This document shows, piece by piece, positions 1 to 64,000 of a DNA stretch of 64,000 nt. The stretch covers positions 74 through 64,073 of the forward strand of contig JAGNSU010000002.1 of the NCBI GenBank assembly GCA_017987895.1, given 5' to 3'. The notes below the pieces were generated by a model. The model saw nothing but the letters and a program-made list of their open reading frames with translations, had not been told where the DNA came from and did no database searches. A program made the translations under genes and the position numbers. The DNA comes from Flavobacteriales bacterium (lineage in GTDB: Bacteria > Bacteroidota > Bacteroidia > Flavobacteriales_F > PHOS-HE28). Position 1 is the stretch's first letter, and every line of letters starts with the position of its first letter.

Positions 1-518
1 CCGATGCGGACAATGCCCTCATCACTTTCACCGATCAGAGCACCGGTGCGATCACCGATCATGCCTGGGACTTCGGCGACGGTGGCATCAGCGATCAACA
101 GCACCCCTCGCACGCGTTCATCGATGCGGACGACTTCCAAGTGATGCTCGTGGTAACGGACATCCATGGTTGCACGGACACGGCCGCGCATGTGGTCCGG
201 ATCGCTCCGGTCTATGATGTGACCATCCCGAACGGTTTCACTCCCGATCCCGTAGGAGGGAACGGAGGATACTACGATGATGACGATCTCAGCAACAACG
301 TCTTCTACCCCTTCGCCCGCTTTGTCGAGGATTTCCGCATGCGGATCTACAACCGGTGGGGGGAACTCATCTTCGAAAGCCTCGACATCCGTCAAGGGTG
401 GGACGGTTACTACCGCGGCCAACTCAGCCCGCAGGACGTGTATGTCTATCAGGTCTGGTTGCGCTTCGTGGATGGCCAGGAATCGCAGCAAGTGGGCGAC
501 ATCACCCTCTTCCGCTAA
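1..518 (+). CDS. C-terminal part of a secreted PKD-domain protein ending in a T9SS type-B (CHU_C / gliding-motility C-terminal) sorting domain. The 5' end lies outside the window.
   Basis: The frame of ORF 141..518 stays open to the window edge. Translation shows a PKD-like segment (FTDQSTGAITDHAWDFGDGG...HAF...VTDIHGC). It also shows the type-B CTD pattern (PNGFTPD...FYPF...RIYNRWGELIFES...GWDG...YVYQVW...GDITLFR). Confidence 0.8.
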   Translation, partial: DADNALITFTDQSTGAITDHAWDFGDGGISDQQHPSHAFIDADDFQVMLVVTDIHGCTDTAAHVVRIAPVYDVTIPNGFTPDPVGGNGGYYDDDDLSNNVFYPFARFVEDFRMRIYNRWGELIFESLDIRQGWDGYYRGQLSPQDVYVYQVWLRFVDGQESQQVGDITLFR

Positions 519-524
519 ACGTCC

Positions 525-1529
525 ATGAGGATATCGCTACGCACCCTGTTCCAGGTCATCTTGCTCGCGCCCTGTCTGGCGCGCGGACAGGACCCGCAGT
601 TGACGCAATCCTTCGCGGCGCCGATGTACTTGAACCCTGCGCTCACCGGCAACACGCAGCAGGACCGGATCGTCGCGAACTATAGGAACCAGTGGAGCAG
701 CGCGGTGGTGAACGCTTTCCAGACGTATGCCTGCAGTTACGATCACCGCGCCGCCAAGCTGAACAGTGGCTTTGGTTTGATGGCCATGCGCGATCGCGCC
801 GGCGTCAACGGCCTGAGCTTCACCCAGGTCTCGTTCAACTATAGCTACGAGGCGCGGATCAACCGGAAAAGCGCTTTTCGTGCCGGGCTGCGCATGGCCT
901 ATACGAACCGTGGATTGGATCCGAACAACACGCTCTTCGCCGACCAGGTGATCCGTGACAACGCCCCCACGAGCATCGAAGCGAGGATGGTGGAGCGCGT
1001 GAACTACTTCGATGTAGGCATCGGTGGCATGTACTACAACGAACGCTTCTGGGCAGGGATCAGCGCGAGCCACTTGAACCGTCCCCAGCAAAGCCTGTTC
1101 ACCGATGGGGACGCGCGATTACCCGTCCGCACGAGCGTGCATAGCGGTTACCGTTTCCCGCTGGACAACCAGCGCATGATGTACAGCCACACGATCGGCA
1201 CCTTCGCAGCGCTTTACAAGACGCAGGATAAATGGGACCAATTCGACATCGGATTCTATGTGGACCACGAGCAGCTGATCGGCGGGATCTGGTACCGTGG
1301 CATTCCCGGGCTCAAGGCCTACCAACCGGGCTACCCGAACAGCGATGCCGTGAGTTTGATGGTGGGCTATGACACGCCGATGCAACTGCGAATTGTGTAC
1401 AGCTACGACGTGACTGTCAGCATGCTCACCATGGCCAGCGGGGGGGCGCACGAGATCAGCCTCACCTACGAATGGCCGCGCAAGGTGAAGTCGCGCAAGC
1501 ATAAGATCGTGCCCTGTCCGAAGTTCTGA
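525..1529 (+). CDS. PorP/SprF-family type IX secretion system membrane protein
   Basis: Signal peptide followed by QDPQLTQSFAAPMYLNPALTGN, the typical PorP/SprF N-terminus. It lies 7 nt downstream of a type-B T9SS cargo gene, which is the usual pairing. Confidence 0.85.
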   Translation: MRISLRTLFQVILLAPCLARGQDPQLTQSFAAPMYLNPALTGNTQQDRIVANYRNQWSSAVVNAFQTYACSYDHRAAKLNSGFGLMAMRDRAGVNGLSFTQVSFNYSYEARINRKSAFRAGLRMAYTNRGLDPNNTLFADQVIRDNAPTSIEARMVERVNYFDVGIGGMYYNERFWAGISASHLNRPQQSLFTDGDARLPVRTSVHSGYRFPLDNQRMMYSHTIGTFAALYKTQDKWDQFDIGFYVDHEQLIGGIWYRGIPGLKAYQPGYPNSDAVSLMVGYDTPMQLRIVYSYDVTVSMLTMASGGAHEISLTYEWPRKVKSRKHKIVPCPKF

Positions 1530-1549
1530 TCCGTAGTCCCAACGACGCC

Positions 1550-3415
1550 CTACATCCGCTCCGGCACCTCGATGCCCAGGCACCACATGGCCCGCTTCGT
1601 CGCGGTGGCCGTGGCCGCGCTCAATCCGATGCGGAATTGGCGTTTGGCCGGATCCTCTTCTTTCATGACCGGCACCCTCTGATAGAAGGTGTTGTACGCC
1701 TGCACCAATTCGTACGTGTGGTTGGCTAGCGTCGAGGGATCCAGGCGTGTGGCCGCCTCCTGGAGCACTGCCGGAAACTGATGGAGGTGCTTGAGCACCG
1801 CGCGTTCCTCGGGGAGGAGTTCATGGTTGTCGGTCGTCGGTTGGCCGTTGACAATTGACAATTGAGTACTAGCAACCGGCAACTCCGCCTCCGCCTTCCT
1901 CAACAAACTTCTGATCCTCGCGTAGGTATACTGAATGAACGGCCCGGTGTGGCCTTGCAGATCGATGCTCGCGGCGGGGTCGAAGAGCATCTGCTTCTTT
2001 GGGTCCACTTTCAAGAGGAAATACTTGAGCGCGGCCAGGCCGACCATCTCATAGAGTTCCGTCTTCTCTTGTTCGCTCACCGCATCGAGCTTGCTGAGCT
2101 GATCGCCCGTGGCGCGCGCTTCGCCGACCATTTCTTCGATCAGGTCATCCGCATCGACCACCGTCCCTTCACGGCTCTTCATCTTTCCGCTCGGTAGATC
2201 CACCATGCCATAGCTCAGGTGAAAGAGCTCGTTGGCCCAAGGGAAGCCGAGCTTCTTCAGGATCAGGAACAGCACCTTGAAGTGGTAGTCCTGCTCGTTG
2301 CCCACGGTGTAGATCAGGCGGGAAAGGCCGGGGTGATCCTCGAAACGCTTGATGGCCGTGCCGATGTCCTGCGTCATGTAGACACTGGTGCCATCGCGGC
2401 GAAGGAGCACCTTCTCGTCGAGGCCTTCAGCGGTATTGTCCACCCAAACGGCGCCGTCCTTCTCGTAGAACACTCCCTTCTTCAGGCCTTCGAGCACATC
2501 GTTCTTGCCGAGCACGTAGGTCTGGCTCTCGTAGTAGAGTTTGTCGAACTCCACCCCCATGCGGGCATAGCTGGCGTTGAATCCTGCGTAGACCCAGCCG
2601 TTCATCTTCTCCCAAAGCGCGCGCACTTCGGGATCGTTCGCTTCCCACTTGCGCAGCATCTCCTGCGCTTCAAGCATCAAAGGAGCCAGTTTCTCGGCCT
2701 GCTCCCTGGAGATCGTCTCGGCACGCACATTCGGGTGCAGCGGTGTGGAGATGGTCGTGGCGCCGTTCTCAATGATCTCCTCCACCTGGGCCTTGTACCG
2801 TTTGTCGAACTCCACGTAGTACTTGCCCACCAGCTTATCGCCCTTCAGGCCGCTGCTCTCAGGCGTTTCGCCATTGCCGAACTTCTGCCAGGCCAGCATG
2901 CTCTTGCAGATGTGGATGCCGCGATCGTTGATCACCTGTGCCTTGATCACTTCATGACCGGCCGCTTGAAGGATGCGGCTCACACTATGCCCGAGGAAGT
3001 TGTTCCGCAAATGGCCCAGGTGCAATGGCTTGTTGGTGTTCGGCGAACTGTACTCCACCATCACCTTGCGGCCGCTCGATGGGAACTGAAGGATGTCCTT
3101 CTCCCGCGCTTCTTGAAGAAAGCCGAGCCAGTAGCGATCGGCGATCACGAGGTTGAGGAAGCCCTTGACCACGTTGAAGCGCTCCACGACCTCCACGTTC
3201 GTCTGGAGATGCTCGCCGATCGCCTGCGCCGTGGGCTCCGGGCCCTTGCCGCTCTGCTTGAGGAAGGGGAACACGTTGATCGTCACATCCCCTTCGAACT
3301 CGGGCCGTGTGGTCTGGAACGCGATGCGCTCCGCCGCGACCTCGGCATTGAAGACGGATGCGAACGCTTGCTGAACAGCGGGAACGAGCAGCGCTTGGAG
3401 ACGGTCTTGGAACAT
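1550..3415 (-). CDS. argS: arginine--tRNA ligase
   Basis: Class I HIGH-region motif (SSPNTNKPLHLGHLRN) and a C-terminal anticodon-binding region ending VPERM. I trimmed the start from ORF 1550..3520 to the ATG giving MFQDRLQALL. Confidence 0.95.
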   Translation of the reverse strand: MFQDRLQALLVPAVQQAFASVFNAEVAAERIAFQTTRPEFEGDVTINVFPFLKQSGKGPEPTAQAIGEHLQTNVEVVERFNVVKGFLNLVIADRYWLGFLQEAREKDILQFPSSGRKVMVEYSSPNTNKPLHLGHLRNNFLGHSVSRILQAAGHEVIKAQVINDRGIHICKSMLAWQKFGNGETPESSGLKGDKLVGKYYVEFDKRYKAQVEEIIENGATTISTPLHPNVRAETISREQAEKLAPLMLEAQEMLRKWEANDPEVRALWEKMNGWVYAGFNASYARMGVEFDKLYYESQTYVLGKNDVLEGLKKGVFYEKDGAVWVDNTAEGLDEKVLLRRDGTSVYMTQDIGTAIKRFEDHPGLSRLIYTVGNEQDYHFKVLFLILKKLGFPWANELFHLSYGMVDLPSGKMKSREGTVVDADDLIEEMVGEARATGDQLSKLDAVSEQEKTELYEMVGLAALKYFLLKVDPKKQMLFDPAASIDLQGHTGPFIQYTYARIRSLLRKAEAELPVASTQLSIVNGQPTTDNHELLPEERAVLKHLHQFPAVLQEAATRLDPSTLANHTYELVQAYNTFYQRVPVMKEEDPAKRQFRIGLSAATATATKRAMWCLGIEVPERM

Positions 3416-3462
3416 GGAGGCGCAAAGGAAACAGTTGTCAGTTGTCAGTTGCCGGTTGTCCG

Positions 3463-4407
3463 TCAAAGCCGGGTATCCGACAACTGCGCCTTGCTCAAGA
3501 AGTTCTCCGCCAGCATGCACCGCACGCTGCCACCACCCACGCGCTCAATGGTGGGTACCGCCACCGGCACCAACTGGCCGTGCTTCTCCAGCGCGATACG
3601 TTGATCCGGCCGCAGGGCGGCGAATGCGGTCTCGGAGAGGAAAATGAACATACCCTTGGCGGAACGCAGTTGCAGCATGTTGCCGACGAAGGCGTGCATC
3701 TGCTCCAGCGATATCGGGATGATCTCCTTGTTCGCACGCTCCAACTCGGTGCGCACGTCGTCACGATCCACGGGATAGGGCAGGGCCTCGAAGCAAACCG
3801 CCGCGAACGCCTCACCGATGCTCATCAGCACGTTCGTGTGGTAGACCGGCTGGCCCGTCAGCGTCCCGTCCATCGTGGCCAGGAACGGGACCTGGTGCCC
3901 GAGCAGGGTGCCGCACCAGAGGTTCAATGCGCGTTCCGTGGTGCGTGGTGAGAGGGCCGCGTAAGCCACATTGCGCACTCGATCCAGCACCAGGCTGCCC
4001 GTGCCTTCCAGAAAGCGGTCGTCGTTCTCAAGCACGCTCAGGTCCACCAGGCGCCGCACCTTGAAGCCTTCGCGGACCAAGACCTCATCGAAGGCACGAT
4101 CGCGTTCCGCACGACGGCTCGGCGTACGCATTGGATAGAGCACCACGGTGCCATCGGCGTGGGTGCTGAACCAGTTGTTCGGGAACACCGCGTTCGGTGC
4201 GGCCGGATCCACGGGATCGAGCACCGTGGTGGCGATACCACAGTTCCTCAATGCCATAAGGAGCGCATCGAACTCCTCCTCCGCCTGCTTCCGGATCTCC
4301 GGATCATCGACGAGTTGTTGGAACCCATTGCTCTCCGCTGTCTCCGGATCGAACCCGAAGCCGGTGGGCCGGATGAGGATGACGCCGGATGCGACCTGGC
4401 TGCTCAT
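3463..4407 (-). CDS. amidinotransferase-fold, arginine deiminase-related protein (citrulline-utilisation hydrolase CtlX-like)
   Basis: 314 aa. N-terminus ILIRPTGFGFDPETAESN and C-terminal catalytic-Cys motif GGGSVRCMLAE, typical of the guanidino-group-modifying fold. It sits between argS and an arginase-family gene. Confidence 0.7.
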   Translation of the reverse strand: MSSQVASGVILIRPTGFGFDPETAESNGFQQLVDDPEIRKQAEEEFDALLMALRNCGIATTVLDPVDPAAPNAVFPNNWFSTHADGTVVLYPMRTPSRRAERDRAFDEVLVREGFKVRRLVDLSVLENDDRFLEGTGSLVLDRVRNVAYAALSPRTTERALNLWCGTLLGHQVPFLATMDGTLTGQPVYHTNVLMSIGEAFAAVCFEALPYPVDRDDVRTELERANKEIIPISLEQMHAFVGNMLQLRSAKGMFIFLSETAFAALRPDQRIALEKHGQLVPVAVPTIERVGGGSVRCMLAENFLSKAQLSDTRL

Positions 4408-4452
4408 GAATTTTGAATTAGGAATTCCTAATTCTTGGGCTAGCGTGCGCGC

Positions 4453-5391
4453 TCAGCGGTTCCGAAGAATGGGATAGAGCGGCTCCAACACCCCCAGCAC
4501 CGATTCGGCCATGGCGTTGTTAGTGTCGAGCGCGGGGTTGATCTCGACCACATCGAGGGTCGCGGTCTTGGGATCGGTGCAGAAGCCGGTGAGCAGTTCG
4601 CGCGCTTCGTCCAGGGTGATGCCGTTCGGTACCGGTGTCCCGGTCCCCACGGAGATCGAAGGATCCAAACTGTCCACATCGAAGCTGACGTGGATGCGTT
4701 CACAGGCCGTGAGGTAGGCGAGCGTTTCCCGCACCACGGCGCTGGCGCCTTTGGCGCGCAACTGTTCCACGGTGATCACCTTGATCTTCAGTTCATCGAT
4801 GATGGCCTGCTCTTCGGGCTCGTAGTCGCGCAGGGCGATGAAGACCAGATCGCTAGGCACGAGCTTGGGGCCGTTCACGCCGATCTTCCGCAGGCGGTCC
4901 CATACATCCATGGTGAACACGCGCGGACGATTGCGGCCTTTCTTCTCCAAGTGCATCAGCAGCGCCAGCGGCATGCCGTGTACGTTGCCGCTCGGCGTGG
5001 TCCAGGGCGAATGCAGGTCGGCGTGGGCATCGATCCAGATCACCCCGAGCCGTTCGTTCGGGTAGGCCATCTTGGTGCCTGACACCGAGCCGATGGCAAT
5101 GCTGTGGTCCCCTCCCACCACGATCGGAAAGGTGTTGTTCCGCAGGTAGCGGTACACCTCGTAGGCCAGATCGCTCTCGAAGCGGATCAATCCGTCGATG
5201 TGGTGGGCGCTCGGGGAGCTATCGTCCTCGTAGAGCACGTCGTTCTCGTCCCGGAGGATGCTTTCCTCGGCATGCCCGAACAGTTCGCTGCCCAATTTCC
5301 ACGCCGCCACTCGAAGGGCCGCCATGCCCATGCTGGCTCCGCGCTTGCCCGCCCCGATCTCCGAGGCGGCTTCGATCAATCGTAGTTCCAT
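4453..5391 (-). CDS. arginase-family (ureohydrolase) enzyme, probably arginase
   Basis: Mn-binding motifs GGDHSIAIG, IWIDAHADLH and SFDVDSLDP. Confidence 0.8.
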   Translation of the reverse strand: MELRLIEAASEIGAGKRGASMGMAALRVAAWKLGSELFGHAEESILRDENDVLYEDDSSPSAHHIDGLIRFESDLAYEVYRYLRNNTFPIVVGGDHSIAIGSVSGTKMAYPNERLGVIWIDAHADLHSPWTTPSGNVHGMPLALLMHLEKKGRNRPRVFTMDVWDRLRKIGVNGPKLVPSDLVFIALRDYEPEEQAIIDELKIKVITVEQLRAKGASAVVRETLAYLTACERIHVSFDVDSLDPSISVGTGTPVPNGITLDEARELLTGFCTDPKTATLDVVEINPALDTNNAMAESVLGVLEPLYPILRNR

Positions 5392-5502
5392 AAATACCCT
5401 TCTTACCGGACGGCCAAGGTACGGAGGCCCCTTTCCAAGCTCCGGAACCCTGGGTACGACCTGCCCGTAGGAAGGCCACCTGTCATTGCTTCAGATCGAC
5501 CG

Positions 5503-6210
5503 ATGGACCACAAGGACACCACGACTACCGCTGTGCTGCTTGCCGTTGCCCTTCTGGGCAACGGCTGCGGCCAGGGGCTACTGCAAGAGCATGTGGCCGA
5601 GGGGGTTATAGAGTACGCCCTCACCTTCCCGGACTACGACCCGGACGGGCTGATGGCGGGCATGCTCCCGGAAAAAACCACGCTCACCTTCGGCAGTGGC
5701 ATGCAGATGGCCGAACTGAGCGCCGGCATGGGTGTGTTCCGCACCTCCATCGTCACGGACAACGAGCAGAAGGAAATGGACTACCAGCTCAGCGTGCTGA
5801 GCAAGAAGCTGGTGAGCCACATGGGCCAGCGCGACATCCTGAGCTTCAACAAGGAAAAGCCGGCCGTTACCTTTCTGTACACCGGCGAACTCGACACCAT
5901 CGCCGGCTATCCGTGCAAAAAAGCCGTGGCGCTCTTCGGCAGCATCGACCGCCCCGAGATCGAGGTGTGGTACACCGACCGTATCCGCATCGAAGACCCC
6001 AACTGGTTCAGCCCGTTCCGCGAGATCCCTGGGGTACTGCTGCGGTACGAAATGATCCAGTACGGCATGCGTATGCGCCTGGAAGCCACCACCGTGATAC
6101 CCGGCCCAGTGGAACCCACCAAGTTCGCTTTGAAGGAGGGCTACCAAAAGGTGTCCCCTGATGTGCTCCACGGCGAGCTCGAAGAGGTGCTTTCCTCCTT
6201 CAGTCTCTGA
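5503..6210 (+). CDS. hypothetical lipoprotein (distantly GLPGLI-like)
   Basis: Lipobox-like N-terminus (LLAVALLGNGC). The segment FREIPGVLLRYEM resembles the GLPGLI motif region. No stronger family signal. Confidence 0.5.
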   Translation: MDHKDTTTTAVLLAVALLGNGCGQGLLQEHVAEGVIEYALTFPDYDPDGLMAGMLPEKTTLTFGSGMQMAELSAGMGVFRTSIVTDNEQKEMDYQLSVLSKKLVSHMGQRDILSFNKEKPAVTFLYTGELDTIAGYPCKKAVALFGSIDRPEIEVWYTDRIRIEDPNWFSPFREIPGVLLRYEMIQYGMRMRLEATTVIPGPVEPTKFALKEGYQKVSPDVLHGELEEVLSSFSL

Positions 6211-6273
6211 GGTTCACAACCTGCGGCGGTTTTCCCTAAAGCACTGTTGATAATAGCGGCCCGGTGAGGGCCG

Positions 6274-8952
6274 TTGTTGCTGAGCCCCCCCGATACTTTT
6301 ATCGGGTCCGCGCGCCAGCCTGCGCGGGCACCGCATCCATTGGCCAGCGAACGCAAGAACAAGGTCCGCGAAACGGACGAAGTAGAGGAAGCGCCCAAGC
6401 GTTCCCCAAGGCGCAATGCTTCCAAGGAAGCCAGTGAAGGTTTCCTTCCCAAAGTGAAGGCCTTTGTGCGCGACGGCCGCACCCACAAGGTGGTGGGCCT
6501 GATGCTGGTGCTTGGCGCGGGCTATCTGCTGGTGGCGTTCGTCTCCTATCTCTTCACTTGGAAGTTGGACCAGGACCTTACCAACCGATCGTGGGGCGTG
6601 TTACTGAGCCGCGAGGTGCAGGCCGAGAACTGGCTGGGCAAATTGGGCGCACTGCTCTCCCACCGCTTCATCCGCACCTGGTTCGGCATCGCATCGTTCG
6701 CCTTTGTGCTGTGGAGCTTCCTCGGTGGCATGCGCATTCTGCTGGGTACGTGGTTGCTGCCTTTCAAGCGCACCCTTACCTGGACCGCCCTCACGCTGCT
6801 CTGGCTGCCAGCCGCGCTCGGCTTCGTGTTCCGCAGCGGTGATATGGCCTTCCTCGGAGGCGCCGTGGGCTATACGATCAACGGACATCTCACCGGCCTG
6901 ATCGGCAACTTCGGCACCGGGGCCTTGCTCCTCTTCAGCCTCGGCGCGGTGCTGACGGTGGTGTTCGATCCTTCCTTCGAGTGGCTCGGGAAGTTGCTTC
7001 AGAAGAAGGCGCCTGCGGTTGAGGCTGTGGAAGAGGTGGTGGAAGAGCCGGTGGTGAAGTCGAACCGCGCGAAACGCGAAATGGAAGAGGCCGCAGCCGC
7101 TGAAGTGCCGGTCGTTCCCGCTCCTACCCCATCGATGGAGTTGGAGGTGGAGCCTGCTGTGGTGGAGCCGATGATGGATGAGGCATTGCGCGACCCCGGG
7201 TCGGAGCCCGGGGTGAAAGACGACATTGAAGAAGAAACCGAGGAAGAAGAAGTCGGCCTCGAACTTGAAATGGGTGATAGTGCTGTCGAGGAAGTGCTTC
7301 TCGACCCCATCCTCGCGGCTGTGCCTATGTCTGTCGACGGCATGAGCGTGGAGGCGCCCAAGGCGGAGAAAACTTTGAGCGAGGACCAGATCGAGGAGAA
7401 GCTGAAGGAGTTCGGCGAGTACGACCCCACCCTGGACCTGAGCAGCTACGAGCTTCCACCGATCGATCTATTGGTGGACCATGGCACCGGCGAACTGACG
7501 GTGACCAAGGAAGAGCTCGAGGCGAACAAGGACCGCATCGTCGAGACGCTCGGGCACTACAACATCGGCATCGACAAGATCAAAGCGACGATCGGGCCGA
7601 CGGTTACGCTGTACGAGATCATCCCGCAGGCGGGGGTGCGCATCAGCAAGATCAAGAACCTGGAGGACGACATCGCCCTGAGCCTCGCCGCGCTCGGCAT
7701 CCGCATCATCGCGCCGATCCCCGGCAAGGGCACCATCGGTATCGAAGTCCCCAACAGCAAGCCGCAGGTAGTGGGCATGCGCGCGGTGATCGCCAGCGAG
7801 AAGTTCCAGAACAGTACGGCCGATCTGCCCATCGTACTGGGCAAGACGATCACCAACGAGACCTTCGTCACCGACCTCACCAAGATGCCCCACCTGCTGA
7901 TGGCCGGTGCCACGGGCCAGGGCAAGTCGGTGGGCTTGAACGCGATCCTCGTCAGCCTGCTCTATAAGAAGCACCCGAGCCAGATCAAGTTCGTGCTGGT
8001 GGACCCGAAGAAGGTGGAGCTCACCCTCTTCAACAAGATCGAGCGCCACTTCCTGGCCAAGTTGCCCGGCGACAGCGATGCCATCATCACCGATACCAAG
8101 AAGGTGGTGGCCACGCTGAACAGCTTGTGCATCGAGATGGACGAGCGCTACGAGCTGCTGAAGGACGCGCAGGTGCGCAACATCAAGGAGTACAACACCA
8201 AGTTCATCCAGCGTCGCCTGAACCCGGAGAACGGCCACCGCTACCTCCCCTACATCGTGCTGGTGGTGGACGAGTTCGCCGACCTGATCATGACGGCCGG
8301 CCGCGAAGTAGAAACCCCGATCGCCCGCCTCGCCCAGCTCGCGCGCGCCATCGGCATCCACCTGATCATCGCCACGCAGCGCCCGAGCGTGAACATCATT
8401 ACCGGTACCATCAAGGCCAACTTCCCGGCGCGGATCGCCTTCCGGGTCACGAGCAAGATCGATAGCCGCACCATCCTCGATACCGGCGGCGCCGACCAGC
8501 TGATCGGTCGTGGCGACATGCTGCTGAGTACCGGCAACGAGCTTATCCGCATCCAGTGCGCCTTCGTGGATACGCCGGAGGTGGACAAGATCACCGAGTT
8601 CATCGGCAACCAGCGCGGCTATCCCGATGCCCTGCTCCTACCCGAGCCCCCGATGGAGGAAGGCGAAGGGGGAGTGGACCTCGACGATGGCGAGCGCGAC
8701 AGCATGTTCGAGGATGCTGCTCGCCTTGTGGTGCAAACACAGCAAGGCAGCACCTCCCTCATCCAACGCAAGTTGAAGCTGGGCTATAACCGCGCCGGCC
8801 GCATCGTGGACCAACTGGAAGCCGCCGGCATCCTCGGTGGGTTCGAGGGCAGCAAGGCGCGCCGCGTGATGATCCCCAATGAGCAGGCCTTGCATGCGCA
8901 CCTGAACGCGGGTGTGACGGCGGGGGCTGGGCCGGGGATGGGGGGATTCTGA
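6274..8952 (+). CDS. ftsK: DNA translocase FtsK/SpoIIIE
   Basis: N-terminal TM helices, an acidic linker, Walker A GATGQGKS, Walker B VLVVDEFADL, and a gamma winged-helix domain (STSLIQRKLKLGYNRAGRIVDQLE). There is no in-frame ATG upstream of the first TM helix, so the start is probably TTG or GTG and its exact position is uncertain. Confidence 0.95.
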   Translation: MLLSPPDTFIGSARQPARAPHPLASERKNKVRETDEVEEAPKRSPRRNASKEASEGFLPKVKAFVRDGRTHKVVGLMLVLGAGYLLVAFVSYLFTWKLDQDLTNRSWGVLLSREVQAENWLGKLGALLSHRFIRTWFGIASFAFVLWSFLGGMRILLGTWLLPFKRTLTWTALTLLWLPAALGFVFRSGDMAFLGGAVGYTINGHLTGLIGNFGTGALLLFSLGAVLTVVFDPSFEWLGKLLQKKAPAVEAVEEVVEEPVVKSNRAKREMEEAAAAEVPVVPAPTPSMELEVEPAVVEPMMDEALRDPGSEPGVKDDIEEETEEEEVGLELEMGDSAVEEVLLDPILAAVPMSVDGMSVEAPKAEKTLSEDQIEEKLKEFGEYDPTLDLSSYELPPIDLLVDHGTGELTVTKEELEANKDRIVETLGHYNIGIDKIKATIGPTVTLYEIIPQAGVRISKIKNLEDDIALSLAALGIRIIAPIPGKGTIGIEVPNSKPQVVGMRAVIASEKFQNSTADLPIVLGKTITNETFVTDLTKMPHLLMAGATGQGKSVGLNAILVSLLYKKHPSQIKFVLVDPKKVELTLFNKIERHFLAKLPGDSDAIITDTKKVVATLNSLCIEMDERYELLKDAQVRNIKEYNTKFIQRRLNPENGHRYLPYIVLVVDEFADLIMTAGREVETPIARLAQLARAIGIHLIIATQRPSVNIITGTIKANFPARIAFRVTSKIDSRTILDTGGADQLIGRGDMLLSTGNELIRIQCAFVDTPEVDKITEFIGNQRGYPDALLLPEPPMEEGEGGVDLDDGERDSMFEDAARLVVQTQQGSTSLIQRKLKLGYNRAGRIVDQLEAAGILGGFEGSKARRVMIPNEQALHAHLNAGVTAGAGPGMGGF

Positions 8953-8954
8953 GG
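8830..8954 (+). repeat. Direct repeat copy 1 (the functional ftsK 3' terminus)
   Basis: 125 bp that recur at 9570..9694. I counted 6 mismatches. Confidence 0.9.
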
Positions 8955-8997
8955 ACACCAGACCGTGCCTGTTTAACTTGCGATCATCTTCCTTCCC

Positions 8998-9162
8998 ATG
9001 GGCAAGCTGGCTAACAAACCGACCAAGCGCACCACAGTGCGCAAGAGCACACCGAAGCGTCCCAAACGGGCGTTGCCCGATGTGCGGAAGTTCAGCGGTG
9101 CTGTTCCGGGCATGGCGGAATGGGCCTTGGAGGAAGTGAGGCGTATGCGCGATGAGTGGTGA
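8998..9162 (+). CDS. putative small antitoxin of a VapBC-like pair (54 codons, below the ORF-track cutoff)
   Basis: Hand translation: MGKLANKPTKRTTVRKSTPKRPKRALPDVRKFSGAVPGMAEWALEEVRRMRDEW. Its stop overlaps the PIN gene start by 11 nt (gATGAGTGGTGA). Confidence 0.5.
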   Translation: MGKLANKPTKRTTVRKSTPKRPKRALPDVRKFSGAVPGMAEWALEEVRRMRDEW

Positions 9163-9520
9163 GCGGATCCTCGCGGACACCAACATCCTCATCCGGATGT
9201 TCTCGGGTGAGAAGACGGTGGTCGACTTCCTGAGCGGTGCCGACATCCATGTTTCGTTCATCACAGAGATCGAACTGCTCGCAACTTCGCGCATAACCGA
9301 TGCACAAGCGAGGAAGATCCGGGCGTTCCTGGACCAATGCCTGATCATTGGTGCGGAACACGAAGTGCGCTCCTATGCTATCGACTTCCGCAAACAGACC
9401 GGACTGAAGTTGCCCGACTGCATCATTGCCGCCACCGGCGCTTACTTGAACATGCCGCTGGTGACCGGTGACAAGCACTTCGACAAGCTGGAGGATGAGA
9501 TCGCGTTGTTCCGGTTGTGA
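9152..9520 (+). CDS. vapC: PIN-domain toxin (VapC-like ribonuclease)
   Basis: 122 aa with the conserved acidic positions in LADTNILI, TEIELL, LPDCIIAAT and TGDKHF. Confidence 0.85.
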   Translation: MSGERILADTNILIRMFSGEKTVVDFLSGADIHVSFITEIELLATSRITDAQARKIRAFLDQCLIIGAEHEVRSYAIDFRKQTGLKLPDCIIAATGAYLNMPLVTGDKHFDKLEDEIALFRL

Positions 9521-9569
9521 TCACAGCTACGAGCGCGGGGCCCGAGGCGGGAGACCCGGCAGTGGGTTG

Positions 9570-9694
9570 ATCCTCGGTGGATCCGAGGGCAGCAAGGCGC
9601 GCCGTGTGATGATCCCCAATGAACAGGCTTTGCATGCGCACCTGAACGCGGGTGTGACGGCAGGGGCTGGGCCGGGGATGGGGGGATTCTGAGG
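9570..9694 (+). pseudogene. Detached duplicate of the ftsK 3' terminus (direct repeat copy 2)
   Basis: Encodes ...GGSEGSKARRVMIPNEQALHAHLNAGVTAGAGPGMGGF* without the rest of ftsK. It appears in the track as the tail of ORF 9468..9692. Confidence 0.75.
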
Positions 9695-9849
9695 TCTAAG
9701 CTCCGAGCCGTGAGCCTTGAGCTGCCAGCTTTGATCCTGGCCACAAGCTGCAGGCCTCAAGCCGCAAGCTTGTTTTCGGCAAGTTTGAGGCGCGCCATCA
9801 GCACGATCCCCTAGTACCTTCGGACGTGCTTCAAACTCGCTTCATATCC

Positions 9850-11208
9850 ATGCGTACTTCGCTCACATGGGCGGTGCTGGTCGCCTGCCTGCATTGTACA
9901 GGTCAAGAGCAGAACAACTGGTGGTATTTCGGCGAAGTCGCTCTTGATCTCAACTCAGGATCACCTGTTCTGAACACGAACAGCGCAATGGACCAGATGG
10001 AGGGTTCGGCCTCGATCGCGGACGCTCAAGGGAATCTACTGTTCTATACGGATGGAGTGACCATCTGGAACCGAAGTGATCTGCCCATGCCGAACGGCAC
10101 AGGACTTCTTGGCCACTCTTCATCGTCACAATCCGCCGTGATCGTTCCAAAGCCATCGAGTTGTGGCATCTATTATGTGTTCACGGTGCCGGCCCAAAGT
10201 GATGTGATCCCGCTTTCCTATTCCATTGTGGATATGAGTCTGGACGGAGGTATGGGCGATGTATCGATCAAGAACATACCGCTCTATGCAGGAGTGACCG
10301 AGCGACTTTCGGCAACACTGCATGCGAACGGGGTGGACTATTGGGTCGCCGGGCAACGATGCAGCGACCACGCGATGCTGTCGTTCAGACTCACAGCGGC
10401 GGGAGTTGACATTGCACCCGTCGTATCTCCACCACTTCTGATAACAGACGCTTGTTACATCGGCTACCTGAAGTTCGCGCCGAACGGAACCAAGCTTTGT
10501 GCAACATATCTCTACGGCTATCACGCGGTGCTCATGGACTATGACAATGCCACAGGCACAGCTGCGAACCCACTTGTGTTATCTCCGTTCGTGGGCAGCG
10601 GTGGCTATGGCGTAGAGTTCTCCGCGCAGTCCAGTCGCTTGTACTTGCAGAGCATTAACGCCCCTCGAGTCCTTGTGCAATATGATATGCTCGCTGGGGA
10701 CACGGCGGACATTCGAGCATCGCGATTCTTAGTAGACAGCACAGGGATCGTGGATCTGGAATATGTATACGGAGGTGCACTACAGATGACGCCTTACGGT
10801 TCCATCTACGTGAACCGTTTGAACAAACCCTATCTGGCGATCGTGCAATACCCGGATCAGCTCGGAGCTGCGTGTGGATACGTCGATCAAGCCATTGATA
10901 TTTCACCGCTGGAATGCCAGGACGGTTTGCCCAATCTTCTCCCCATCCATCCTTCTTGCGAAGCCCAGGTCGGAATTCCAGAGTCAAATCCTGATGCCTT
11001 TTCCATCGGACCAAATCCAGCTTCTTCACTTGTAGAGATCGTCGGGGTCGCACACGGCCTGGCGATCGTCACCGACGCCGCAGGAAGGGAAATAGATCGT
11101 TTATGGCTCACAGGAGGTAGGGCCGTGCTTGACGTCAGCCACTTCGCGAATGGCTGGTATTTAGTCAAAATGTCCAATAAGACTGCCCGATTGATGGTGC
11201 AGCACTGA
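9850..11208 (+). CDS. secreted protein with a T9SS type-A C-terminal sorting domain
   Basis: Signal peptide MRTSLTWAVLVACLHCTGQ. The N-terminal NNWWYFG...LLFYTDG pattern is seen in Bacteroidota surface proteins. The C-terminus FSIGPNPASSLVEIVG...GWYLVKM...ARLMVQH is CTD-like. G+C looks lower than the flanks. Confidence 0.75.
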   Translation: MRTSLTWAVLVACLHCTGQEQNNWWYFGEVALDLNSGSPVLNTNSAMDQMEGSASIADAQGNLLFYTDGVTIWNRSDLPMPNGTGLLGHSSSSQSAVIVPKPSSCGIYYVFTVPAQSDVIPLSYSIVDMSLDGGMGDVSIKNIPLYAGVTERLSATLHANGVDYWVAGQRCSDHAMLSFRLTAAGVDIAPVVSPPLLITDACYIGYLKFAPNGTKLCATYLYGYHAVLMDYDNATGTAANPLVLSPFVGSGGYGVEFSAQSSRLYLQSINAPRVLVQYDMLAGDTADIRASRFLVDSTGIVDLEYVYGGALQMTPYGSIYVNRLNKPYLAIVQYPDQLGAACGYVDQAIDISPLECQDGLPNLLPIHPSCEAQVGIPESNPDAFSIGPNPASSLVEIVGVAHGLAIVTDAAGREIDRLWLTGGRAVLDVSHFANGWYLVKMSNKTARLMVQH

Positions 11209-11413
11209 GGCTGGTCGGTTGAGTGAAGTACGGTGGTGAGGCCAGTTGCAAACTGGCCGGATGATCCATCGGCTTGACCCGTGGCGGCACAAGTGAGCGG
11301 CCTCCCTCCACTCTGGCCCGGCGCGGCCGAACACTTGCGCCATTTAATGGCGAGCAAGTGGGATGAACCAACGCTTGACCCGCGGCAGTACAGATGAAGC
11401 CCCCGCTAAATCA

Positions 11414-12979
11414 TCAGGTGGCACTACTTATCCCCATCATATGTGTAAAGCGCCTTGCCCGGAGAAGTTCACAGAACTCCTTGAGGTTCTGGCTTAGTGC
11501 AGCAATCGTAAGTGCGTTACCCTTATCAGACTGATGTACATTGTACTGTGAACCCTCGAACCAACTACGCTTAGCATCATTCGCACTGTTGGCTATAGTA
11601 TTCAGATTTCGGCGAAGCGTGACGAACCTATCGCCAAGGGTAAACTCCGGCTCTGTAGTATTTATTTCTTTTTGGCCATACGCATCTACGCCGTACTTCT
11701 GAAAGAACATCTCCACGGGATTCTTGAGCTTCCTAGAAAGCAACGATGGGATGTAAAACGCACGTGCTACGCTATCCCTATCATCCTCCTGAATCGAACC
11801 GTCCACTTTCGTTAGCTTGTTCAATACCTCAAGCAGTGCGTCAATGCTGCCGAACACTGAGCACAACTGCTTAACGACTTGCATCATTGCAACGTCATCC
11901 GATGTCATTGTAAAGTGTGTCAGGTCCGTCAATCCAAGCTTCCGCATGGAATGATGCAACCCAACATCAACGGGATGATGAATCACAATGAAACAATCGA
12001 ATCCTGAAACCTTCGCTCGCATCAATTGCCTGACGGTCAGCCAACCCTTGTCCGCACATGCAGACAGTAGGATTTGGAGGACTACTTGTGCCGAAGGATT
12101 TGAGACACTTGAAGATGTTCGGCAGTATTCGGTTACAGTGTCAGATATGCTGAACTCGAAATGTTCCTCTGAAAGGAACTTGTCAATGTAGCCCTCAAAA
12201 TCGACCAAAGCACCATAACGATGCTGATATATGAGTCTTATGTTGTTGACGTCGCACACGAGTATGATTTTGTCGAATCCGAACTTATTTTCATCGGAAT
12301 CACTCTCCATATGAGCACTAAATATGTTCATGATTCTGAAGATATGCTCTGGGTCAAGGCGGTCTAAGTCATCCACTACCAGAAGCACGGCCTTGCCAGC
12401 CTCACGCTGCCGAGATATAATCGAGCGTATGTAGTCGGCTACGACACCACTTTCCCAAACAGAACTGGCGGATTGATGCAAGCTTTCGACAAACTCTGTA
12501 GCTCTGACAGCCTCTGGCTGTGATTCCCTTGTGAGCTTCTCCTCGAACTCATTGACATCCTTTACGAGATCCGAAATGGCTTGCATCACTCCACTGACCT
12601 TCTCCGTGAAAGGAATCGCCTTGGACAAGGCGGTTGCGAGATGACTTGAGAATGCTAAGGGGTTGCGGATGATGTACTGAAGCCAGACGTGTTGGATAGG
12701 CATTTTCCGCAACTCTTCTGGGGCGGCAAGACCTAATATGTAGAATTGGAGCAGCACGTCAGCCTTAACGATATTGAAGATGTCGTCATTGCTGCTCACA
12801 CTATAGTTCACCGGGTTTACTCGGACCATTACATACTCATACGACCTTGAACTAAAATACTCGCGGATAAAGGTTGACTTCCCAGTACCAAAAGGTCCAG
12901 ATACGATAGTTCGCTTGATGGCCGGGTTAGAAATGTGCATATCGAACCGCCTCGTAATCGCACCATAAGGTATTTCCAT
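11414..12979 (-). CDS. KAP-family P-loop NTPase
   Basis: Walker A GPFGTGKST, Walker B-like LLVVDDLDRLDPEH, and a large helical remainder. Visibly AT-richer than the neighbours. I chose the ATG giving MEIPYG; the track ORF extends to a TTG at 13024. Confidence 0.8.
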   Translation of the reverse strand: MEIPYGAITRRFDMHISNPAIKRTIVSGPFGTGKSTFIREYFSSRSYEYVMVRVNPVNYSVSSNDDIFNIVKADVLLQFYILGLAAPEELRKMPIQHVWLQYIIRNPLAFSSHLATALSKAIPFTEKVSGVMQAISDLVKDVNEFEEKLTRESQPEAVRATEFVESLHQSASSVWESGVVADYIRSIISRQREAGKAVLLVVDDLDRLDPEHIFRIMNIFSAHMESDSDENKFGFDKIILVCDVNNIRLIYQHRYGALVDFEGYIDKFLSEEHFEFSISDTVTEYCRTSSSVSNPSAQVVLQILLSACADKGWLTVRQLMRAKVSGFDCFIVIHHPVDVGLHHSMRKLGLTDLTHFTMTSDDVAMMQVVKQLCSVFGSIDALLEVLNKLTKVDGSIQEDDRDSVARAFYIPSLLSRKLKNPVEMFFQKYGVDAYGQKEINTTEPEFTLGDRFVTLRRNLNTIANSANDAKRSWFEGSQYNVHQSDKGNALTIAALSQNLKEFCELLRARRFTHMMGISSAT

Positions 12980-13182
12980 TGCAGCTGGTATAACTAGTGT
13001 GTCGAGAACAACCTGATGGAGCAAGTTAGTCTAGAGGGTGTAGCGCAAATGATGACTTGAGTGAACCCGACCGAAAAGTTGGGCGGCACGCCTCGCCGAC
13101 GCCGGGACGGCTATGGCGGAGCGCGTCAGGGCTTCGGCGGCCAAAGGAGCCCGTTGGTGGAACGCAGCCACGATCTTCAAGC

Positions 13183-14421
13183 CTATGGCGCCAGCACCAC
13201 ACCCCACATGAAGTCGAACTGCAGGGCGCTGTCCAGCACTGCGGGAATGGTCGCGCCGGTGGGGTTGTACGGCAACATGGCGATGGCCGCGCTGGAGGGC
13301 TGGCCCTTCGCGTTGAAGGAGGCGTAGGAATGGCAGCTGATGCACGATGAGATGGCCACAGTGCCGTTGCCCACGATGCGCTCGATGACGGAATTGCCCA
13401 GCACGTAGGGCGTGCCGTCCGGGGCGTTGAAATCCACCTGGCTGGACTTGAGGCAGTAGTTCTGCCACACCGGCGAGAGGTGCGCTTCCTCCATAAGCGC
13501 CATCAACTTCTCCGTTTTCGGGCATGGACCATACTGCGTGTTGATCTTCCGCAGGTTGGGCAGGGTGCGTGGTGTTGTGGCGCCGAAGGTGTCCCAGGAG
13601 CCGATGTCGTCCGCCCGGCCCGGTGAGAGGTGATGCTCGAAGGTGCCCCATACCCAATTGGCGTTGCGCCGGCTGCTGACGTGCATGGAGACGAGGGCGT
13701 ACTCCACGGAATCGGAAACACCGGTATAGTAGAGTTCATACAAACGCTCCATGGTACCGATCTCCGGGATCCATTGAAGCAAGGTCTTCACAGGCACCCA
13801 ATCGCCTTTCACGGCGATCGCCGTGGTGGGCATGGTGACCTTGAAATTCTTCGCGTAGGCCACCGCCAAACCCGCCTTGGTATTGAGGCCATTGTTCACG
13901 ATGTAGTCGAACATGGGGCGGTTGCGGCGTACTTCTTCGGCGATCCACGGCGTGGGCGTACCGGTGGTGGGGAACCCTCCTACCGCCGCGTTGCCCGGCG
14001 GGTTGAACGGCACATCGATGGGGCCGGTATGATGGCTGGCCAGCCAGTGGAGCACGCTGGACTGGAACTTCTTGGGCGCACCGCGGCCGGGCCATTGCGG
14101 CGTTTTAGAGAAGGTCTCCTTGTCCGAAGCCCAGGTCTCGAACACCACGGGCTTCGGCGCGTCCGCATAGGCAGGTGAAACGAACTGCACGAACAGCCGC
14201 CAGATGAACTCATCGGAGTTCTGGTCCGTGCTGTCCACTTTACCTGCACGGGATAGTTCGGCTACGCGGATGACACCCTCCGTGGCGGCCACCAGATCCG
14301 GAACAGGTGAAGGCTCAGGTGCCTTGTCCGCTGTGCCGCAACCGGCTGTGATGATCAGGCCCAAGGCGATCGTGAGACAAGTGTGACCGGCGGGAATGAA
14401 GGAGGATCGCTTCTGTGGCAT
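13183..14421 (-). CDS. hypothetical lipoprotein with a single CXXCH motif
   Basis: Lipobox LIITAGC. There is one C-terminal CISCH (CXXCH) motif. No family recognised. Confidence 0.6.
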   Translation of the reverse strand: MPQKRSSFIPAGHTCLTIALGLIITAGCGTADKAPEPSPVPDLVAATEGVIRVAELSRAGKVDSTDQNSDEFIWRLFVQFVSPAYADAPKPVVFETWASDKETFSKTPQWPGRGAPKKFQSSVLHWLASHHTGPIDVPFNPPGNAAVGGFPTTGTPTPWIAEEVRRNRPMFDYIVNNGLNTKAGLAVAYAKNFKVTMPTTAIAVKGDWVPVKTLLQWIPEIGTMERLYELYYTGVSDSVEYALVSMHVSSRRNANWVWGTFEHHLSPGRADDIGSWDTFGATTPRTLPNLRKINTQYGPCPKTEKLMALMEEAHLSPVWQNYCLKSSQVDFNAPDGTPYVLGNSVIERIVGNGTVAISSCISCHSYASFNAKGQPSSAAIAMLPYNPTGATIPAVLDSALQFDFMWGVVLAP

Positions 14422-14708
14422 GGTGTGATGTGGATAGGTGCCACGAGACTACTGACTTGAAGCTGCCCCCACAATACCGAGTTTCCGGGGGGTGGCACCC
14501 GTGTCCCTGCTATTTGGTCCACCATGCCCTGCCCCAGCGTCACCCCGATCTGGCGCAAGACTTCCGCGTGCGAAGACGGGTGTTGGGCAGGGCGCCTACA
14601 TCGCCTTCGCGTAGCCGCTTCGGCGGAGCAAGGCGCCAAAGCGCTTTGGCGACGGCGCGCGGGCGTATTGTGCCGCGTTCCTTGGATCTGTGGGCAAGGG
14701 CCAATGCA

Positions 14709-14740
14709 GCCACAAGCCACTGGCCTCAAGCCACAAGCTT
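14709..14740. repeat. Intergenic repeat gccacaagccactggcctcaagccacaagctt (copy 1)
   Basis: Identical 32-mer at 14945..14976. Degenerate relatives lie near 9741..9772 and 21046..21068. Confidence 0.85.
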
Positions 14741-14874
14741 TAACCGTGCTTTGCCAACGGAGAGCTTACACGGATCGGGAAGGTGGGCGGCACGCCTTCG
14801 CTACAGCTTCGGCGGCCAAAGGAGCCCATTGGTTGGTTGGTCATGTGGTTGTGATGGCTTCGAGCTTGGAATGC

Positions 14875-14899
14875 GGTCTATGGTCGTTGGTCCTAGGTC
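14875..14899. repeat. Intergenic repeat ggtctatggtcgttggtcctaggtc (copy 1)
   Basis: Perfect 25-mer repeated at 15351..15375. A degenerate copy lies at about 19028..19050. Confidence 0.85.
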
Positions 14900-14944
14900 T
14901 TGGGCGAGCTCAGCCTTGAGCCACGAGTTGCGAGCGGTATGCCA

Positions 14945-14976
14945 GCCACAAGCCACTGGCCTCAAGCCACAAGCTT
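14945..14976. repeat. Intergenic repeat gccacaagccactggcctcaagccacaagctt (copy 2)
   Basis: Identical to 14709..14740. The next ~45 nt are also similar (..ggagagc[t/c]tacacgg..). Confidence 0.85.
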
Positions 14977-15018
14977 GATGGGTGCTTCGCGAAATGGAGA
15001 GCCTACACGGTTCCATGG

Positions 15019-15312
15019 GAGATCCCGGATAGCCGCTGCCCGGTGCTGAATGCGGAGCCTGGTTTTCAAAATGCGGCTTGGAAACCACCCCTACCCCTCC
15101 TTATGTACTCGGGGCGAGGGATCGCCCCTCAGGAGGGGAGTTGAACGTTGAGGAGATCCCGGATAGCCGGGGCCCGGTGCTGAATGCGGAGCCTGGTTTT
15201 CAAAATGCGGCTTGGAAACCACCCCTACCGCTCCTTTGTACTCGGGGCGAGGGATCGCCCCTGAGGAGGGGAGTTGAACGTTGAGGAGATCCCGGATAGC
15301 CGGGGCCCTGAT
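15019..15312. repeat. Tandem repeat with a 133-134 bp unit, about 2.2 copies
   Basis: The unit start gagatcccggatagcc recurs at 15019, 15153 and 15286. The units are near-identical by eye and each contains the hairpin ggggcga-ggga-tcgcccc. Confidence 0.85.
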
Positions 15313-15350
15313 GCTGCGCATCACCCGGCTTCCGGGATGACGACGTGGTT

Positions 15351-15375
15351 GGTCTATGGTCGTTGGTCCTAGGTC
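15351..15375. repeat. Intergenic repeat ggtctatggtcgttggtcctaggtc (copy 2)
   Basis: Identical to 14875..14899. Confidence 0.85.
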
Positions 15376-15413
15376 CTAAGTGAAGGATGGCTGTCCGATG
15401 ACCCTTTGAACGC

Positions 15414-18400
15414 CTACCCTCTTGCCCTTACGGTGGCAGACATGAGCATGACGTTGTAGGGATTCCACACGGACATGGCGAAGTACATGGTGGTGGAGCC
15501 CTCGTGGTTCGGGGTGGTGAAGCGCTCGATGAGGTAGGGGGCGTAGACCCCACCGCCTTTATCCTCACGGCACGGGTCACTTAGACCATCGGGCTTGTTC
15601 TCTTCGTGGATGAACTGTCCGAACGCCGTACGCATATCCAGAATGTTCTCGGGACCGGACCATGGCCCCCAGGGATGCGGACTTTGGTGTTCCAGCACCA
15701 CGTACGGATTGTCCCCATTGTAGAGCATCACGAACCGGCTGATGAAGGGATTCCAGCGCACGCCGAACTCGCCTACCGAGCCGGAGAGGAAGAGCGGCCT
15801 GGCGGATGCCTCGTCGCGGCCCCACAGCGGCCTGGACGAGGCATCGGATCCTGCGAAGTAGCGAATGGCCGAACGATCCTCGAGCCGGTTCAAGGGGACG
15901 TGAGCCAGGTAGATGTTGCTGCGCCGATAGCCGCCACTACCGAAGATGAGGATGCCCTCGCCATCCACTTCTGGTAGACCAGGATGATCGAAGTTCCTTA
16001 AGCGTTGGAGCGAGACGTTGATGAATTTCTCACGCGAGAGCTCATAGAGCGATGTGCCGAAGTTCAAGCCATTGTCCTCCGACCGCGCTAGCACGCTGCG
16101 GTGCATGGAAACAAAGTCATCGGCGCTATCGCTAGCGATGCGGCCCGTGGTGAAGAAGACGAACATGCTGCTGCCGTTGGTGACCTGCTGGGCGAAACTC
16201 CATGGCAAGGCCACGTTCGCATTGTCATGAAAGAAATGTTGGAGCCGGCCGCCCACCGGAACGACCACTTCGAAATTGCCGTGACCACTGCCAAAGTCAG
16301 ACTGGATGATGCAGCCCGCATCCGTGATGCCCCTGGCGACGGTGTGGCCTCGTTGCCACCGGCCGGCCAGGTTGGCATTGTCATGGAAGTAGTGTGCGAG
16401 TTGGTCCCCCTCGGGCACAACGACCTCGAAGTTGCCATGGTCACCGCCTTTGAAATCGGACTGCATGATGCAACCGGGGCCGCTAGCATGATCGGTGATG
16501 ACGCGGCCGCGTTGCCATTGGGTATGGCCGCTGTAATTATCCAGGAAGTAGTGTACCAATTGGTTGCCCTCCAGAACAACCACTTCGAAATTGCCGTGTT
16601 CGCTGCCGAAGTCGGACTGGATGATGCACCCCGGGCCCGTGGCGCGATCGGTGATGACGCCGGCGCGTTGCCACTGTGCGGGGCTGCCGGAATTGTCGCG
16701 GAAGTAGTGGACCAGTTCATTCCCCTCCAGGACGACCACTTCGAAATTGCGGTGGTCGCTGCCGAAGTCGGACTGGATGATGCAACCCGGGCCGGTGGCC
16801 TGCGCGGTGATAATGCCGGCGCGTTGCCATGTTGCCGGACCGCCGGAGTTGACGAGGAAGTAGTGGACCAGGTTATGGCCCTCCAGCACCACCACTTCGA
16901 AATTGCCGTGGCCGCTGCCGAAGTCGGACTGCATGATGCACCCTGGACCGGTGGCTTGGGTGCTGATGGTCTGCGCGCATTGCCATGGCGTGCGGACATC
17001 GGTGTTATCATGCCACCAATGGTTCAGCCGTTGCCCTTGCAGGACCACTACTTCAAAATTCCGGTGGATGAGGCCGTAGGTGCTACGGATGATCCAGCCA
17101 GGACCGCTTTCCTTTCGTTCGAAGCTGATGCCATCGGTGGGTACGCAGAAGGCATTCTGCACAATGTCGTCCACCTTGGGAGCGCTGGGATTGAACTTCA
17201 GTTCGATATCCTTCAAGACCACCGTATCGGAACAGAAGGCGATGCTGTCGCGTGCGAGACCGTCATCGGTACGGATGACACCATCCACGTTCGTATCCCC
17301 GAAAAGGAAGGCGAGCCGGCCATCGTGCTCGAACGCTTGACCGAGGTCCGTGCCTGTGACGCCGTAGCGGCTGTGCGTGCGACTGCGTGTAGGTTGTTTC
17401 AGCTGGCGGTCTTCCTCCCCGGTGAGTTGAGCGATCTTCTTGGTGTCACATATATGCGGCGACTCCTTGTATGGTTCAGCGAACCTTTCGCGTAGGACGG
17501 AGGATCGCCACCACGGCGTATCGCCACTGGTGTTGTGGTGAACGTAGTGAACGACCGAACGCGTGACCTCCGCCGCCAAGACCTCGTAGTTAGCACGCTC
17601 GCCAAGCAGCAACGGGCCATTGGCCCCCCGGGTGCCGCGCGCGATGCATCCCGGACCGCCAGAGGCAACGCTGACCACCTGGCCCCGCTTCCACGTGCGC
17701 ACCGGTGCTGAGTTGTCGAGGAAATAGTGCACGAGTTCATTCTCTTCCAACACGACTACCTCGAAGTTCTTGTGTCCGCTACCGAAGTAGCCCTGGATGA
17801 TGGAGCCTGCGCCGCTTGCCAGATCGGTGACCACCCCGACGCGCTGCCATTGCGCCGGGCCGCCGGCATTGTCCAAGAAGTAGTGTACGAGGTCCCTTCC
17901 CTCCAGCACGACCACTTCGAAGTTGCCGTGCTGGCTGCCAAAGTCGGACTGAATGATACAACCAGGCCCTGTGGCGCGCCCTGTGATGACCCCCACGCGT
18001 TGCCACTGAGAAGCACCGCCGTAGTTGTCCAGGAAGTAGTGGACCAGTAGATTTCCCTCTGGCACCACCACTTCGAAGTTGCCGTGGTTGCTGCCGAAAT
18101 CGGACTGGATGATGCAGCCCGGACCAGTGGCTTTTGTGCTGATGACCTGTGCGCGTTGCCATGGTGCGTTGCCGCTGTGGTTGTCCAGGAAGTAGTGCAC
18201 GAGTTCATTCCCTTCCAACGCGACCACCTCGAAGTTGCCGTGGTTGCTGCCAAAGTCGGACTGGATGAGGCCCCCCGGGCCGGTCGCTTTTGTGGTGATG
18301 GGCTTAACCTCTATCCACTTTCTCCCCTCACTCCCCCCTCTAGCTTCCGAGTAATAGTGCCACAAGGTGCCGTTGCTGAAGAGGACCGCTTCCAAGTGGT

Positions 18401-18455
18401 TGGGTGTACCGAAATCACTGCTGATGAGGCATCCAGGGCCGACGAGATCCGACAT
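15414..18455 (-). CDS. 1013-aa repeat protein with 6 propeller-blade repeats, a DUF4185-like N-half, 6 more blade repeats, then a DUF4185-like C-half
   Basis: Twelve ~52-aa repeats with consensus TGPGCIIQSDFGSxHGNFEVVVLEGNxLVHYFLDNxGxxxxWQRAGVIT. The flanking parts carry DUF4185-type motifs (GVTGTDLGQAFEHDGRLAFLFGDT; YRRSNIYLAHVP; WNPFISRFVMLYNG; VYAPYLIERF; MSVWNPYNVMLMS). No signal peptide or T9SS CTD is visible. Confidence 0.85.
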   Translation of the reverse strand: MSDLVGPGCLISSDFGTPNHLEAVLFSNGTLWHYYSEARGGSEGRKWIEVKPITTKATGPGGLIQSDFGSNHGNFEVVALEGNELVHYFLDNHSGNAPWQRAQVISTKATGPGCIIQSDFGSNHGNFEVVVPEGNLLVHYFLDNYGGASQWQRVGVITGRATGPGCIIQSDFGSQHGNFEVVVLEGRDLVHYFLDNAGGPAQWQRVGVVTDLASGAGSIIQGYFGSGHKNFEVVVLEENELVHYFLDNSAPVRTWKRGQVVSVASGGPGCIARGTRGANGPLLLGERANYEVLAAEVTRSVVHYVHHNTSGDTPWWRSSVLRERFAEPYKESPHICDTKKIAQLTGEEDRQLKQPTRSRTHSRYGVTGTDLGQAFEHDGRLAFLFGDTNVDGVIRTDDGLARDSIAFCSDTVVLKDIELKFNPSAPKVDDIVQNAFCVPTDGISFERKESGPGWIIRSTYGLIHRNFEVVVLQGQRLNHWWHDNTDVRTPWQCAQTISTQATGPGCIMQSDFGSGHGNFEVVVLEGHNLVHYFLVNSGGPATWQRAGIITAQATGPGCIIQSDFGSDHRNFEVVVLEGNELVHYFRDNSGSPAQWQRAGVITDRATGPGCIIQSDFGSEHGNFEVVVLEGNQLVHYFLDNYSGHTQWQRGRVITDHASGPGCIMQSDFKGGDHGNFEVVVPEGDQLAHYFHDNANLAGRWQRGHTVARGITDAGCIIQSDFGSGHGNFEVVVPVGGRLQHFFHDNANVALPWSFAQQVTNGSSMFVFFTTGRIASDSADDFVSMHRSVLARSEDNGLNFGTSLYELSREKFINVSLQRLRNFDHPGLPEVDGEGILIFGSGGYRRSNIYLAHVPLNRLEDRSAIRYFAGSDASSRPLWGRDEASARPLFLSGSVGEFGVRWNPFISRFVMLYNGDNPYVVLEHQSPHPWGPWSGPENILDMRTAFGQFIHEENKPDGLSDPCREDKGGGVYAPYLIERFTTPNHEGSTTMYFAMSVWNPYNVMLMSATVRARG

Positions 18456-18629
18456 GTTATGATCGATAAAGGGTTAGTTCTTCTGATGCGAAGCGAATAT
18501 CGGGAACCCGTGTTTAGAGGAACACCCCACGAACGTGGGGGCGGTGCTGTTCCACTATTCGCGTTGACGGTAGTGATCGTGAAGCCATAGTGGTGAGGGG
18601 CCCGGGTGACATCATGACCCGCATTCTTC

Positions 18630-18998
18630 TTAGTCAGGGTCTTTGGCGAAGAGGTTGGCTTGGTGGGTAAGGTGAAAGCCTTCGCAGATGGGGCAGCGGT
18701 AGATGCGCATGCGGCCGCGGCCGGCTTTCCAGATCTTGCTGACAGCACGGTTGGCGCCGTGTTCGGTGTAGATGAATTTGCCGCGGCAGGTGTTGTCCAC
18801 ACGTGGACGGTGAATGATGCGGGTGAGGGTGATGTAGCGGGCGCGGTCCTCCAATCTGGTGCGTTCGCCGAGAGTGAGGCTGTCCAAGTTCTTGAGGGCG
18901 CGCTCGCGGACGTCCGGCTCGGTGAAGCGGAAGAGTTCTTCGTGGAGCCGTGGGTGACTCTTGAGGATCTTGGGGAGGAGTGGGCGGGGTTTGGCCAT
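18630..18998 (-). CDS. small basic protein with a C-terminal zinc-ribbon-like motif
   Basis: Starts MAKPRPLLPK and ends ...RMRIYRCPICEGFHLTHQANLFAKDPD (CxxC plus His residues). No family recognised. Confidence 0.5.
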   Translation of the reverse strand: MAKPRPLLPKILKSHPRLHEELFRFTEPDVRERALKNLDSLTLGERTRLEDRARYITLTRIIHRPRVDNTCRGKFIYTEHGANRAVSKIWKAGRGRMRIYRCPICEGFHLTHQANLFAKDPD

Positions 18999-19079
18999 GG
19001 CAGCGAGCAACGGACGGTTGGTGCTGTGACTATGGTCGTTGGGACTAGGTGGACACGGAGCCGAGGAGGATGGGTACGT

Positions 19080-19107
19080 GGTGAGTGGTGAGTGGTGAGT
19101 GGTGAGT
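19080..19107. repeat. Heptanucleotide microsatellite (GGTGAGT)x4
   Basis: ggtgagtggtgagtggtgagtggtgagt, between the HTH gene stop and the Zn-ribbon gene start. Confidence 0.85.
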
Positions 19108-19133
19108 GGAATGCCAGCCTGGAGCTGCTGACT

Positions 19134-19520
19134 TCAGGCTTCAAGCTGGCCGCCGGCTTCGGGCTTGGGTGGGGAAAGGCGGGCGGTGAGTTCTTCGGTG
19201 AGGGATTGAAGGCGGTCCAAGGGAAGTTTCTCGATGATGGTGGCGATGGGTAGTGGCGGGGTCTCCTGGCGAACAAGGATGGTGAGGGTGTCTTCCGCTG
19301 GCGGTGGTGCACCGGGACCTGGTGTATAGCTGAGCATATCGTGGACGGTACACTTAAGCAAATGGCAGAGACGCTCGATGTGGCCGCACTTGAGCGTGCT
19401 GAATTTGCCGTGGAGGATACGATTGGAGGTATGGTGGCTGAAGCCTTTCTTACGCAACCAGGCGAAGGGTTCGGTGATGCCGCGCATTTTGATGATGCGG
19501 GCCGGATCGAAGGATAGCAT
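19134..19520 (-). CDS. XRE-like helix-turn-helix protein with a Pro-rich C-terminal tail
   Basis: Starts at the ATG giving MLSFDPARIIKMRGITEPFAWLRKKGFSHHTSNRILHGKFSTLKCGHIERLCHLLKCTVHDMLSY. This pattern is common in short Bacteroidota HTH regulators. The longer track ORF (to 19757) has no support upstream. Confidence 0.7.
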   Translation of the reverse strand: MLSFDPARIIKMRGITEPFAWLRKKGFSHHTSNRILHGKFSTLKCGHIERLCHLLKCTVHDMLSYTPGPGAPPPAEDTLTILVRQETPPLPIATIIEKLPLDRLQSLTEELTARLSPPKPEAGGQLEA

Positions 19521-19739
19521 GGTATGTTGGTATTGGTTATGGGGCGGAAGTAATCCGGAAATCAAATGCGCGGCCCCGTGAAAAATATCGGGGTCTTTCC
19601 ACCAAGGGGTGTGAACAACGGCGGAGGGCGCGGTGGTGTTGGGCCCGCATGGACCGTGTTGTGACGGAACGTGCGGTTTGACCCCGGTGGACGATGCCAG
19701 GATCCGGAGTTCTGCACAGTTACCTGAAATGAACGATAG

Positions 19740-20012
19740 GTTGCCTTGATAGGACATTCAGTTCCTTTGTCTATCGTCCTTGTTCCTTTGATAGGTCGCT
19801 CTGTCCTCCTGACCGGTTGATCTGTTCCGTTGAACAGCGTAATCGTGACCATGTTCGGTGAAACTATTCCCTTGAACGGTCCCTATATTCCCTCAAACAG
19901 CGCCTCTGTGATTCTAATTGGCGTTCCAGTTCCATTGGTCGGTGGCTCTGTTCCCCTATCAGCTGTTTGTGTACCCATGATAAGCGTCTCTGTTCCCTTG
20001 AACAAAGCATTG
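19740..20012. repeat. 13 consecutive, exactly phased 21-bp direct repeats (iteron-like array)
   Basis: The core GTTCCnTTG begins at 19740, 19761, 19782, 19803, 19824, 19845, 19866, 19887, 19908, 19929, 19950, 19971 and 19992. Approximate unit consensus is GTTCCnTTGAnnnGnGnnTCT. No single ORF spans the array. Confidence 0.9.
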
Positions 20013-20080
20013 TGGGAACGCTACGGTACCTGTAACCGGACGCATATTCCCTCTTTCGATCAATACCCATCGACAGGGAT

Positions 20081-20177
20081 ACACCTAGTTACCATTATTA
20101 TACATTATGATTCGGCATTCATTATACCATATAGTATACATATTGGTAGATGTTAATTCACATTATTTACTCATTTA
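20081..20177. other. Strongly AT-rich ~100-bp tract with CATTAT-type words
   Basis: accattattatacattatgattcggcattcattataccatatagtatacatattggtagatgttaattcacattatttactcatttattg. This stands out against a high-G+C background and directly follows the 21-bp array. Confidence 0.6.
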
Positions 20178-20234
20178 TTGAAACACATACATGGCAATAT
20201 CAGTAAGAACGGAAAATCAACAACTTCAAAGACC

Positions 20235-20912
20235 ATGACAGACCCACAAGAAAACAGAATGAGCATGTTCCTGAGCACCCAACTGGTGCTGCAGGAAAAC
20301 CAGGGGAAGTGGAGCGGGATACCTGCCTTTGTGCAGGCGAACGCCGACTTCGACGCAGGCATTACCGCATTGCGAGCCGCTACCACCACGCAGATCAAGG
20401 ACCTGCGCGGTTACACCGTAGACAAGCAGAATTCCCAGGAGAGGATGTGGAGCTTGACCATGAAGGTGAGCGGCGGCGTGATGGCCTGGGCGGAGGTGGA
20501 AGGGAACCAGGGCTTGGCACAGGAGATGAACGTGGTGCAGAGCGAGTTCGCTATTTACCGCGACGCTGTTCTGGCGGAGCGCTGCACCGGGGTGCATGAC
20601 GTGGCTCTGGCGAACCTGGCCAACCTTGTGGACTATGGCGTGACCGCAGCGGACACGACAGCGCTGAAGGCGGCCATTGACGCATACATCGCCCTGCTGG
20701 CCCTGCCGCGGATGCTGGTGAACGTGCGCAAGAGCGTGACGAGCGAGATCGGGTTGCTGATCCGCGACAATATGCGCCTGCTGAGCCGCCGGATGGATCG
20801 CTTGATGCGGAGGTTCGAGCTGAGCGACCCGGCGTTCTTCCGGACGTATATGAACGCGCGGATCATCATTGACCAAGGCTCTGGAAAGGCGCCGGTGGTA
20901 GTCGCGGCGTGA
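20235..20912 (+). CDS. hypothetical protein (Ala/Leu-rich, probably helical)
   Basis: First ATG of ORF 20178..20912 (MTDPQENRMSMF...). It is followed by a terminator-like hairpin. No family recognised. Confidence 0.6.
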   Translation: MTDPQENRMSMFLSTQLVLQENQGKWSGIPAFVQANADFDAGITALRAATTTQIKDLRGYTVDKQNSQERMWSLTMKVSGGVMAWAEVEGNQGLAQEMNVVQSEFAIYRDAVLAERCTGVHDVALANLANLVDYGVTAADTTALKAAIDAYIALLALPRMLVNVRKSVTSEIGLLIRDNMRLLSRRMDRLMRRFELSDPAFFRTYMNARIIIDQGSGKAPVVVAA

Positions 20913-20927
20913 GCGACAACACTTGAT

Positions 20928-20967
20928 GCGAAGGGCCCTGGGGTTGACCTGGGGCTTTCGCTTTTTT
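20928..20967 (+). terminator. Rho-independent terminator candidate
   Basis: gcgaagggccctggggttgacctggggctttcgc followed by tttttt. Confidence 0.6.
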
Positions 20968-21122
20968 GAACCAGCTACAAGCCTCTAGCTACTAGCCTCT
21001 AGCTAGTAGCCTCAAGCTTTGAACGCGGGCATGCGACAAGCTGCCTCTGGCTGCAAGCCACAAGCTTGATAACCCGGGCTTGCTCCCCTCCGTAAAACAC
21101 GGCCGACAACGCATGAACCGCC

Positions 21123-21800
21123 ATGATCCGCTCCAACATGACCCCTGCGCAGGTGGCTTCGGCCGCTCGCAGGGACGTGGGGCAAGTGCTGCGGCATGCG
21201 GCGGAGAGGCACAGTGACCTGGAGCGCCTCTGCACCAAACTGGGCAAGGGCGAACAGGTGGCAAAGAGCGGGTGCTTCACTTCACAGAAAGGGTTGCAAT
21301 GGGTGTACGTGGCGGCCGCGAGCCAGGGCCGCGTGCGGATCTACCCCCTCGTTTGGTGGGCGACCACAACGGGCACCTGCGCCATGCAGATCGACGCCGA
21401 GGGGCCTGCGGCCTTCTTCCAGGAACATGTGATGGACCGCTATATCAAACGTTACCTGCGCGGAAGCACGCTGTTCAACGCTTTGCGTGAGTTCCACCGG
21501 CGCAACTTCGACAAGGCGAGCCAGCCATGCGATTACAAAGGCGACCGCGAGAACTACACGGCGGTGATCGACCATGGCTACGTGGCCGGGGAATACCAGA
21601 AGGACGATGCGATAGTCCACTACCGCACCTTTTATGAGTTGGCGCGTGGCGAGAAGCGCTTCGGACACTTGCGCCCGGCCCAGAACTGGCGTCAGCTAAT
21701 GGCCACGATCGACTTTGAACGTGTTGCCCGCCGCGACACGCCACATTTCGCCTGGGGGCGCGGGTACTTGATGCGGGCGGAGATGGGGATGGCGGCGTAG
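21123..21800 (+). CDS. hypothetical protein
   Basis: 225-aa ORF with an ATG start. No recognisable motifs. Confidence 0.5.
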   Translation: MIRSNMTPAQVASAARRDVGQVLRHAAERHSDLERLCTKLGKGEQVAKSGCFTSQKGLQWVYVAAASQGRVRIYPLVWWATTTGTCAMQIDAEGPAAFFQEHVMDRYIKRYLRGSTLFNALREFHRRNFDKASQPCDYKGDRENYTAVIDHGYVAGEYQKDDAIVHYRTFYELARGEKRFGHLRPAQNWRQLMATIDFERVARRDTPHFAWGRGYLMRAEMGMAA

Positions 21801-21971
21801 CCGGTCATCGTTAGCGGTGTGATCACTTCAGTCCGCAGGGTCCCGCGGACGGTGAGCCTGCGGGGACATCGAACACCCAGGCCCCAATGGCAAGCTTGAT
21901 GCGGGCTGCGGATGCGCAAGCCTGAGCTGCGTGCTTGACCCCACGCAGGGGTACCCTACTTTGTCGAACGC

Positions 21972-23066
21972 ATGAAGCCCATCAACACGCTGCTGCTCGT
22001 ACTGGTGTTGCACGCCTCCTGTAACGAACCGAACAAGGCCCCGTTGTCCACCCACAGCGAAAAGCCCGGATCCTCTTCCTCACAACCGGACAGCGCCACG
22101 CTCGCAGCCCGGCTTGCGAACCCGCCCGCCGCCACGGAACAGATCAGCCAGTACATACGCCGGATCTTCCAGGACCGCGACGGGAACTTGTGGTTCGGCA
22201 CCACCAGCGATGGCGTGGCGCGCTACGACGGACGGAACCTCTACTACTTCACACCCACTGAAGGCTTCGCTGGTAATTGGGTGAGCGCAATGGCGCAGGA
22301 CGCCCGTGGCGACTTGTGGTTCGCCACAGGAGGAGGTGTGTCGCGTTATGACGGTCGGCGCTTCATCAACTACTCCACGAAGGATGGTCTGGCCAGCGAT
22401 CAGGTCTGGTGTATGCTGCTCGACAGGAGCGGCGGCTTCTGGTTCGGCACGGAGGAAGGGGTCTCGCGCTTCAATGGAAAAACCTTCACATCCTTCCCTA
22501 TCCCCGCTGCGGATCTCTCGCCTTTCCCCTACTATAAATACCCGAAGCAGATCAATGCGATCATCCAGGACAAGGCCGGGAACATCTGGTTCGGCACCAA
22601 CGGTGGTGGTGTCTACAAGTACGATGGTGCAACGCTGACCAACCTTTCGGAGAAGGATGGTCTGAGCAGCAACTTCGTTCAAACCATCCTGGAAGACCGC
22701 GCAGGGAACTTGTGGTTCGGCACGCGCTCCGGGCTCTGTAGGTATGAGGGGGGATCCCCCGACGCGTCGGGACAAGGACGTTCCACCACCTATGCGCGGA
22801 ACGAACTGAAGGGCGAAGATGTCTGGACGCTCTACCAGAACTCCGGTGGAACCATCTGGATCGCCATGGCCCGAGTGGGGCTATGCAGCTTCGATGGAGC
22901 ATCGTTCACTTGCTACAATGAGCAGGACGGTGCTGGGATCCGGGTGGTGCAGTGCCTGCTAGATGATGACCAGGGACAGCTCTGGATAGGCACCTCGAAC
23001 GGGGTGTATCGCTTCGATGGGGTGCGGTTCACCAATTGGACGAAGGCGGACGCACTTGGCGGCTAG
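21972..23066 (+). CDS. lipoprotein made of two-component-regulator propeller (Reg_prop-type) repeats
   Basis: Signal/lipobox LVLVLHASC. Repeated ...D[RK]xGNLWFGTxxGVxRYDG... units. Confidence 0.8.
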   Translation: MKPINTLLLVLVLHASCNEPNKAPLSTHSEKPGSSSSQPDSATLAARLANPPAATEQISQYIRRIFQDRDGNLWFGTTSDGVARYDGRNLYYFTPTEGFAGNWVSAMAQDARGDLWFATGGGVSRYDGRRFINYSTKDGLASDQVWCMLLDRSGGFWFGTEEGVSRFNGKTFTSFPIPAADLSPFPYYKYPKQINAIIQDKAGNIWFGTNGGGVYKYDGATLTNLSEKDGLSSNFVQTILEDRAGNLWFGTRSGLCRYEGGSPDASGQGRSTTYARNELKGEDVWTLYQNSGGTIWIAMARVGLCSFDGASFTCYNEQDGAGIRVVQCLLDDDQGQLWIGTSNGVYRFDGVRFTNWTKADALGG

Positions 23067-23130
23067 GATATTTCGCTACGGCTATTCGCTTGAACCTTCG
23101 CCGCGATCCCGAGAAGCACATCATGATTCC

Positions 23131-23316
23131 GAGCCTGTTCGGGATCTGTTGAACGAAGGACCCCGAGGCTATTTTTCGATCAGACGAAGCCGGAAGATCA
23201 TCGCGTAGTAGCCTGCCCCGGTCCCCGAACCGGGGGTGCCTACGGGATCATTTTGCGGCGAAGCATGGGCGGAAAAGAGACCGGAGGACGAGTGTGAGGA
23301 GATCCCGAACAGGCTC
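23131..23316. mobile_element. 186-bp MITE-like element with perfect 17-bp terminal inverted repeats
   Basis: Left end gagcctgttcgggatct, right end agatcccgaacaggctc. The interior matches 56633..56818 in reverse orientation. Confidence 0.7.
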
Positions 23317-23363
23317 TAAGACCGGGACAAATCCCATCTTCGGCGCAGCATCCACTCCGACCT

Positions 23364-24317
23364 ATGACACCATTCCTGCGCTGTTCGATCGCCTCGCTCC
23401 TTTTCCCCATGGCCTCGATGCCGAGCGCGTTCGCACAGGATGAGGCGCGCGCTTTCAAGCCGATGTGGGAGGTTGGAGATAGCCGCACCACGACCACTAC
23501 GCGTCAGGCGCAGGAAGTGAAGTACGGCCTGGCGGAAGAGGATACGACCTATATGACCAGTTCCACGATAGAAGTGGCTGGTATGGATCCGAACGCGTAT
23601 GCCTTGGAGGTGCGCTACACCAATGTGGCCTTACAGGCGGTGGCTGCCTTCTATGACGGCCTCGGGGAGGAGCTGAAGGCCTACCAGGACCTCGTGCTCG
23701 CGTACCATGCGGACAAGAGAACCGGAGCAGCGGAGCTACAGAATTGGAAGGAGGCGCAGGCTTTCATGGACCGCAGCTTTCTAGCGATCAGCCGGGTGAT
23801 GGAGAAGCAGGGGCCGGAGGCTTCGCGTACCGCGGAGCGGGCGTTCGCGCCTTTGAAGAGCGTGTTCGCGAGCAAGGAGAGCATCGAAGCGTACATGGAG
23901 AGCCAGGTCGGGTTCCTTTTCTTCCCTTTTGGCAAGACGTTCACACCGGGGGACACGCTGCGGATGGAGGAATGGGCCGAGAACCCGTTCAACCCGGAGG
24001 ATAGCGTTGCGCAGACCACATTGGCTTGGCTGGTGGACGCCGACGGCCCTGGAGGCCTGTGCGAGGTTCATTCGACGGTGCTCCTCGATCTGACCGCTTA
24101 CAAGGAGGGTGTGAAGTCCACGATGCGGAAGGCGGGCGGTTCGGTCGAGGAGATCGATGGGATCGACTTCGATGTCACGAACAGCATGGTGATCACATTG
24201 GATGAGATCACGACCTGGCCGATCAGAGTGGTCCAGAAGGGGAACGTGGTGGCCAACGATGCCAAAGGGCGAAAGGAGAAGTCAGTGGTGACGACGACGG
24301 TGTTGAACCAGCCATGA
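23364..24317 (+). CDS. hypothetical secreted protein
   Basis: Signal peptide (LLFPMASMPSAFAQ). No family recognised. Confidence 0.55.
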   Translation: MTPFLRCSIASLLFPMASMPSAFAQDEARAFKPMWEVGDSRTTTTTRQAQEVKYGLAEEDTTYMTSSTIEVAGMDPNAYALEVRYTNVALQAVAAFYDGLGEELKAYQDLVLAYHADKRTGAAELQNWKEAQAFMDRSFLAISRVMEKQGPEASRTAERAFAPLKSVFASKESIEAYMESQVGFLFFPFGKTFTPGDTLRMEEWAENPFNPEDSVAQTTLAWLVDADGPGGLCEVHSTVLLDLTAYKEGVKSTMRKAGGSVEEIDGIDFDVTNSMVITLDEITTWPIRVVQKGNVVANDAKGRKEKSVVTTTVLNQP

Positions 24318-24333
24318 GTTACGCGGGCAATAC

Positions 24334-26154
24334 TCACTCTGGCCTGCTCTTCTTCCCCTCCAGTTCCTTGATCACCCTCGCCGCATTGCTGTTGTTGGGG
24401 TCCATGGCGAAGGACTTCTTGTAGTTGACCAAGGCCAGCTCTTCTTCGCCGTTCTTCAGGCAGGCCTCCGCATAGCTGTCGTACACGTTGGAACTCTTGG
24501 GATAGAGGTGCATGTTGATGTAGAAGATGTCCCGGGCCAGCACGGTCTTGCCTGTTGCCATGAGGCTGTAGCCGAAGTCGTTGAGCCGACCCTCATGTAC
24601 CGCCTCATCCTCTGGGGCCGCTGACTTGAGTGTGCGATAGGCTGCGACCGCTTCGTCCGGCTTGCCCGCCAGCACGAACTCGAAGGGGATGTGCTCCTCA
24701 TCGGTCATGCGTGGATAACCGTTCTCCACGCTGCCATCGTTCTCGTTCAATCGCAGCATTCTGGCGGCGCTATCCCCTACCGCTTGCTTGAACTGGATGG
24801 GGCGGGCATCCTCGCGGCTGATGAAGGTGCTGTCCGAGATGCGGAAGATCTCGACCGCTTCATCTTCCATGGTCTGCTTGAACAGGCGCGTGCCCTTGTA
24901 CGATACGGTCACGAACGCATCGCTGCCGGTGCGGTAGCGCCCGCTCAGTTGTTGCAAGGAGGCGATATCGCTTTCCAATTTGGTGTAGGTGGGGATATAG
25001 CCCTCCCAGTCGTACGCCCGAGCCACGGAGCGGATCAACTCCCAGTAGAAGTCCGGTTGATTGGCGTTGATCAGAACCACGACGCCGTAGCCCTTGTCGC
25101 GATGCGCCATGAACTGGGCGCAAAAGCCCTCGTCCCATCCGCCGTGCTCGAAGTAGGGCTCTCCTTGGAGGGTCTGGAGGAACACGCCCACACCCGCGTC
25201 CGGGCCTTTGTATTCGTTGAGCATCATCGCGGCCGATGCTTTCGAAAGCACGGCACCCTTCTCCCCTTTGTAGGTGCGTTGCAGGTCGATGACGTACTTG
25301 GCGAGGTCCGCGGCGGTGGTCCAGAGCCCGGCGGCGGCCATCTCCGGATAGGTGTGTCGCTTTCCCTTCGTCATGGAACCATCGGGCACGTAACCGGTGG
25401 CGGCCATCTTCAAGCGTCCCCCAGTGAGCGGTTGTTCGTAGGTGCTGCGGGTCATGCCCAATGGGCGCAACACGAGTTCGTCCATGATATCCGGGAAAGC
25501 AGCGCCTTTCGCATCCATCATCAGTTGTTGCATGATGCAATAGCCTCCACCGGAATAGCGAAAGCCTTCACCGGGCAGCTTGTCCACCACGATGGGTGGT
25601 GAGTTCGCGGGCGCTTCGCCGTTCAGGACCTGCGTGATCGTGGGTACCGGAAGGTCGGGGCTGTAGCCCAGGAAGCCATGCACGGTGGTACCGGCCATGT
25701 GGCCCAGCAACAGTTTCGGGGTGACCTTCTGCTTTTGGGTGAATTCGTTCTCCGGCAGTTCCCACGAGCGCAATTGGGTGTTCACGTCCGTGTCCAAACC
25801 GATGAGGCCCAGCTCTGCCAGCTTCAGTGCGCCATACGTGGCTACAGGCTTGCTGATGGAGCCCGCCTGAAAAAGCGTGGTATCGGTCACCGGCTGCTTG
25901 GTCTCCTTGTCCATCACGCCATAGCTCTTCACCCAGGCGATCTTGTTGTCCTCGATCACCGCGACGCTCACGCCCGGCACGCCGTAGTGCGCCATGCGCT
26001 CCTCGATGGTCCACAACGAGTCCCCTTCCAAATGGACCCTGTGGCCCAGTCCGGTCTCCACTTTTCGGATCAGATCGCTCGCATCCTCCGGGGCTGGGCG
26101 GGCGCAAGAAACGAGCAATGCGATCGGCAGGAACAGAAGCAGGACGGTCTTCAT
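24334..26154 (-). CDS. serine hydrolase (beta-lactamase / PBP4-like family) with a C-terminal TPR-like region
   Basis: Start trimmed to MKTVLLLFLPIALLVSC. SxxK motif in FQAGSISKPV. The C-terminal tail is helical-repeat-like. Confidence 0.85.
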   Translation of the reverse strand: MKTVLLLFLPIALLVSCARPAPEDASDLIRKVETGLGHRVHLEGDSLWTIEERMAHYGVPGVSVAVIEDNKIAWVKSYGVMDKETKQPVTDTTLFQAGSISKPVATYGALKLAELGLIGLDTDVNTQLRSWELPENEFTQKQKVTPKLLLGHMAGTTVHGFLGYSPDLPVPTITQVLNGEAPANSPPIVVDKLPGEGFRYSGGGYCIMQQLMMDAKGAAFPDIMDELVLRPLGMTRSTYEQPLTGGRLKMAATGYVPDGSMTKGKRHTYPEMAAAGLWTTAADLAKYVIDLQRTYKGEKGAVLSKASAAMMLNEYKGPDAGVGVFLQTLQGEPYFEHGGWDEGFCAQFMAHRDKGYGVVVLINANQPDFYWELIRSVARAYDWEGYIPTYTKLESDIASLQQLSGRYRTGSDAFVTVSYKGTRLFKQTMEDEAVEIFRISDSTFISREDARPIQFKQAVGDSAARMLRLNENDGSVENGYPRMTDEEHIPFEFVLAGKPDEAVAAYRTLKSAAPEDEAVHEGRLNDFGYSLMATGKTVLARDIFYINMHLYPKSSNVYDSYAEACLKNGEEELALVNYKKSFAMDPNNSNAARVIKELEGKKSRPE

Positions 26155-26455
26155 GGTACGGGTGTGAGGCTGTTGATCACGGACGAACTGCGGCGGTAAG
26201 ATCGTGCTTGCTTGCACTAGTTACCCTGATGATGGGACAGCCGGTACGTGGCGTCCTTTTCCGTTCCGTCAGGTTAAACCCTATTGGATCGCCAGGCGTG
26301 TACGCGATCCGATCAGGAACGGGCCCCTCCGCGCGATGCGAGCGTGGATAGTGCGGTGAACGCCTACTGAGAGACTGAGCAATGGTAGCGTCCGATCGAA
26401 TACCACTCAGGGTTGCCGGAAGGCATCGCTGAACGTATCCTTGCGTCTTGGGGCT

Positions 26456-27361
26456 ATGGAACACGGCTACACGCTCATCCTTGGGTTACTGTTCGCGATC
26501 GGATCCACACAGGGCCAGTACGACACCGTCTTTGTAGGCACGTTCGATACGATCAGCAATGGGCCGTTCGAAACGCCCTTCCCTACAGGCGGGGCCATGA
26601 CTTCTAAAACGCAATACTTGTTCTACGGCACAGAGCTGACCGGCATTCTGGCGAACCAGAACATCCATGGCATCGTGATGGATGTGCTGGATAGCGATCC
26701 GCCCGGTACCACGGTGGACCTCACCATCGGCATGAAGAACACGACGTCAGTGTGCTGGCCGACCATGGACCCCGGCGGCTGGACCATCCCGAGCCAGAGC
26801 ACCGTGCATCTGGACTCTGGAACTATGGCGTTCATGTTCAATGTGATCCCTTTCCAATGGAACGGCACTTGGAACGTGGCGATGGAGTTCTGCATGGAAC
26901 GCAACGGTCCGCCGGGCATCGATCCGCGCGTGGCCCTGGATACCGGCTTCGTTTGCGATCCCTCCTACTATGGGCACGATACCATCGGCGGTCCTTGTGG
27001 AGCGCTCCTGACGACGACCGCCCATCACCAGGGGGCTCTCAATTCACGGCCGGTGGTGGGTTTCCTTATCCATGACATCGGACTATCAGCAGCAGACGGT
27101 GACCGCGTACCTGTGCGCTTGGCGATCTACCCCAACCCGGCCAAGGACCGGCTTCGGCTACGCGTACTCGATGCTGCGGATGAACTTAGCGCGCAGGTGC
27201 TCAATACCACCGGTGCCCTGGTGCTGGACCGCCTCACACTGATCCCTGATCCCGCCGGATACGTGGATCTCGCCCTGCCCTCCCTGCCCAGCGGCTGCTA
27301 TCTGCTGCGGGTCGCTGCTGGTGGGGCTGCCGTCTGGGAGCAGCGGTTCATCGTGGAGTAA
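26456..27361 (+). CDS. secreted protein with a T9SS type-A C-terminal sorting domain
   Basis: Signal peptide MEHGYTLILGLLFAIGSTQGQ. CTD-like LAIYPNPAKDRLRLRV...GCYLLRV...QRFIVE. Confidence 0.75.
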   Translation: MEHGYTLILGLLFAIGSTQGQYDTVFVGTFDTISNGPFETPFPTGGAMTSKTQYLFYGTELTGILANQNIHGIVMDVLDSDPPGTTVDLTIGMKNTTSVCWPTMDPGGWTIPSQSTVHLDSGTMAFMFNVIPFQWNGTWNVAMEFCMERNGPPGIDPRVALDTGFVCDPSYYGHDTIGGPCGALLTTTAHHQGALNSRPVVGFLIHDIGLSAADGDRVPVRLAIYPNPAKDRLRLRVLDAADELSAQVLNTTGALVLDRLTLIPDPAGYVDLALPSLPSGCYLLRVAAGGAAVWEQRFIVE

Positions 27362-27521
27362 CGGAGCAAACCATGGTTTGACAACTCCGGCGGAGCGCAT
27401 AGCTTCCAAGGGATGCGGTTCGCCAGCTTCTCGGAGGAGGCAGCCTGCGCGCTTTGGCGCGAAAAAGCGTTGGCAAAGAGGCGATCGATGGCGGCGTGCG
27501 CATCCGTACTTACTTCGGACC

Positions 27522-28085
27522 ATGGAACTGGTTCGCAGCACCATCGAACGCTACGTGCCGCTGCGCGGAACGGAATGGCAGCTGATCGCGCCGCATTGGA
27601 CGGAGCATGCCTTCAGCCGGGGCGCGTTCGTGAGCGCGGTAGGGCAAGTGGAGCAACGCTTCTACATCGTGAAGAGCGGCGTGCAGCGCCTGTCCTTTCC
27701 GCACGATGGGCAGGACATCTGCGTCGGCTTCGCCTACGATGGGAGTTGGAGCGGGGACTATGCTTCCTTCGTCACACGCAAGCCAGGCCGCTTCGATGTA
27801 GTGGCCATCACCGACAGCGTGCTGCTGGGTATCCGCCATGAAGACCTTCAACGGCTCTACTCTGAACTGCCCATCATGGACCGCTTCGGGCGCTTGATCA
27901 TTGAGGAACTACTTGTGGGCCGTGGAACCCGGGAGATCGAACAATTGAGCCTGAGCGCTGAGGAGCGCTATGATCGTCTGGTGGCCCGCAGTCCGCACCT
28001 GTTACAGTTGGTACCACAGAAGGACATCGCCAGTTATTTGCGCATGACACCGGAGACCTTCAGCCGGTTGCGGCGGAAGCGTTGA
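27522..28085 (+). CDS. Crp/Fnr-family transcriptional regulator (cNMP-binding domain plus HTH)
   Basis: Start trimmed to MELVRSTIERYVPL. Has a cNMP-binding-like core and the C-terminal segment QKDIASYLRMTPETFSRLRRK. Confidence 0.8.
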   Translation: MELVRSTIERYVPLRGTEWQLIAPHWTEHAFSRGAFVSAVGQVEQRFYIVKSGVQRLSFPHDGQDICVGFAYDGSWSGDYASFVTRKPGRFDVVAITDSVLLGIRHEDLQRLYSELPIMDRFGRLIIEELLVGRGTREIEQLSLSAEERYDRLVARSPHLLQLVPQKDIASYLRMTPETFSRLRRKR

Positions 28086-28141
28086 GCCGTTCTTGATCCA
28101 TATCAAGTGGACGTGGCCCTGCCATGTGATCCCTTTGCCGC

Positions 28142-28699
28142 ATGAACACAACCCAATTGATCGATGACCTGAGCGCGGTGCTCCGTGCGCAGATCGCCCG
28201 GGCGAAGGAGATCCAGAAAATGCCCGCAGAGGTCCTCTTGCGCCGCCCCGCTCCGGACCAATGGAACACACTGGAGGTCTTCGAACACATGAACTTGAGC
28301 AGCGGGGTCTACCTCAAGGGATTGAAAGATGTGTTCGTCCGGCGGGCTTCCGCGGTGAAGCCGAACGCAGCGTTCCGTCCAGGCCTGTTGGGCAACTACT
28401 TCACCAAGGGCATGCTCCCGAAACCCGACGGGCGGATCGCCTGGCGCATGAAGACGATGAAGATGTTCGATCCGCCGAGGAACCAGGGCGCATCGTCGGA
28501 GAGCATCGCGCGGTTCATCACCCTGTGCGAAGCCTTCCTGCAACTGCTTGAAAAGGCCCGTACCACCGACCTGAACGCGATGAAGGTGCCGAGCTCCCTG
28601 GGGCCGATCATTAAGTTCAAAGCCGGGGATGCGTTCCGTTTCCCTGTCGCCCACCAGCAACGGCACTTCCTACAGGTCCAGCGGTTACTCATGGTGTGA
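28142..28699 (+). CDS. DinB-family protein
   Basis: 185 aa with WNTLEVFEHM and a C-terminal VAHQQRHFLQ, the His pattern of DinB-like four-helix bundles. Confidence 0.7.
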   Translation: MNTTQLIDDLSAVLRAQIARAKEIQKMPAEVLLRRPAPDQWNTLEVFEHMNLSSGVYLKGLKDVFVRRASAVKPNAAFRPGLLGNYFTKGMLPKPDGRIAWRMKTMKMFDPPRNQGASSESIARFITLCEAFLQLLEKARTTDLNAMKVPSSLGPIIKFKAGDAFRFPVAHQQRHFLQVQRLLMV

Positions 28700-28771
28700 G
28701 CTTTTCCTCTCGCGTTCACGGTCCACAGACCAGCTGGATGAGTGTCGCCTGGCTTCGGGAAGCCCTCAACG

Positions 28772-28803
28772 AAAAGAGGCCTCCCAGTGGAAGGCCCCTT
28801 TCT
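28772..28803. terminator. Possible bidirectional terminator hairpin between convergent genes
   Basis: aaaagaggcct-cccagtgga-aggcccctttct. The stem is imperfect. Confidence 0.4.
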
Positions 28804-28819
28804 CGCGATGGATGTCAGA

Positions 28820-31800
28820 TCATTGCGCCACGATGAGCTTCTGCTTCACGATGCCCGTTCGGGTCTGTCCGGATATCACATAGGTGCCGGTGCTCAGGCC
28901 ATCGAGTTGGATCGTGTTGCTGTTCTCCGCGTTCAGCGTGAACGAGCGGATCAGGATGCCCATGTCGTTCATGAGGTAGTAGGTGCCTGGGCTTGTGGCG
29001 GTGATGGTGCAACGCTCTCGAGAAGGGTTCGGGAACACGGTCAGCACGTCCGCCTTGAGCGATGTGGCGCTCTCCTCGTTCGCACGCGTGCCCTCCACCG
29101 CGATCGGCTCGTTGCCACCTTCAAGTGGCATTGCTGCGACCGTTACATTGAGCGTATAGTCCTCCACCTCGCCATAGGTTGAATTGCCGCACGGTGTCGC
29201 GTTCGCTCCCGCTGCGGAATCCGTAAGGCGGATGCGCATGCGGACCGGACCGGCCGTGGTTCCGACCGGAGGGATGATGGTCGTATTGAAGGGTCCAACA
29301 CCAGCGGCCGAGGCGTACACGGCTTCTCCCGCGTTCGTGAGCGTTCCGTTCCTGTTCCAATCGCACCAGATGTACACCTTGTCCGTGGAATAGGGCACGC
29401 CGATGGTGACCGAGATGGGTGTGGCGACCCCTGCCACAACATTGGTGGATAAGGAGGTGTAGTTCGAGTAAGAGGACGCGCCGGACGTGTTGTTGATCGA
29501 ACCCATGGTCACGTTGGTGATACGCTCATAGGTGGTGTTCGTCGTTCCGGCCGTGCAGTAAACCAGGCCCCCGGTAATGGTCATCGTGATACCGTTGCTG
29601 GTGGCCGTGGAAGGAACCGCGCAGGTCGCATTAGAGGTGAGCACGCAGGTCACGATCTGCCCGTTGGTCAGCGCGGTGGTCGTGAACGTGGCAGAGTTCG
29701 TTCCAGCGTTCACGCCGCTCACTTTCCATTGATAGGCCGGTGTGGTGCCGCCATTGGTCGGTGTGGCAGTGAAGGTGACGGATGCACCGGACGCGCTCGG
29801 GTTGCTGCCCGCGGTGATGGCGATCGCCACGGAAGGAACCACCGACGGGTTCACGCCCATGGTGATGCTGTTGCTCGTGGCCGTCGGTGTAGTAGCGCAA
29901 GCCAGGTTGGAGGTGAGCACACACGAAACGATCTGGCCGTTAGTGAGCGTTGTGGTGGTGAAGGCAGCGCTGTTCGTGCCCGCGTTCACGCCGTTCACTT
30001 TCCACTGGTAGGCGGGTGTCGATCCTCCGTTCGTAGGTGTGGCGGTGAAGGTGACCGAAGCACCGGCACAAGTGGGGTTGCTGCCCGTGGTCTGCGCGAT
30101 AGCTACAGCAGGCGTGGCCGCAGCGCTGATGGTGATGGTGATGGCGTTGGAGGTGGCCGGATTGCCCGTAACGCCTGAAAGGTTCGAGGTCATCACGCAC
30201 GTCACCACCTGGCCATTGGTGATCGAGGAACTGCTGTATGTGCTCGCGTTCGTACCCACGTTGGTTCCGTTCACTTTCCATTGGTAAGCAGGGGTCGTTC
30301 CGCCGTTCGTGGGTGTCGCGGTAAAGGTGATCGCGGAACCGGCGCACGAAGGGTTGGATCCGCCAGTGATCGCGATCGCTACGCCAGCGGCGAGGCCGCA
30401 CGTAGGGATCTGGTAGGAAATGATCCGTGTACGAGCAGCGCTCGAACCTGTGCTCCCGCCCATGTATTCACCAGTGCTCCAGAATGTGACCCCATCGGGG
30501 TCCAGGGTGGTCTGGGCGTAGTCACCCACCCGGTTCACGCCGGTTTGCGATCCGGTCCCGGCCACACCGAGCACCTCGGTCACCGGCAGGGTACCCAGCG
30601 GGTCGCAGGTCCTTCTGCCAGTGTAATAGAGCCCCGGATAGATCGAGGTGGAGTTCGACTTGAGGTAGGTGATGCCGATGGAACCGTTGTTGTCCATGGC
30701 GGCGGCGCCCATCCAGCGCGTGTTGGCATCGGGAGCATAGATACCTTCCTGGTACATGGACCACACACCGGTGGCCTGCGATTGCCTCAGTTCGCACCAT
30801 TTGATGCTGCGTTGGGTGCTGCTGATCCTCACCGCCCAGTTGAGCACCACGCTGTTGTGACCGCTCCACGTTTTCCATTGCGCACGGTACATGCACACGC
30901 CACCAATACCGTCTAGCTTTTGGGTGGTCCCAGGTTGCGAGACATCGTTCCAACTCGCATTGTAGGAGGCATCGAACGCGGCCGTGGACACGTTCGCGGC
31001 GAGGGTGATGCTGGCCGTAGGCGTAGCGGGGACCCAGTTCACCGCCATCTGGTAGATGTTCACGCGATCGAAGTAGCCGGTGCCCCAGCCATTGTCCGAG
31101 TAAGAGAAGATCGGGCAGGGTGTGCCCGCCGGAGGGAGCGTTCCATCAGCAGCATCACCGGCGAGCGGAACAAAGAACCCGGACTTGGGTGGCGAATAGT
31201 TCACATAGATGGAACGCGCTCCCGGGGTTCCTGCGAGCATGGCTGTACGCTCGAAGCAGAACACCTTCTGGGTGGACTGGTTGGAGGTCATGTAGTACCC
31301 ATCCTGCCACACGCCGAACTTCAAATAGTCCGGGAACTGCGGAGAAACATACGTGTAGGTGTAGTAGGAGCCCGTCGGGTCATTCGTGGTGGAGACGGCG
31401 ATGTAGATCTTCCGGTCGGAGCTCGATCCGAACTGCGAAAGGAACCAGCGGTCCGCGGCCTTGTCGTACATCACCACGGGGTCGCCATTGTTCGCCGTGG
31501 CCGGGCTCCAGAGATTACCCAGCGTGCCGGTGAGCAGCACTGTTCCGGTCGCTTTGTTGTAGACCTTGAAGGTGGTCGAGTTGATCATCTGCACGTAGTG
31601 GTTCGGGCCCACGGCACCCGAGGGATCGTAAGGGCGGAAGCCACTGGCGGTCTGGCCTACCCAGTTGGCTCTCGTTCCGGTCCCGCGCTCCTCACCCATA
31701 CGGTCTTGGATCGTGCTGGGGTCGTTGCCATATTCCGGGCCATCGGCCACGGTGAACGGAAATTGCTGCGGCTCCCGATGTTTTCGATCCTCCGATTCGC

Positions 31801-31972
31801 CCCGTTCATACACCTGGTCCTCATCCACCGGGTTCTCGGCGAAGATCTCGCTGAGCGGTCGGGTGATGTGGAATCCCGAGGCGACGATCACACCGGATCC
31901 GCCATCGGTCTGCTGCGCGTTCGCACCGCCGATCGCGCAACAGAAAAGCAACAGGGAAAAGACCTTTTTCAT
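28820..31972 (-). CDS. 1050-aa T9SS-secreted surface protein (N-terminal ~500-aa domain, four Ig-like repeats, GEVED domain, type-A CTD)
   Basis: Signal peptide MKKVFSLLLFCCAIGGANAQ. Four ~85-aa repeats (...CAG[SA]S[IV]TFTATPTNGG[ST]TPAYQWKVNG...LTNGQ[IV]V[ST]CV[LM]TSN...). GEVED motif YGEVEDYTLNV. CTD VFPNPSRERCTI...GTYVISGQT...KLIVAQ. Confidence 0.85.
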   Translation of the reverse strand: MKKVFSLLLFCCAIGGANAQQTDGGSGVIVASGFHITRPLSEIFAENPVDEDQVYERGESEDRKHREPQQFPFTVADGPEYGNDPSTIQDRMGEERGTGTRANWVGQTASGFRPYDPSGAVGPNHYVQMINSTTFKVYNKATGTVLLTGTLGNLWSPATANNGDPVVMYDKAADRWFLSQFGSSSDRKIYIAVSTTNDPTGSYYTYTYVSPQFPDYLKFGVWQDGYYMTSNQSTQKVFCFERTAMLAGTPGARSIYVNYSPPKSGFFVPLAGDAADGTLPPAGTPCPIFSYSDNGWGTGYFDRVNIYQMAVNWVPATPTASITLAANVSTAAFDASYNASWNDVSQPGTTQKLDGIGGVCMYRAQWKTWSGHNSVVLNWAVRISSTQRSIKWCELRQSQATGVWSMYQEGIYAPDANTRWMGAAAMDNNGSIGITYLKSNSTSIYPGLYYTGRRTCDPLGTLPVTEVLGVAGTGSQTGVNRVGDYAQTTLDPDGVTFWSTGEYMGGSTGSSAARTRIISYQIPTCGLAAGVAIAITGGSNPSCAGSAITFTATPTNGGTTPAYQWKVNGTNVGTNASTYSSSSITNGQVVTCVMTSNLSGVTGNPATSNAITITISAAATPAVAIAQTTGSNPTCAGASVTFTATPTNGGSTPAYQWKVNGVNAGTNSAAFTTTTLTNGQIVSCVLTSNLACATTPTATSNSITMGVNPSVVPSVAIAITAGSNPSASGASVTFTATPTNGGTTPAYQWKVSGVNAGTNSATFTTTALTNGQIVTCVLTSNATCAVPSTATSNGITMTITGGLVYCTAGTTNTTYERITNVTMGSINNTSGASSYSNYTSLSTNVVAGVATPISVTIGVPYSTDKVYIWCDWNRNGTLTNAGEAVYASAAGVGPFNTTIIPPVGTTAGPVRMRIRLTDSAAGANATPCGNSTYGEVEDYTLNVTVAAMPLEGGNEPIAVEGTRANEESATSLKADVLTVFPNPSRERCTITATSPGTYYLMNDMGILIRSFTLNAENSNTIQLDGLSTGTYVISGQTRTGIVKQKLIVAQ

Positions 31973-32181
31973 GGTTCAGTCAATTAGGGTGTGCAGCGTC
32001 CGGTTGGATGTTCCCGCCCGCGAAGGTTTTGGTATTACAAGAGTAGCAGGATGACCGATCCCTACAACCACAATTCGACAAAGAGGATCACCCTCCGCAA
32101 GCACGTAACACAGCAACTGGATGTCGCCAACGTGTAGGTGGGTTAGTGGTTCGCTCCGCTGGTCGCCACGGCTTGAAATGC

Positions 32182-32207
32182 GAAGCCCCCGGAGAACCGG
32201 GGGCTTC
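32182..32207 (-). terminator. Terminator hairpin downstream of the OmpA-family gene
   Basis: Perfect 11-bp stem gaagcccccgg / ccgggggcttc with loop agaa. Confidence 0.6.
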
Positions 32208-32230
32208 GTTCGCTGCGAATAGACACTTCG

Positions 32231-33121
32231 CTACTTCTGCTCCGTTTCCGTGGCCGCCTTCATGCCATCCTCGATCATCTTGTAGAACTCGTCGATCTTG
32301 GGCAGGATCACGATGCGCGTGCGGCGGTTGGCGGATTTGTGTTCGGGTGTATCGTTCGGCACCAACGGCACGAACTCACTACGGCCTCCTGCGGTGATCC
32401 GCGATGGGGCCACGCCCAGTTCGGTGGTGAACACGCGCGTGATCGCCGTGGCGCGCAGGACGCTCAGGTCCCAATTGTCCTTTACGCAATCCTTGGCGAT
32501 GGGAACGTTGTCCGTGTGGCCTTCGATCAGCACGTCCATTTCGGGTTTGTCGTTCACCACGGTGGCGACTTTGGCCAGCACATCCTTGGCCCTCGGGCTG
32601 ATCTCCGTGCTGCCGCTCTTGAAGAGCATCTTGTCACTGAGCGAAATGAAGACCACGCTCTTCTCCACGTTCACGGTCACGTCCGTATCGTTCAAGTTGC
32701 CCAGCGAGCTTTTCAGGCTGATGACCAACGCCAACGTCACGGAATCCTTCTTCGTGAGCGCGTCCTGCATCCTGCGGATCTGCAGATCTTTCTCACGGAT
32801 GTTCTCGAGGGACTTCTCCAGGTTCTCGGCCTCCTTGGCGCTCAGCGTAGCCATATTCCCCACGTTGTTCAACAAGGCGGCGTTGGTGGTGCTCATCTCG
32901 TTCACCCGCTCTTGCAAGTGTTGGTTGCTGGACTCCAGCCCGGCAATTCGGGTGTTCAAGGCGTTCTTGTCGCTCTCGCAAGCGCTCAACGCCCGGTTCG
33001 CCTCATCCAGCTTGTTGTGCAGGGTCTGGTTGGAGGCCTGGATGGCGACGTATTTCTTCTTCGAGACGCATGACGCGAGAAGAACGATAAGGGCGAAGGA
33101 GAAGAGTACGGTGCGTTTCAT
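32231..33121 (-). CDS. OmpA-family protein with an N-terminal coiled coil
   Basis: Lipobox LLASC. C-terminal OmpA-like domain (IEGHTDNVPI..., NRRTRIVILPK). Confidence 0.85.
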   Translation of the reverse strand: MKRTVLFSFALIVLLASCVSKKKYVAIQASNQTLHNKLDEANRALSACESDKNALNTRIAGLESSNQHLQERVNEMSTTNAALLNNVGNMATLSAKEAENLEKSLENIREKDLQIRRMQDALTKKDSVTLALVISLKSSLGNLNDTDVTVNVEKSVVFISLSDKMLFKSGSTEISPRAKDVLAKVATVVNDKPEMDVLIEGHTDNVPIAKDCVKDNWDLSVLRATAITRVFTTELGVAPSRITAGGRSEFVPLVPNDTPEHKSANRRTRIVILPKIDEFYKMIEDGMKAATETEQK

Positions 33122-33228
33122 GGAAGTGATCGGTTGTGGTAGCCGCTTCGAAGATAGCCAGGTGAATAGTGTGCCATGTTCGTTCGATGTGATCCACCTG
33201 CCCGTTCGGGCAAGTTCCTACCCATCGC

Positions 33229-33684
33229 TCAGTTTTTTTCCTCGATCTCCAGGCTCATCTCTTTCCCCGTGCTGTCCTGCATCTCCACCTTCACTTCCAT
33301 TTTGTCGCCCACACGGTTCACGTTCACCGTGCCGCCGGGGATGCTGATGGTGGTGTCACCCTGGAAATCGGAGCCCTCCAACCCTTTCACGATGGCATGG
33401 ACGCCGTGGTCCTTGCCGCCATGGCCGCCCTTGCAACAGGCTCCCATGCCTTCCCCTCCGTGCGCACATGCCGCAGCACCATGCCCGCCTTTGCAGCACG
33501 ATCCCTTGCCTTCGCTGCCATGGGCGCACGCCGCAGCGCCTTGGCCACAGCTCATTTCGTTCCCACAGCCACCGCGATGGCAACTACCGCCCCCGCACAT
33601 GCGGCAGCACAAGCAGCAAATGACAAAGCCCAGTGCGAAAGAGAGCAAGCTGAAGAGGAGGATCTTGGACCAGTTCGTGTTCAT
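33229..33684 (-). CDS. membrane-anchored Cys/His/Gly-rich protein (candidate metal binder)
   Basis: Start trimmed to MNTNWSKILLFSLLSFALGFVICCLCC. Duplicated block AAACAHG[SG]EG[KM]G[SA]CCKGGHG. Confidence 0.6.
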   Translation of the reverse strand: MNTNWSKILLFSLLSFALGFVICCLCCRMCGGGSCHRGGCGNEMSCGQGAAACAHGSEGKGSCCKGGHGAAACAHGGEGMGACCKGGHGGKDHGVHAIVKGLEGSDFQGDTTISIPGGTVNVNRVGDKMEVKVEMQDSTGKEMSLEIEEKN

Positions 33685-33770
33685 GGAGGTAAAGGTAGTC
33701 GCGCGGTCGGAAGGGGGTTCGCATGAACCGAACACAAGGCGCCGTGTACCGCTTGGGCAAAACCCTTCCC

Positions 33771-34745
33771 ATGCCTTCGCCGACCTCTTTCCTTCCTCTC
33801 GCCGCATTGATCCTCCACCTGCCCGCGTCCGCCCAGGTCTCGGGGAATCTTTGGTACGATGAGAACACGCGCATCTTCTTCCAACAGGCGGAACAGCCCG
33901 TGAAAGCCACGGTGCAAGGCAATATGTTGGTACTCGAGGTGAACGCCATGATGAACGCGCGGGCGGACAGCTATATGGCCATCTTCCACCTGAGCCAGGT
34001 GGGCCAGAGCGCCGAGGAAGCGGACAGCCTGATGACCACCCGCATCGATGGCCTGCTCGAGCGCATGAAGCGCGAGAAGCTGAAGGTGGAGGACGTGTTC
34101 GTGGACATGCTGAGCTTCGTTCCCGTGTTCGAGTATGAGACGCTACGCAAGTTCTTCAGCAAACACTACCAGGAGATCCCGGCGGGTTTTGAGATCCAGA
34201 AGAACATCCACATCCGTTTCAGCGACCCGCGCATTCTGGACCGGCTGGTGACCGCGGCCGCCAAGGAGGAGATCTACGACCTGGTGAAGATGGACTACTA
34301 TGTGGGTGACCAGGCCGCGTGCTATGACACGCTGCGGACCGTGGCCATGCGCGCGATGCAGAAGAAACTGGACGCGTTCGGCAAATTGGGCGTGGAGATC
34401 GAAGACAGCCATCGCACCGCGGCGGAGAAGAACGGCGCGTACTTCCCGCTGGAGCGATACACCGCCTACAAGGCGCACAGCAGCATGAGCTTGAACAGCC
34501 GCCGCAAGGGCCAGGTGGCGAACGATATCCGCAAGCCCAGCACGCTTTTCTACAACAAGGTGCCCTACAGCCAGTTCGACATCGTGCTGCGGCCGGAGAT
34601 CACCGAACCGCCGGTGCAGTACACCTACAACCTCACGCTGCAATGCCAGTTGCCGCCGGCCTTCCCGCCGAAAGAAGCGAAGCAGATGGTGAAGTATGTG
34701 TGGATCACGGACAAGGGCGATATGCGGGAACTGAACCTGCCCTAG
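33771..34745 (+). CDS. secreted protein, possibly SIMPL/DUF541-like
   Basis: Signal peptide MPSPTSFLPLAALILHLPASAQ. The family call is only a weak pattern impression. Confidence 0.45.
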   Translation: MPSPTSFLPLAALILHLPASAQVSGNLWYDENTRIFFQQAEQPVKATVQGNMLVLEVNAMMNARADSYMAIFHLSQVGQSAEEADSLMTTRIDGLLERMKREKLKVEDVFVDMLSFVPVFEYETLRKFFSKHYQEIPAGFEIQKNIHIRFSDPRILDRLVTAAAKEEIYDLVKMDYYVGDQAACYDTLRTVAMRAMQKKLDAFGKLGVEIEDSHRTAAEKNGAYFPLERYTAYKAHSSMSLNSRRKGQVANDIRKPSTLFYNKVPYSQFDIVLRPEITEPPVQYTYNLTLQCQLPPAFPPKEAKQMVKYVWITDKGDMRELNLP

Positions 34746-34754
34746 ATTCGGGGC

Positions 34755-35555
34755 ATGGACGTGAACGCCGCTTTCGAAGCCAACCGTGTTCTCTGGAACG
34801 CACGGACGCCGCACCACCTCGCTTCACGCATGTACGACGTGGAGAGCTTCGTGGCGGGACGGAACTCGTTGACGGCGCTTGAACTCGCACTGCTCGGCGA
34901 CGTCGCTGGCAAGCGGATCCTGCACCTGCAATGCCATTTCGGCCAGGATACGCTTTCCTTGGCGCGCATAGGCGCGCAGGTGACCGGTCTGGACATTTCC
35001 GACGTGGCCATCGCCGAAGCGAAGAAGATGACGGAACGCTGCGGGCTGCAAGCGGAATGGATCCTGAGCAATGTGATCGATTACCGGCCGGAGCTCGATG
35101 GCTTGTTCGACATCGTCTTCACCAGCTACGGTACCATCGGCTGGTTACCGGATCTTGGACCCTGGGCCGCGAACATCCAGCGCTACCTGAAACCCGGCGG
35201 ACGACTCGTCTTCGTGGAGTTCCACCCGGTGATGTGGATGTTCGACAACGGATTCACGCGTATCGCCTACTCGTACTTCAATGATGAACTGATAAAGGAA
35301 GAAGAGGAAGGCACCTACGCGGAGCGCACGGCGGGGATCAAGTTGCCCACCTATTCCTGGAACCACCCCCTCGGTGACGTGCTCGGCACCTTGCTGGACA
35401 AAGGCCTCCGATTGGAACGCTTCGTAGAACTGGACGGCTCGCCCCATGATTGCTTCCTCAACTCCGTGACCGGAGCCGATGGCATGCACCGGATCAAAGG
35501 CATGGAGGGCAAGCTGCCGATGGTGTACGGACTGAAAGCGGTACTGCCGGAGTAG
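34755..35555 (+). CDS. class I SAM-dependent methyltransferase
   Basis: Motif I region ILHLQCHFGQDTLSLARIGAQVTGLDIS. Confidence 0.85.
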   Translation: MDVNAAFEANRVLWNARTPHHLASRMYDVESFVAGRNSLTALELALLGDVAGKRILHLQCHFGQDTLSLARIGAQVTGLDISDVAIAEAKKMTERCGLQAEWILSNVIDYRPELDGLFDIVFTSYGTIGWLPDLGPWAANIQRYLKPGGRLVFVEFHPVMWMFDNGFTRIAYSYFNDELIKEEEEGTYAERTAGIKLPTYSWNHPLGDVLGTLLDKGLRLERFVELDGSPHDCFLNSVTGADGMHRIKGMEGKLPMVYGLKAVLPE

Positions 35556-35657
35556 CCGTCTTCCACATCCGCTTGTTCGCCGAGCGCGTTCGCAAGGATC
35601 GAAGTCGAGGGCGGCGCTGCCCTTCTTTGTCCTATCGTCCACATCGGGCGGTGAACC

Positions 35658-37085
35658 ATGGCCCTTAGCCGCTTCTGGACCTTCATCCTCATCCTGAGCA
35701 TCACCTACGTTCTGGTGATGTTGGGCTTGGGCCGCCAGTACAGCCTGGGCAGTTTGGTGAACGGCAAACAAGGGGATGCTCTGGTGGTGGCGGAGAGCGA
35801 TACGCTCGCCCTGGCGGGAACGCTGTTGCTTTCTGAGATACGCGCGGCCGGTGAAGCAGGCTTGCAACGCGGCGATACGCTTTACACGCTGAACGGCACC
35901 GGCGTGGTGAAGACCAGTGTGGGCAAGCAAGGCGCCGATGGCCTCTTCCAGACCTGCCGCAACACCATCACCGACCTCTGGCTGCCGCTGATCGGCTACC
36001 TCACTTTCTTCTGCGGCCTGCTGAACCTGCTGATCGATTCGCGCGCCATGGAGAAAGTGGCCCGCTTCCTCTCCCCTGTCTTCCACCGGGTGTTCCCCGA
36101 TCTGCGCAAGGACCACCCCGCCTACGGCTTCATGACCTTGAACTTCGCAGCGAACTTTCTCGGCCTTGACAGCGCCGCCACGCCCTTCGGCCTGAAGGCC
36201 ATGGAGAGCATGCAGGAGGACAACGCGACGAAGGACCGCGCGACGAACAGCCAGATCATGTTCCTCTGCCTGCACGCGGCGGGACTTACGCTCCTGCCTA
36301 CGAGCATCATCGGATACCGTGCGGCGCAGGGCGCGGCCAACCCGGCCGACATCATGATCCCGTGCATCATCACGTCGTTCATCGGCACGCTCGCTGCGTT
36401 GTTCATGGTGGCGGCGAAGCAACGGATCAACCTTTTCAACCTGCCGGTGATGATCGGCGTGCTAGGCATAAGCGCGTTGATCGGTGGGTTGATGGCCTAT
36501 ATCGGCGCGCTGACCGGGGTGGCCAAATTCCACTTCACCGACAACTTGAGCAATGGGATGTTGCTCACCATCATCGGGCTCATCGTCGCCTACGCTTTCC
36601 TCGTGGAGAAGTACTTCACGGCAAAGGGCACGAACATGTTCGAGAGCTTCGTACACGGCGCCAAGGACGGGTTCACCACCGGCCTGCGTGTGCTGCCCTA
36701 TATGCTCGCGATGCTCGCCGCGCTCAGCATCTTCCGCAACAGCGGCTTGATGGGTCTTGTGATGGAGGGGTTCTCATTCGTGCTGGCCGCGGTGGGTGTG
36801 GACCAGGCGGTGATCGATGCGGTGCCCGTGGCTTTGATGCGCCCCTTCAGCGCCGGCGGCTCGCGCGGGTTCATGCTCGATGCCATGAAGACCTACGGTC
36901 CGGACAGCCTCACCGGGCAGCTCAGTTGCCTTTTCCAAGGTGCCGCTGAAACCACCTTCTACGTGGTCGCTCTTTACTTCGGAAGCGTGAATGTGAAGGA
37001 CAGCCGCTACACCTTGGGCATCATGCTGCTCGCCGATCTGGTCTGCGTGATCGCCGCCGTGTTCGTGTGCCGGTTGTATTTCTGA
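35658..37085 (+). CDS. nucleoside-recognition (Gate) domain membrane protein, SpmA/SpmB-like fusion
   Basis: 475-aa polytopic protein with an overall SpmA/SpmB-like pattern (WLPLIGYLTFFCGLLNLL..., FYVVALYFGSV). Confidence 0.75.
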   Translation: MALSRFWTFILILSITYVLVMLGLGRQYSLGSLVNGKQGDALVVAESDTLALAGTLLLSEIRAAGEAGLQRGDTLYTLNGTGVVKTSVGKQGADGLFQTCRNTITDLWLPLIGYLTFFCGLLNLLIDSRAMEKVARFLSPVFHRVFPDLRKDHPAYGFMTLNFAANFLGLDSAATPFGLKAMESMQEDNATKDRATNSQIMFLCLHAAGLTLLPTSIIGYRAAQGAANPADIMIPCIITSFIGTLAALFMVAAKQRINLFNLPVMIGVLGISALIGGLMAYIGALTGVAKFHFTDNLSNGMLLTIIGLIVAYAFLVEKYFTAKGTNMFESFVHGAKDGFTTGLRVLPYMLAMLAALSIFRNSGLMGLVMEGFSFVLAAVGVDQAVIDAVPVALMRPFSAGGSRGFMLDAMKTYGPDSLTGQLSCLFQGAAETTFYVVALYFGSVNVKDSRYTLGIMLLADLVCVIAAVFVCRLYF

Positions 37086-37206
37086 TCTTCCCGTTGTCGG
37101 TTGACAGTGGACAGTTGTTGGTCGGTACTGACAACTGTCAACCGACAACCGACCACTCCCCGCCCCGAATGATTTTCTTTGCGCCCCCGATCAAGAACGG
37201 TGTCAG

Positions 37207-37695
37207 ATGGCCAAGTCGGAGAAGTACGCAGAACACAAGATCGCCCGCAGGCGTTCGAAGATCCACGGCAACGGCGTTTTCGCCATCGCCCCCATCCGCA
37301 AGGGGGAGTTCATTGTGCGGTACAAAGGCAAAGTGGTCACGCATGAAGAGGCGGACAAGCAGCGCGGAGGCGATGTGGGCAGCGGGCATACTTTCCTGTT
37401 CACGCTGAACGAGACGTACCTGATCGACGCGAACCGCGGGGGCAACGTGGCGCGCTGGCTCAACTGCAGCTGCGACCCCAACTGCGTGGCTTTCGTACAC
37501 GACGATGACAGCGGGGACCCGAAAAAGGAAAAGGTGATCATCGAAGCCCTTCGCGCCATCAAGCCCGGGGAGGAACTGACCTATGACTACGGTATCGTAC
37601 TGGAAGAACGCTACACCAAGGTGCTGAAGGACATATGGGCGTGCAAATGCGGTTCGCCCAAGTGTACCGGGACGATGCTCCGGACAAAGGGCTAG
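37207..37695 (+). CDS. SET-domain protein (lysine methyltransferase-like) with a post-SET Cys cluster
   Basis: IHGNGVFA..., GHTFLFTL, RWLNCSCDPNC, ELTYDYG, CKCGSPKCTG. Confidence 0.85.
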   Translation: MAKSEKYAEHKIARRRSKIHGNGVFAIAPIRKGEFIVRYKGKVVTHEEADKQRGGDVGSGHTFLFTLNETYLIDANRGGNVARWLNCSCDPNCVAFVHDDDSGDPKKEKVIIEALRAIKPGEELTYDYGIVLEERYTKVLKDIWACKCGSPKCTGTMLRTKG

Positions 37696-37747
37696 CCGAG
37701 CCTTTGGCATGGCGCTTGCCAGCGCGGCCCAGTACTTTCACACCCCC

Positions 37748-38398
37748 ATGAGAACCCTCCTCCCATTACTCGCCGCTGGCCTGCTCCTCGTTAACACGGC
37801 CGCAGCCCAGGACGACCCCAAGAGCAAGGCCGTGCTCGACAAGCTGGTGGCCAAGAGCAAGGGCTACACCAGCTTCGAGGCCGACTTCGCCAGCCGCCTG
37901 TACAACAAGGGCAGCAAGTTGGATGTGAAGCAGGACGGCACCATGAAGGTGAAGGGGAAGAAGTTCCGCCTGCAGTTGGACAAGAACACCGTGATCAACG
38001 ACGGCGCCACCATGTGGACCTACAACAAGGAGGCCAACGAGGTGTCCATCAATGATCCCAAGGAGATGGACCAGGAGCTGGATCCAAGCAAACTTTTCAC
38101 CATGTACGAGACCGGTTTCAAGAGCCAGTTCGTATCCGAAGGCCCCGATGCTTCCGGCGCCGTGATGCAAGTGCTGAAGTTGTTCCCCATCGACCCTGCG
38201 AAGAAGCCTTACCACACCGTGGTAATGACCGTGGACAAGGCCAAATTGGAACCCAGGAGCATCCAGGTGCAATACAAGGACGGCAACGAGGTGACCTACA
38301 CCTTGAAGCGCTTCGCTCCGAACGTGGAACTGGCGGACGGCTTGTTCACCTTCGACAAGACCAAGTACCCGGGTGTGGAAGTGAACGATCTGCGCTAG
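37748..38398 (+). CDS. LolA-like outer-membrane lipoprotein carrier protein
   Basis: Start trimmed to MRTLLPLLAAGLLLVNTAAAQ. Also ...FEADF...GTMKVKGKKFRL...TMWTYNKEANEV..., typical of Bacteroidota LolA-family proteins. Confidence 0.7.
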   Translation: MRTLLPLLAAGLLLVNTAAAQDDPKSKAVLDKLVAKSKGYTSFEADFASRLYNKGSKLDVKQDGTMKVKGKKFRLQLDKNTVINDGATMWTYNKEANEVSINDPKEMDQELDPSKLFTMYETGFKSQFVSEGPDASGAVMQVLKLFPIDPAKKPYHTVVMTVDKAKLEPRSIQVQYKDGNEVTYTLKRFAPNVELADGLFTFDKTKYPGVEVNDLR

Positions 38399-38940
38399 GG
38401 ACGTTCCCCGGTCGGAGGGTCTTTCTCGAACACGCGGATCGCGTTCAGTTCGAACAAATGGCTGCGCTTCTCATGAAAGAGCCACATGCCGCTGAGGACG
38501 ATGCATACACCGGCGCCCAGCAAGATCTGGCAGCTCGTGAGGTGCGACCACCAGACCACGAGACATAGCCACCCGTTCAGCGCAGCTCCGCGCGCGATAC
38601 GGTCCCGGCTGCTACGTGCCTCGATCTCCGCCGCCAACGCGGGTGCGGCGCGCAAAATGCGAAGTTGCCGGTCAGCAGCGGCGCCGCCCTTCGCATCATG
38701 CACAAAACCGGCACTGGTGGCAGCGTGTTTGCGCAACCGCCATTTCAGCGGGTGGACCAGACGAAAGGCGACCAGGTCCATAACCATGCCCAGGACATAG
38801 ATCCCCACTACCAGAAAAGGGATCATCCACTGCTCGATCGATCTCAGATCAGACCATGAGATATCCAACAGCCCGAGCAGCCATGGCAAGGCGAGCGTTC
38901 CTGAAAAAAGATACTCGATGAGCAGCCCTGGAAGGTTCAT
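38395..38940 (-). CDS. hypothetical membrane protein
   Basis: Several hydrophobic helices. Its start overlaps the HTTM gene stop (ATGA). Confidence 0.55.
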   Translation of the reverse strand: MNLPGLLIEYLFSGTLALPWLLGLLDISWSDLRSIEQWMIPFLVVGIYVLGMVMDLVAFRLVHPLKWRLRKHAATSAGFVHDAKGGAAADRQLRILRAAPALAAEIEARSSRDRIARGAALNGWLCLVVWWSHLTSCQILLGAGVCIVLSGMWLFHEKRSHLFELNAIRVFEKDPPTGERP

Positions 38941-40397
38941 GGTCGGGACTGCTGGCGTCTTTGCGGGCGTGGAGGTGGAACGATTCTGCGGCGTTCGATC
39001 TCGAAAAGCACTTTGGGGTCCACAGCGTGCTCCGGTCCTGCTTCGGCCGGCGGCACCCAGCGCTCCGGGTGCGCAAGGTCCGGATCGATCACGGACAGGT
39101 CCTCTTCAGGGGCGAAATAGTACCGGAACGGCCGCCCATTGTGGCTGATGATGGTTTCGGACGTGATTCGCACCTGCTTGGTGCCACGCCTGTGCATCTC
39201 CTCCTTCAACCAACGCGCGAACCGTATGGTGGCCCGGGGGTCGTAGGCGGTGAGCATCGTCTGAACATTGTTGATGAAACGTGTGAGCTCCACCGGTCGC
39301 TTGATCCCCGCATCATCGTCCCGTACGAAAAAGGCGATCTGCTGCGGGTTGCGCGTGCTGATCTTCATACGCCAGCTGAACCGCTGGCCGATCGTGCTCC
39401 AATCCACATCACCGGGTAGCAGCACCCAACGCAGCGGGAAGAGCAGTTGGAAGACCAGGTAGACCGCCAGGACCGATGTGACGAGCGGCCGCCAGCGGCG
39501 TTCCTCCACTGCGGGGGTCTCTTGCTTGCGTCCACGGGCCACGTCCTTCTTGGCCCCGAAGAACCGGGCGATCTCCTCCGGATCGAAGAAGAGGATGGTG
39601 GCGGCCATCATGAAGAAGGGGAACACCCCGATATCGTCGAACAGGAAGTGGTTGGCGAGGTTGAAGAAGATCACCAAGGGCAAAGCGTACAGGCGCGTGC
39701 GCTTCCACCACAGCAGCGGGCCGATGAACAGGTCGAACAGAAAACCCCCATAAGTGAACAACCAGAGCATAGGGGTGCTGGTGAGGAGATCCTCCATGGA
39801 GTTCCCTTTGGCCGCGGCATCCAGCGCCGAGCGCATGGGCTCCATACGCCCCAGCCAATCGGCGTTCAGCTTCGCGATACCCCCATAGAAATAGACGATC
39901 ACTATTTGGGCGCGGAGGATCAGCCAGCACCAACGGGGCGCGCCCTCCACGCGCATGCGCTTTTTGAACAACAGCCGATCGATGCTCCAGGCACGGTTCG
40001 CAGGCGACAGACAAAGCAGGAAGGAGACCAGCACGAACAGGTAGAAGTGGTTGTTGAAGTTCGCCCGGTCGAGCAGGAGGATATACAAGTAGGCGACCAG
40101 GAAGTAGGCGATGGCGAAGCGGTACAAGAGGCCCGCCCCTATCATCAACGCCGCTATCCCTAGTCCGCCTAGAATGGCGTCCATCGATCCCTTTCCCAAG
40201 GGACGTATCCATTCCAACCCGTCGTAGGGGAAAAGCAGCTTGGGCCCGACCAGGCCCATATCCACCAGGTTGATGTTCAGGTAGAAGCCGATCTCGTAGA
40301 AGAACAAGGCGCCGACAACGATGCGGAACAGGGCCAACGCACGCGCGTCGGTATGGGCGTGGATGTGTTCCCACCACTGCGATGGCGATCTGCTCAT
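38937..40397 (-). CDS. HTTM-domain (vitamin K-dependent gamma-carboxylase-like) membrane protein
   Basis: N-terminal ALALFRIVVGALFFYEI..., NRAWSIDRLL, and multiple TM helices followed by a soluble C-terminal domain. Confidence 0.8.
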   Translation of the reverse strand: MSRSPSQWWEHIHAHTDARALALFRIVVGALFFYEIGFYLNINLVDMGLVGPKLLFPYDGLEWIRPLGKGSMDAILGGLGIAALMIGAGLLYRFAIAYFLVAYLYILLLDRANFNNHFYLFVLVSFLLCLSPANRAWSIDRLLFKKRMRVEGAPRWCWLILRAQIVIVYFYGGIAKLNADWLGRMEPMRSALDAAAKGNSMEDLLTSTPMLWLFTYGGFLFDLFIGPLLWWKRTRLYALPLVIFFNLANHFLFDDIGVFPFFMMAATILFFDPEEIARFFGAKKDVARGRKQETPAVEERRWRPLVTSVLAVYLVFQLLFPLRWVLLPGDVDWSTIGQRFSWRMKISTRNPQQIAFFVRDDDAGIKRPVELTRFINNVQTMLTAYDPRATIRFARWLKEEMHRRGTKQVRITSETIISHNGRPFRYYFAPEEDLSVIDPDLAHPERWVPPAEAGPEHAVDPKVLFEIERRRIVPPPRPQRRQQSRP

Positions 40398-40466
40398 ATC
40401 GGTTGTGCCAAGTGCTCACAAGATGCGCGATCCTCCTGGACCGGAACGAATAGCCACCTTTGCGCC

Positions 40467-40883
40467 GTGGAAAAAACCACTCACCTCGCCGTTTCGGCCG
40501 TTCTCGGACAAACCCCTTACCGGACGGAAGTCAGCTTGCGCGGACATACCCTGGTGGCGGACGAACCCCTTGACAAAGGCGGGCAGGATGAGGGTCCCCG
40601 CCCCCACGAACTGCTCTGTGCCTCCCTTGCGGCCTGCACGTTGATCACCGTGCGGATGTACGCGGACAGGAAAGGCTGGGCGCTGCGTTCGCTCTCCGTA
40701 GAGATGGAACTCGACCGGACCGCCCTTCAAGCCACGATCGATACGCGCATCCGCATGCACCTCCGCGCCGAAGGCGACCTGGACGACGCCCAGCGCGCAC
40801 GCCTGGTCCAGATCGCTCAGCTCTGCCCGGTCCATAAGACCTTGCAGCATCCCATCCATATCGAAACCACGCTCGCCGCATGA
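40467..40883 (+). CDS. OsmC/Ohr-family peroxiredoxin-like protein
   Basis: PHELLCASLAACT and CPVHKTL motifs. The GTG start at about 40467 is inferred; the track ORF begins at 40353. Confidence 0.75.
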   Translation: MEKTTHLAVSAVLGQTPYRTEVSLRGHTLVADEPLDKGGQDEGPRPHELLCASLAACTLITVRMYADRKGWALRSLSVEMELDRTALQATIDTRIRMHLRAEGDLDDAQRARLVQIAQLCPVHKTLQHPIHIETTLAA

Positions 40884-41302
40884 GCGACAAGGAGCACGCT
40901 TACAGCAACGGCGAGGTCAGCATCGTTTGGAAACCGGGTCTTTGCGTCCATTCCGCCAAATGCTGGCATGGCCTTCCGGAAGTTTTCAAACCCGGCGCAC
41001 GACCGTGGATCACGCCGCAAGGCATCTCCACGCAACGGATCATCGGCCAAGTGACCCAGTGTCCGAGCGGCGCTTTGAGCATTCGCAACGATGCCGGACC
41101 AGAAGGTGCGGCCATGCGCGGGGCCATCGCCGTGGAGGTGACCCCCAATGGTCCTCTCTTGGTGAAAGGCACCGTGGACATCCGGCATTCGGATGGTCGC
41201 TTGGAACGCAAGGACACCCAGTGCGCGCTGTGCCGTTGCGGTCATTCGGCGAACAAACCTTATTGCGATGGGTCGCATCGCAGAACAGGCTTCCAGGGCT
41301 GA
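40880..41302 (+). CDS. fusion of a divergent 4Fe-4S mono-cluster domain and a CDGSH iron-sulfur domain
   Basis: N-terminal VSIVWKPGLCVHSAKCWHGLP...CPSGALS. C-terminal CRCGHSANKPYCDGSH. The start overlaps the OsmC stop (ATGA). Confidence 0.8.
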   Translation: MSDKEHAYSNGEVSIVWKPGLCVHSAKCWHGLPEVFKPGARPWITPQGISTQRIIGQVTQCPSGALSIRNDAGPEGAAMRGAIAVEVTPNGPLLVKGTVDIRHSDGRLERKDTQCALCRCGHSANKPYCDGSHRRTGFQG

Positions 41303-42070
41303 ATGGACCGGCACGCCTATTTGCATCGCATCGGGCTGCGTCGGTCCCCAGCGCCCGACGTCGGAGGCCTGAAGGTGCTCCATCGCGCTCACCTGCAGAA
41401 CGTCCCTTTCGAGAATCTGCACATCCGCGCACGGATCCCCATCGAATTACAGCCGGACCGGCTCTATGATAAGATCGTGCGTCAGCGGCGGGGTGGGTTC
41501 TGTTACGAATTGAACGGTTTGTTCGCCGTGCTGCTCGAGGAGCTCGGCTTTCGTTTGGACCGCATCCAAGGGCAGGTGTACGAGGCACGTCGTCAACGCT
41601 TCGGGCCACCTTTCGATCACATGGCCTTGTTGGTGCATGTCGAGGGCCAGCGCTACCTGGCCGACGTAGGCTTCGGTGACCTCTTCCTTGAGCCTCTGCC
41701 TCTGCAACTGGGCCAGGAATTCCCCGACGGAGGAAGGACCTTTGCGCTGGACGAGGACGAGGAGGGGCATGTCGTGCTCCGACGCGCGAACGGACGCTCC
41801 GCCTCACCCATGTACCGGTTCAGCACCGCACCCCACGCCCTGGAGGATTTCGCTGGCATGTGCCGCCACCACCAAACCTCGCCCCATAGCCATTTCACCC
41901 AGCGCACCGTATGCACCATGGCCTTGCCCGAAGGGCGCGTGACACTCACGGATCAACGGACGATCATGACGCATCAAAACCGCCGGGAGGAGCACAGTAT
42001 CGATGGTGATGGATTCCGTTCCGCATTGTGGGACCATTTCGGGATGACACCGCCGGAGGCCCTGCACTAA
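41303..42070 (+). CDS. arylamine N-acetyltransferase
   Basis: YLHRIG..., VPFENL, catalytic Cys in RGGFCYELN, and DHMALLV. Confidence 0.85.
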   Translation: MDRHAYLHRIGLRRSPAPDVGGLKVLHRAHLQNVPFENLHIRARIPIELQPDRLYDKIVRQRRGGFCYELNGLFAVLLEELGFRLDRIQGQVYEARRQRFGPPFDHMALLVHVEGQRYLADVGFGDLFLEPLPLQLGQEFPDGGRTFALDEDEEGHVVLRRANGRSASPMYRFSTAPHALEDFAGMCRHHQTSPHSHFTQRTVCTMALPEGRVTLTDQRTIMTHQNRREEHSIDGDGFRSALWDHFGMTPPEALH

Positions 42071-42116
42071 GCCCACCACAGCCACGCCTACATTTGCCGC
42101 CCCACATACGGCCCCC

Positions 42117-42788
42117 ATGGAACTTGTCCAGGAATTCTGGTTCTTCATCACCCATCTGAACATCACCCTGCCCGCCTTCATCGGCGAGCACGGGAACCTG
42201 GTGTACGCGCTCTTGTTCGCCATCATCTTCATCGAGACGGGCCTCGTGATCATGCCCTTCCTTCCTGGTGATTCCCTCCTTTTCGTGGCCGGGTCCCTTG
42301 CGGCGGGCGCCAACCCTTCGCTGGACCTGGGCTTGCTCTTCGGTCTGCTGTTCCTGGCGGCCGTGCTAGGCGACAACATCAACTACTGGGTCGGGCGTTT
42401 CTTCGGCGCACGCGTGGTGAAATGGCGCACGTTCGGTCGCGACCTCGTGCAGCAAAAGCACCTGGACAAGACCCACGCCTACTTCGAGAAGTACGGCGTG
42501 AAGACGATCATCATCGCCCGTTTCGTACCCATCGTGCGGACCATCACTCCGTTCGTCGCGGGCATTGGGGCCATGAGCTACCGCCGGAAATTCCTCCCGT
42601 ACGACATTTTCGGTGGCGCCTTGTGGATCGGTCTCCTTTTGCTCGCCGGATACCTTTTCGGTACTCATCCCTTCGTACAGAAGCACTACGAAACGGTGAT
42701 ACTCGCGATCATCTTCCTGTCGGTCCTGCCCATGCTCGTGGAGATCCTGCGGCAATGGTTCGGTCCATCCACTGGCAAGGCGCAATAG
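42117..42788 (+). CDS. DedA-family membrane protein
   Basis: FIETGLVIMPFLPGDSLLF..., NINYWVGRFFG, IIIARFVPIVRTITPFVAG. Confidence 0.85.
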   Translation: MELVQEFWFFITHLNITLPAFIGEHGNLVYALLFAIIFIETGLVIMPFLPGDSLLFVAGSLAAGANPSLDLGLLFGLLFLAAVLGDNINYWVGRFFGARVVKWRTFGRDLVQQKHLDKTHAYFEKYGVKTIIIARFVPIVRTITPFVAGIGAMSYRRKFLPYDIFGGALWIGLLLLAGYLFGTHPFVQKHYETVILAIIFLSVLPMLVEILRQWFGPSTGKAQ

Positions 42789-42816
42789 ATCCCACGAGCG
42801 GCCCGTTGCTGAACCC

Positions 42817-43569
42817 GTGCAGCACTTCGGATTGATCGGCCACCCGCTCGGCCACAGCTTCAGCAAGACTTTCTTCGCGGAGAAGTTCCAGCGCGAAGGG
42901 CGCGATGACCACCGCTATGACCTCTTCGACCTGGCGGACCTGCGCGCACTGCCCCAACTTCTAAAGGAGACCCCGGGACTTCGTGGCCTCAACGTGACCA
43001 TTCCGTACAAGGAAGCCATCATCCCCTACCTGCATGAGCTGGATCCCATAGCCGCGAGCGTGGGTGCGGTGAACACCATCACCATCCGGGATGGACGACT
43101 GAAAGGGTACAACACGGACATCGATGGCTTTCGCGCGTTGATCGCGCCTTTCGTTGCGCAATGGACCGCCCGTGGCGGGGGCACACGGCCCCGGGCCTTG
43201 GTGCTTGGCACAGGTGGCGCCAGTCGCGCGGTGGCCTATGTTCTCCGTGAACTCGGCATACGCTTCCGCTTGGTGAGCCGGAGCCGTGAACGTGGCGACC
43301 TCACCTGGGCGCAAGTGGACCGGACCGTGATCGGCGTTTGCCCGCTCATCATCAATACCACACCGCTCGGCATGGTGCCCGATGTGGAGGGGGCACCACC
43401 CCTTCCCTACGAGGCGATCACGGCGCGCCACACCCTCGTCGACCTGATCTACAACCCCGAAGTGACACGCTTTCTGGAGCGGGGAAGCAACGCGGGTGCG
43501 AACGTCGCGAACGGGCATGGGATGCTCACGGTCCAGGCCGAGGCCGCGTGGGCCTTGTGGAACGCATGA
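42817..43569 (+). CDS. aroE: shikimate dehydrogenase
   Basis: FGLIGHPLGHSFSK, NVTIPYK, NTDIDGF, GTGGASRAV. Apparent GTG start. Confidence 0.9.
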   Translation: MQHFGLIGHPLGHSFSKTFFAEKFQREGRDDHRYDLFDLADLRALPQLLKETPGLRGLNVTIPYKEAIIPYLHELDPIAASVGAVNTITIRDGRLKGYNTDIDGFRALIAPFVAQWTARGGGTRPRALVLGTGGASRAVAYVLRELGIRFRLVSRSRERGDLTWAQVDRTVIGVCPLIINTTPLGMVPDVEGAPPLPYEAITARHTLVDLIYNPEVTRFLERGSNAGANVANGHGMLTVQAEAAWALWNA

Positions 43570-43581
43570 CCGCGGTCCTGT

Positions 43582-43743
43582 CTATCGCGTACAGGCCCTG
43601 ATCACCATCACGGTGACACAGAAAAGGAAGAGCAGAATGCTGATGCGGTTGATGCCGTGCATGAACCGCACACTGCTGTTCGGATCGGCTTTGCCGAAAA
43701 GGGTGCGCGGGTCCAGGTAGTAGAACACACGTTTCAGGAACAT
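43582..43743 (-). CDS. possible 53-aa membrane peptide (below the ORF-track cutoff)
   Basis: Hand translation: MFLKRVFYYLDPRTLFGKADPNSSVRFMHGINRISILLFLFCVTVMVIRACTR. It has one hydrophobic helix. Confidence 0.35.
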   Translation of the reverse strand: MFLKRVFYYLDPRTLFGKADPNSSVRFMHGINRISILLFLFCVTVMVIRACTR

Positions 43744-43852
43744 GGCGTGAAGGTAGTGGCAGCCGAAGATGCGGAGCGTTGATCGCTCTTCCGCTGCTCT
43801 TCAGCTTCTATTGCGCCTCGAGGAGCCGGTACCTTTGCGCACGTCCCCCTCA

Positions 43853-45898
43853 ATGCCCTTCCAACTCATCTCCGAATTCCAACCCACGGGTGACCAACCA
43901 GAGGCCATTCGCCAGTTGGTCGAGGGGGTGCGCGCTGGCATGCCCTACCAAACGCTGCTGGGGGTGACCGGTTCTGGAAAGACCTTCACCGTGGCGAACA
44001 TGATCGCGCAACTGGACCGGCCCACGCTGATCCTGAGCCATAACAAGACCCTCGCCGCACAGCTCTATGGCGAGTTCAAGCACTTCTTCCCACACGACCG
44101 GGTCGAGTACTTCGTGAGCTACTACGACTATTATCAGCCGGAAGCCTATCTGCCGACCAGCAACACATACATCGAGAAGGACCTTTCCATCAATCAGGAG
44201 ATCGAGAAACTCCGACTGAGCACCACCAGCGCGCTCCTCAGCGGCAGGCGCAATGTGATCGTCGTGGCGAGCGTCAGTTGCATCTATGGCATCGGCAACC
44301 CCTCGGAGTTCCACAAGAGCGTGGTGAACTTGCACGTCGGCCAGAAGGTGAGCCGGAACAAGTTGCTGCTCCAACTAGTGGAAGCCCTGTACAGCCGTCG
44401 TGACATCGAACCCACGCGGGGCAACTTCCGGGTGCGCGGCGATGCCGTCGATGTGTTCCTCGCCTATGCGGATGAAGGACTGCGCATCCATTTCTGGGGG
44501 GACGAGATCGAACGGCTTGAACGCTTCGACCTGCAAGCCAATCGGGCGATCGAGGCAGTGGCCAGCGCCACGGTATACCCGGCGAACATCTTTGTGACCA
44601 GCCGCGAGACGATGAACATGGCCCTGGACGCCATACGTGCGGACAGCGCCAAGCAGGTGGAGTTCTTCCACACCATCGGCAAGCACTTGGAAGCGAAACG
44701 TCTCGAGGAACGCACGCTGTACGACCTCGAGATGATGAAGGAACTCGGCTACTGTAGCGGGATCGAGAACTACAGCCGCTATTTTGACCAACGCCAACCG
44801 GGGCAGCGCCCGTTCTGCCTGATGGATTACTTCCCCGAGGACTTCCTGATGGTGATCGACGAGAGCCATGCGACCCTTCCTCAGGTATCGGCCATGTTCG
44901 GTGGGGACCGCAGCAGAAAGAAGAACTTGGTGGAATACGGCTTCCGCCTGCCCAGTGCGATGGACAATCGCCCCCTGAAATTCGAGGAGTTCGAGGCTTT
45001 GGCCGGCCAGACCATCTATGTGAGCGCCACGCCCGCGGACCATGAGCTGCAACGCAGTGAGGGCATCGTGGTGGAGCAGGTGGTGCGCCCGACCGGTCTG
45101 CTGGACCCGCCGATCGAGGTACGTCCGAGCCGTGATCAGATCGACGACCTGCTGCACGAAGTGCGCCTGCGCGAGCAACGCGACGAACGTGTGTTGGTGA
45201 CCACCTTGACCAAACGGATGGCCGAAGAGCTCAGCGCTTTCCTTGCCAAGAACGGCGTGAAATGCAAGTACATCCACAGCGAAGTGGAAACCCTCGACCG
45301 GATCGAGATCCTGCGCCAACTCCGGCTCGGGCTCTTCGATGTGTTGGTAGGCGTTAACCTGCTCCGCGAAGGATTGGACCTGCCCGAAGTGAGCTTGGTG
45401 GCCGTGATCGATGCCGATAAAGAGGGTTTCCTCCGGAGCGATCGCTCTTTGACCCAGACCGCGGGCCGTGCCGCCCGCAACGTGAACGGGTTGGTGATCT
45501 TCTACGCCGATAAGATCACTGACAGCATGCGCCGGACCATGGAGGAAACGGATCGGCGGCGCGTTAAACAGATGGCATACAACACGGAACATGGCATCAC
45601 ACCGACGCAGATCAAACGCGACCGCCAGGACGTGATGCGGCAGACGAGCGTGCTGGAGGATAGTGACCGGCCCACCCCCAGAGCCTATCTGGAACCGGAG
45701 ACTTTGAGCCTCGCCGCCGACCCCGTGATGAAGTATATGACCGCCGATCAGTTGGAGAACAACTGCAAGGTGTTGGAGACCGAGATGCGCCGTGCGTCCA
45801 AGGAACAGGACTTCATCTCCGCAGCCCAGTTGCGGGACGAACTCTTCGCCATGCGCAAGTTGCTCGAGGAACGCCAGAAGGCCTCCAACACCCCCTGA
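43853..45898 (+). CDS. uvrB: excinuclease ABC subunit B
   Basis: Start trimmed to MPFQLISEFQPTGDQPEAI. GVTGSGKT, DESH, and a C-terminal UVR motif (AAQLRDELFAMRK). Confidence 0.97.
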   Translation: MPFQLISEFQPTGDQPEAIRQLVEGVRAGMPYQTLLGVTGSGKTFTVANMIAQLDRPTLILSHNKTLAAQLYGEFKHFFPHDRVEYFVSYYDYYQPEAYLPTSNTYIEKDLSINQEIEKLRLSTTSALLSGRRNVIVVASVSCIYGIGNPSEFHKSVVNLHVGQKVSRNKLLLQLVEALYSRRDIEPTRGNFRVRGDAVDVFLAYADEGLRIHFWGDEIERLERFDLQANRAIEAVASATVYPANIFVTSRETMNMALDAIRADSAKQVEFFHTIGKHLEAKRLEERTLYDLEMMKELGYCSGIENYSRYFDQRQPGQRPFCLMDYFPEDFLMVIDESHATLPQVSAMFGGDRSRKKNLVEYGFRLPSAMDNRPLKFEEFEALAGQTIYVSATPADHELQRSEGIVVEQVVRPTGLLDPPIEVRPSRDQIDDLLHEVRLREQRDERVLVTTLTKRMAEELSAFLAKNGVKCKYIHSEVETLDRIEILRQLRLGLFDVLVGVNLLREGLDLPEVSLVAVIDADKEGFLRSDRSLTQTAGRAARNVNGLVIFYADKITDSMRRTMEETDRRRVKQMAYNTEHGITPTQIKRDRQDVMRQTSVLEDSDRPTPRAYLEPETLSLAADPVMKYMTADQLENNCKVLETEMRRASKEQDFISAAQLRDELFAMRKLLEERQKASNTP

Positions 45899-46017
45899 AA
45901 ACTTGCCCTTGCTGGCGTTCTTCGCCCAACTACATTTAACCCGTTGCGTACATCCGCCGTCCCTCCCCACCCAGGGATGGACGCAGGCCCCTGAACCCCA
46001 ACCCGAAGCTTTTACCA

Positions 46018-47595
46018 ATGAACGTATTGTACTCCGCACTGTCCGTCGCGACCGTCATCACGGCGCTCTCCCCCGCCTTCGCACAGCTCGATCCCGCCGG
46101 TGAACCCCTCGGTTACACCCGCATTGATCATGGCTTGCCCGCCGCCCCTGTACGCGTCATGCCGCCGGTGGATGTGCCTACCCTAATGGCCGAGGACGAG
46201 GCCCGTATCGCGACGGGGATCAAGGGCCCATGGCGTTTCGGCTTTGACCATGCCACGGACATGAGCATGGAGAACAGTGGTGTGTGGAGCGTCCTTGCGA
46301 ACGGGGATCGGGTGTGGCAACTCGGCATTGAATGCCCCGGTGCCTACAGCATCAACTTTGAGTTCCATACCTACCAGGTGCCGGAGGGCGCCAAGGTTTT
46401 CGCCTACAATACCATGGGTGAGCACTACGGCCCCTATACATCCGCTACGAACGGCGGCCGTCCTTCGATGGGTGTGGGCCAACTGGCCGGTGATCGGATC
46501 ACCATCGAGTACTATGAGCCTGCGGCACTCGCCGGCATGGGCGCGCTGCGGATCGGTCAAGTGACACACGCCTACCGCGATGTGCTGGGGTTGACCAAGG
46601 GTTTGAACGATAGCGGACCATGCAACAACAACGTGATCTGCCCGGAGGGAGACAACTGGCGCGACCAGATCCGTTCAGTGGCGATGATCACCGCAGGTGG
46701 TGGGCTCTGCACTGGCCAACTCATCAACAACTGCGCTCAGGACAGCACGCCATATTTCCTTACCGCGAACCATTGCGTGGGTGGCGGCAGCGTGAACAAC
46801 TGGGTGTTCCGTTTCCGTTGGGAAAGCCCGACCTGCTCGCCGACATCCAACACACCGGGTCTGGCCAAGAACATCAACGGGTCCACCCTGCTGGTGAACA
46901 ACGCGGGCTCGGATATGGCCTTGCTCGAACTGAACTCGCGTCCGCCGAGCAGTTGGGCGGCGTTCTACTCCGGCTGGGACAAGAGCGCGACCGCGGCCTC
47001 CAGCGTCACATGTATCCACCACCCTGCCGGCGACATCAAGAAGATCTCCTTCGAGGAGCAACCGGTTACCAGCGGCACTTTCAGCGGGGCCAGTTGCTGG
47101 AAAGTGGCCGCCTGGGACGACGGGACCACGGAAGGCGGATCCTCTGGCAGCGGGTTGTGGAACCAGAACGGTTTGCTGGTAGGTCAGCTGTTCGGGGGCC
47201 AAGCCAGTTGCGATTTCAATTTCAATGATTACTTCGGCAAGTTCAGCGTGAGCTATCCATTGCTCGAGCCTTGGCTGGGCTCATGTGGGAATACCCTTGG
47301 CGGAATGAACCCGGCCGCAGGTATCGCAGAGCGTACGAGTTCATCAAGCGGCTTCCAGATCGTTCCGAACCCGACCACTGGCCAGTTCACGATCTCATGG
47401 ACCGGTGGTAATTCGGCTTCCGCGGAGGTCACCGTGTTGGACCCTGTAGGTCGCGCGGTGCTGTCGTCGCGCAATGCAGGGGGGGGCGTTGAACGTCTAG
47501 GGCTCGATCTCGGCGACCACGCGGACGGGCTCTACTTGGTCGAACTGCGACAAGGAGAGCAACGCTCGGTGCAGCGGCTCGTACTGCAGCGCTGA
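46018..47595 (+). CDS. secreted trypsin-fold serine endopeptidase with a T9SS type-A CTD
   Basis: Catalytic triad contexts LTANHCVGG, DMALLEL and GGSSGSGLW. CTD FQIVPNPTTGQFTI...GLYLVEL...RLVLQR. Confidence 0.8.
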   Translation: MNVLYSALSVATVITALSPAFAQLDPAGEPLGYTRIDHGLPAAPVRVMPPVDVPTLMAEDEARIATGIKGPWRFGFDHATDMSMENSGVWSVLANGDRVWQLGIECPGAYSINFEFHTYQVPEGAKVFAYNTMGEHYGPYTSATNGGRPSMGVGQLAGDRITIEYYEPAALAGMGALRIGQVTHAYRDVLGLTKGLNDSGPCNNNVICPEGDNWRDQIRSVAMITAGGGLCTGQLINNCAQDSTPYFLTANHCVGGGSVNNWVFRFRWESPTCSPTSNTPGLAKNINGSTLLVNNAGSDMALLELNSRPPSSWAAFYSGWDKSATAASSVTCIHHPAGDIKKISFEEQPVTSGTFSGASCWKVAAWDDGTTEGGSSGSGLWNQNGLLVGQLFGGQASCDFNFNDYFGKFSVSYPLLEPWLGSCGNTLGGMNPAAGIAERTSSSSGFQIVPNPTTGQFTISWTGGNSASAEVTVLDPVGRAVLSSRNAGGGVERLGLDLGDHADGLYLVELRQGEQRSVQRLVLQR

Positions 47596-47685
47596 CCATG
47601 TGCCCCGGGTGTTGCCCGGATGATGGTTAAACTTGGACGTCCGGCGACGGATCCGTCCATGTCTTCCCCTAGCCCACCGGCAACG

Positions 47686-48357
47686 ATGCCCCCCGAGTGC
47701 CGCATCGCTTTGGTGGACGACCACGCGGTGCTGCGCACGGCGCTGGCGAACATGGTGAACACGAGCGTGCCAGGGTATCGGGTGGTGGTCGAAGCGGGCC
47801 ATGGTAGAGAGTTCATCGATGTGCTCGAGCGCGGGACCAAAGTGGATATGGTGGTGCTGGACCTTGAGATGCCGGTGATGAACGGCTATGACACCCTCGC
47901 ATGGATCACCAAGCATCGACCGGACCTTCGGGTACTGGTGCTGAGTTTTGACGCAACGCCTAGTTCGTACGATCGCAGTATGCGGGCCGGTGCCCATGGC
48001 TTCCTCTTGAAGAACATGGAGCACACCGAGTTCAAGACGGCCCTGGACGCTATCCGGGACAAGGGAATATACCGCAGCGAACGAGCGAGGGAGGAATTAC
48101 AGGGTATCCCCGCTCCGGACGACCTGGATCGCGAACGCGCCGCGCTGTTGAAGAAGCTCACCAAACGCGAACGTGAGTTCCTGGAACTGATCAGCGGCCC
48201 GGGTGAGTTGACCTATAAGCAGGTCGCCGAGCATATGGGCCTCTCCCCCCATACCGTGGAGGAATACCGTAAGAACCTCTTCACGAAATTCGCGGTACAA
48301 AGCAAAACCGGCCTGGTGCAACTCGCGATCCGGTGGCGGCTGGGGGAGAAAGAATAG
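47686..48357 (+). CDS. NarL/FixJ-type response regulator (receiver plus LuxR HTH)
   Basis: IALVDDH..., VVLDLEMPVMNG, LTKREREFLELI...TYKQVAEHMGLSPHTVEEYRKNL. The start could be as early as 47620. Confidence 0.85.
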   Translation: MPPECRIALVDDHAVLRTALANMVNTSVPGYRVVVEAGHGREFIDVLERGTKVDMVVLDLEMPVMNGYDTLAWITKHRPDLRVLVLSFDATPSSYDRSMRAGAHGFLLKNMEHTEFKTALDAIRDKGIYRSERAREELQGIPAPDDLDRERAALLKKLTKREREFLELISGPGELTYKQVAEHMGLSPHTVEEYRKNLFTKFAVQSKTGLVQLAIRWRLGEKE

Positions 48358-48405
48358 CTGGATCGGATCCCCTGCGGAACGCGTTCATTACCGCACATGG
48401 AAAGA

Positions 48406-48428
48406 AGAAGGGCCGCTGACCGGCCCTT
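48406..48428. terminator. Bidirectional terminator hairpin between convergent genes
   Basis: gaagggccg-ctgac-cggcccttc. Confidence 0.5.
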
Positions 48429-48501
48429 CCTATTGATCCATACCGCCGCAGTTCAGCCCCCCCACCCTCGTTATTGGTGGCGGCCATCGCCGCATACACG
48501 T

Positions 48502-50784
<2,283 letters not shown>

Positions 50785-50862
50785 CTATCCGCGAGGGCCG
50801 GTGCGCCTTTCAAAAGTGGTAAAGGGAGGCCGAAGCTATTCTGACGTTCATCATCGACCAAA

Positions 50863-50885
50863 TTGATAATTTCGATGGTTCCATA
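50863..50885. promoter_or_regulatory. Candidate OxyR/LysR-type operator in the katG-oxyR divergent region
   Basis: Inverted repeat atcga-n13-tcgat, followed by atagagctat, in the 141-bp intergenic region. Confidence 0.35.
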
Positions 50886-50895
50886 GAGCTATCCA

Positions 50896-51828
50896 ATGAC
50901 CTTGCAGCAGCTCCAATACGTGGTAGCGTTGGATGACCACCGCCATTTCGTGCGCGCGGCGGCGGCCTGCTTCGTCACCCAACCGACCTTGACCATGCAA
51001 GTGCGCAAGCTCGAAGAGGAATTGCAGGTATCCCTGTTCGACCGGCGCTTGCAGCCGGTGCGGCCCACGGTCATTGGAACACGCATCATCGCACAGGCCC
51101 GCGTCGTGTTACGCGAAGCCGCCCAGCTGAACGCTCTGGTCGGCGAACTCCACAGTGGCATCAGCGGCCTCTACCGTGTAGGCGTTATTCCGACACTTGC
51201 GCCTTACCTCGTACCGCTGTTCCTTCCTGGGTTCGCCAAGGCGCACCCCGATGTGAAGCTGGTGATCGATGAGCGCAAGACGAGCCGGATCATCAAGGGA
51301 TTGCGACGCGGCGAGATCGATCTGGGTATTCTCGTCACACCGGTGGACGTACCGGATATCGAAGAGATCGCGCTGTTCCAGGAACCTTTCCTGGCCTATC
51401 TGCCTGAAGGGCACCCCTTGCGGAAACGCCGCCGTGTGCGGCGATCCGATCTGCGCGAGCAGGCGCTTTGGGTACTGAGCGAAGGCCATTGCTTCCGGGA
51501 GCAGACCTTGAGCCTATGCGATCGGCCGAGCGCAGGCGGACATGACAATGTGCTTTACGAGAGCGGCAGCATCGAAACCTTGAAGCAACTCGTGCGCCGC
51601 GGCAGTGGGATGACACTGGTGCCGGAGCTGAGCGCGACCCCGGACGATCCGCATGTGCGCCGTTTCAATACCCCCGAGCCGGTGCGCGAGGTGAGCTTGG
51701 TGATGCGAAGACCTTTCGTACGGCGCAAGTTGATCGACGCGTTCGCCACAGCGATCCACGCCTCCCTGCCCGAACACCTACGCAGTGGTTCCCTCCGCGC
51801 AGGCCGCGCACTGCCCATCGCGCGCTAA
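50896..51828 (+). CDS. oxyR: LysR-family hydrogen-peroxide-inducible regulator
   Basis: LysR HTH at the N-terminus. Redox Cys pair context SEGHCFREQTLSLC. Divergent from katG. Confidence 0.85.
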   Translation: MTLQQLQYVVALDDHRHFVRAAAACFVTQPTLTMQVRKLEEELQVSLFDRRLQPVRPTVIGTRIIAQARVVLREAAQLNALVGELHSGISGLYRVGVIPTLAPYLVPLFLPGFAKAHPDVKLVIDERKTSRIIKGLRRGEIDLGILVTPVDVPDIEEIALFQEPFLAYLPEGHPLRKRRRVRRSDLREQALWVLSEGHCFREQTLSLCDRPSAGGHDNVLYESGSIETLKQLVRRGSGMTLVPELSATPDDPHVRRFNTPEPVREVSLVMRRPFVRRKLIDAFATAIHASLPEHLRSGSLRAGRALPIAR

Positions 51829-51841
51829 AGCGCAGCATGCT

Positions 51842-54001
51842 CTATTCCTCCCCGACCACGTAAAGCTTCTCGTCGTCGGCACCGTTCAGCGCGATGGACG
51901 TTACCACGAGGGTCATGTCCATCGCCCCCTTCTGGATGATGAGGTGCGGGAATAGGAGCCCCTTCACCTCCCGGTAATCCTTGGTGTCGCTGGTAATGGT
52001 GAGGGTTCCTTGTTCGGTGGCCTTCATTTCCTCGCGGCGCAACTTCAAGCCGCGCTCCACGCTGTAGTACTCATGGAAGACGGTGCCCATATCGGTCATC
52101 ATGGTGAGTTTGTATGCGGGTGCGCCGTCCACCACATCGATGCCCGCAAGTGTCATACGGCCGAGCTTGGAATAGTTGAGTTCCGGGAACGGGGCAGCGC
52201 TGTTCTGTAGCTCTTCCAGCTCCATTTCGATGATCTCATGCTCCCCGTCCATTCCGCTCCGCTTCGCCCGGATGCCATCGCATGCCACGCGCTGTAAGAG
52301 CATTTCCCCACTTCGCATCTCCATGGCGTACTTGTTCGGTAGCGCGTTCCATTGGGTGATGGTCACCGGCATCCCCATCGTGGTGGTCCCCATCACCTGC
52401 TTCAAACTACGTACTCCTTGCGCGGCCTCGCGCCCCCCGATCGCTTTGAAGTAGGCCTCGAGCACGGTTTCCGCTGTCACTCCGGCAGGCACGGGTTGAA
52501 GCCGCTCCCGGTAGAGATCCCCGTTCTCGTCATACTGGACCAAGGTCCCCTCGAAGCTGAGAGGGACCAGTTTGTTGCCGAGCACATCCTTGTCACCCAC
52601 GACGAGAATGGTGGCGTTGTCCGGAAGAAGGAAGCGTTCCGCCGCGGCCAGCACGCCCGCCGCGCTTATCGTATCCAACCGCTTCAAGTAGGTGGTGTAG
52701 TGGTCTTCCGGCAACTGGTTCAAGTAGGTGTTCAGCGCGAACCGGGCCACGGTGCGTGGGTCTTCGAGCGACCGCGCGAAACTGCCGGCCATGAAGCTCT
52801 TGGCCAGCTCCAATTCATCCGCTTTCACTTTTCCGAGCCGCATGTTCTCCAACTCGAAGATCATTTCGGTGAGCGCACTGTCCGTTACCCCCGTCCGCAC
52901 GCTCGCGCCCGCATTGAAATTGCCGCAATAGCGATCGCTCTCCAAGGAACTGTACGCTCCATAGGTGTAACCCTTGTCCTCGCGGAGGTTCTGCATCAAG
53001 CGTGCGTTGAAGACCCCGCCCCCCAGAATGGTGTTCATCACCTGACCGGCCAATGCCATGGGGTCGTTGGGCTTCAGGTCCAACGGGAACTGTATGCGTA
53101 CCACGGACTGCGGTGCTCCGGGGCGGTCCACGATCACCACCCGGCGCACGCGGTACGCCCCGGGTGCCTTGGTGGGCCGAAGCACGGTGCCCAAGCCTTC
53201 CACCACTTCCTGGCCATCCCCGTTCTTCATCACCGAGAGAGGCGATCCTGTCCAACTCCCAAAGGCCTTCTCGGCCAGTTGTCGGGCCTCCTGCTCGGTA
53301 ATGTCACCGACGAACACGATGAAGCCCTTCGAGGGTTGGAAAAAACGCTGATAGTAAGCCCTTAGATGTTTGCTCTCGATGGCGTTCACGGACTTTTCCG
53401 TGGCCACCTCCCCATAGGGATAACCCTTGTTGAACGTAAGCACCCGACCCACCAGCTCGGCGATGGCGTCGGGGTCGTCCTTGCGGCCCTGGATGTTGCT
53501 CAACGTGCGTTTGCGCGCTTTCTCGAACTCGTCATCCGGGAACTTCGCATCGAGGGTCACGTCTTGCACAAGCCCGAAGAGGGTACTGAAGTTCTTCTTC
53601 AAGCAACTCGCATAGATACCGTCGCTCGCCCCCGAGAGGTCGGCCCCCAGTCGGTCGACCGCTTCATCGATCTCTTCCTTGGTCCTTTGGCCGGTGCCGG
53701 ACGTCAGCAGTTCGCCAACCATGTCGATATACCCGGCCTTGTCGCCTTGCATCACCGGTTCGATGTCGAACTTCACCTGGACACTAACCAATGGCTGCTT
53801 GTGGTTCTCGACCACAATGACGCGCATGCCGTTCGCGAGCAGGAAGGTCTCATGCGCCCCAATGTTCACGTCAGGTGCGGGTGAGGGCTTGGGCGGTTTG
53901 GTGCGATCGATCTGTGCGTTCATCAGGGCCGGAAAAAGGAAGGCGATCAGGAAGGCGATGGCGCCGAACCAGCGAGGTCCGAAGGAAGGTCGACGGTTCA
54001 T
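51842..54001 (-). CDS. M16-family peptidase-like protein lacking the HxxEH motif, with a ~250-aa C-terminal extension
   Basis: M16 fold pattern, but GYIDMVGELL occupies the place of HxxEH. An extra C-terminal beta-rich domain is present. The start overlaps the upstream M16 gene stop (ATGA). Confidence 0.8.
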   Translation of the reverse strand: MNRRPSFGPRWFGAIAFLIAFLFPALMNAQIDRTKPPKPSPAPDVNIGAHETFLLANGMRVIVVENHKQPLVSVQVKFDIEPVMQGDKAGYIDMVGELLTSGTGQRTKEEIDEAVDRLGADLSGASDGIYASCLKKNFSTLFGLVQDVTLDAKFPDDEFEKARKRTLSNIQGRKDDPDAIAELVGRVLTFNKGYPYGEVATEKSVNAIESKHLRAYYQRFFQPSKGFIVFVGDITEQEARQLAEKAFGSWTGSPLSVMKNGDGQEVVEGLGTVLRPTKAPGAYRVRRVVIVDRPGAPQSVVRIQFPLDLKPNDPMALAGQVMNTILGGGVFNARLMQNLREDKGYTYGAYSSLESDRYCGNFNAGASVRTGVTDSALTEMIFELENMRLGKVKADELELAKSFMAGSFARSLEDPRTVARFALNTYLNQLPEDHYTTYLKRLDTISAAGVLAAAERFLLPDNATILVVGDKDVLGNKLVPLSFEGTLVQYDENGDLYRERLQPVPAGVTAETVLEAYFKAIGGREAAQGVRSLKQVMGTTTMGMPVTITQWNALPNKYAMEMRSGEMLLQRVACDGIRAKRSGMDGEHEIIEMELEELQNSAAPFPELNYSKLGRMTLAGIDVVDGAPAYKLTMMTDMGTVFHEYYSVERGLKLRREEMKATEQGTLTITSDTKDYREVKGLLFPHLIIQKGAMDMTLVVTSIALNGADDEKLYVVGEE

Positions 54002-55320
54002 TTCGGTTGCGCGCTTTTCGGGAGATAGTGCAGCACTACACGGCTCTCGGGGTTGAAGTACTCCTTCGCGACGCGCTGCAGGTCGGCCGTTGTCACCGCG
54101 AGGTACCTGCCCAACTCCTTGTTGACCTGCGCCGCGTTCCCGAAGAAAGTGTACGCATTGGCCAGGTTGGACGCCACTCCGCTCATGCGGCTATTGTCGC
54201 GAATATTTTCGGATTCGATCTGCGCTTTCAGCTTCTCCAACTCGTCCTCGGGTACCATCACCTCGCGAACCTTGGCGAACTCCGCGTCCATGGCCGCCTC
54301 CAGGTCCATGGCGTCCACACCCATGTTCGCGACAGCGAAGGCGATGGCCAGTCCGGGGTGTTCGAAGGGAAGGCTGAAGGCACCGACATAAACCGCTTTC
54401 TGATCCCGGTCCTTGACCTGTTTGTTCAATCGTGAACTGTTGCCATTGCTTAGAAGACGGTTCAGCATGTCCACAGCGTAGAAGTCCTCGGTGCCATAGG
54501 CGGGGATGCGATACGCCTGGACCACGGCCGGAAGTTGGATCTGATCGTAGACCACATCGCGTTTCTCCCCCTTCAGCGGCGGTTCGTTCATCTCCGTGCG
54601 GGTGATGGCACCGCCCTTCGGGATGCCAGCGAAGTACTTCTCAACCTGCTTGCGGGTTTGAGCGGGGTCAAGATCCCCGGCTATGACAAGCACGGCGTTG
54701 TTCGGGACATAGTAGGTCTTGTAGAAGGCCACGTAGTCCTGCTCGCTCGCCGCGTTCAGGTCCTCCATGAAGCCGATGGTCGGCCACTTGTAGGGATGCA
54801 CTTCGTAGGCGCGATCGAGCACTTCGATGAGGATGCTGCCGTACGGCTGGTTCTCGTACCTCTGGCGGCGCTCCTCCTTCACGACCTCCCGCTGCGTCTC
54901 GATCCCCTTTTGGTCCACGCGCGCGTGCAACATGCGCTCGCTCTCCAGCCATAGGCCCAGTTCCAATTGATTGCTCGGCAGCACCTCGTAGTAGTAGGTG
55001 CGGTCACCGGTGGTGTTCGCATTGAGCACGCCTCCCGCTTTCTCCACGTATTTACTGAACTCTCCACGCGCGATGTTGTTGGATCCCTCGAAGAGCAGGT
55101 GCTCGAAAAAGTGCGCGAATCCGCGCCGGTCCGCGCGTTCGTCCTTGCTGCCCACATGGTACATCACGCTCACGGTAACGATCGGCGTCCCATGGTCCTC
55201 ATGCAGGATGACGTGCAAGCCGTTGTCTAGATCGAACTCGGTGTAAGCGATGGCGCGTTGCTGCGCGGGAGCGGCCACGGTGGTCATCATAACACAGAGG
55301 GTGGGTATCAAGGTTCTCAT
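53998..55320 (-). CDS. M16-family zinc peptidase (active-type subunit)
   Basis: HFFEHLLFEGS (HxxEH...E). Start trimmed to MRTLIPTLCVMM. Confidence 0.9.
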   Translation of the reverse strand: MRTLIPTLCVMMTTVAAPAQQRAIAYTEFDLDNGLHVILHEDHGTPIVTVSVMYHVGSKDERADRRGFAHFFEHLLFEGSNNIARGEFSKYVEKAGGVLNANTTGDRTYYYEVLPSNQLELGLWLESERMLHARVDQKGIETQREVVKEERRQRYENQPYGSILIEVLDRAYEVHPYKWPTIGFMEDLNAASEQDYVAFYKTYYVPNNAVLVIAGDLDPAQTRKQVEKYFAGIPKGGAITRTEMNEPPLKGEKRDVVYDQIQLPAVVQAYRIPAYGTEDFYAVDMLNRLLSNGNSSRLNKQVKDRDQKAVYVGAFSLPFEHPGLAIAFAVANMGVDAMDLEAAMDAEFAKVREVMVPEDELEKLKAQIESENIRDNSRMSGVASNLANAYTFFGNAAQVNKELGRYLAVTTADLQRVAKEYFNPESRVVLHYLPKSAQPK

Positions 55321-55401
55321 GCCAAGGCGGCTGGAAAGGAGCGCAAATCTAGCAGGTTCGCCCACCCCGCTGGAGCGCCACCGCCGCGGTAAATTTGTGC
55401 G

Positions 55402-56511
55402 ATGACCGCCATTTCCGGCATACCTCTCCGACTTCGGTGGCGGGCCTTGCGCTACGCGGTCTCATTCGTAGGGCCTGCACTGGGCTTCCTCAGCCTGAGC
55501 GGTGATGGCTGGGCGTGCTGGGCATTCCCGATCTATGCCTTCGGGTTCGTTCCGCTGCGCGAACTGCTCGCTGATCCGGATCATCGCAACCTCACCACCG
55601 CCGAAGAGGAGGTGATCGGCCGCGACCGGCTCTTCGATCTGCTGCTCTACCTCATGGTGCCCATCGTATGGGGGTTGCTCGCCTATTTCCTCTGGCGGAT
55701 CGCCCAACCCGGCCAGCCGTGGATGGATGTTCTGGGACGTATTCTCAGCATGGGTATCGTACTGGGGGTCTATGGGATCAACGTGGGGCACGAGCTAGGG
55801 CATCGTTCCAAAGGCTGGGAGCGCGATCTGGCGCGTGTGCTACTGACCTCGTCGCTATATGCCCATTTCATCATCGAGCACAACCGTGGCCACCATCGGC
55901 GTGTGGCCACCATCGAGGATCCCGCCTCCGCGCGTTTCGGCGAACCGATCTACGCTTTCTGGCCGCGCACGATCGTGGACGGTTTTCGCTCGGCCTGGCG
56001 ACTGGAAGGTGAGCGGCTGGCACGGGAGGGGCGCACGACCTGGGACCCTCGCAACGAAATGCTCCGCGGGTGCCTTGTGGAGATGGCTTTGGTGCTCGGG
56101 TTCGGTTCCTTTTTCGGCGGGTGGGTGGTGATGGCCTATCTCGCGGCGGCACTGATCGGTATCCTGCTGCTTGAAACGGTGAACTACATCGAACACTATG
56201 GTCTGGGTCGCGTTCTGGATCCAAAAGGTCGGCCTGTACGGGTAGCGCATGTACACTCCTGGAACAGCGACCATCCGCTCGGTCGTCTCATGTTGTTCGA
56301 ACTCACCCGGCACAGCGATCATCATTACAGGGCGAGCAGGAAATACCAGACGCTTCGATCGATCCCCGATAGCCCGCAAATGCCCACCGGCTACCCGGGC
56401 ATGATGCTCTTCTCCCTTCTGCCCCCGTTGTGGTTCCGGGTGATGCATCCACGTATTGATGCGTTGGTGGCCTCACATGGAGGGCTTGTGAAGATCGCGG
56501 AGGGTGCTTGA
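55402..56511 (+). CDS. alkane 1-monooxygenase (AlkB) / membrane fatty-acid desaturase family
   Basis: His boxes HELGHR, EHNRGHH and HSDHH, plus TM helices. Confidence 0.8.
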   Translation: MTAISGIPLRLRWRALRYAVSFVGPALGFLSLSGDGWACWAFPIYAFGFVPLRELLADPDHRNLTTAEEEVIGRDRLFDLLLYLMVPIVWGLLAYFLWRIAQPGQPWMDVLGRILSMGIVLGVYGINVGHELGHRSKGWERDLARVLLTSSLYAHFIIEHNRGHHRRVATIEDPASARFGEPIYAFWPRTIVDGFRSAWRLEGERLAREGRTTWDPRNEMLRGCLVEMALVLGFGSFFGGWVVMAYLAAALIGILLLETVNYIEHYGLGRVLDPKGRPVRVAHVHSWNSDHPLGRLMLFELTRHSDHHYRASRKYQTLRSIPDSPQMPTGYPGMMLFSLLPPLWFRVMHPRIDALVASHGGLVKIAEGA

Positions 56512-56520
56512 AGCCACTAA

Positions 56521-56870
56521 GAGTCGGTTCAAGATCTCTTCACATGCGTCCCCGGCCTCTTTCCGCCCATGCTCTTCACCGGAAAATGTTCCCGTAGACA
56601 CCGCTACACGAAAATTTTCCAGCAAACCCTGAGAGCCTGTTTGGGATCTCTTCAAACTCGTCCTCCGGTCTCTTTTCCGCCCATGCTTCGCCGCAAAATG
56701 ATCCCGTAGGCACCCCCGGTTCGGGGACCGGGGCAGGCTACTACGCGATGATCTTCCGGCTTCGCCTGATCGAAAAATAGCCTCGGAGTCCTTCGTTCAA
56801 GAGATCCCAAACAGGCTCTGAGCAAGAATTAGTCTCGGGGCCCATCCTGCAAGAGATCTTGAACAGGCTC
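56521..56870. mobile_element. Outer MITE-like element (related family) interrupted by the 186-bp element
   Basis: Ends gagtcggttcaagatctctt and aagagatcttgaacaggctc are inverted. The first ~80 bp parallel the left arm of the inner element. Confidence 0.55.
56633..56818. mobile_element. 186-bp MITE-like element, second copy (inverted relative to 23131..23316)
   Basis: Ends gagcctgtttgggatct and agatcccaaacaggctc form a perfect 17-bp TIR. The interior matches the 23.1-kb copy in reverse complement. Confidence 0.7.
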
Positions 56871-56915
56871 TCAGGCGGAGCACGATCACCTTGTGACGAC
56901 GGCTATCTTGCCGCC

Positions 56916-57191
56916 ATGTCCAGCGCCTGGATCGCGATCAGCGAACAACTACCGCCAGATGGACAGCGCGTGCTCTGCTGGGTACCAGGGCATCAGGTCT
57001 ACTTGCCCGGAAAGACGGGGGCTATGGACCTGCGCGAAGCGGTGATCCTACGCTTCCAGCAGGACTACTTCCTCAAGAACCCGAGCAAGACGGGACAGGC
57101 CACAAGCGCACACTTCTGGACCGGTGAAGGCACGAGCAATCAGTTCTTCGAAGCGGTCACCCATTGGCAACCGCTTCCCGCAAGGCCGTGA
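56916..57191 (+). CDS. small DUF551-like protein
   Basis: MSSAWIAISEQLPPDGQRVLCW...VTHWQPLPARP. The W...P...VL start and THW.PLP end resemble phage-associated DUF551. Confidence 0.5.
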   Translation: MSSAWIAISEQLPPDGQRVLCWVPGHQVYLPGKTGAMDLREAVILRFQQDYFLKNPSKTGQATSAHFWTGEGTSNQFFEAVTHWQPLPARP

Positions 57192-57917
57192 TCAGCGATC
57201 GCCGACCGGCATGATCTCGAGCAGGTCCACCTCGAAGATCAATGCGCTGTTCAAGGGAAGTTCACCTCCCGGGCCTTTGGAATTGCCATAGGCCAGCCCG
57301 GAAGGGATGTAGAACTTGAAGCGCGAACCTACCGCCATCAATTGCAAGCCCTCGGTCCAACCGGGGATCACTTGTCCTACACCGAACGTAGCAGGCTCAC
57401 CACGCTTGTAGGAGCTATCGAATTCTTTGCCATCGATCAGCGTGCCGCGGTAGTTCACCTTCACCATATCAGCCGCTGTCGGCTTCGGACCGGTGCCCGC
57501 CTGGAGCACTTCGTACTGAAGGCCGCTCGCGGTGGTCTGCACCCCGGCCTTCTTTCCGTTCTCGGTCAACCAGGCCTCCCCTTTGCGCAAGTTCTCCTCA
57601 CCTTCCAACTGCTCGCGGGCCATGATCTTCTTCTGTGCCTCCATCATATAGGCCTGCACGAGGGTGCGGACGTTCTCAACGCTGATGCGCTCGGCGCTGT
57701 CCAGTCCGTCCTGGATGCCCATGGCCATTGCGTCCACGTTCAACGAATCCAGACCACCCATCTTCATATTGTGCCCTATATCCGTTCCTATACCATAGCT
57801 CACGGAGTCGATCTTGCTCTTCAAAGGGGTGTTCCGGCCTTTTTGCCCGGTGACCTCGTTGGAGCATGCGGTGATAAGCATCGCGGCGAGCGCGATCAAA
57901 AAGGAGCGGATGAACAT
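57192..57917 (-). CDS. FKBP-type peptidyl-prolyl cis-trans isomerase (FkpA/Mip-like lipoprotein)
   Basis: Lipobox LITAC, an N-terminal dimerisation-like helix, and an FKBP core (VNYRGTLIDGKEFDSS...GQVIPGWTEGLQLM...IPSGLAYG). Confidence 0.9.
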   Translation of the reverse strand: MFIRSFLIALAAMLITACSNEVTGQKGRNTPLKSKIDSVSYGIGTDIGHNMKMGGLDSLNVDAMAMGIQDGLDSAERISVENVRTLVQAYMMEAQKKIMAREQLEGEENLRKGEAWLTENGKKAGVQTTASGLQYEVLQAGTGPKPTAADMVKVNYRGTLIDGKEFDSSYKRGEPATFGVGQVIPGWTEGLQLMAVGSRFKFYIPSGLAYGNSKGPGGELPLNSALIFEVDLLEIMPVGDR

Positions 57918-57962
57918 GATCGTGGTTTGGGGGCGCGAAGATAACCGTTACCGGTTACGGCG

Positions 57963-58772
57963 CTACTCCCCCAACAGTGTGCGTACCTTCCGGTTGAACC
58001 GGACGAACCGGGCGAGGTCGCTATGGTGACCCTTGGGGAACGCGATCAATTCGCGTTGCCGATCGCTGGGTATGCAGGAATACAGTCGTAGTGCGCTGGA
58101 AAATGGCACCACCGCGTCCTTCTCGCCGTGGAAGATGTAGATCGGACATTGGACGTCCGTTATCCGCTCACAATTGTCGAAGGTGTACCGCAGCAGAAGA
58201 CCGTAAGGCAACCAACGGAAGTAATGGCGTGCAGCGTCGATGAGGCGCGCGAAGGGCGCCTCTAACAAGAGTAGTTTGGGGCGGCCTCGACCAGCCGTGG
58301 GTATGGCGAGGGCACAGCCCAGCGACCGCCCGTACAGCACGATGTCCGTTTCCGGCATTTCCTTGCACAGCTCCCCATACCAAGTCCAGGCATCCGCGAG
58401 CAGTGCTGCTTCGCTGAGCTTGCCACGGCTCTTGCCGTACCCCCGGGGGTCCGGCATCAGCACCGCCCATCCCAGCCGGGTGAACCGCGGCGCACGTCGG
58501 CCCCAACGGCGAAGTGTGCCCGTGTTGCCGTGGAAGTAAAGCACCACGCCTTTTGTGATCCCTTCTTCCGGCGGAAAATAAAGGGCGTGCAATCGTGTCC
58601 GGTCATCGGCCTCGACGAAACGCTCCTCGAAAGGGAACTGGAACTTGAACCGATACCCATCGGAAAGGTCGTTCCGAACGAAGATCAGGCGCTCTTGAAG
58701 GAGATAGTAGGAAGCACAAACCCCCGCGTAAACAAGGACCATTATCCCCACAACCGATAGTCCGAACTCCAT
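57963..58772 (-). CDS. alpha/beta hydrolase
   Basis: N-terminal TM helix, HGNTG oxyanion region, nucleophile elbow GRSLG. Confidence 0.8.
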   Translation of the reverse strand: MEFGLSVVGIMVLVYAGVCASYYLLQERLIFVRNDLSDGYRFKFQFPFEERFVEADDRTRLHALYFPPEEGITKGVVLYFHGNTGTLRRWGRRAPRFTRLGWAVLMPDPRGYGKSRGKLSEAALLADAWTWYGELCKEMPETDIVLYGRSLGCALAIPTAGRGRPKLLLLEAPFARLIDAARHYFRWLPYGLLLRYTFDNCERITDVQCPIYIFHGEKDAVVPFSSALRLYSCIPSDRQRELIAFPKGHHSDLARFVRFNRKVRTLLGE

Positions 58773-58873
58773 GATGCAAAGGTACCGGAGAGCTCAGAGG
58801 CTGTAAGCCGCCGGGGGTGCGGGATATCCGGGCGGACCAGCCTTCGAGGCGAAGGCCGCTCTCACGTCCCACC

Positions 58874-59971
58874 TCACTCACCGGCGGAGGCGAGGGCCTC
58901 GGTCTCATATACCTCCTTGGTGCAGCTATCGCCGTTCTTGAAATAGAACACGCCACCCCATTTGTGTGCGATGCGTCTGAACTCCGTGATCAACCCGGCC
59001 TGCTCCAGCCGGATGAGCGTGACCACCTTGTTGGTCTCCACGATCAGCTCTTCCTGTCGTACCACCTCGGGCACGATCACCTGGAGTTCGGGCCGAGCTT
59101 CTTCTCCGGCCGCCGCAACGATCGAGCGTCGCCCGTCGCTTCCCTCAACGACTTGGGCACTTATGCTGTTGCGGAGCGGCTTAGGCGGCGGCGGCGGCTT
59201 GGGTTTCTCTTCCTTGGCCATCACGGGCGCAGGTGGCTTTGGTGGCGGGGCCTCCTCTTTTTTTGGTGGAACGATCTTGCGGGCCTCCTCGGCCTGCCGC
59301 GCTTCTGCCGCCTTGCGTTCCTCTTCGGCTTGGCGGGCCTCAGCGGCCTTGCGTTCCTCCTCCTGCTTCGCGAACACCGCGGCTTGTTTGGCGGCTTCGG
59401 CATCGGCCTTGGCCTTCGCTTTGGCGGTTTCAGCCGCTTGCTTCTCCAGTTCCTTGTTCTTCTCCTCCTCTTCCTTCTGTTTCTCGACCACTTGCTCCAT
59501 CACCTCCTGGAGCTGCGATTGGATGCTCTTCGTATAGTCCGTGTCGTAGTTGAAATCGTCCATCTCCGGTTCATACCGGATGATCCCCACGGGTTGATTG
59601 AACATCACGATGTTCACGTCGTCGTATTGCTTGAACAGGGACACCGCGAACTCGAAGGGCGCGAACCCGTTCGACACGGCTTCGGCCGGTGCCTTGGTTT
59701 CGAACACCAGTTTCTTGGTCACGAAACCATCCTTCTCGAAGCTCATCACGTAGCTCGCGTTGAAGTCCAGGTCCACGACGAACTTGCTGAGCCCGCTGTT
59801 CACAGTGCGGTCCTTCTCGCCGTTCTTGTAGATCACCATCCGCGTGTTCTCCAAGCCGCCGCCTTCCACCTTCACGCGGCCGGTGATGGTGAATTTGCGT
59901 TGGGCGAGCACGGGACCGCAGACCAACAGGACCAGGGGAAGTAAACAGTATGCTGGACGGAAGAGGGTCAT
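58874..59971 (-). CDS. secreted protein with a CarboxypepD_reg-like N-domain and a K/E/A-rich low-complexity linker
   Basis: Signal peptide, then FTITGRVKVEGGG.... Duplicated EERKAAEARQAEE and a PPKPP tract. Confidence 0.65.
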   Translation of the reverse strand: MTLFRPAYCLLPLVLLVCGPVLAQRKFTITGRVKVEGGGLENTRMVIYKNGEKDRTVNSGLSKFVVDLDFNASYVMSFEKDGFVTKKLVFETKAPAEAVSNGFAPFEFAVSLFKQYDDVNIVMFNQPVGIIRYEPEMDDFNYDTDYTKSIQSQLQEVMEQVVEKQKEEEEKNKELEKQAAETAKAKAKADAEAAKQAAVFAKQEEERKAAEARQAEEERKAAEARQAEEARKIVPPKKEEAPPPKPPAPVMAKEEKPKPPPPPKPLRNSISAQVVEGSDGRRSIVAAAGEEARPELQVIVPEVVRQEELIVETNKVVTLIRLEQAGLITEFRRIAHKWGGVFYFKNGDSCTKEVYETEALASAGE

Positions 59972-60031
59972 GGTGCGATGCGCGGGCGATGGAACTTGCG
60001 CGACCCGTCTACGTAACAGACCCGCATCAAG

Positions 60032-60508
60032 TTGCCCTTTCCCATGCGGACCTGGACCACCCCTCTCTTGCTGATCGCGGTCATTTCAACCACGGCCCAA
60101 GACCAGCGGCAACAGCTATTGACGGAACTGAACACGCTCTATCGGGGTGAAGTGAAGTTCCGGATCGACAAGGAGGAGCGCTTGGTAGCGGACTTCTTTG
60201 ATGCCAGTGGTCACTTCCGCCAGGATGCGGTGTACATCGAGTTCTTGGACAGCGCTGGTTTCCGGTTCAATGCCGAGGAGAACGCCGTGGTTATGAAATG
60301 CAATGCCGCGAACGCCAACTGCATCGAAAAGGAGATCTTCAAACTGAACGTGATCCGTCATACGGGCCGCAGCAACTTCCCGGTACCAGCGGGCGATGGC
60401 GAAGGGCGGAAGGCCATCACCGTCTTGGGACGGCTGGTGGGTTCGGCACAAGCGGACATCGCACGCGTCGCCGCCGAAACCCATGCACGACCCATGCGTA
60501 AGAAGTGA
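60032..60508 (+). CDS. hypothetical secreted protein
   Basis: Signal peptide. Its stop overlaps the next start. Confidence 0.5.
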   Translation: MPFPMRTWTTPLLLIAVISTTAQDQRQQLLTELNTLYRGEVKFRIDKEERLVADFFDASGHFRQDAVYIEFLDSAGFRFNAEENAVVMKCNAANANCIEKEIFKLNVIRHTGRSNFPVPAGDGEGRKAITVLGRLVGSAQADIARVAAETHARPMRKK

Positions 60509-61062
60509 ACGCTTCCACATCGACCATGTCACGCATCCTTTCCACCGTGCTTTTGGGCCTTTCGCTGAGCAATGGGCGCGCCCAGGACCTTGCCCTAGCC
60601 ACCAGCGGTGACAAGGCTCTGGAGGAGACCTACACCAAAGGGGAACAGGCCTATCAGCGCGGTGCCTACGAGGAGGCCATCGCCCTGTTCAGCGATGTGC
60701 TGAAGCAAGACCCGGAGCACATGAACGCTTACCTGCAACGCGGCTTCTGCCAAAGCCTCACCAAACAATACGAGAAGGCGATCGCGGACTTCAGTGCAGT
60801 GATCGCGCGCAAACCCGACCACCTCTGGGCCTATACCAGCCGGGGTAGCGCGTACACCAAGTTGCAGCGATACGACAAGGCGATCATGGACTTCGACCTG
60901 GTGATCGGTCTCGACCCGAAGAACGAAGAGGCGTTCAATAACCGGGGCTGGGCCCGCAAAGCGAGCGGAGATGCCCCCGGTGCCTGCAAGGACTGGCGTA
61001 CGTCCCAACGGATGGGCAACGCCGAAGCCCGCATCATACTTACCAACAACCGCTGCAAATGA
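60505..61062 (+). CDS. tetratricopeptide-repeat protein
   Basis: Several TPR units (AYEEAIALFSDVLKQDPEHMNAYLQRG..., KAIADFSAVIARKPDH..., KAIMDFDLVIGLDPKN...). Confidence 0.8.
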   Translation: MNASTSTMSRILSTVLLGLSLSNGRAQDLALATSGDKALEETYTKGEQAYQRGAYEEAIALFSDVLKQDPEHMNAYLQRGFCQSLTKQYEKAIADFSAVIARKPDHLWAYTSRGSAYTKLQRYDKAIMDFDLVIGLDPKNEEAFNNRGWARKASGDAPGACKDWRTSQRMGNAEARIILTNNRCK

Positions 61063-61463
61063 ACCTCCGATCCCTGCTGCTCCTCCTGGCCTGCGCCGTC
61101 GCACCCTTCATCGCACATGCACAGAACGCCAACGATTGCGTGTCGAAGGTCGCTTCCTCCTGGGGCCAGCCCTGTGAGAAATGCGAATTCTACAAGGAAG
61201 GCTACAAGCGCGATCATTCCGGCAACTACCAGATCGAACTGGAGAACACCTGCAGGGACCTCATCGAAGTGAAGGTGGCCATGCAGGAAAAGAGCGGCAC
61301 CTGGCGCACATTTCCGGTAAAAGCACTGATGCCCCAGGAGAAAATGATCGCCTTCGCATGCCAAGGCACGGGTAAGTACCTCTACTGGGCCCGTCGCGTG
61401 AACGATACAGAGGTACTCCTCCCCTCGGACCATGAGATCCTCACCTCCTACGCCGGTCGCTGA
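61059..61463 (+). CDS. hypothetical secreted Cys-containing protein
   Basis: Signal peptide. Its start overlaps the TPR gene stop. Confidence 0.55.
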   Translation: MNLRSLLLLLACAVAPFIAHAQNANDCVSKVASSWGQPCEKCEFYKEGYKRDHSGNYQIELENTCRDLIEVKVAMQEKSGTWRTFPVKALMPQEKMIAFACQGTGKYLYWARRVNDTEVLLPSDHEILTSYAGR

Positions 61464-61608
61464 GCACAATTACCACCACCGCTTCGTAAAGACCTGCCCA
61501 AGGCAGGTCTTTCTCTTTCCACCGGCCGTTGTTGGCATCACCCCGGTCCCGGGCGCTCGCAGCGAACGGCCACGCCTAGCTTCGCCTCTCCGATCCCTGT
61601 TCCGTGCC

Positions 61609-62001
61609 ATGGCAACGAAGCTGCTCCATATAGACCGCACCGAAACATCACCGCAGATCGATATCGACATGGAGCACGGCGTGATGGAGTTCGTAGGCCG
61701 TTCCCTACCGGCGAATTCAGAGCAATTCTACTCCCGCGTGTACCGCTGGCTGGATGAGTATCTCCGGATCCCGCGCGCCGAGACCACGGTGAACATGAAG
61801 CTCGACTACCTGGACACCAGCTCGTCCAAACACCTGTACAACATCTTCGACCGACTGAACACCGTGAACGAACGCGGACAAGCCGTGCTCGTGAATTGGC
61901 ACTTCGAGACCGGCGATGATGAGATGGCCGAGACCGGTAAGGACTACGAGCGCTTCTTCAATATGGACTTCCGCTTCATCGAAGTGGAGGAGATGTTCTG
62001 A
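61609..62001 (+). CDS. DUF1987 (SiaC-like) protein
   Basis: Start trimmed to MATKLLHIDRTETSPQIDIDMEHGVMEFVGRSLPANSEQFYSRVYRWLDEY, the characteristic DUF1987 N-terminus. Confidence 0.7.
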   Translation: MATKLLHIDRTETSPQIDIDMEHGVMEFVGRSLPANSEQFYSRVYRWLDEYLRIPRAETTVNMKLDYLDTSSSKHLYNIFDRLNTVNERGQAVLVNWHFETGDDEMAETGKDYERFFNMDFRFIEVEEMF

Positions 62002-62147
62002 GGAACTGAGTTGCTGGTCGTCAGTTCCCGGTTCTCCGGCGAAGCCGCGTCGGAAAGCAGGTGCATGTTGTCCGGCCCGGTACGAGTAGGCGGTCGCACA
62101 CTGTCCCCACCGTCAACTGAGACCGGAAAACATGGAACTCTTGCCGG

Positions 62148-63482
62148 CTACAGCAGGTCGTTCGCCAAGTTGGCCAGCGCGCTGCGCTCGCCCTTCTCCA
62201 GGGTGATGTGCGCGAAAATGGGATCACCCTTGGCCTTGTCGATAAGGTAGCTCAGTCCGTTGCTCTCCGAATCCAGGAATGGTGAGTCGATCTGGTGAAC
62301 ATCACCCGTGAAAACGATCTTGGTGCCTTCGCCCGCCCTGCTGATCACGGTCTTCACCTCGAGCGGGGTAAGGTTCTGCGCCTCGTCCACGATGAAGAAG
62401 ATATTGCTGAGGCTGCGGCCCCGGATGTACGCCAGCGGGGCGATCGCGATCTTCTCGTTCTCCAGCATCTCGTCGATCCGCTTGGGCGTGTTGTCATGCT
62501 TCTCGAACTGGCCCTTGATCAGCTTCAGGTTGTCCCAAAGCGGTTGCATGTACGGGTCCAACTTGCTCTGGATATCACCGGGCAGATAGCCGATGTCCTT
62601 GTTGCTCAGGGGTACCACCGGACGCGTGACATAGATCTGCCGGTAAAGCCTGCGCTGCTCCAGCGCACAAGCCAGTGCGAGCAACGTCTTCCCCGTTCCC
62701 GCCGCGCCTTGCAGAGTGACGAGCTTGATCTCCGGATCCATCATCGCGCTCATGGCCAACGCCTGCTCCGCGTTCTTGGGACCAATGCCGAACACGCTGT
62801 GCTTCTCCACACGGTCCACTTGGCCCGTGCGCGGATCGAACTTGGCCAGTATGCTCTTCTTTTTGTGCTTGAGGATGAAGAAGTGGTTGCCGGTCGGGCG
62901 GCCGATGCCCAAGTCTTCCACGGGCATGCTGCCCCGTTCGAACAATTGGTCGATGAGGGATTCGTTCAGATCGTCGACCACCGTTCGCCCGGTGTACAGA
63001 TTATCCTGCACATCCTTCACCCGACCGGTGAGGTAGTCCTCGGCGATGATATTGAGGCTTTTGGCCTTTAGGCGCAGGGCGATGTCCTTGGTGACGAGCA
63101 CCACTTTGCGGTCCTTGTTCTGCCGCTGCAAGGTGAGCGCAGCGTTCAGGATCTGGTGATCGTTCTTGCCGTCAGCGAAGACCTTCGTGGCATCCACCCC
63201 GTTGAGGTCGTGTTTGGCCACGACCTTGAACTTGCCCTTCGTGGGTCCGTTCAGTGGGATCCAATCCGTGAGCAGGTCGCGCTGCGCCACCCCGTCCAAA
63301 TGGCGGATGAATTCGCGCGCTTCGAAATTGATGGTGTCGTTGCCTTTTTTGAACGTATCGAGTTCTTCAAGTACCTGTATGGGAATGGCCACATCATGCT
63401 CCTGGAAGCATTCGATGGCCGAGTGATCGTAGAGGATCACGGAGGTGTCCAGTACGAAGATCTTGCGGTCTTTTTTCTTCAT
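62148..63482 (-). CDS. PhoH-family ATPase with an N-terminal PIN domain (YlaK-like)
   Basis: Start trimmed to MKKKDRKIFVLDTSVILYD (PIN). Walker A GAAGTGKT. PhoH core ...IVFTGDVHQID. Confidence 0.9.
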   Translation of the reverse strand: MKKKDRKIFVLDTSVILYDHSAIECFQEHDVAIPIQVLEELDTFKKGNDTINFEAREFIRHLDGVAQRDLLTDWIPLNGPTKGKFKVVAKHDLNGVDATKVFADGKNDHQILNAALTLQRQNKDRKVVLVTKDIALRLKAKSLNIIAEDYLTGRVKDVQDNLYTGRTVVDDLNESLIDQLFERGSMPVEDLGIGRPTGNHFFILKHKKKSILAKFDPRTGQVDRVEKHSVFGIGPKNAEQALAMSAMMDPEIKLVTLQGAAGTGKTLLALACALEQRRLYRQIYVTRPVVPLSNKDIGYLPGDIQSKLDPYMQPLWDNLKLIKGQFEKHDNTPKRIDEMLENEKIAIAPLAYIRGRSLSNIFFIVDEAQNLTPLEVKTVISRAGEGTKIVFTGDVHQIDSPFLDSESNGLSYLIDKAKGDPIFAHITLEKGERSALANLANDLL

Positions 63483-63557
63483 CCGATCAAGGAACGTTGC
63501 GTGCCAAATGTATCCGCAGTGTATGGGGGGAAATGGGGATATGGCACGCGCACTTAT

Positions 63558-63573
63558 CCACGATCGATCGTGG
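63558..63573. promoter_or_regulatory. Perfect 16-bp palindrome upstream of the PIN-PhoH gene
   Basis: ccacgatcgatcgtgg lies about 77 nt upstream of the start. The related 10-bp palindrome cacgatcgtg recurs at about 63836..63845. Confidence 0.35.
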
Positions 63574-64000
63574 TCATGGTCGATCCAACCGCCGCATCGA
63601 ACAGTGCGGAATGAAACAGGGGCCGACCGGTGCGGTGGCCCCTGTTCCCGTGGTGTGAGGCCTTGACCCCGCATTCACGCCAACTCCGCTCCTCCTGTCC
63701 TGTTCCCGGTCCCCGCTCACGCGAGTTGGGCGCATGACCGATCGAACTTCGGGTGTGGCTGGCACACCTTCCGCAGAACCCCTTGACCTCTTACCAGGTG
63801 CGTTCCATCCGAGGATGGACCGTCAGGGCCCCATGTCACGATCGTGGTCAGAACGGCTTGGTGCATCGAAAGTACCGGCACACTTCACTTCCTCCAAAAA
63901 GATGGTCCGTGCCTTATGCACATCTTCTGCACATCGCTGCTCAACAACGGTGGATCAGCGCGTGATCACTACCCGCACCACTTCGCTCCGATCCCCTGCG

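Follow-up and report, generated by a model that had tools for sequence, protein, structure and literature searches.

The end of ftsK in an uncultured member of the Flavobacteriales is followed by a predicted vapBC-type type II toxin–antitoxin (TA) cassette and then by a second, detached ftsK end. We consider it somewhat favored, with a probability of roughly 0.55, that this addiction cassette entered at the ftsK stop codon by recombination guided by ftsK-end homology, without a dedicated integrase. Coordinates refer to the window, i.e., the whole 64,000-nt stretch of DNA that was analyzed; ftsK, both copies of its end and all parts of the cassette lie on the plus strand.

A duplicated ftsK terminus encloses the cassette

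The ORF list and Pfam show an intact ftsK gene (6274–8952, 892 aa). In a profile search it matched PF13491, PF17854, PF01580 and PF09397, with 4TM, alpha, FtsK/SpoIIIE motor and gamma domains. Its working end, the last 41 codons with the stop (copy 1, 8830–8954), recurs at 9570–9694 as a displaced end of 41 codons and stop without the upstream gene body (copy 2). The repeat search thus gave a direct repeat of 125 nt whose copies are offset by 740 and 95% identical, and a base-by-base recount placed six mismatches at 8841, 8843, 8865, 8883, 8889 and 8922. As counted in the initial annotation, five of these are synonymous third-position changes, and the remaining one turns TTC into TCC (F to S). 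Homology starts abruptly at 8830 and ends 2 nt past the TGA. The repeat has only two copies in the 4.1-Mb assembly and hence does not belong to a dispersed repeat family. An assembly artefact was ruled out by the identical layout in two independent long-read MAGs (G057 and G050) and on one JGI metagenome contig.

The detached copy had been taken for a once-functional ftsK terminus, to be checked by dN/dS. Between the two copies, dS is 0.19 and dN 0.011 (omega 0.06, NG86). The view that copy 2 behaves as a displaced, once-working end of the gene is supported. The probability that at least five of six changes are synonymous is 0.005 under a uniform mutation model, 0.018 if only transitions are considered and 0.04 for GC→AT transitions only. 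Since all five synonymous changes from copy 1 to copy 2 are GC→AT, the bias seen in this pair is suggestive, not decisive. GC at third codon positions amounts to 84% in the host genome, and GC→AT changes also fit neutral decay of a released copy.

Neither copy folds better than shuffled sequence (z = 0.35 and −0.17). G-quadruplex-like G-runs at the ftsK end (GGGGGCTGGGCCGGGGATGGGGGG) were considered as the driver; the duplicated sucB terminus described below lacks them, and they thus offer no general explanation.

The cassette encodes a PIN toxin and a putative VapB-like antitoxin

The 615 bp between the copies hold only two ORFs, at 8998–9162 (54 aa) and 9152–9520 (122 aa), with an overlap of 11 nt; ORF list and Pfam here agree with the initial description of a 54-codon ORF overlapping a PIN gene. 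The downstream ORF, whose start overlaps the antitoxin stop, encodes a predicted VapC-type toxin. It matches the PIN family PF01850 (9.2e-15; 55.8 bits against a cut-off of 23.6), and its best structural relative is the ribonuclease VapC of PDB 7BY2_B (1e-7). Its match to the NCBIfam VapC equivalog NF047959 (6e-6, 26 bits) stays under the 80-bit cut-off.

The 54-aa product has an N-terminus rich in K/R/P and a conserved C-terminal tail, ...VPGMAEWALEEVRRMRDEW. The profile check proposed for this ORF returned no match in Pfam, NCBIfam or PADLOC, and no DNA-binding domain was recognized there. By alignment, similar ORFs of ~55 aa precede PIN genes across Bacteroidota and form one family with it. 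In the family profile, the 15 residues at the C-terminus match the VapB chain 7BY2_A (E = 0.014) and YiiF 2K5J (E = 0.015). As the tail matches the VapB of 7BY2, and its partner VapC is the toxin's best structural relative, a reading of the 54-aa ORF as a VapB-like antitoxin is supported. The arrangement of a small overlapping ORF upstream of a PIN gene is repeated in more than 20 homologous loci. VapBC with a CopG-family VapB (PDB 7BY2/7BY3) thus resembles the window's cassette in its 122-aa PIN toxin, in the upstream antitoxin ORF that overlaps the toxin start and in an antitoxin tail similar to the part of VapB that binds VapC. In contrast, the antitoxin is here only 54 aa long, its N-terminus replaces a ribbon-helix-helix, AbrB or Phd domain, and its family is absent from the three collections named above.

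A 43-nt leader (8955–8997) runs from the ftsK stop to the antitoxin start and is kept along with the cassette in G057, G050 and locus L121; by its sequence, it probably serves as promoter and ribosome-binding region. Behind the toxin gene, a GC-rich spacer (9521–9569) contains a degenerate hairpin motif of the GCAGGGTCCCGARGNCGGNGACCCTGC family that is possibly the terminator of the cassette, with a fold signal not above that of shuffles (z-score 0.1). A motif search found ~12 good copies of this hairpin genome-wide. The detached copy has a similar hairpin in front of it in G041, G130 and G089, but not in G048, G090, G100 and others. We also considered the hairpin as a cassette end signal; a terminator is more probable. 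Nine cassette homologs align over 8996–9520 only, with no conserved ends, no inverted or terminal repeats and no att core; they have in common just the two ORFs.

Tandem gene ends recur in the genus

Of the genomes of this uncultured Flavobacteriales genus that gave a match, 17 of 97 carry two to five tandem ftsK termini. The period of these arrays ranges from 206 bp to 12.4 kb and the identity of their copies from 76% to 99%, mostly 76–93%. A two-gene TA-like module comes first among the cargos in 9 of the 17 array genomes. The search for empty sites proposed in the initial annotation was productive: 80 of the 97 genomes have a single ftsK terminus and no tandem array, and for a sister cassette, G001a and G048 allow an exact comparison of empty and occupied site. 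The species cluster of the window itself yielded no empty site; its nearest cassette-free genomes are only ~80–88% identical in ftsK.

The copies have a common right edge at the stop codon (−2 to +4 in most independent cases), and their left edges are spread from −30 to −257. Loose clusters of left edges at −92 to −103 and −74 to −83 lie at a conserved block with the palindrome GGCGCGCC, on which a site-specific enzyme might conceivably act.

A transposition-like insertion with a long staggered cut, as in the original proposal for long target duplications, would derive both copies from the recipient, identical at the start. Restriction-modification systems provide a precedent, and some pairs are indeed nearly identical (99% in G100, 97% in G041). 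However, most pairs fall into the 76–93% range with synonymous-biased differences, and copy 1 transfers together with the cassette, as shown in the next section. Moreover, a staggered cut could place the right edge anywhere in the intergenic region, whereas its position at the stop codon follows if homology runs out at the point where the flanks of donor and recipient diverge. We thus hold such a cut to be quite improbable.

Pooled over the arrays, differences between copy 1 and copy 2 fall on codon positions 1, 2 and 3 in numbers of 48, 29 and 108. In the five-copy array of G111, synonymous exceed non-synonymous differences in the proximal copies (12 versus 5 and 7 versus 4) and not in the distal ones (0 versus 6 and 1 versus 5), as expected if each copy once worked and was then displaced in turn. 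G041 has a tandem 206-bp duplication of the ftsK terminus free of cargo, and duplication and insertion may hence be separable steps.

The same layout is found at other genes. A sucB-like E2 terminus is duplicated in at least nine genomes, the host genome included, and at G000:C20 this duplication carries a DUF4160/DUF2442 cassette. Compared with G050 and G057, G000 is longer at the sucB locus by 1.77 kb, and its sucB itself is unusually diverged (84–89% versus 94.6% for the block downstream). Locus L043 has the duplication at the 5′ end of a gene, beside a close homolog of the window's cassette. No motif is common to the ftsK and sucB sites beyond a chance 7-mer.

Cassette and adjoining ftsK end spread recently between species

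The cassette is 98.9% identical with that of G057 and 98.5% with that of G050, whereas its flanks are 81–97% identical among the three species (neighboring genome 81–87% for G057 and 92–97% for G050; ftsK body ~94%). The cassette hence moved recently between species. This bears out the mobility postulated in the initial annotation, as does a further cassette copy, 78% identical, elsewhere in the host genome. A 77-nt repeat around this second copy, on C98, proved to be a dispersed upstream-region motif and not a target duplication. A metagenome scan yielded a single extra contig, from a G050-like strain.

Part of ftsK travels along. Window and G057 show no differences from −125 to +158 versus 22 in −303 to −126, although this −125 boundary rests on few sites and may in part be chance. 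Copy 1 is 100% identical to copy 1 of G057, with ftsK just upstream ~12% different. In the G050 lineage, the identity tract begins only after −105, and copy 1 differs in its left ~20 nt only. The right-hand ~100 nt of copy 1 therefore co-travel with the cassette between species, with lineage-dependent breakpoints within or at the edge of the repeat. In copy 2, the left ~15 nt are common to all three species (A at −112 and C at −110, the latter giving the F to S change) and the right part is lineage-specific; directly after copy 2 there is no homology among window, G057 and G050.

The arrangement might also have arisen in situ, by tandem duplication of the ftsK end in a common ancestor, arrival of the cassette between the two copies and decay of the detached one ever since, with no transfer as a unit. 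The cargo-free duplication of G041 would agree with such vertical descent, and the GC→AT direction of all synonymous changes towards copy 2 is that of mutational decay. Window and G057 also have two copy-2 states in common, and all three species two more. Yet copy 2 differs between species by only 3–6%, far below neutral decay given the ~6%, mostly synonymous, divergence of ftsK. Descent with the flanks is likewise hard to reconcile with the switch at the repeat from 81–97% identity to the 98.5–100% of cassette and copy 1, or with the unrelated sequences 3′ of copy 2. The pooled third-position bias of 58% marks the upper limit for decay of one copy. An in situ origin is hence very unlikely.

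Beyond copy 2, synteny, GC content and Pfam delimit a variable accessory island (9695–32250, without assigned strand). Its content includes a T9SS cargo gene, a low-GC KAP-type NTPase and a DUF4185 enzyme, and GC drops to 0.49–0.53 at 10–13 kb. Synteny with relatives picks up again at ~32.2–33 kb; the conserved ftsK neighbor of G012, G008 and G013 corresponds to window positions 32240–33043.

No dedicated recombinase accompanies the arrays

In agreement with the initial annotation, which had found no integrase, none was detected in the interval or nearby. In ~17 arrays, including the 12.4-kb G001a segment, no integrase or transposase was found, nor was any integrase found near them. In the host genome, two ~300-aa Xer-like PF00589 genes and no PF00239 serine recombinase were found; with an assembly that is 92% complete, this falls short of proof that an integrase is absent. 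The array-bearing genomes mostly have just two Xer-like genes, none inside an array. An Xer-like gene 2.8 kb downstream of ftsK in G079 was considered as an integrase and is of the housekeeping type.

Some integrative elements target the 3′ ends of genes for tRNAs or proteins and bring along a replacement terminus; CIMEs, as in the ICESt1/ICESt3 family at fda, are their integrase-less derivatives. The cassette could accordingly be a cis-mobilizable mini-element, CIME-like or decayed, that is served by a tyrosine recombinase in trans. In that case, the ftsK 3′ end would be part of its attP, attL and attR would correspond to the two repeats, and arrays would grow by accretion. The geometry is indeed alike, with a duplicated gene end that leaves the gene intact, a repeat that stops at the gene end, and integrase-less units that are bounded by repeats and stand in tandem. 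Some left edges lie near the palindromic block, the ~15 nt at the left of copy 2 that are identical in three species resemble an element-borne arm, and every genome has two Xer-like recombinases. However, an integrase-bearing partner element was not found at the ftsK site, not even in the 12.4-kb array, and both tyrosine recombinases of the host are of the housekeeping type. Units down to 206–740 bp, cassette ends without conserved sequence and left edges scattered from −30 to −257 also set the arrays apart from such elements. Together with the differing tract breakpoints of the G057 and G050 lineages, these ends and edges make a case against a fixed core that is only moderately strong, as informative sites are few. 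Finally, sucB and the 5′ gene end show the same pattern with nothing but a chance 7-mer in common. An enzyme in trans is thus unlikely. Of the initial proposal of an attL/attR-like element, the geometry is supported and the minimal or decayed integrative element is not; the better fit is the alternative named there, in which homologous recombination moves the TA cassette.

Xer/dif-mediated insertion, as for IMEX, was dropped as well. ftsK lies 158 kb from dnaA in G041 and 110 kb in G048, both complete genomes, and this place near the origin is not dif, which also speaks against a tyrosine recombinase in trans. Sequence inspection found no AT-rich dif-like core in the repeat, and there is no skew switch at 9 kb in the window. 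Integron cassettes and IMEX are similar in being small, promoter-poor cassettes without their own recombinase that form arrays and each end in a repeat. Unlike in integrons, the repeat is here a coding gene terminus and not a folded attC (fold z ~0, as for shuffles), and neither an integron integrase nor an extra tyrosine recombinase was found.

Relation to insertion with long target duplication

On balance, we favor an insertion that was anchored by homology and independent of an integrase. Restriction-modification addiction modules offer a similar case, described as "insertion with long target duplication" (Nobusato et al. 2000, Gene 259:99; Furuta, Abe & Kobayashi 2010, NAR, PMC2853133). 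These modules lie between repeats of ~30–420 bp without mobility genes, mostly in naturally competent species (PMC2853133, PMC3874152). Furuta et al. 2010 looked for direct repeats of more than 30 bp that match a single-copy target in relatives, for inserts under 20 kb without mobility genes in or beside them, and for a non-dispersed repeat. Here, the repeat measures 125 nt and has two copies in the 4.1-Mb assembly, the pair G001a/G048 supplies the comparison for the sister cassette, and the 615-bp insert contains TA genes only. Both cases thus concern a small post-segregational-killing module inserted without transposase or integrase, between direct repeats that vary in length from tens to hundreds of bp, are single-copy in relatives and unique in the genome, and often overlap gene ends.

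In contrast to the known cases, the cargo is a type II TA pair instead of a restriction-modification system, the host belongs to an uncultured Flavobacteriales genus, and the ftsK site is a recurrent hot spot with many cargos and up to five stacked displaced termini. Furthermore, the repeats differ mostly synonymously and the attached copy co-transfers with the cargo, which points to homology-anchored import rather than self-duplication by the recipient. ComEC and DprA are present, but also in non-competent controls, and are hence uninformative on DNA uptake.

Proposed route of entry and implications

In the direction of transfer that we infer, the incoming DNA would bring a foreign ftsK terminus with the cassette immediately behind it, either as a linear fragment anchored in ftsK or as a 740-bp circle of terminus and cassette. 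A crossover, probably RecA-dependent, in the terminal ~125 nt of the resident gene would leave the gene end intact as the mostly imported copy 1 and displace the resident end downstream as a dead fragment, copy 2. With the direct repeats in place, the unit could loop out by a RecA-type process and re-enter by Campbell-type integration, or be passed on as part of larger fragments; either would account for the recent presence of terminus and cassette in three species. The TA pair probably stabilizes the insert against deletion between the 125-nt repeats, which would account for the dominance of TA-like pairs among small cargos.

We may speculate further that the 740-bp unit of ftsK terminus and vapBC belongs to a class of minimal "homing" cassettes that work without an enzyme. 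They would be targeted solely by the copied end of a gene that is essential and conserved, with loop-out and re-entry by homologous recombination of the host, a gene that is always restored and a TA pair that punishes loss. This extension is tentative and we regard it as doubtful; if true, repeated homing would stack displaced gene ends in layers from which the insertion history could be read.

Little is understood of how TA systems spread through chromosomes without evident vehicles. In the present case, a cassette of just two genes, with neither a recombinase nor conserved ends, moved between species at one exact spot, and the sole common feature is a copy of the target gene's end. As two housekeeping genes and about one-sixth of the genus show this signature, it may mark a common route of accessory gene gain in these wastewater Flavobacteriales, with stacked displaced termini as a readable record of successive insertions. 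A gene-end fragment 3′ of the intact gene is also a searchable signature, usable in other phyla. TA addiction would thereby gain a testable role, i.e., stabilizing inserts that are prone to loss via their flanking direct repeats.

Duplication of the ftsK terminus around a cassette

In the window, the ftsK ORF (6274-8952) is followed by a second, detached copy of its own terminus. A repeat search delineated a 125-nt direct repeat (8830-8954 and 9570-9694) with an offset of 740 bp and 95% identity, in which similarity of the copies has a sharp left limit at 8830 and runs on for 2 nt past the TGA. Only these two copies were found by BLAST in the whole 4.1-Mb assembly, and the repeat folded unremarkably in a fold test. 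Compared base by base in the ftsK frame, attached and detached copy showed six mismatches: five synonymous third-position exchanges (attached/detached G/A at 8841, C/T at 8865, G/A at 8883, C/T at 8889 and G/A at 8922) and one non-synonymous exchange at 8843 (TTC to TCC, F to S). The recount and the repeat search thus reproduced the geometry described in the initial annotation exactly. The repeat-bracketed cassette is a real, well-defined structure; assembly artefacts were ruled out as its origin, since the repeat is imperfect and is shared by two long-read MAGs and a JGI contig. Elsewhere in the assembly, runs of 100 N have exact 127-nt repeats on either side, spaced by 227 (contigs C8, C29, C51, C74, C93, C111, C141, C151, C178, C186, C192, C202, C211 and C233); these are scaffolding artefacts from k=127 overlaps.

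Between the copies, a 54-codon ORF (8998-9162) overlaps by 11 nt with a 122-codon ORF (9152-9520) for a PIN domain protein (PF01850 at 9e-15), whose nearest solved structure is the VapC ribonuclease of PDB 7BY2 (1e-7). Searches of Pfam, NCBIfam and PADLOC gave no match for the 54-aa ORF, and typical members of its ~55-aa family likewise stayed below every family cut-off in these collections. At more than 20 Bacteroidota loci, ORFs of 51-71 aa lie immediately upstream of PIN homologues and have a common C-terminal motif, K-F/Y-x-G ... R-D/N-E-W (alignment A1). A profile built from A1 matched weakly (E=0.014), through its last 15 positions, the C-terminal tail of 7BY2 chain A. This tail belongs to the CopG-family VapB that pairs with the matched VapC, so that the score, though weak, falls on the cognate partner. 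From these profiles, we read the 54-aa ORF as a VapB-like antitoxin that would have kept the toxin-binding tail, without any known DNA-binding domain. Together with ORFs just upstream of position 4001 in the extracted loci L041-L079, it represents a widespread Bacteroidota family of putative ~55-aa VapB-like antitoxins; the window's subfamily carries a K/R/P-rich stretch in place of the usual N-terminal MV.ILKKG... segment.

The window also contains, at 9540-9562, a member of a dispersed family of GC-rich hairpins, CCGCAGGGTCCCGAAGACGGTGACCCTGCGG, with about 12 other sites in the same genome (e.g., C7:19404, C32:13173, C54:4064 and C199:18283). These hairpins lie between genes and may serve as terminators or represent REP-like elements. 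In the ftsK cassette of G130, another genome of the genus, two hairpin copies stand beside a weak IS200/RAYT-like ORF.

Origin of the detached terminus

The initial annotation took the excess of synonymous changes as a sign that the detached copy was once a functional terminus of another allele. The bias itself was confirmed (five of six changes synonymous; dS 0.19, dN 0.011, omega 0.06 by NG86), but as an argument from a single pair it is suggestive only: the probability of at least five synonymous changes in six is 0.005 under uniform mutation and 0.04 for GC-to-AT transitions only. All five synonymous changes are GC to AT in the direction from attached to detached copy. When 19 independent copy pairs were pooled, differences fell on codon positions 1, 2 and 3 in numbers of 48, 29 and 108. 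Third codon positions are 84% GC in this genome and decay is GC-to-AT biased, so that codon-position bias by itself does not tell two alleles apart from a single decaying copy. In the array of tandem termini in G111, synonymous/non-synonymous codon differences from the working end were 12/5 and 7/4 for two proximal detached copies, and 0/6 and 1/5 for two distal ones. Such an order would be expected if each arrival brings a new working terminus and the old one is pushed outward and then decays.

Stronger evidence than codon-position bias comes from comparison between species, and we disfavour purely vertical descent with decay. Two other members of the genus, G057 and G050, have the same insertion as the window with the same 740-bp period. 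Their 615-bp cassettes are 98.9% and 98.5% identical to that of the window, respectively. Identity is 94.7% and 93.9% over the 1500 nt of ftsK immediately preceding the repeat, and 81-87% and 92-97% over the neighbouring genome; the 2.5 kb after the detached copy have no homology to the window in either. Relative to the ftsK stop, window and G057 differ at 22 positions in -303 to -126 and at none from -125 to +158. In the G050 lineage, the attached copy differs from the window at -120, -111 and -105, with one further difference in a metagenome strain (-27; locus L121) and three in the G050 MAG itself (-35, -27 and -21). In both comparisons, divergence gives way to near-identity inside the 125-nt repeat or at its edge, but at different places and judged from few informative sites. 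The left ~15 nt of the detached copy, including the F-to-S change, are common to all three species, and rightward the differences are lineage-specific. In the window's own genome, a search for the cassette elsewhere found a second copy of the pair in an unrelated context on contig C98 (78% identical over 8986-9513).

Among the window's closest relatives there was no empty ftsK site. For a sister cassette, the empty and the occupied state of the site could be compared cleanly: the gene directly after ftsK in G001 codes for a 96-aa membrane protein, and in G048 a DUF433/DUF5615 pair and an 83-nt terminus copy lie between ftsK and the same gene.

The cassette sits at the left rim of a replaceable island (9695-33000) that extends from the detached copy to about 32-33 kb, beyond which conserved synteny returns. 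The island measures 23 kb in the window but is shorter in the other two genomes (G050, about 12 kb; G057, about 9 kb). It includes a low-GC (0.49) gene for a KAP/YobI-type P-loop NTPase (11414-13024, minus strand), a candidate defence gene with weak PADLOC matches (PDC-S20, mad8, PifA).

Recurrence across the genus and at other genes

In 24 sampled genus members, the ftsK match stops at the stop codon and downstream sequence is unrelated from genome to genome. The 125-nt terminus was present in 97 of 131 genus genomes searched, and 17 of these 97 have it two to five times in close succession on a single contig (G000, the window's own genome; G001, at two loci; G041, G044, G048, G050, G053, G057, G060, G063, G066, G089, G090, G100, G111, G130 and G132). 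The source records are uncultured Flavobacteriales MAGs, many from activated sludge. Self-BLAST of each locus gave periods of 206 bp to 12.4 kb and copy identities of 76% to 99%. Left edges of the repeats fall anywhere from -30 to -257; right edges lie a few nt from the stop codon in most cases, and four copies extend 10-40 nt beyond.

In nine of the 17 array genomes, the first interval after ftsK is occupied by one of two kinds of gene pair. The window's PIN pair is found in the window, G057 and G050, with homologous pairs in G063 and G060; a DUF433 plus DUF5615/PIN_10 pair was assigned by Pfam in G048 and G090 and by DNA similarity in G100 and the first cassette of G111. Other cargo comprises the IS200-like ORF of G130, small unknown ORFs (G001 contig 32, G089) and longer stretches that encode T9SS-type proteins (G001 contig 5, G066, G053 and the distal layers of G111). 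G041 contains no cargo, only a pure tandem duplication (locus L028, G041:C1, 3140-3551) of ~96% identical 206-bp units, each composed of 92 nt of ftsK terminus and 114 nt of hairpin-rich downstream sequence. This duplication may be a cassette site that has lost its cargo, or an initial stage of insertion.

The insertion architecture is not ftsK-specific. When we scanned the window's genome for gene ends repeated downstream of the intact gene, a sucB-like E2 gene on contig C20 came up: its last ~100 nt are present again at +705 and +4726, with a DUF4160 plus DUF2442 pair in the first interval. The sucB terminus is tandemly duplicated in at least eight further genus genomes. Locus L043, in another MAG, contains a close homologue of the window's cassette. 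There it is the 5' start of the downstream gene that is duplicated, with copies of 75-100 nt on both sides of the cassette, and the detached copy is frameshifted. In each of these cases the gene itself has remained complete, with a fragment of its end beyond the cargo. The sucB-like E2 succinyltransferase locus of contig C20 lies outside the window (G000:C20:35115-39935); G000 and G050 are 84-89% identical in sucB and 94.6% in the downstream block, which suggests an imported sucB allele in G000.

Proposed mechanism of insertion

The cassette codes for the toxin–antitoxin pair only and for no recombinase, and the 12.4-kb segment of G001 contains no integrase or transposase domain. Nine cassette homologues had homology confined to the two ORFs, and no common motif was seen at the array junctions. 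With no integrase in cassette or arrays and no conserved ends, the suggestion of a decayed integrative element found no support. The window's genome (92% complete) encodes two Xer-like proteins of ~300 aa (PF00589) and no serine recombinase, and most array genomes have just two Xer-like genes, none inside an array. We consider a site-specific enzyme acting in trans unlikely. The one Xer-like gene near ftsK, that of G079, was rejected as integrase, being of the housekeeping type, and the ftsK site was ruled out as dif by the distance of ftsK from dnaA, 110-160 kb in two complete genomes.

Homology-anchored, integrase-independent insertion fits these sequence comparisons best. DNA in which a foreign ftsK end is directly followed by cargo would recombine within the resident terminus, probably replacing the working ftsK end by the imported one and displacing the resident end. 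Donor and recipient have no homology past the stop codon, which explains the right edge; homology-anchored insertion likewise accounts for variable left edges and breakpoints, for occurrence at other conserved genes bordering variable regions and for the lack of a recombinase. The direct repeats would then allow the insert to loop out and re-enter in Campbell fashion, or to be co-transferred as part of larger fragments. Toxin–antitoxin pairs would penalise deletion between the repeats, and may for this reason dominate the cargo.

Of described phenomena, insertion with long target duplication, known from restriction-modification modules, comes closest (PMC2853133; PMC3874152). In contrast, the cargo here is a toxin–antitoxin pair, the site is a multi-layer hot spot and there is evidence of an imported attached copy. 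The locus is best classed under integrase-free insertion with long target duplication, as a variant that carries a toxin–antitoxin pair and occupies a hot spot used across the genus.

Follow-up and report, generated by a model that had tools for sequence, protein, structure and literature searches.

The window analysed here is a stretch of 64,000 nucleotides from a Flavobacteriales bacterium (contig JAGNSU010000002.1 of assembly GCA_017987895.1), with positions counted from its first letter. It carries a complete open reading frame (ORF) whose product is organized as an N-terminal propeller of six repeats followed by a GH183/DUF4185 domain into which a second six-repeat propeller is inserted (Table 1). 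The ORF is already maximal, so extension upstream is impossible, and its product is identical to P0001 of the public protein collection. A preliminary description made from the letters had spoken of a giant protein; the ORF stands and is placed on the minus strand, but its product is large rather than giant.

Table 1. Positions in the window of the three-propeller gene, its domains, repeat units and putative catalytic residues.
Feature	Position	Strand	Basis
Three-propeller protein, complete ORF (1013 aa + stop codon)	15414..18455	minus	ORF maximal
N-terminal six-repeat lectin-like propeller, aa 1-321	17493..18455	minus	repeat HMM mapping; AF2 four strands/repeat
Blade r1	18303-18455	minus	repeat HMM mapping
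Blade r2	18141-18296	minus	repeat HMM mapping
Blade r3	17985-18140	minus	repeat HMM mapping
Blade r4	17829-17984	minus	repeat HMM mapping
Blade r5	17673-17828	minus	repeat HMM mapping
Blade r6	17493-17669	minus	repeat HMM mapping
Linker and N-terminal part of GH183/DUF4185 propeller, aa 322-445	17121..17492	minus	PF13810, EndoMA1 alignment
D370, nucleophile equivalent	17346-17348	minus	aligned to EndoMA1 Asp33
D387, acid/base equivalent	17295-17297	minus	aligned to EndoMA1 Asp51
Inserted six-repeat lectin-like propeller, aa 446-758	16182..17120	minus	repeat mapping, stand-alone AF2, Foldseek
Blade r7	16965-17120	minus	repeat mapping
Blade r8	16809-16964	minus	repeat mapping
Blade r9	16653-16808	minus	repeat mapping
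Blade r10	16497-16652	minus	repeat mapping
Blade r11	16338-16496	minus	repeat mapping
Blade r12	16182-16337	minus	repeat mapping
C-terminal part of GH183/DUF4185 propeller, aa 759-1013 + stop codon	15414..16181	minus	PF13810; PDB 8hhv/8ic1 aligned
R844	15924-15926	minus	aligned to EndoMA1 Arg198
E896	15768-15770	minus	aligned to EndoMA1 Glu243

Propeller repeats and their fold

The 6 + 6 arrangement of ~52-residue repeats that had been read from the translation was recovered as exactly 12 units, r1-r6 in residues 1-321 and r7-r12 in residues 446-758. The accompanying DNA period of ~156 bp was likewise found by Tandem Repeats Finder, in arrays at 16251-17067 and 17869-18300 with 74-80% matches. 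Internal units (r2-4 and r8-10) share 69-79% identity as protein and 72-83% as DNA, and the terminal units (r1, r6, r7 and r12) are far more diverged. The longest exact DNA match between any two units is 29 nt. The suggestion that the repeats allow copy-number variation holds to the extent that blade number varies among homologues, but within this gene the DNA repeats are only moderately similar. Repeats can mis-assemble, and some homologues are frameshifted or truncated (P0016, P0018 and P0017). It is nevertheless exceedingly improbable that the gene is an assembly or gene-calling artefact of mis-joined repeats, since no fewer than 10 full-length homologues, independent in sample and assembler, show the identical 6 + 6 layout and junctions (the architecture recurs in the independent assemblies L001, L002, L082 and L083), the flanks of the insert splice into a perfect DUF4185 domain, and the repeats are only 50-83% identical in DNA overall.

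The repeat consensus, GPGxIIQSDFGxxHGNFEVVVxEGxxLVHYxHDNSDVxxPWxRGQ, has a single conserved Trp per repeat and no conserved Arg. Its conserved Q-S-D-F, H-G-N-F-E, H, N and W positions could be structural, forming a network comparable to the WD40 tetrad, instead of making up sugar sites. The repeat family comprises 1099 clusters at 50% identity. A Pfam search found no model for the repeat, an NCBIfam search returned noise only, and neither a single propeller sequence nor a 13-member profile matched any PDB sequence. Membership in DUF346, the PLL/PHL family, was considered and rejected, as the window insert reached E 0.085, below the cut-off, and one of the 13 family propellers matched. Scattered Pfam matches on the repeats (among them Ig_GP210_16th, Fn3-III_PB4, eEFSec_4th and pulA_all-beta) were rejected as sporadic artefacts of summed weak matches because they differ from protein to protein. 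The propellers have no sequence-level link to any characterised lectin.

In the full-length AlphaFold2 (AF2) model (pLDDT 91.5, pTM 0.86) the DUF4185 segments score ~93-98, and the insert modelled alone (pLDDT 91.6, pTM 0.91) has 24 strands, four per repeat. As the preliminary description had anticipated, the prediction gives a confident DUF4185 core and, as a separate 24-strand domain, an insert that superposes on a six-bladed lectin, not one continuous propeller. The top 13 PDB matches of the insert in Foldseek are all PHL/PLL and RSL lectins: the PHL/PLL matches have E 6e-10 to 1e-8, probability 1.0 and TM 0.58-0.66, and single-chain RSL structures (4csd, 7e7t and 7e7w) superpose with TMt 0.75-0.80 and rmsd 3.3-3.9 Å. 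The label "lectin- or sialidase-like" thus keeps its first half at the level of fold, sialidases appearing only as weaker matches. The repeat module occurs alone or fused to M12B or S8 peptidases or to proteins with sub-threshold BNR hits. Together with the fold neighbours, this modular distribution suggests that it behaves as a portable binding domain and that the propellers probably bind carbohydrate.

Alternatively, the six-bladed propellers could be scaffolds for protein-protein contacts or oligomerization, of the WD40 or DDB1 type, with the enzyme supplying catalysis within a larger complex. In the whole-chain fold search the three-propeller proteins DDB1, CPSF160 and SF3b130 rank first, conserved residues of the H/S/D/W type could be structural, the module is fused to peptidases and not to glycosidases alone, and three-blade inserts found in two homologues (P0006 and P0008) would need a partner to close the propeller. 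The whole-chain TM is only ~0.2, however, so the DDB1-type matches reflect propeller number and not homology; at the domain level WD40-type proteins rank below the 13 lectins, and no conserved partner gene was found at the loci examined. We therefore regard a scaffolding role as quite unlikely.

A GH183 domain divided by the insert

DUF4185 is now classified as GH183, whose fold is a five-bladed propeller. Since DUF4185 is itself a propeller, the architecture is one of a propeller nested in a propeller. Pfam profile searches support DUF4185 separately on both flanks of the insert, as had been claimed. Residues 322-445 alone match PF13810 profile positions 4-61 (E 4.7e-7) and the C-terminal part alone matches positions 127-308 (E 2.1e-27), while a spliced construct with the insert removed gives one continuous match over positions 4-308 of 309 (E 4.4e-37); the PF13810 score is 118.6 bits against a gathering cut-off of 39.5. 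The boundaries originally given for the insertion, after FCVPTDGISFERKE and before SSMFVFFTTGR, are correct. They correspond to an EndoMA1 hairpin around residues 124-127, and in insert-free relatives the turn at this site is 'xNGx' or 'GPASTP', 3-6 residues long. From its strand counts, the AF2 core is consistent with five four-stranded blades. Residues 322-445 would then comprise blade 1 together with strand 1 of blade 2, residues 759-1013 the remainder of blade 2 through blade 5, and the hairpin that received the insert would join adjacent strands, the first and second of blade 2. Strand counts, topology and fold matches are the basis for taking the propellers as closed, for counting the blades of the core and for placing the insert with respect to the active site. 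Foldseek with the full-length model also finds PHL/PLL and EndoMA1; the match to 8ic1/8hhv (E 1.4e-10) has a low TMt of 0.37 and an rmsd of 21 Å, since the insert lies within the aligned span.

The family profile matches EndoMA1 (8hhv) with E 5.5e-26, the window protein itself being ~17% identical to EndoMA1. In EndoMA1, Asp33 is the nucleophile, Asp51 is the acid/base and Glu243 positions Arg198 (PMC10509167), and the nucleophile and acid/base Asp residues of GH183 lie 17-18 residues apart, as D33/D51 in EndoMA1 and D170/D188 in DgGH4185b (PMC10115798). D370 (in GTDLG), D387 (in FGDT), R844 and E896 of the window protein align with Asp33, Asp51, Arg198 and Glu243, respectively. Among 79 homologue sequences D370, D387 and E896 are invariant, both in the insertion clade and in the wider family, and R844 is at least 90% conserved. 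Of the EndoMA1 cleft residues (Trp138, Pro141, Leu292 and Tyr293), Tyr293 aligns to a Phe, which keeps the aromatic character. Clear counterparts of the substrate-contacting Trp138 and Pro141 are not seen in the post-insert loop, and specificity may therefore differ from D-arabinan.

It could be argued that the insertion inactivated the enzyme and left a pseudo-enzyme whose sole action is that of a large multivalent lectin, as 313 residues were inserted one strand upstream of the loop bearing the substrate-contacting residues of EndoMA1 and one homologue (P0017/L003) has lost the catalytic N-terminal part altogether. Against this, D370, D387 and E896 are invariant in the very clade that carries the insertion, the core is modelled with a pLDDT of 93-98, and by strand topology the insertion turn is predicted to face away from the active site. 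The insert would exit on the opposite face and hence should not block catalysis. Loss of activity is accordingly very unlikely, and the conserved residues suggest that the window protein is enzymatically active.

Distribution, genomic context and probable function

An unusual architecture had been claimed, which applies only to the internal insertion. An N-terminal propeller followed by an uninterrupted DUF4185 domain is common, being found in ~100 of the best 120 homologues. The nested second propeller is rare: it is present in roughly 15 clusters, and of 548 relatives from species-representative genomes a single one has it clearly. These relatives came from an alignment-based scan of the contigs, a single-protein query having found none. 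Natural variants have three blades (P0006 and P0008) or none at the insertion site. Inserts from different genomes share a mean identity of 64%, compared with 53.5% between insert and N-terminal propeller; judged by these identities the insertion is old and orthologous across the clade. A recent intragenic duplication was rejected as its origin: an insert resembles the inserts of other genomes more than the N-terminal propeller of its own protein, and N-terminal propellers from within the clade are no more similar to it than those from outside. On the poorly resolved NJ tree, duplication and acquisition from a paralogue are inseparable as sources. We propose that the nested propeller arose once, in a small clade that spread horizontally.

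A hydropathy heuristic and Pfam found no signal peptide, lipobox or T9SS tail in the window protein, in line with the preliminary description. The entire insertion clade is leaderless, compared with a wider family in which ~40% of members have Sec, Tat or lipoprotein signals. The window gene adjoins a low-GC KAP NTPase gene and an HTH gene; downstream, on the strand of the window gene, is a lipoprotein-like gene (13183-14421). There are no glycan-utilisation genes around it, and the locus is not one for arabinan utilisation. No conserved operon was seen at four other loci: P0002 adjoins an integrase and TraG, and P0011 and P0013 are isolated among his and ribosomal genes. Scanning the window for Rfam families and tRNA genes gave no match. 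PADLOC and PHROGs returned nothing for the gene, so a reading as a defence system or phage gene is unsupported.

Our best explanation, to which we assign a probability of about 60% from sequence and modelling, is that the protein is a soluble, leaderless, retaining GH183 endo-glycanase tethered by multivalent lectin modules, with three propellers and ~17 blades in all. In the catalytic unit, the five-bladed GH183 propeller, D370 would be the nucleophile and D387 the acid/base, supported by E896 and R844. The two six-bladed propellers, which belong to one repeat family, one N-terminal and the other spliced into a tight hairpin of the catalytic fold, would serve as multivalent glycan-binding modules with up to ~12 repeated sites, anchoring the endo-acting GH183 unit to a glycan that is polymeric or bound to a surface. 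One candidate substrate is a D-arabinofuranan-like polymer, as for the characterised GH183 enzymes, but a different one may be used. Flavobacteriales, the group of the host metagenome-assembled genome (MAG), are not known to make D-arabinan. The missing leader and T9SS tail and the lack of glycan-utilisation neighbours count against this explanation, which supposes access to an extracellular glycan.

The same biochemistry is compatible with a different biological role, that of a delivered antibacterial or envelope-degrading effector: a leaderless GH183 toxin, released by specialised export or lysis, whose propellers bind a receptor or target glycan and whose gene spreads horizontally. EatA, a GH183 protein that lacks a Sec signal, is a T7SS-secreted inter-mycobacterial toxin (PMC13444075). 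The uniformly leaderless clade, the variable or mobile contexts of P0002 and the window gene, the downstream lipoprotein-like gene and the scatter of close homologues (52-62% identity) over MAGs labelled Flavobacteriales, Betaproteobacteria and Terriglobia all fit such a role. The loci have no conserved adjacent secretion-system, accessory or immunity gene and no LXG/WXG-type targeting domain, however; the lipoprotein-like gene is not kept at other loci, P0011 and P0013 have housekeeping surroundings, and PADLOC and PHROGs show no association. This role is possible, if unlikely. Of similar standing is a tentative extension of the lectin-tethered enzyme, according to which an uncatalogued family of six-bladed glycan-binding propellers (~1,100 clusters) serves as a portable targeting module, its nesting yields a rigid, leaderless, mobile three-propeller enzyme that attacks a non-D-arabinan cell-surface furanoside polymer, for example as an inter-bacterial or anti-envelope weapon, and the three-blade variants close their propeller across a dimer interface.

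The GH183 family was recognised in 2023, and is so far known as D-arabinan-specific and tied to the cell walls of mycobacteria, its accessory domains being a beta-sandwich or helical. The present analysis adds a large GH183 subfamily that lies outside the Mycobacteriales and carries an uncatalogued lectin-like propeller as accessory module; this propeller probably represents a new family of carbohydrate-binding modules that would merit a Pfam or CAZy entry. What is new is the rare clade in which that module is nested in the catalytic propeller; the enzyme family is otherwise common, and no long-standing question is resolved by the nesting. As a clean natural propeller-in-propeller hairpin insertion with six-blade, three-blade and insert-free forms, the clade should be useful for protein engineering and studies of fold evolution. 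The leaderless forms, which have spread horizontally among Bacteroidota, Proteobacteria and Acidobacteriota, suggest that GH183 has substrates or roles beyond arabinogalactan remodelling.

Comparison with known systems

The window protein shares its Pfam family and catalytic positions with the GH183 endo-alpha-D-arabinanases (EndoMA1, PDB 8HHV/8IC1; DgGH4185a/b; Rv3707c; EatA), and its predicted core is consistent with their five-bladed propeller. It lacks clear counterparts of EndoMA1 Trp138 and Pro141. The accessory domain is a C-terminal beta-sandwich in EndoMA1 and an N-terminal helical targeting domain in EatA, whereas the window protein has six-bladed propellers and nests one of them inside the catalytic fold. 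Closer relatives are the proteins with an N-terminal propeller and an uninterrupted DUF4185 domain in Bacillus cereus (P0022), Angustibacter luteus (P0104), Chitinophaga rupis (L045) and many Pseudonocardiaceae MAGs. These share the repeat family, the N-terminal six-blade module, the linker QLTGE.DR and the DUF4185 subfamily at 35-59% identity, but lack the second propeller, and many have Sec, Tat or lipoprotein leaders and C-terminal extensions that are absent from the window protein.

Photorhabdus PLL/PHL and the RSL/AAL-type fucose lectins have the same fold of four-stranded blades and tandem repeats of ~50 residues, but sequence identity to the window propellers is 10-19% with no profile-level match. 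With six repeats each, and 24 strands in the modelled insert, the window propellers have six blades, as in the RSL/AAL type and in contrast to seven in PLL/PHL. The fucose site of PHL/PLL uses two Trp residues (PMC5584973), an arrangement not evident in the window repeats, and the Arg/Glu/Trp triad of RSL/AAL is absent as well, there being no conserved Arg and no Pfam or PDB match. PLL/PHL and RSL are free lectins, whereas the window propeller is an enzyme module with putative ligand binding.

DDB1, CPSF160 and SF3b130 likewise place three propellers in one chain of ~1000-1200 residues, but theirs are seven-bladed, and these non-homologous eukaryotic proteins are protein-binding scaffolds with no enzymatic domain. 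An architectural parallel is the Vibrio cholerae neuraminidase (PDB 1KIT/6EKU), which ranks 37 and 40 among the whole-chain fold matches and which was reportedly described by Crennell and coworkers in 1994 as an N-terminal lectin domain followed by a catalytic propeller with a second lectin domain inserted in it. That enzyme belongs to GH33 and combines a six-bladed catalytic propeller with beta-sandwich lectin domains; the resemblance is an analogy of layout and not homology.

Gene, repeats and split DUF4185 domain

The propeller gene is carried on the minus strand, which corrects the preliminary description. The 6 + 6 tandem repeats claimed there agree in content and coordinates with the maximal ORF, the output of Tandem Repeats Finder and a repeat HMM, and the number of ~52-aa units found by NFEVV anchoring and then with an HMM built from the copies is exactly 12. 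The internal units (r2-4 of the N-terminal block and r8-10 of the inserted block) share 69-79% identity as protein and 72-83% as DNA. The outermost units of each six-repeat block are far more divergent. The longest stretch of DNA shared exactly by any two units measures 29 nt. At 1013 aa the protein is large, although the word 'giant' used for it earlier overstates its size.

Coordinates of the propeller gene, its repeats, neighbouring features and a deletion-form relative
Feature	Position	Strand	Details
Window protein ORF	15414..18455	minus	maximal ORF, 1013 aa
156-bp-period arrays	16251-17067 and 17869-18300		74-80% matches; Tandem Repeats Finder
Repeat units r1-r6	aa 1-321		~52 aa each; NFEVV anchoring, then HMM from copies
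Repeat units r7-r12	aa 446-758		~52 aa each; NFEVV anchoring, then HMM from copies
KAP-family P-loop NTPase gene	11414-13024	minus	low-GC patch, 46-47% vs ~60% elsewhere
Lipoprotein-like ORF, 412 aa	13183-14421	minus	N-terminus …LIITAGCG…, no Pfam family
134-bp unit, 2.2 copies	15018-15316		95% identity
P0017 = L003 relative, 718 aa	5001-7154		Terriglobia MAG JAIQEY010000042.1

Pfam DUF4185 (PF13810) matches the whole protein with 118.6 bits (cut-off 39.5) in two stretches. The segments on either side of the second repeat block each match on their own, the N-terminal one over profile positions 4-61 (E 4.7e-7) and the C-terminal one over positions 127-308 (E 2.1e-27), which upholds the claim of DUF4185 sequence on both flanks. 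A construct from which the insert was removed matches positions 4-308 of 309 in a single continuous stretch (E 4.4e-37), a pattern that marks one domain interrupted by an insertion and not two incomplete ones.

Probable catalytic unit and predicted structure

DUF4185 corresponds to CAZy family GH183, whose characterised members are retaining endo-alpha-D-arabinofuranases that target mycobacterial arabinogalactan and LAM (PMC10115798, PMC10509167). EndoMA1 (PDB 8HHV/8IC1) is a five-bladed beta-propeller in which Asp33 is the nucleophile and Asp51 the acid/base, Glu243 is essential and positions Arg198, and Trp138, Pro141, Leu292 and Tyr293 contact the substrate (PMC10509167). The window protein matches EndoMA1 directly (E 7e-10), as does a 12-member profile of DUF4185 cores from the subfamily (E 5.5e-26). 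Asp33, Asp51, Arg198 and Glu243 align to D370 (in GTDLG), D387 (in FGDT), R844 and E896, respectively; D370, D387 and E896 are invariant in a 79-sequence alignment and R844 is at least 90% conserved. Both aspartates precede the insert, and the arginine and glutamate follow it. Judged by its sequence, the protein qualifies as a GH183 member, and the predicted structure makes similarity to the GH183 fold probable. Tyr293 is aligned with a phenylalanine, and the EndoMA1 alignments reveal no clear counterparts of Trp138 and Pro141, so that the substrate may differ from that of EndoMA1.

A full-chain AlphaFold2 model built with the 79-sequence alignment has a mean pLDDT of 91.5 and a pTM of 0.86, with four strands per repeat and scores of ~93-98 in the DUF4185 segments. 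So high a pTM in a chain of three domains suggests that the domains are arranged in a defined way. Repeat and strand counts give a blade layout of 6 + 5 + 6 in the model; one continuous propeller without a split catalytic domain, the alternative raised in the preliminary description, disagrees with both the model and the strand counts, and the split reading thus stands. In insert-free relatives the host strands read '…F(E/C)VPxDG(I/V)S' and 'M(Y/F)VFF(T/S)TD…' and are linked by a turn of 3-6 residues, with 'xNGx' as the family consensus and 'GPASTP' in the homologue P0015. The site corresponds approximately to Val124-Arg127 of EndoMA1, a single strand ahead of the loop with Trp138 and Pro141. 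The flanking host strands in the model (439-445 and 763-770) probably belong to blade 2, judging from strand order. D370 is close to where a first strand begins, and D387 is close to where a second strand finishes; since both necessarily occupy the active-site face, first-to-second-strand turns should lie on the opposite face, and by this topological reasoning the insert is predicted to protrude on the rear side of the catalytic propeller.

Modelled alone (aa 446-762), the insert has 24 strands, a pLDDT of 91.6 and a pTM of 0.91, and its leading PDB fold neighbours are all propeller lectins. These include the seven-bladed Photorhabdus lectins PHL and PLL (E 6e-10 to 1e-8, TM 0.58-0.66) and single-chain six-bladed RSL (TMt 0.75-0.80, rmsd 3.3-3.9 Å). 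Sialidases, GH93 and WD40-type propellers rank behind them with E-values of 1e-6 or weaker, so of the 'lectin- or sialidase-like' pattern first proposed the lectin-like part holds better than the sialidase-like part. The best whole-chain matches of the full-length model are the three-propeller scaffolds DDB1, CPSF160 and SF3b130, with TM-scores of ~0.2, so that the resemblance is confined to layout; further whole-chain matches are PHL/PLL, EndoMA1 (E 1.4e-10) and Vibrio cholerae neuraminidase.

Repeat family, distribution and history of the insert

Searches of PDB and Pfam found no sequence-level link of the repeat to known families. The propeller profile had zero sequence matches in PDB, and Pfam DUF346 was reached by only 1 of 13 family propellers; the remaining Pfam matches on the repeats were inconsistent between proteins and were rejected as repeat artefacts. 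The consensus from 736 family repeats is GPGxIIQSDFGxxHGNFEVVVxEGxxLVHYxHDNSDVxxPWxRGQ. An exhaustive search with the insert returned 1099 clusters at 50% identity (E <= 1e-3), 190 of them with E <= 1e-30. The module occurs as stand-alone proteins of ~330-360 aa, N-terminal of DUF4185, within very large proteins, adjoining M12B metallopeptidase and S8 subtilase domains, and in proteins whose matches to BNR repeats are borderline and below the threshold. These varied settings are the behaviour of a portable binding module. Based on the fold neighbours, the propellers may bind carbohydrate, but the conserved polar and aromatic residues of the repeat could equally form a structural network. PHL and PLL bind fucose at a two-Trp site (PMC5584973), and this site is not evident in the repeat. 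By sequence the window propellers fall outside both PLL/DUF346 and RSL/AAL, yet they are predicted to be similar to them in fold.

In about 100 of the 120 top homologues an uninterrupted DUF4185 domain comes after an N-terminal block of six repeats (in some cases 5 or 7), and the named sources of this form include Bacillus cereus and Angustibacter luteus. Relatives are encoded at 548 loci in species-representative genomes. Among the best 80 of these, Pseudonocardiaceae, Acidobacteriota, Chitinophaga rupis, Actinoallomurus and others carry the form with an N-terminal propeller, and Nitrososphaeraceae archaea frequently encode DUF4185-only relatives. The closest DUF4185-only relatives of the subfamily (loci L050-L081, from Nitrososphaeraceae and other archaeal MAGs) are 41-45% identical over aa 338-1009, lack the propeller module and are abundant in ammonia-oxidising Nitrososphaeraceae, whose GH183 proteins are not discussed in the cited GH183 papers. 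The nested second propeller is limited to roughly 15 clusters at 90% identity, comprising P0001-P0014, the frameshifted P0016 and P0018, and the deletion form P0017. One clear species representative, labelled uncultured betaproteobacterium (L002), carries it, in addition to the deletion form at L003 (Terriglobia). The architecture earlier called unusual is therefore rare as regards the nested propeller, whereas an N-terminal propeller joined to DUF4185 is common. The new elements are the insertion of one propeller into another and a repeat family that is uncatalogued; the GH183 family and its N-terminal module are common.

Inserts from different genomes share a mean identity of 64%, compared with 53.5% between an insert and the N-terminal propeller of the same protein, and they are no nearer to N-terminal propellers within the clade than to those outside it (55%). 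This pattern, together with junctions that are identical across the whole clade, indicates that the insertion happened once, long ago, and was then passed on vertically or horizontally. Neither a recent duplication nor strong concerted evolution of the two blocks fits, as inserts are closer to each other than to the N-terminal propeller of their own protein. P0006 and P0008 have in common an in-register deletion of exactly three insert blades, and P0015 belongs to the insertion clade by its flanking sequence yet lacks the insert and has five N-terminal blades. These variants indicate that blade number has changed over evolutionary time, as had been proposed, although the DNA repeats of the window, once thought similar enough for copy-number variation, are only modestly similar. 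The three-blade inserts of P0006 and P0008, both from JGI metagenome contigs, are unable to close alone; dimerisation might give them a full propeller. P0008 is one blade short in its N-terminal propeller as well. P0017 has lost the N-terminal part of the catalytic domain: an N-terminal blade is fused straight to the host strand '…PCDGVSVGRS…', and the DUF4185 part with both catalytic aspartates is deleted. It is possible that this is a natural pseudo-enzyme or an assembly collapse.

Genomic context and possible role

The window protein begins directly with blade 1 and finishes with the last DUF4185 strand. A hydropathy heuristic and Pfam revealed no hydrophobic leader, lipobox or T9SS tail, as the preliminary description had stated. 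Clear Sec, Tat or lipoprotein leaders occur in ~40% of the wider family and in none of the insertion clade. FtsK, encoded in the window, shares 98% identity with a protein from a 'Flavobacteriales bacterium' MAG, and one neighbour of the propeller gene has a weak T9SS C-terminal-domain match; these two matches place the host in Bacteroidota. The gene is accompanied in the window by a low-GC KAP-family NTPase gene, a lipoprotein-like ORF, a small ORF and an HTH protein. The composition of the KAP patch and a weak match of its gene to the PADLOC candidate PDC-S20 (E 3e-7) suggest a horizontally acquired, island-like segment adjoining the propeller gene. The lipoprotein-like ORF lies downstream on the same strand and is not conserved beside homologues elsewhere. 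P0011 and P0013 stand alone on the opposite strand amid his-biosynthesis and ribosomal genes, P0002 adjoins an integrase and TraG, and P0004 is located among small hypothetical genes. No conserved glycan-utilisation locus, secretion system or immunity gene was found in the window or at these four loci, nor any PADLOC or PHROG association of the propeller gene. The flanks of P0004 (L082, the 139.6-kb contig JGI 3300055049) have F-box/F-box-like and RRM_1 Pfam matches, which are eukaryote-type domains unusual in bacteria.

The ~1 kb intergenic region downstream of the propeller gene (14422-15413) is full of repeats, with GCCACAAGCCACTGGCCTCAAGCCACAAGCTT at ~14708 and ~14944 and GGTCTATGGTCGTTGGTCCTAGGTC at ~14876 and ~15352. 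It has no Rfam match or tRNA, and may represent a REP/MITE-like element or a regulatory array. The stretch 18500-19500, directly upstream of the gene and around a 126-aa ORF and an HTH_26 ORF, shows strong local GC skew (+0.24 to +0.32) and contains a perfect 7-mer array (GTGGTGA x 4.6, 19078-19109). A few kb away, a 364-aa ORF of 'two-component regulator propeller' repeats (21972-23066, plus strand; Pfam Reg_prop, E 3e-40) encodes another propeller protein, unrelated to the first.

According to a 2026 paper (PMC13444075), GH183 enzymes that lack a leader can act as toxins between mycobacteria, delivered by the T7SS, which makes an effector role possible for the window protein. The reading best supported by sequence and modelling is a leaderless retaining endo-glycanase of family GH183 whose two lectin-like, multivalent propellers would anchor it on a polymeric glycan, one of them being nested in a hairpin on the back face of the catalytic propeller. 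The protein resolves no major open question; its appeal lies in what it offers to studies of fold evolution and to CAZy/CBM annotation. The sialidase of Vibrio cholerae has an N-terminal lectin domain and a second one inserted in its catalytic propeller, and by analogy would be the closest architectural precedent known to us. The likeness lies in this arrangement, an N-terminal lectin domain with another nested in the catalytic propeller; the lectin domains of the sialidase, however, are beta-sandwiches in an enzyme of another family, whereas those of the window protein are predicted to be propellers.

Follow-up and report, generated by a model that had tools for sequence, protein, structure and literature searches.

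The iterons of plasmid origins are bound co-operatively by one protein, and in the γ origin of R6K seven 22-bp iterons are accompanied by an AT-rich segment. In partition and plasmid-control systems repeat arrays act both as an operator and as a platform for filament assembly, and the repeat evolves fast together with its binder; examples are parC of R1 (10 × 11 bp), sopC of F (12 × 43 bp) and the 7-bp heptad arrays of omega of pSM19035. In type III toxin–antitoxin (TA) systems the repeats are 31–62 nt long, occur in 1.9–5.6 near-identical copies, fold into pseudoknots and precede a terminator, and the toxin gene encodes a ToxN-like endoribonuclease of about 150–170 aa (PMC3401426). TIGR-Tas systems, which are found mainly in phages and CPR bacteria, combine a Nop-domain Tas protein with ~36-nt units in which box C/D motifs flank two spacers (bioRxiv 10.64898/2026.09.09.750476; PMC12045711).

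The locus described here lies within a window of 64,000 nucleotides, the whole stretch of DNA that was analysed, and has something in common with each of these systems. It comprises a degenerate, non-coding array of 14 units (19719..20012, no strand assigned), a spacer with an AT-rich putative promoter region (20013..20234, + strand) and P225a, an orphan gene for an all-α-helical protein of 225 aa (20235..20912, + strand). Like iterons, the array consists of direct repeats set head to tail, each about two helical turns long, with an AT-rich segment beside them. However, it is accompanied by no Rep gene, replicon or DnaA boxes, has 14–20 units rather than 3–9, is chromosomal in several phyla upstream of one orphan family, and its AT-rich tract, a putative promoter region, is missing in other lineages. 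As in partition and control arrays, many phased direct repeats stand upstream of or beside a gene, and one of the homologous loci (these are numbered with the prefix L; here L045) even has a 7-nt sub-period (lag 7), but no ParA/ParM/TubZ NTPase, RHH or ParB protein is encoded nearby, the array is not plasmid-borne, its period of 21 is fixed across phyla and its partner is a neutral-to-acidic helical bundle. The position of the array directly upstream of a single gene, its lineage-specific repeat and the small, self-contained and often chromosomal nature of the unit recall the type III TA systems ToxIN, CptIN and TenpIN; in contrast to these, there are 9–20 degenerate copies of 21 nt, the window shows neither a fold signal nor a terminator, and the partner is an all-helical protein. 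Arrays of fixed period and low conservation that are missed by standard repeat finders and lie beside the gene of a helical protein are also the mark of TIGR-Tas, whereas here the period is 21, P225a has no Nop match or PDB fold match (E<0.1) and the arrays share no box C/D pattern.

The window array was detected by lag autocorrelation and a position weight matrix. The original prediction had placed the core GTTCCnTTG at 13 positions with an exact 21-bp spacing. The register is indeed exact, with 13 consecutive 21-bp spacings in a position weight matrix built on the units, and phasing at two helical turns is as strict as had been proposed. The 13 units were also borne out and one more degenerate unit was found upstream, giving 14; the core itself, however, is free of mismatches in only 5 of these 13 units (at 19761, 19782, 19824, 19929 and 19992), with 1–5 mismatches in the other listed units, such as GTGACCATG at 19845 and GTGATTCTA at 19908. 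Read on the + strand, the consensus is GTTCCCTTGATCGGnGnnTCT, of which GTTCC.TTGA is the best-kept stretch. Over 252-bp segments the match fraction reaches 0.49 at lag 21 and 0.52 at lag 63, the top values of all 64 kb when every lag from 4 to 63 is compared, and all 30 block-shuffles remained at or below 0.425. The lag peaks are confined to 21, 42 and 63, and signal is absent at lags 3, 7, 10 and 11. This array in exact register is real. Its units are only ~50% alike and it is therefore not called by Tandem Repeats Finder, the check originally proposed, which autocorrelation and the weight matrix replaced. Taken alone, the window array shows no significant excess of mismatches outside the core (p=0.45).

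The array is non-coding, and every frame is closed across it. As had been predicted, the frame that would read V-P-L is broken by a TGA at 19818, and the ORFs 19562..19852 (−) and 19830..20156 (+) are present; the source assembly has no gene call across the array. Gene callers tend to lengthen or invent ORFs through such arrays, as seen for a 207-aa ORF in the window (19134..19757) and a 245-aa call in L042.

P225a was named in the original prediction only as one of several possible partners. Its AF2 model is all-helical (pLDDT 77). An intrinsic-terminator-like hairpin with a T-run lies just past its stop codon (20932..20968, + strand), which indicates that P225a is a one-gene transcription unit, and strong terminators likewise follow its homologs in L018 and L019. 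The family is large, with 5,962 clusters at 50% identity (E<=1e-3), and some members carry a C-terminal CarboxypepD_reg domain. P225a found no match in Pfam, NCBIfam, PHROG or PADLOC, Foldseek searches of PDB and BFVD returned nothing at E<0.1, and a profile search of PDB sequences returned nothing. No recognisable DNA-binding fold was seen in the AF2 model or by Foldseek, and the protein is neutral to acidic in most lineages (pI 4.6–6.8). A tblastn search gave 0 matches in 72,556 plasmids and 50,697 phages, and nothing was found in the IMG/VR viral collection.

Arrays with a period of 21, 42, 63 or 84 are present 50–600 bp upstream of the gene at about 25 of 33 loci with a P225a homolog, and the array-bearing loci belong to Bacteroidota, Ignavibacteria, Verrucomicrobia and Acidobacteriota. 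At 19 of the first 26 loci such an array, 325–600 bp upstream of the gene start, is the strongest periodic segment of the locus. The distance from the end of the array to the ATG is 222 bp in the window and 50–300 bp in relatives, and there are 9–20 units per array across lineages; the homolog loci L013, L016, L026, L038 and L046 have no array. The array thus belongs to a two-part module with P225a, and this association spans phyla. P225a is the sole constant partner gene of the array in all of them, and no other conserved neighbour was found across the loci. Of the candidates proposed at the outset, the orphan at 20235 proved to be universal, the HTH gene accompanies the array only in its own clade, and neither the Zn-ribbon gene nor the orphan at 21123 is conserved with the array. 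The HTH gene (19134..19520, − strand, 128 aa; Pfam HTH_26, E=1.2e-7) encodes a Cro/C1-type protein and is divergently transcribed. In L012/L029, L032/L033 and L042, homologs with 41–49% identity occupy the same divergent position upstream of the array. This synteny is limited to the window's own Bacteroidota clade; HTH_26 is absent from the module in other phyla, and a search for its relatives returned only the query.

Within this arrangement the period does not vary, whereas the sequence turns over. The repeat is common to close relatives and differs between phyla, and no motif common to the phyla was found when matrices were compared in all rotations and on both strands. Among close relatives a 14-nt core, GTTCCCTTGATCGG, occurs in both the window array and the array of L042, whose protein is 73% identical, and the intergenic DNA around the core does not align between the two. 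An array of GATC/Dam sites, as in L042, was considered and dropped, as the window does not keep those sites. L018 carries two 21-bp arrays; no significant common motif was found in them, and the idea of a common regulon was therefore dropped. Several arrays show half-unit secondary peaks with a 10+11 or 9+12 split. Apart from these and the lag of 7 in L045, sub-periods of 7 bp or 10.5 bp are absent. A search of the literature on 21-bp or 21-nt tandem repeats found nothing relevant.

Four Chitinophagaceae genomes allowed orthologous arrays to be aligned unit by unit. Identity within the arrays is 0.71–0.90, compared with 0.32–0.41 in the flanks and 0.64–0.85 at third codon positions. The more a register position is conserved within an array, the less it is substituted between genomes (Spearman rho −0.76, p=7e-5), and motif positions in these orthologous arrays are under purifying selection. 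Column conservation is non-uniform in several arrays (p=0.001–0.05). The indels between the Chitinophagaceae arrays are exactly 21 and 84 nt; unequal crossing-over in any tandem repeat also yields indels in multiples of the unit.

The AT-rich tract downstream of the array was confirmed, with a GC content of 0.26–0.35 at 20050–20250 against 0.60 for the whole window. An AT-rich block at ~20080–20200 is conserved in relatives: ATTATTTAyTG..TTAATTGAAAC is common to the window, L012 and L030, and L042 has [TG]TGAAAC. Promoters of ECF sigma factors have the consensus GAAC/AAC at −35 and CGT at −10, 16–17 nt apart. In the window a −35-like GAAAC (20180–20184) is followed after 16 nt by CAGTA (20201–20205), where relatives have CGT[AT]. 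The pattern G[ACT]AAC-N15–18-CGT[ATC] is present at 10 of 28 loci, with 0.26 expected, and the window is one base off. By its motif the window promoter looks like a stress-induced one of the ECF-sigma type. In Chitinophagaceae a TAnnTTTG −7 box lies at the 3′ edge of the array, so that putative promoter motifs are placed between array and gene in two Bacteroidota clades. The original prediction had taken the AT-rich tract for an unwinding region. Because its conserved block contains a GAAAC-N16/17-CGT motif of ECF type, the tract appears better explained as the promoter region of P225a. No terminator or inverted repeat was found in the window at 20013–20234. Array units were also considered as minus-strand ECF promoters (GGAAC), a candidate that was dropped on account of the wrong distance to any CGT.

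Because the pairing of array and gene recurs in at least four bacterial phyla, the array is probably not an origin of replication but a conserved regulatory element of DNA that has not been described before. As the best single reading we tentatively propose a helically phased, putative protein-binding array that controls the promoter of P225a; the fallback offered in the original prediction, a regulatory nucleoprotein site, thus stays the best of its readings. What is expected of a phased operator is found here: a 21-bp register, promoter motifs downstream of the array and motif positions under purifying selection. The array would consist of consecutive sites, each recognised by its sequence and set two helical turns (21 bp) from the next, and would lie immediately upstream of the putative P225a core promoter and, in this clade, between that promoter and the divergent HTH_26 gene. 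A protein may occupy the units cooperatively from one side of the helix, and the resulting extended nucleoprotein tract could either silence or activate the adjacent promoter. The half-unit peaks of 10+11 and 9+12 would be as expected of half-sites one helical turn apart. For the binder, the HTH_26 protein is the leading candidate in the window's clade. Since P225a is the only constant partner across phyla, its autoregulation is possible, as is binding by an unlinked, lineage-specific factor. Counting against a DNA-binding model are the mostly neutral to acidic P225a, the restriction of HTH_26 to one clade and the absence of an array from some homolog loci.

It is also conceivable, if unlikely, that the array acts as RNA, either as a repeat RNA or as a long leader, with 21-nt units that bind P225a in the manner of a type III TA system, a protein sponge or an RNP filament, perhaps as a small mobile or defence module. 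The layout of an array directly upstream of a single gene, with a repeat that co-varies with the protein lineage, is that of type III TA systems (PMC3401426). The module is self-contained and its neighbours vary even among related Chitinophagaceae. They are often restriction–modification (R-M) or defence genes, such as an Eco57I-type gene, N6_N4_Mtase with RE_BsaWI, and a Z1/DUF4420/HATPase cluster. In L018 terminator-like hairpins lie between array and gene. In L028 only ~50 nt separate the array from the ATG and a search for a sigma-70 promoter found none, so this array could be transcribed. The arrays of L019 and L028 fold better than shuffled sequences (z=−4.3 and −2.5). The Chitinophagaceae arrays are strongly depleted of G on the sense strand (G 0.09–0.14), which fits RNA better than duplex DNA; strand composition is, however, inconsistent across lineages. 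Against an RNA, the window array gives no fold signal on either strand (z=−0.9 and −0.8), the window has no terminator between array and gene, and in two clades the putative promoter motifs lie between the two. The units are also much more degenerate, shorter (21 nt) and more numerous (9–20) than those of ToxI, CptI and TenpI, and the all-helical P225a has no ToxN-like or PADLOC match. A search of Rfam with the window and 7 loci gave nothing at the gathering score and only chance-level matches (E>4); with neither an Rfam match nor a fold signal, a structured RNA was rejected for the window.

A broader proposal, which we offer as speculation, is that array and P225a form a new kind of self-contained two-part module. 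P225a would be an elongated helical bundle whose polymers occupy the phased repeats upstream of its own gene, or their transcript, with a fixed footprint. The module would be an autoregulated nucleoprotein filament or a type III TA-like RNA–protein pair, and would travel as one piece among the variable, defence-rich islands in the chromosomes of Bacteroidota, Verrucomicrobia, Acidobacteriota and Ignavibacteria.

Less probable still is an array with no sequence-specific partner. It could be a tandem repeat in an intergenic place that tolerates it, maintained there by unequal crossing-over, or purely structural DNA (curvature, spacing, supercoil-sensitive) for which a two-turn period is all that is needed. 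Either would account for conservation of the period without conservation of the sequence. Satellite-like dynamics typically produce higher-order periods such as the 42, 63 and 84 seen here, and the mismatches of the window array show an even distribution across the 21 positions (p=0.45). Curvature was predicted as end-to-end ratios in a wedge model. It is strong in L017, L019, L014 and L034 but absent in the window, L012, L032, L022 and L021; intrinsic curvature was accordingly rejected as a common property of the arrays, being ordinary in the window, L012, L032 and L022. Purifying selection on motif positions between orthologous arrays, the non-uniform columns of several arrays and the retention of GTTCCCTTGATCGG in the window and L042 amid non-aligning intergenic DNA all speak against a partnerless repeat, and a neutral repeat would not turn up again and again in front of the same gene family in four phyla.

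The headline of the original prediction, an iteron-type plasmid or ICE origin that includes an AT-rich unwinding element, or alternatively a partition centromere, is now very improbable and largely refuted. The 14 contiguous direct repeats stand beside an AT-rich tract and a small HTH gene, and with 14 × 21 bp they form a cluster of direct repeats of ~17–22 bp such as characterises an oriV. However, FtsK (6274–8952) and genes with T9SS C-terminal sorting domains place the window on a chromosome, and in other phyla the module adjoins the housekeeping genes EF-G, uvrC and tsf as well as R-M genes, with P225a alone conserved. The prediction had noted that no Rep, ParB or integrase gene is nearby, and none was found among the neighbouring proteins with Pfam, NCBIfam and PHROGs; the HMM check it proposed for Rep and ParB gave no match, and no ParA or relaxase was found. 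Neighbours with a ParA/ParM/TubZ NTPase or centromere-binding domain are likewise lacking, which argues against a partition site. There is no DnaA box (<=1 mismatch) in 19.5–20.3 kb and no GC-skew inflection at the array. P225a is without a match in the plasmid, phage and IMG/VR collections, the AT-rich tract contains a conserved putative promoter motif, and other lineages lack an AT-rich tract altogether, their array running up to the start codon.

Equally hard to credit is a coding array, present or recent, that is, a heptad-repeat (7-aa) protein or a pseudogene: seven codons make 21 bp, one or two frames are open as heptads in the GC-rich relatives L018, L028, L014 and L034 and gene callers run ORFs through the array (245 aa in L042), but a repeated stop-free 21-mer gives an open frame by chance, the heptad peptides of separate lineages are unrelated, the source assembly has no gene there, and the stops in all six frames of the window and at least 8 relatives (among them L017, L022–L025, L032 and L036), together with a lag 3 at background in every array, largely refute it.

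In practical terms, standard repeat finders overlook these arrays and gene callers mis-annotate ORFs through them. If the phased regulatory element proposed here is correct, a fixed period combined with a fully turned-over sequence would provide a rare natural series for the co-evolution of a repeat-reading protein and its sites. A very large uncharacterised family, of ~6,000 clusters in several environmental phyla, would gain a recognisable cis-signature and, with it, a handle on its function and regulation, including a likely stress-type promoter of the ECF-sigma class in Bacteroidota.

Setting out the region in steps of 21 bp bore out the 21-bp register from 19740, although the claimed count of 13 units was one short: a weight matrix built from the array's own units gave thirteen consecutive 21-bp spacings, that is 14 units spanning 19719 to 20012. 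The recurring GTTCCnTTG core is present but had been overstated, as it is exact in only five units, and the units are about 50% alike. In 252-bp windows, lags 21 and 63 give match fractions of 0.49 and 0.52, which are unsurpassed in the 64 kb across all lags between 4 and 63, and all 30 block-shuffles fell below the array's values (shuffle maximum 0.425). Within the array only lags 21, 42 and 63 exceed the background of 0.2-0.3, with no rise at lags 3, 7, 10 or 11. Tandem Repeats Finder, proposed as a check, misses the window's array, and this array, taken alone, has no significant excess of mismatches outside the core (p=0.45).

The 713-bp intergenic region that holds the array separates two divergent genes and is 99.8-100% identical in other samples. 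The minus-strand gene (19134-19520) encodes a 128-aa HTH_26 protein (Pfam E=1.2e-7), and the plus-strand gene (20235-20912) a 225-aa orphan, P225a, whose start codon was set by alignment with homologs. Since an intrinsic-terminator-like hairpin (20932-20958) and a T-run follow 3' of P225a, the gene appears to be transcribed on its own.

Together, the array and the P225a homolog make up a conserved two-part module. Homologs were gathered from the protein database and from genome and metagenome contigs, and their loci (designated by L numbers) were scanned for periodicity at all lags between 4 and 63. For 19 of the first 26 loci, the highest periodicity anywhere in the locus came from a window at lag 21, 42 or 63, positioned 325-600 bp upstream of the homolog's start. 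The cleaner arrays were confirmed by Tandem Repeats Finder, namely those of L019 (Acidobacteriota; 14.5 copies of GTCGTTCAATGAACACTTCAA), L028 (Verrucomicrobia; 450-807, period 21/42) and L032 (period 21/42). With the later additions L042, L043, L044 and L045 (period 21) and L037 and L015 (period 84), about 25 of 33 loci are array-positive, and all periods are multiples of 21. The loci come from Bacteroidota (Flavobacteriales and Chitinophagaceae), Ignavibacteria, Verrucomicrobia and Acidobacteriota. Some homolog loci have no array; L013 carries two tandem P225a paralogs (4001-4678 and 5001-5681), and in the L038-L041 lineage the upstream position is filled by an ORF of 105-113 aa whose C-terminus is hydrophobic and TM-like (L038 2187-2528). 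L018 contains a second 21-bp array (672-827; 6.7 copies of CCGGTGAGCGCGTTTCTCGAC, with a higher order of 84), 3.3 kb from its P225a module, between an EF-G gene and an apparently divergent membrane-protein gene; a motif shared with the main L018 array was considered and rejected, as the similarity is not significant. Because of this second array, 21-bp arrays are not strictly confined to P225a genes.

Besides the P225a homolog, no gene is conserved beside the arrays. The HTH gene adjoins the array only in the window's own clade (L012/L029, L032/L033 and L042; 41-49% identity), and neither the Zn-ribbon protein nor the second 225-aa orphan (21123-21800), both proposed as partners, is conserved with it. 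Elsewhere the module neighbours EF-G, uvrC, tsf, an NADH-dehydrogenase subunit, R-M systems or a Z1/DUF4420 cluster. Genes of R-M or defence type often adjoin P225a modules (the flanks of L044, L045, L046 and L023), examples being N6_N4_Mtase with RE_BsaWI, HATPase_c_3/Z1/DUF4420/MTaX1 and an Eco57I-type enzyme; in the window, 11414-13024 encodes a KAP P-loop NTPase with a PADLOC PDC-S20 match. An association with defence genes is not established, because other modules adjoin housekeeping genes.

For four Chitinophagaceae genomes (L022-L025) the alignment holds at the level of single units, starts at a sharp left boundary and continues across the array into the gene. Between-genome identity is 0.71-0.90 for the array plus leader, 0.64-0.85 for the gene's third codon positions and 0.32-0.41 for the flanks; as both flanks differ, array and gene travel together. 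The sole indels are of exactly 21 and 84 nt. The positions most conserved within the array are also those least substituted between genomes (Spearman rho -0.76, p=7e-5), which argues that the units are constrained putative recognition sites and not decaying copies. Column conservation is significantly non-uniform in several arrays, and in several, secondary matrix peaks split the unit 10+11 or 9+12, as half-sites spaced by a single helical turn would.

Between lineages the period stays the same while the repeat sequence changes. The information content of the unit consensus sequences is 10-17 bits, and comparing the matrices over all rotations and both strands revealed no cross-phylum core. 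Close relatives, by contrast, have cores in common. In L042, whose P225a homolog is 73% identical to the window's, the array carries eleven copies of GTTCCCTTGATCGGATGGGTG; this 14-nt core matches six window units at up to 3 mismatches and forms no other clusters in the window or L042 sequence, and the intergenic DNA around the two arrays does not align. At 75% matches, the L042 array exceeds all others seen in the clade in homogeneity, despite its P225a homolog being split into 65-aa and 154-aa ORFs (7790-8465) by a frameshift or a sequencing or assembly indel. The 21-mer of L045 (4716-4946; TTTCACT TTTACAG CTTACCC) shows an evident sub-period of 7 nt (lag 7, 0.44; lag 14, 0.40) found in no other array, a hint that some of the 21-bp units may have arisen from three heptamers. 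Near-perfect short tandem repeats of 7 bp, in 4-5 copies (GTGGTGA x4.6, ACTGACA x4.4), also recur at intergenic spots of the window (3432-3460, 14708-14738, 14944-14974, 19078-19109, 20973-21018 and 37127-37157), several near ORF ends and one directly 3' of the P225a terminator; 7-bp or 14-bp arrays flank the modules of L032, L037, L038 and L042 and occur elsewhere in L019 and L028, and such repeats may be a genome-wide feature of these bacteria. A 134-bp direct repeat (15018-15316; 2.2 copies, 95% identical) is found immediately 3' of a DUF4185 protein gene (15414-18455, minus strand; 1,013 aa) that contains many 156-bp (52-aa) coding repeats.

The P225a family is very large, with 5,962 clusters (50% identity) at E<=1e-3 and 4,048 at E<=1e-10. 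P225a matches nothing in Pfam, NCBIfam, PHROG or PADLOC; searching PDB sequences with a profile was likewise negative, and plasmid, phage and IMG/VR collections yielded no homologs. The AF2 model (pLDDT 77) contains only helices, one of them 59 residues long, and Foldseek returned nothing at E<0.1 in PDB or BFVD. Many members add a C-terminal CarboxypepD_reg Ig-like domain. In most, the pI is neutral to acidic (4.6-6.8) and the C-terminal third is basic, a charge profile that does not make the family an obvious nucleic-acid binder.

The AT-rich tract downstream of the array was confirmed (GC 0.26-0.35 at 20050-20250), but its reading as an unwinding tract gives way to a predicted promoter region, since the stretch before the ATG holds a block conserved among the window's relatives and a near-ECF motif. 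ECF-sigma promoters are marked by a -35 'AAC' element separated by 16-17 nt from a -10 'CGT' element. In the 130 bp nearest the start codon, G[ACT]AAC-N15-18-CGT[ATC] occurs in 10 of 28 loci against 0.26 predicted by shuffles; all ten are Bacteroidota relatives of the window, with most matches at -47 to -64. The window itself is one base off this motif (GAAAC at 20180-20184, 16 nt, CAGTA). In Chitinophagaceae a TAnnTTTG box, which we take to be the Bacteroidota -7 element, lies at the array's 3' edge, about 55 nt before the ATG. As these motifs sit between array and ATG, the array is upstream of a candidate core promoter in both clades.

We tentatively favour a helically phased array of sequence-specific DNA sites, adjoining a stress-type promoter on its upstream side and probably read co-operatively by a protein; in the window's clade the array would lie between two divergent promoters. 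The best candidate binder in that clade is the HTH_26 protein. P225a, the only partner common to all phyla, is also a candidate, and an unlinked factor is possible.

A role at the RNA level, comparable to the repeat RNAs of type III toxin-antitoxin systems, seems unlikely, if the strongest competitor. It would suit a self-contained, relocating module with frequent R-M and defence neighbours, the G-depleted sense strand of Chitinophagaceae arrays and the hairpins in L018. The L028 array reaches to about 50 nt from the ATG with no promoter recognised there, and so may be transcribed. The L019 and L028 arrays fold better than shuffles (z=-4.3 and z=-2.5); the units of both are palindromic in part, as a dyad-symmetric DNA site would equally be. 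For the window's array neither strand folds better than its shuffles (z=-0.9 and -0.8), and searches of Rfam with the window and seven loci gave no match at gathering score and chance-level matches at relaxed thresholds. Moreover, the arrays fail the defining tests of type III systems in repeat length and number, terminator and toxin fold. A purely structural or neutral repeat is still less probable, as selection acts on motif positions and predicted curvature is inconsistent.

The iteron-type origin of the original prediction, or a centromere, is very improbable. Its observation that no Rep, ParB or integrase gene is nearby holds, leaving no initiator or partition gene, and the context is chromosomal, with FtsK (6274-8952), several T9SS C-terminal sorting domain genes and a beta-lactamase-family protein. 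There is no DnaA box within 19.5-20.3 kb and no GC-skew inflection at the array; the module recurs by housekeeping genes in several phyla, and several lineages lack an AT-rich tract, their arrays abutting the start codon. A coding heptad repeat is rejected as just as improbable, in keeping with the earlier view that the array is not a gene: the TGA at 19818 and two spurious ORFs were confirmed, all six frames contain stops across the arrays of the window, L017, L022-L025, L032 and L036, lag-3 periodicity is absent from every array, and the heptad 'peptides' from open frames in GC-rich relatives are mutually unrelated. ORF finders and gene callers do extend ORFs across arrays, stretching the HTH ORF to 207 aa in the window (19134-19757, minus strand), calling its L042 homolog as 245 aa (6762-7499, minus strand) with an N-terminal 'IKGT' heptad artefact, and placing a 227-aa ORF over the L018 array (3296-3979, plus strand).

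In form the array resembles contiguous iterons and the operator or centromere arrays of plasmid control systems; its likeness to type III toxin-antitoxin repeats (31-62 nt in 2-6 copies; PMC3401426) and to TIGR arrays (36-nt units with box C/D motifs; bioRxiv 10.64898/2026.09.09.750476; PMC12045711) is superficial. It falls outside all of these families, as the defining protein of each is absent and the repeat geometry differs, and a full-text literature search for 21-bp or 21-nt tandem repeats found nothing comparable. A self-assembling DNA/RNA-protein module, which would be categorically new, is a doubtful prospect. We provisionally place the array among phased protein-binding repeat arrays, here tied to an uncharacterised protein family.
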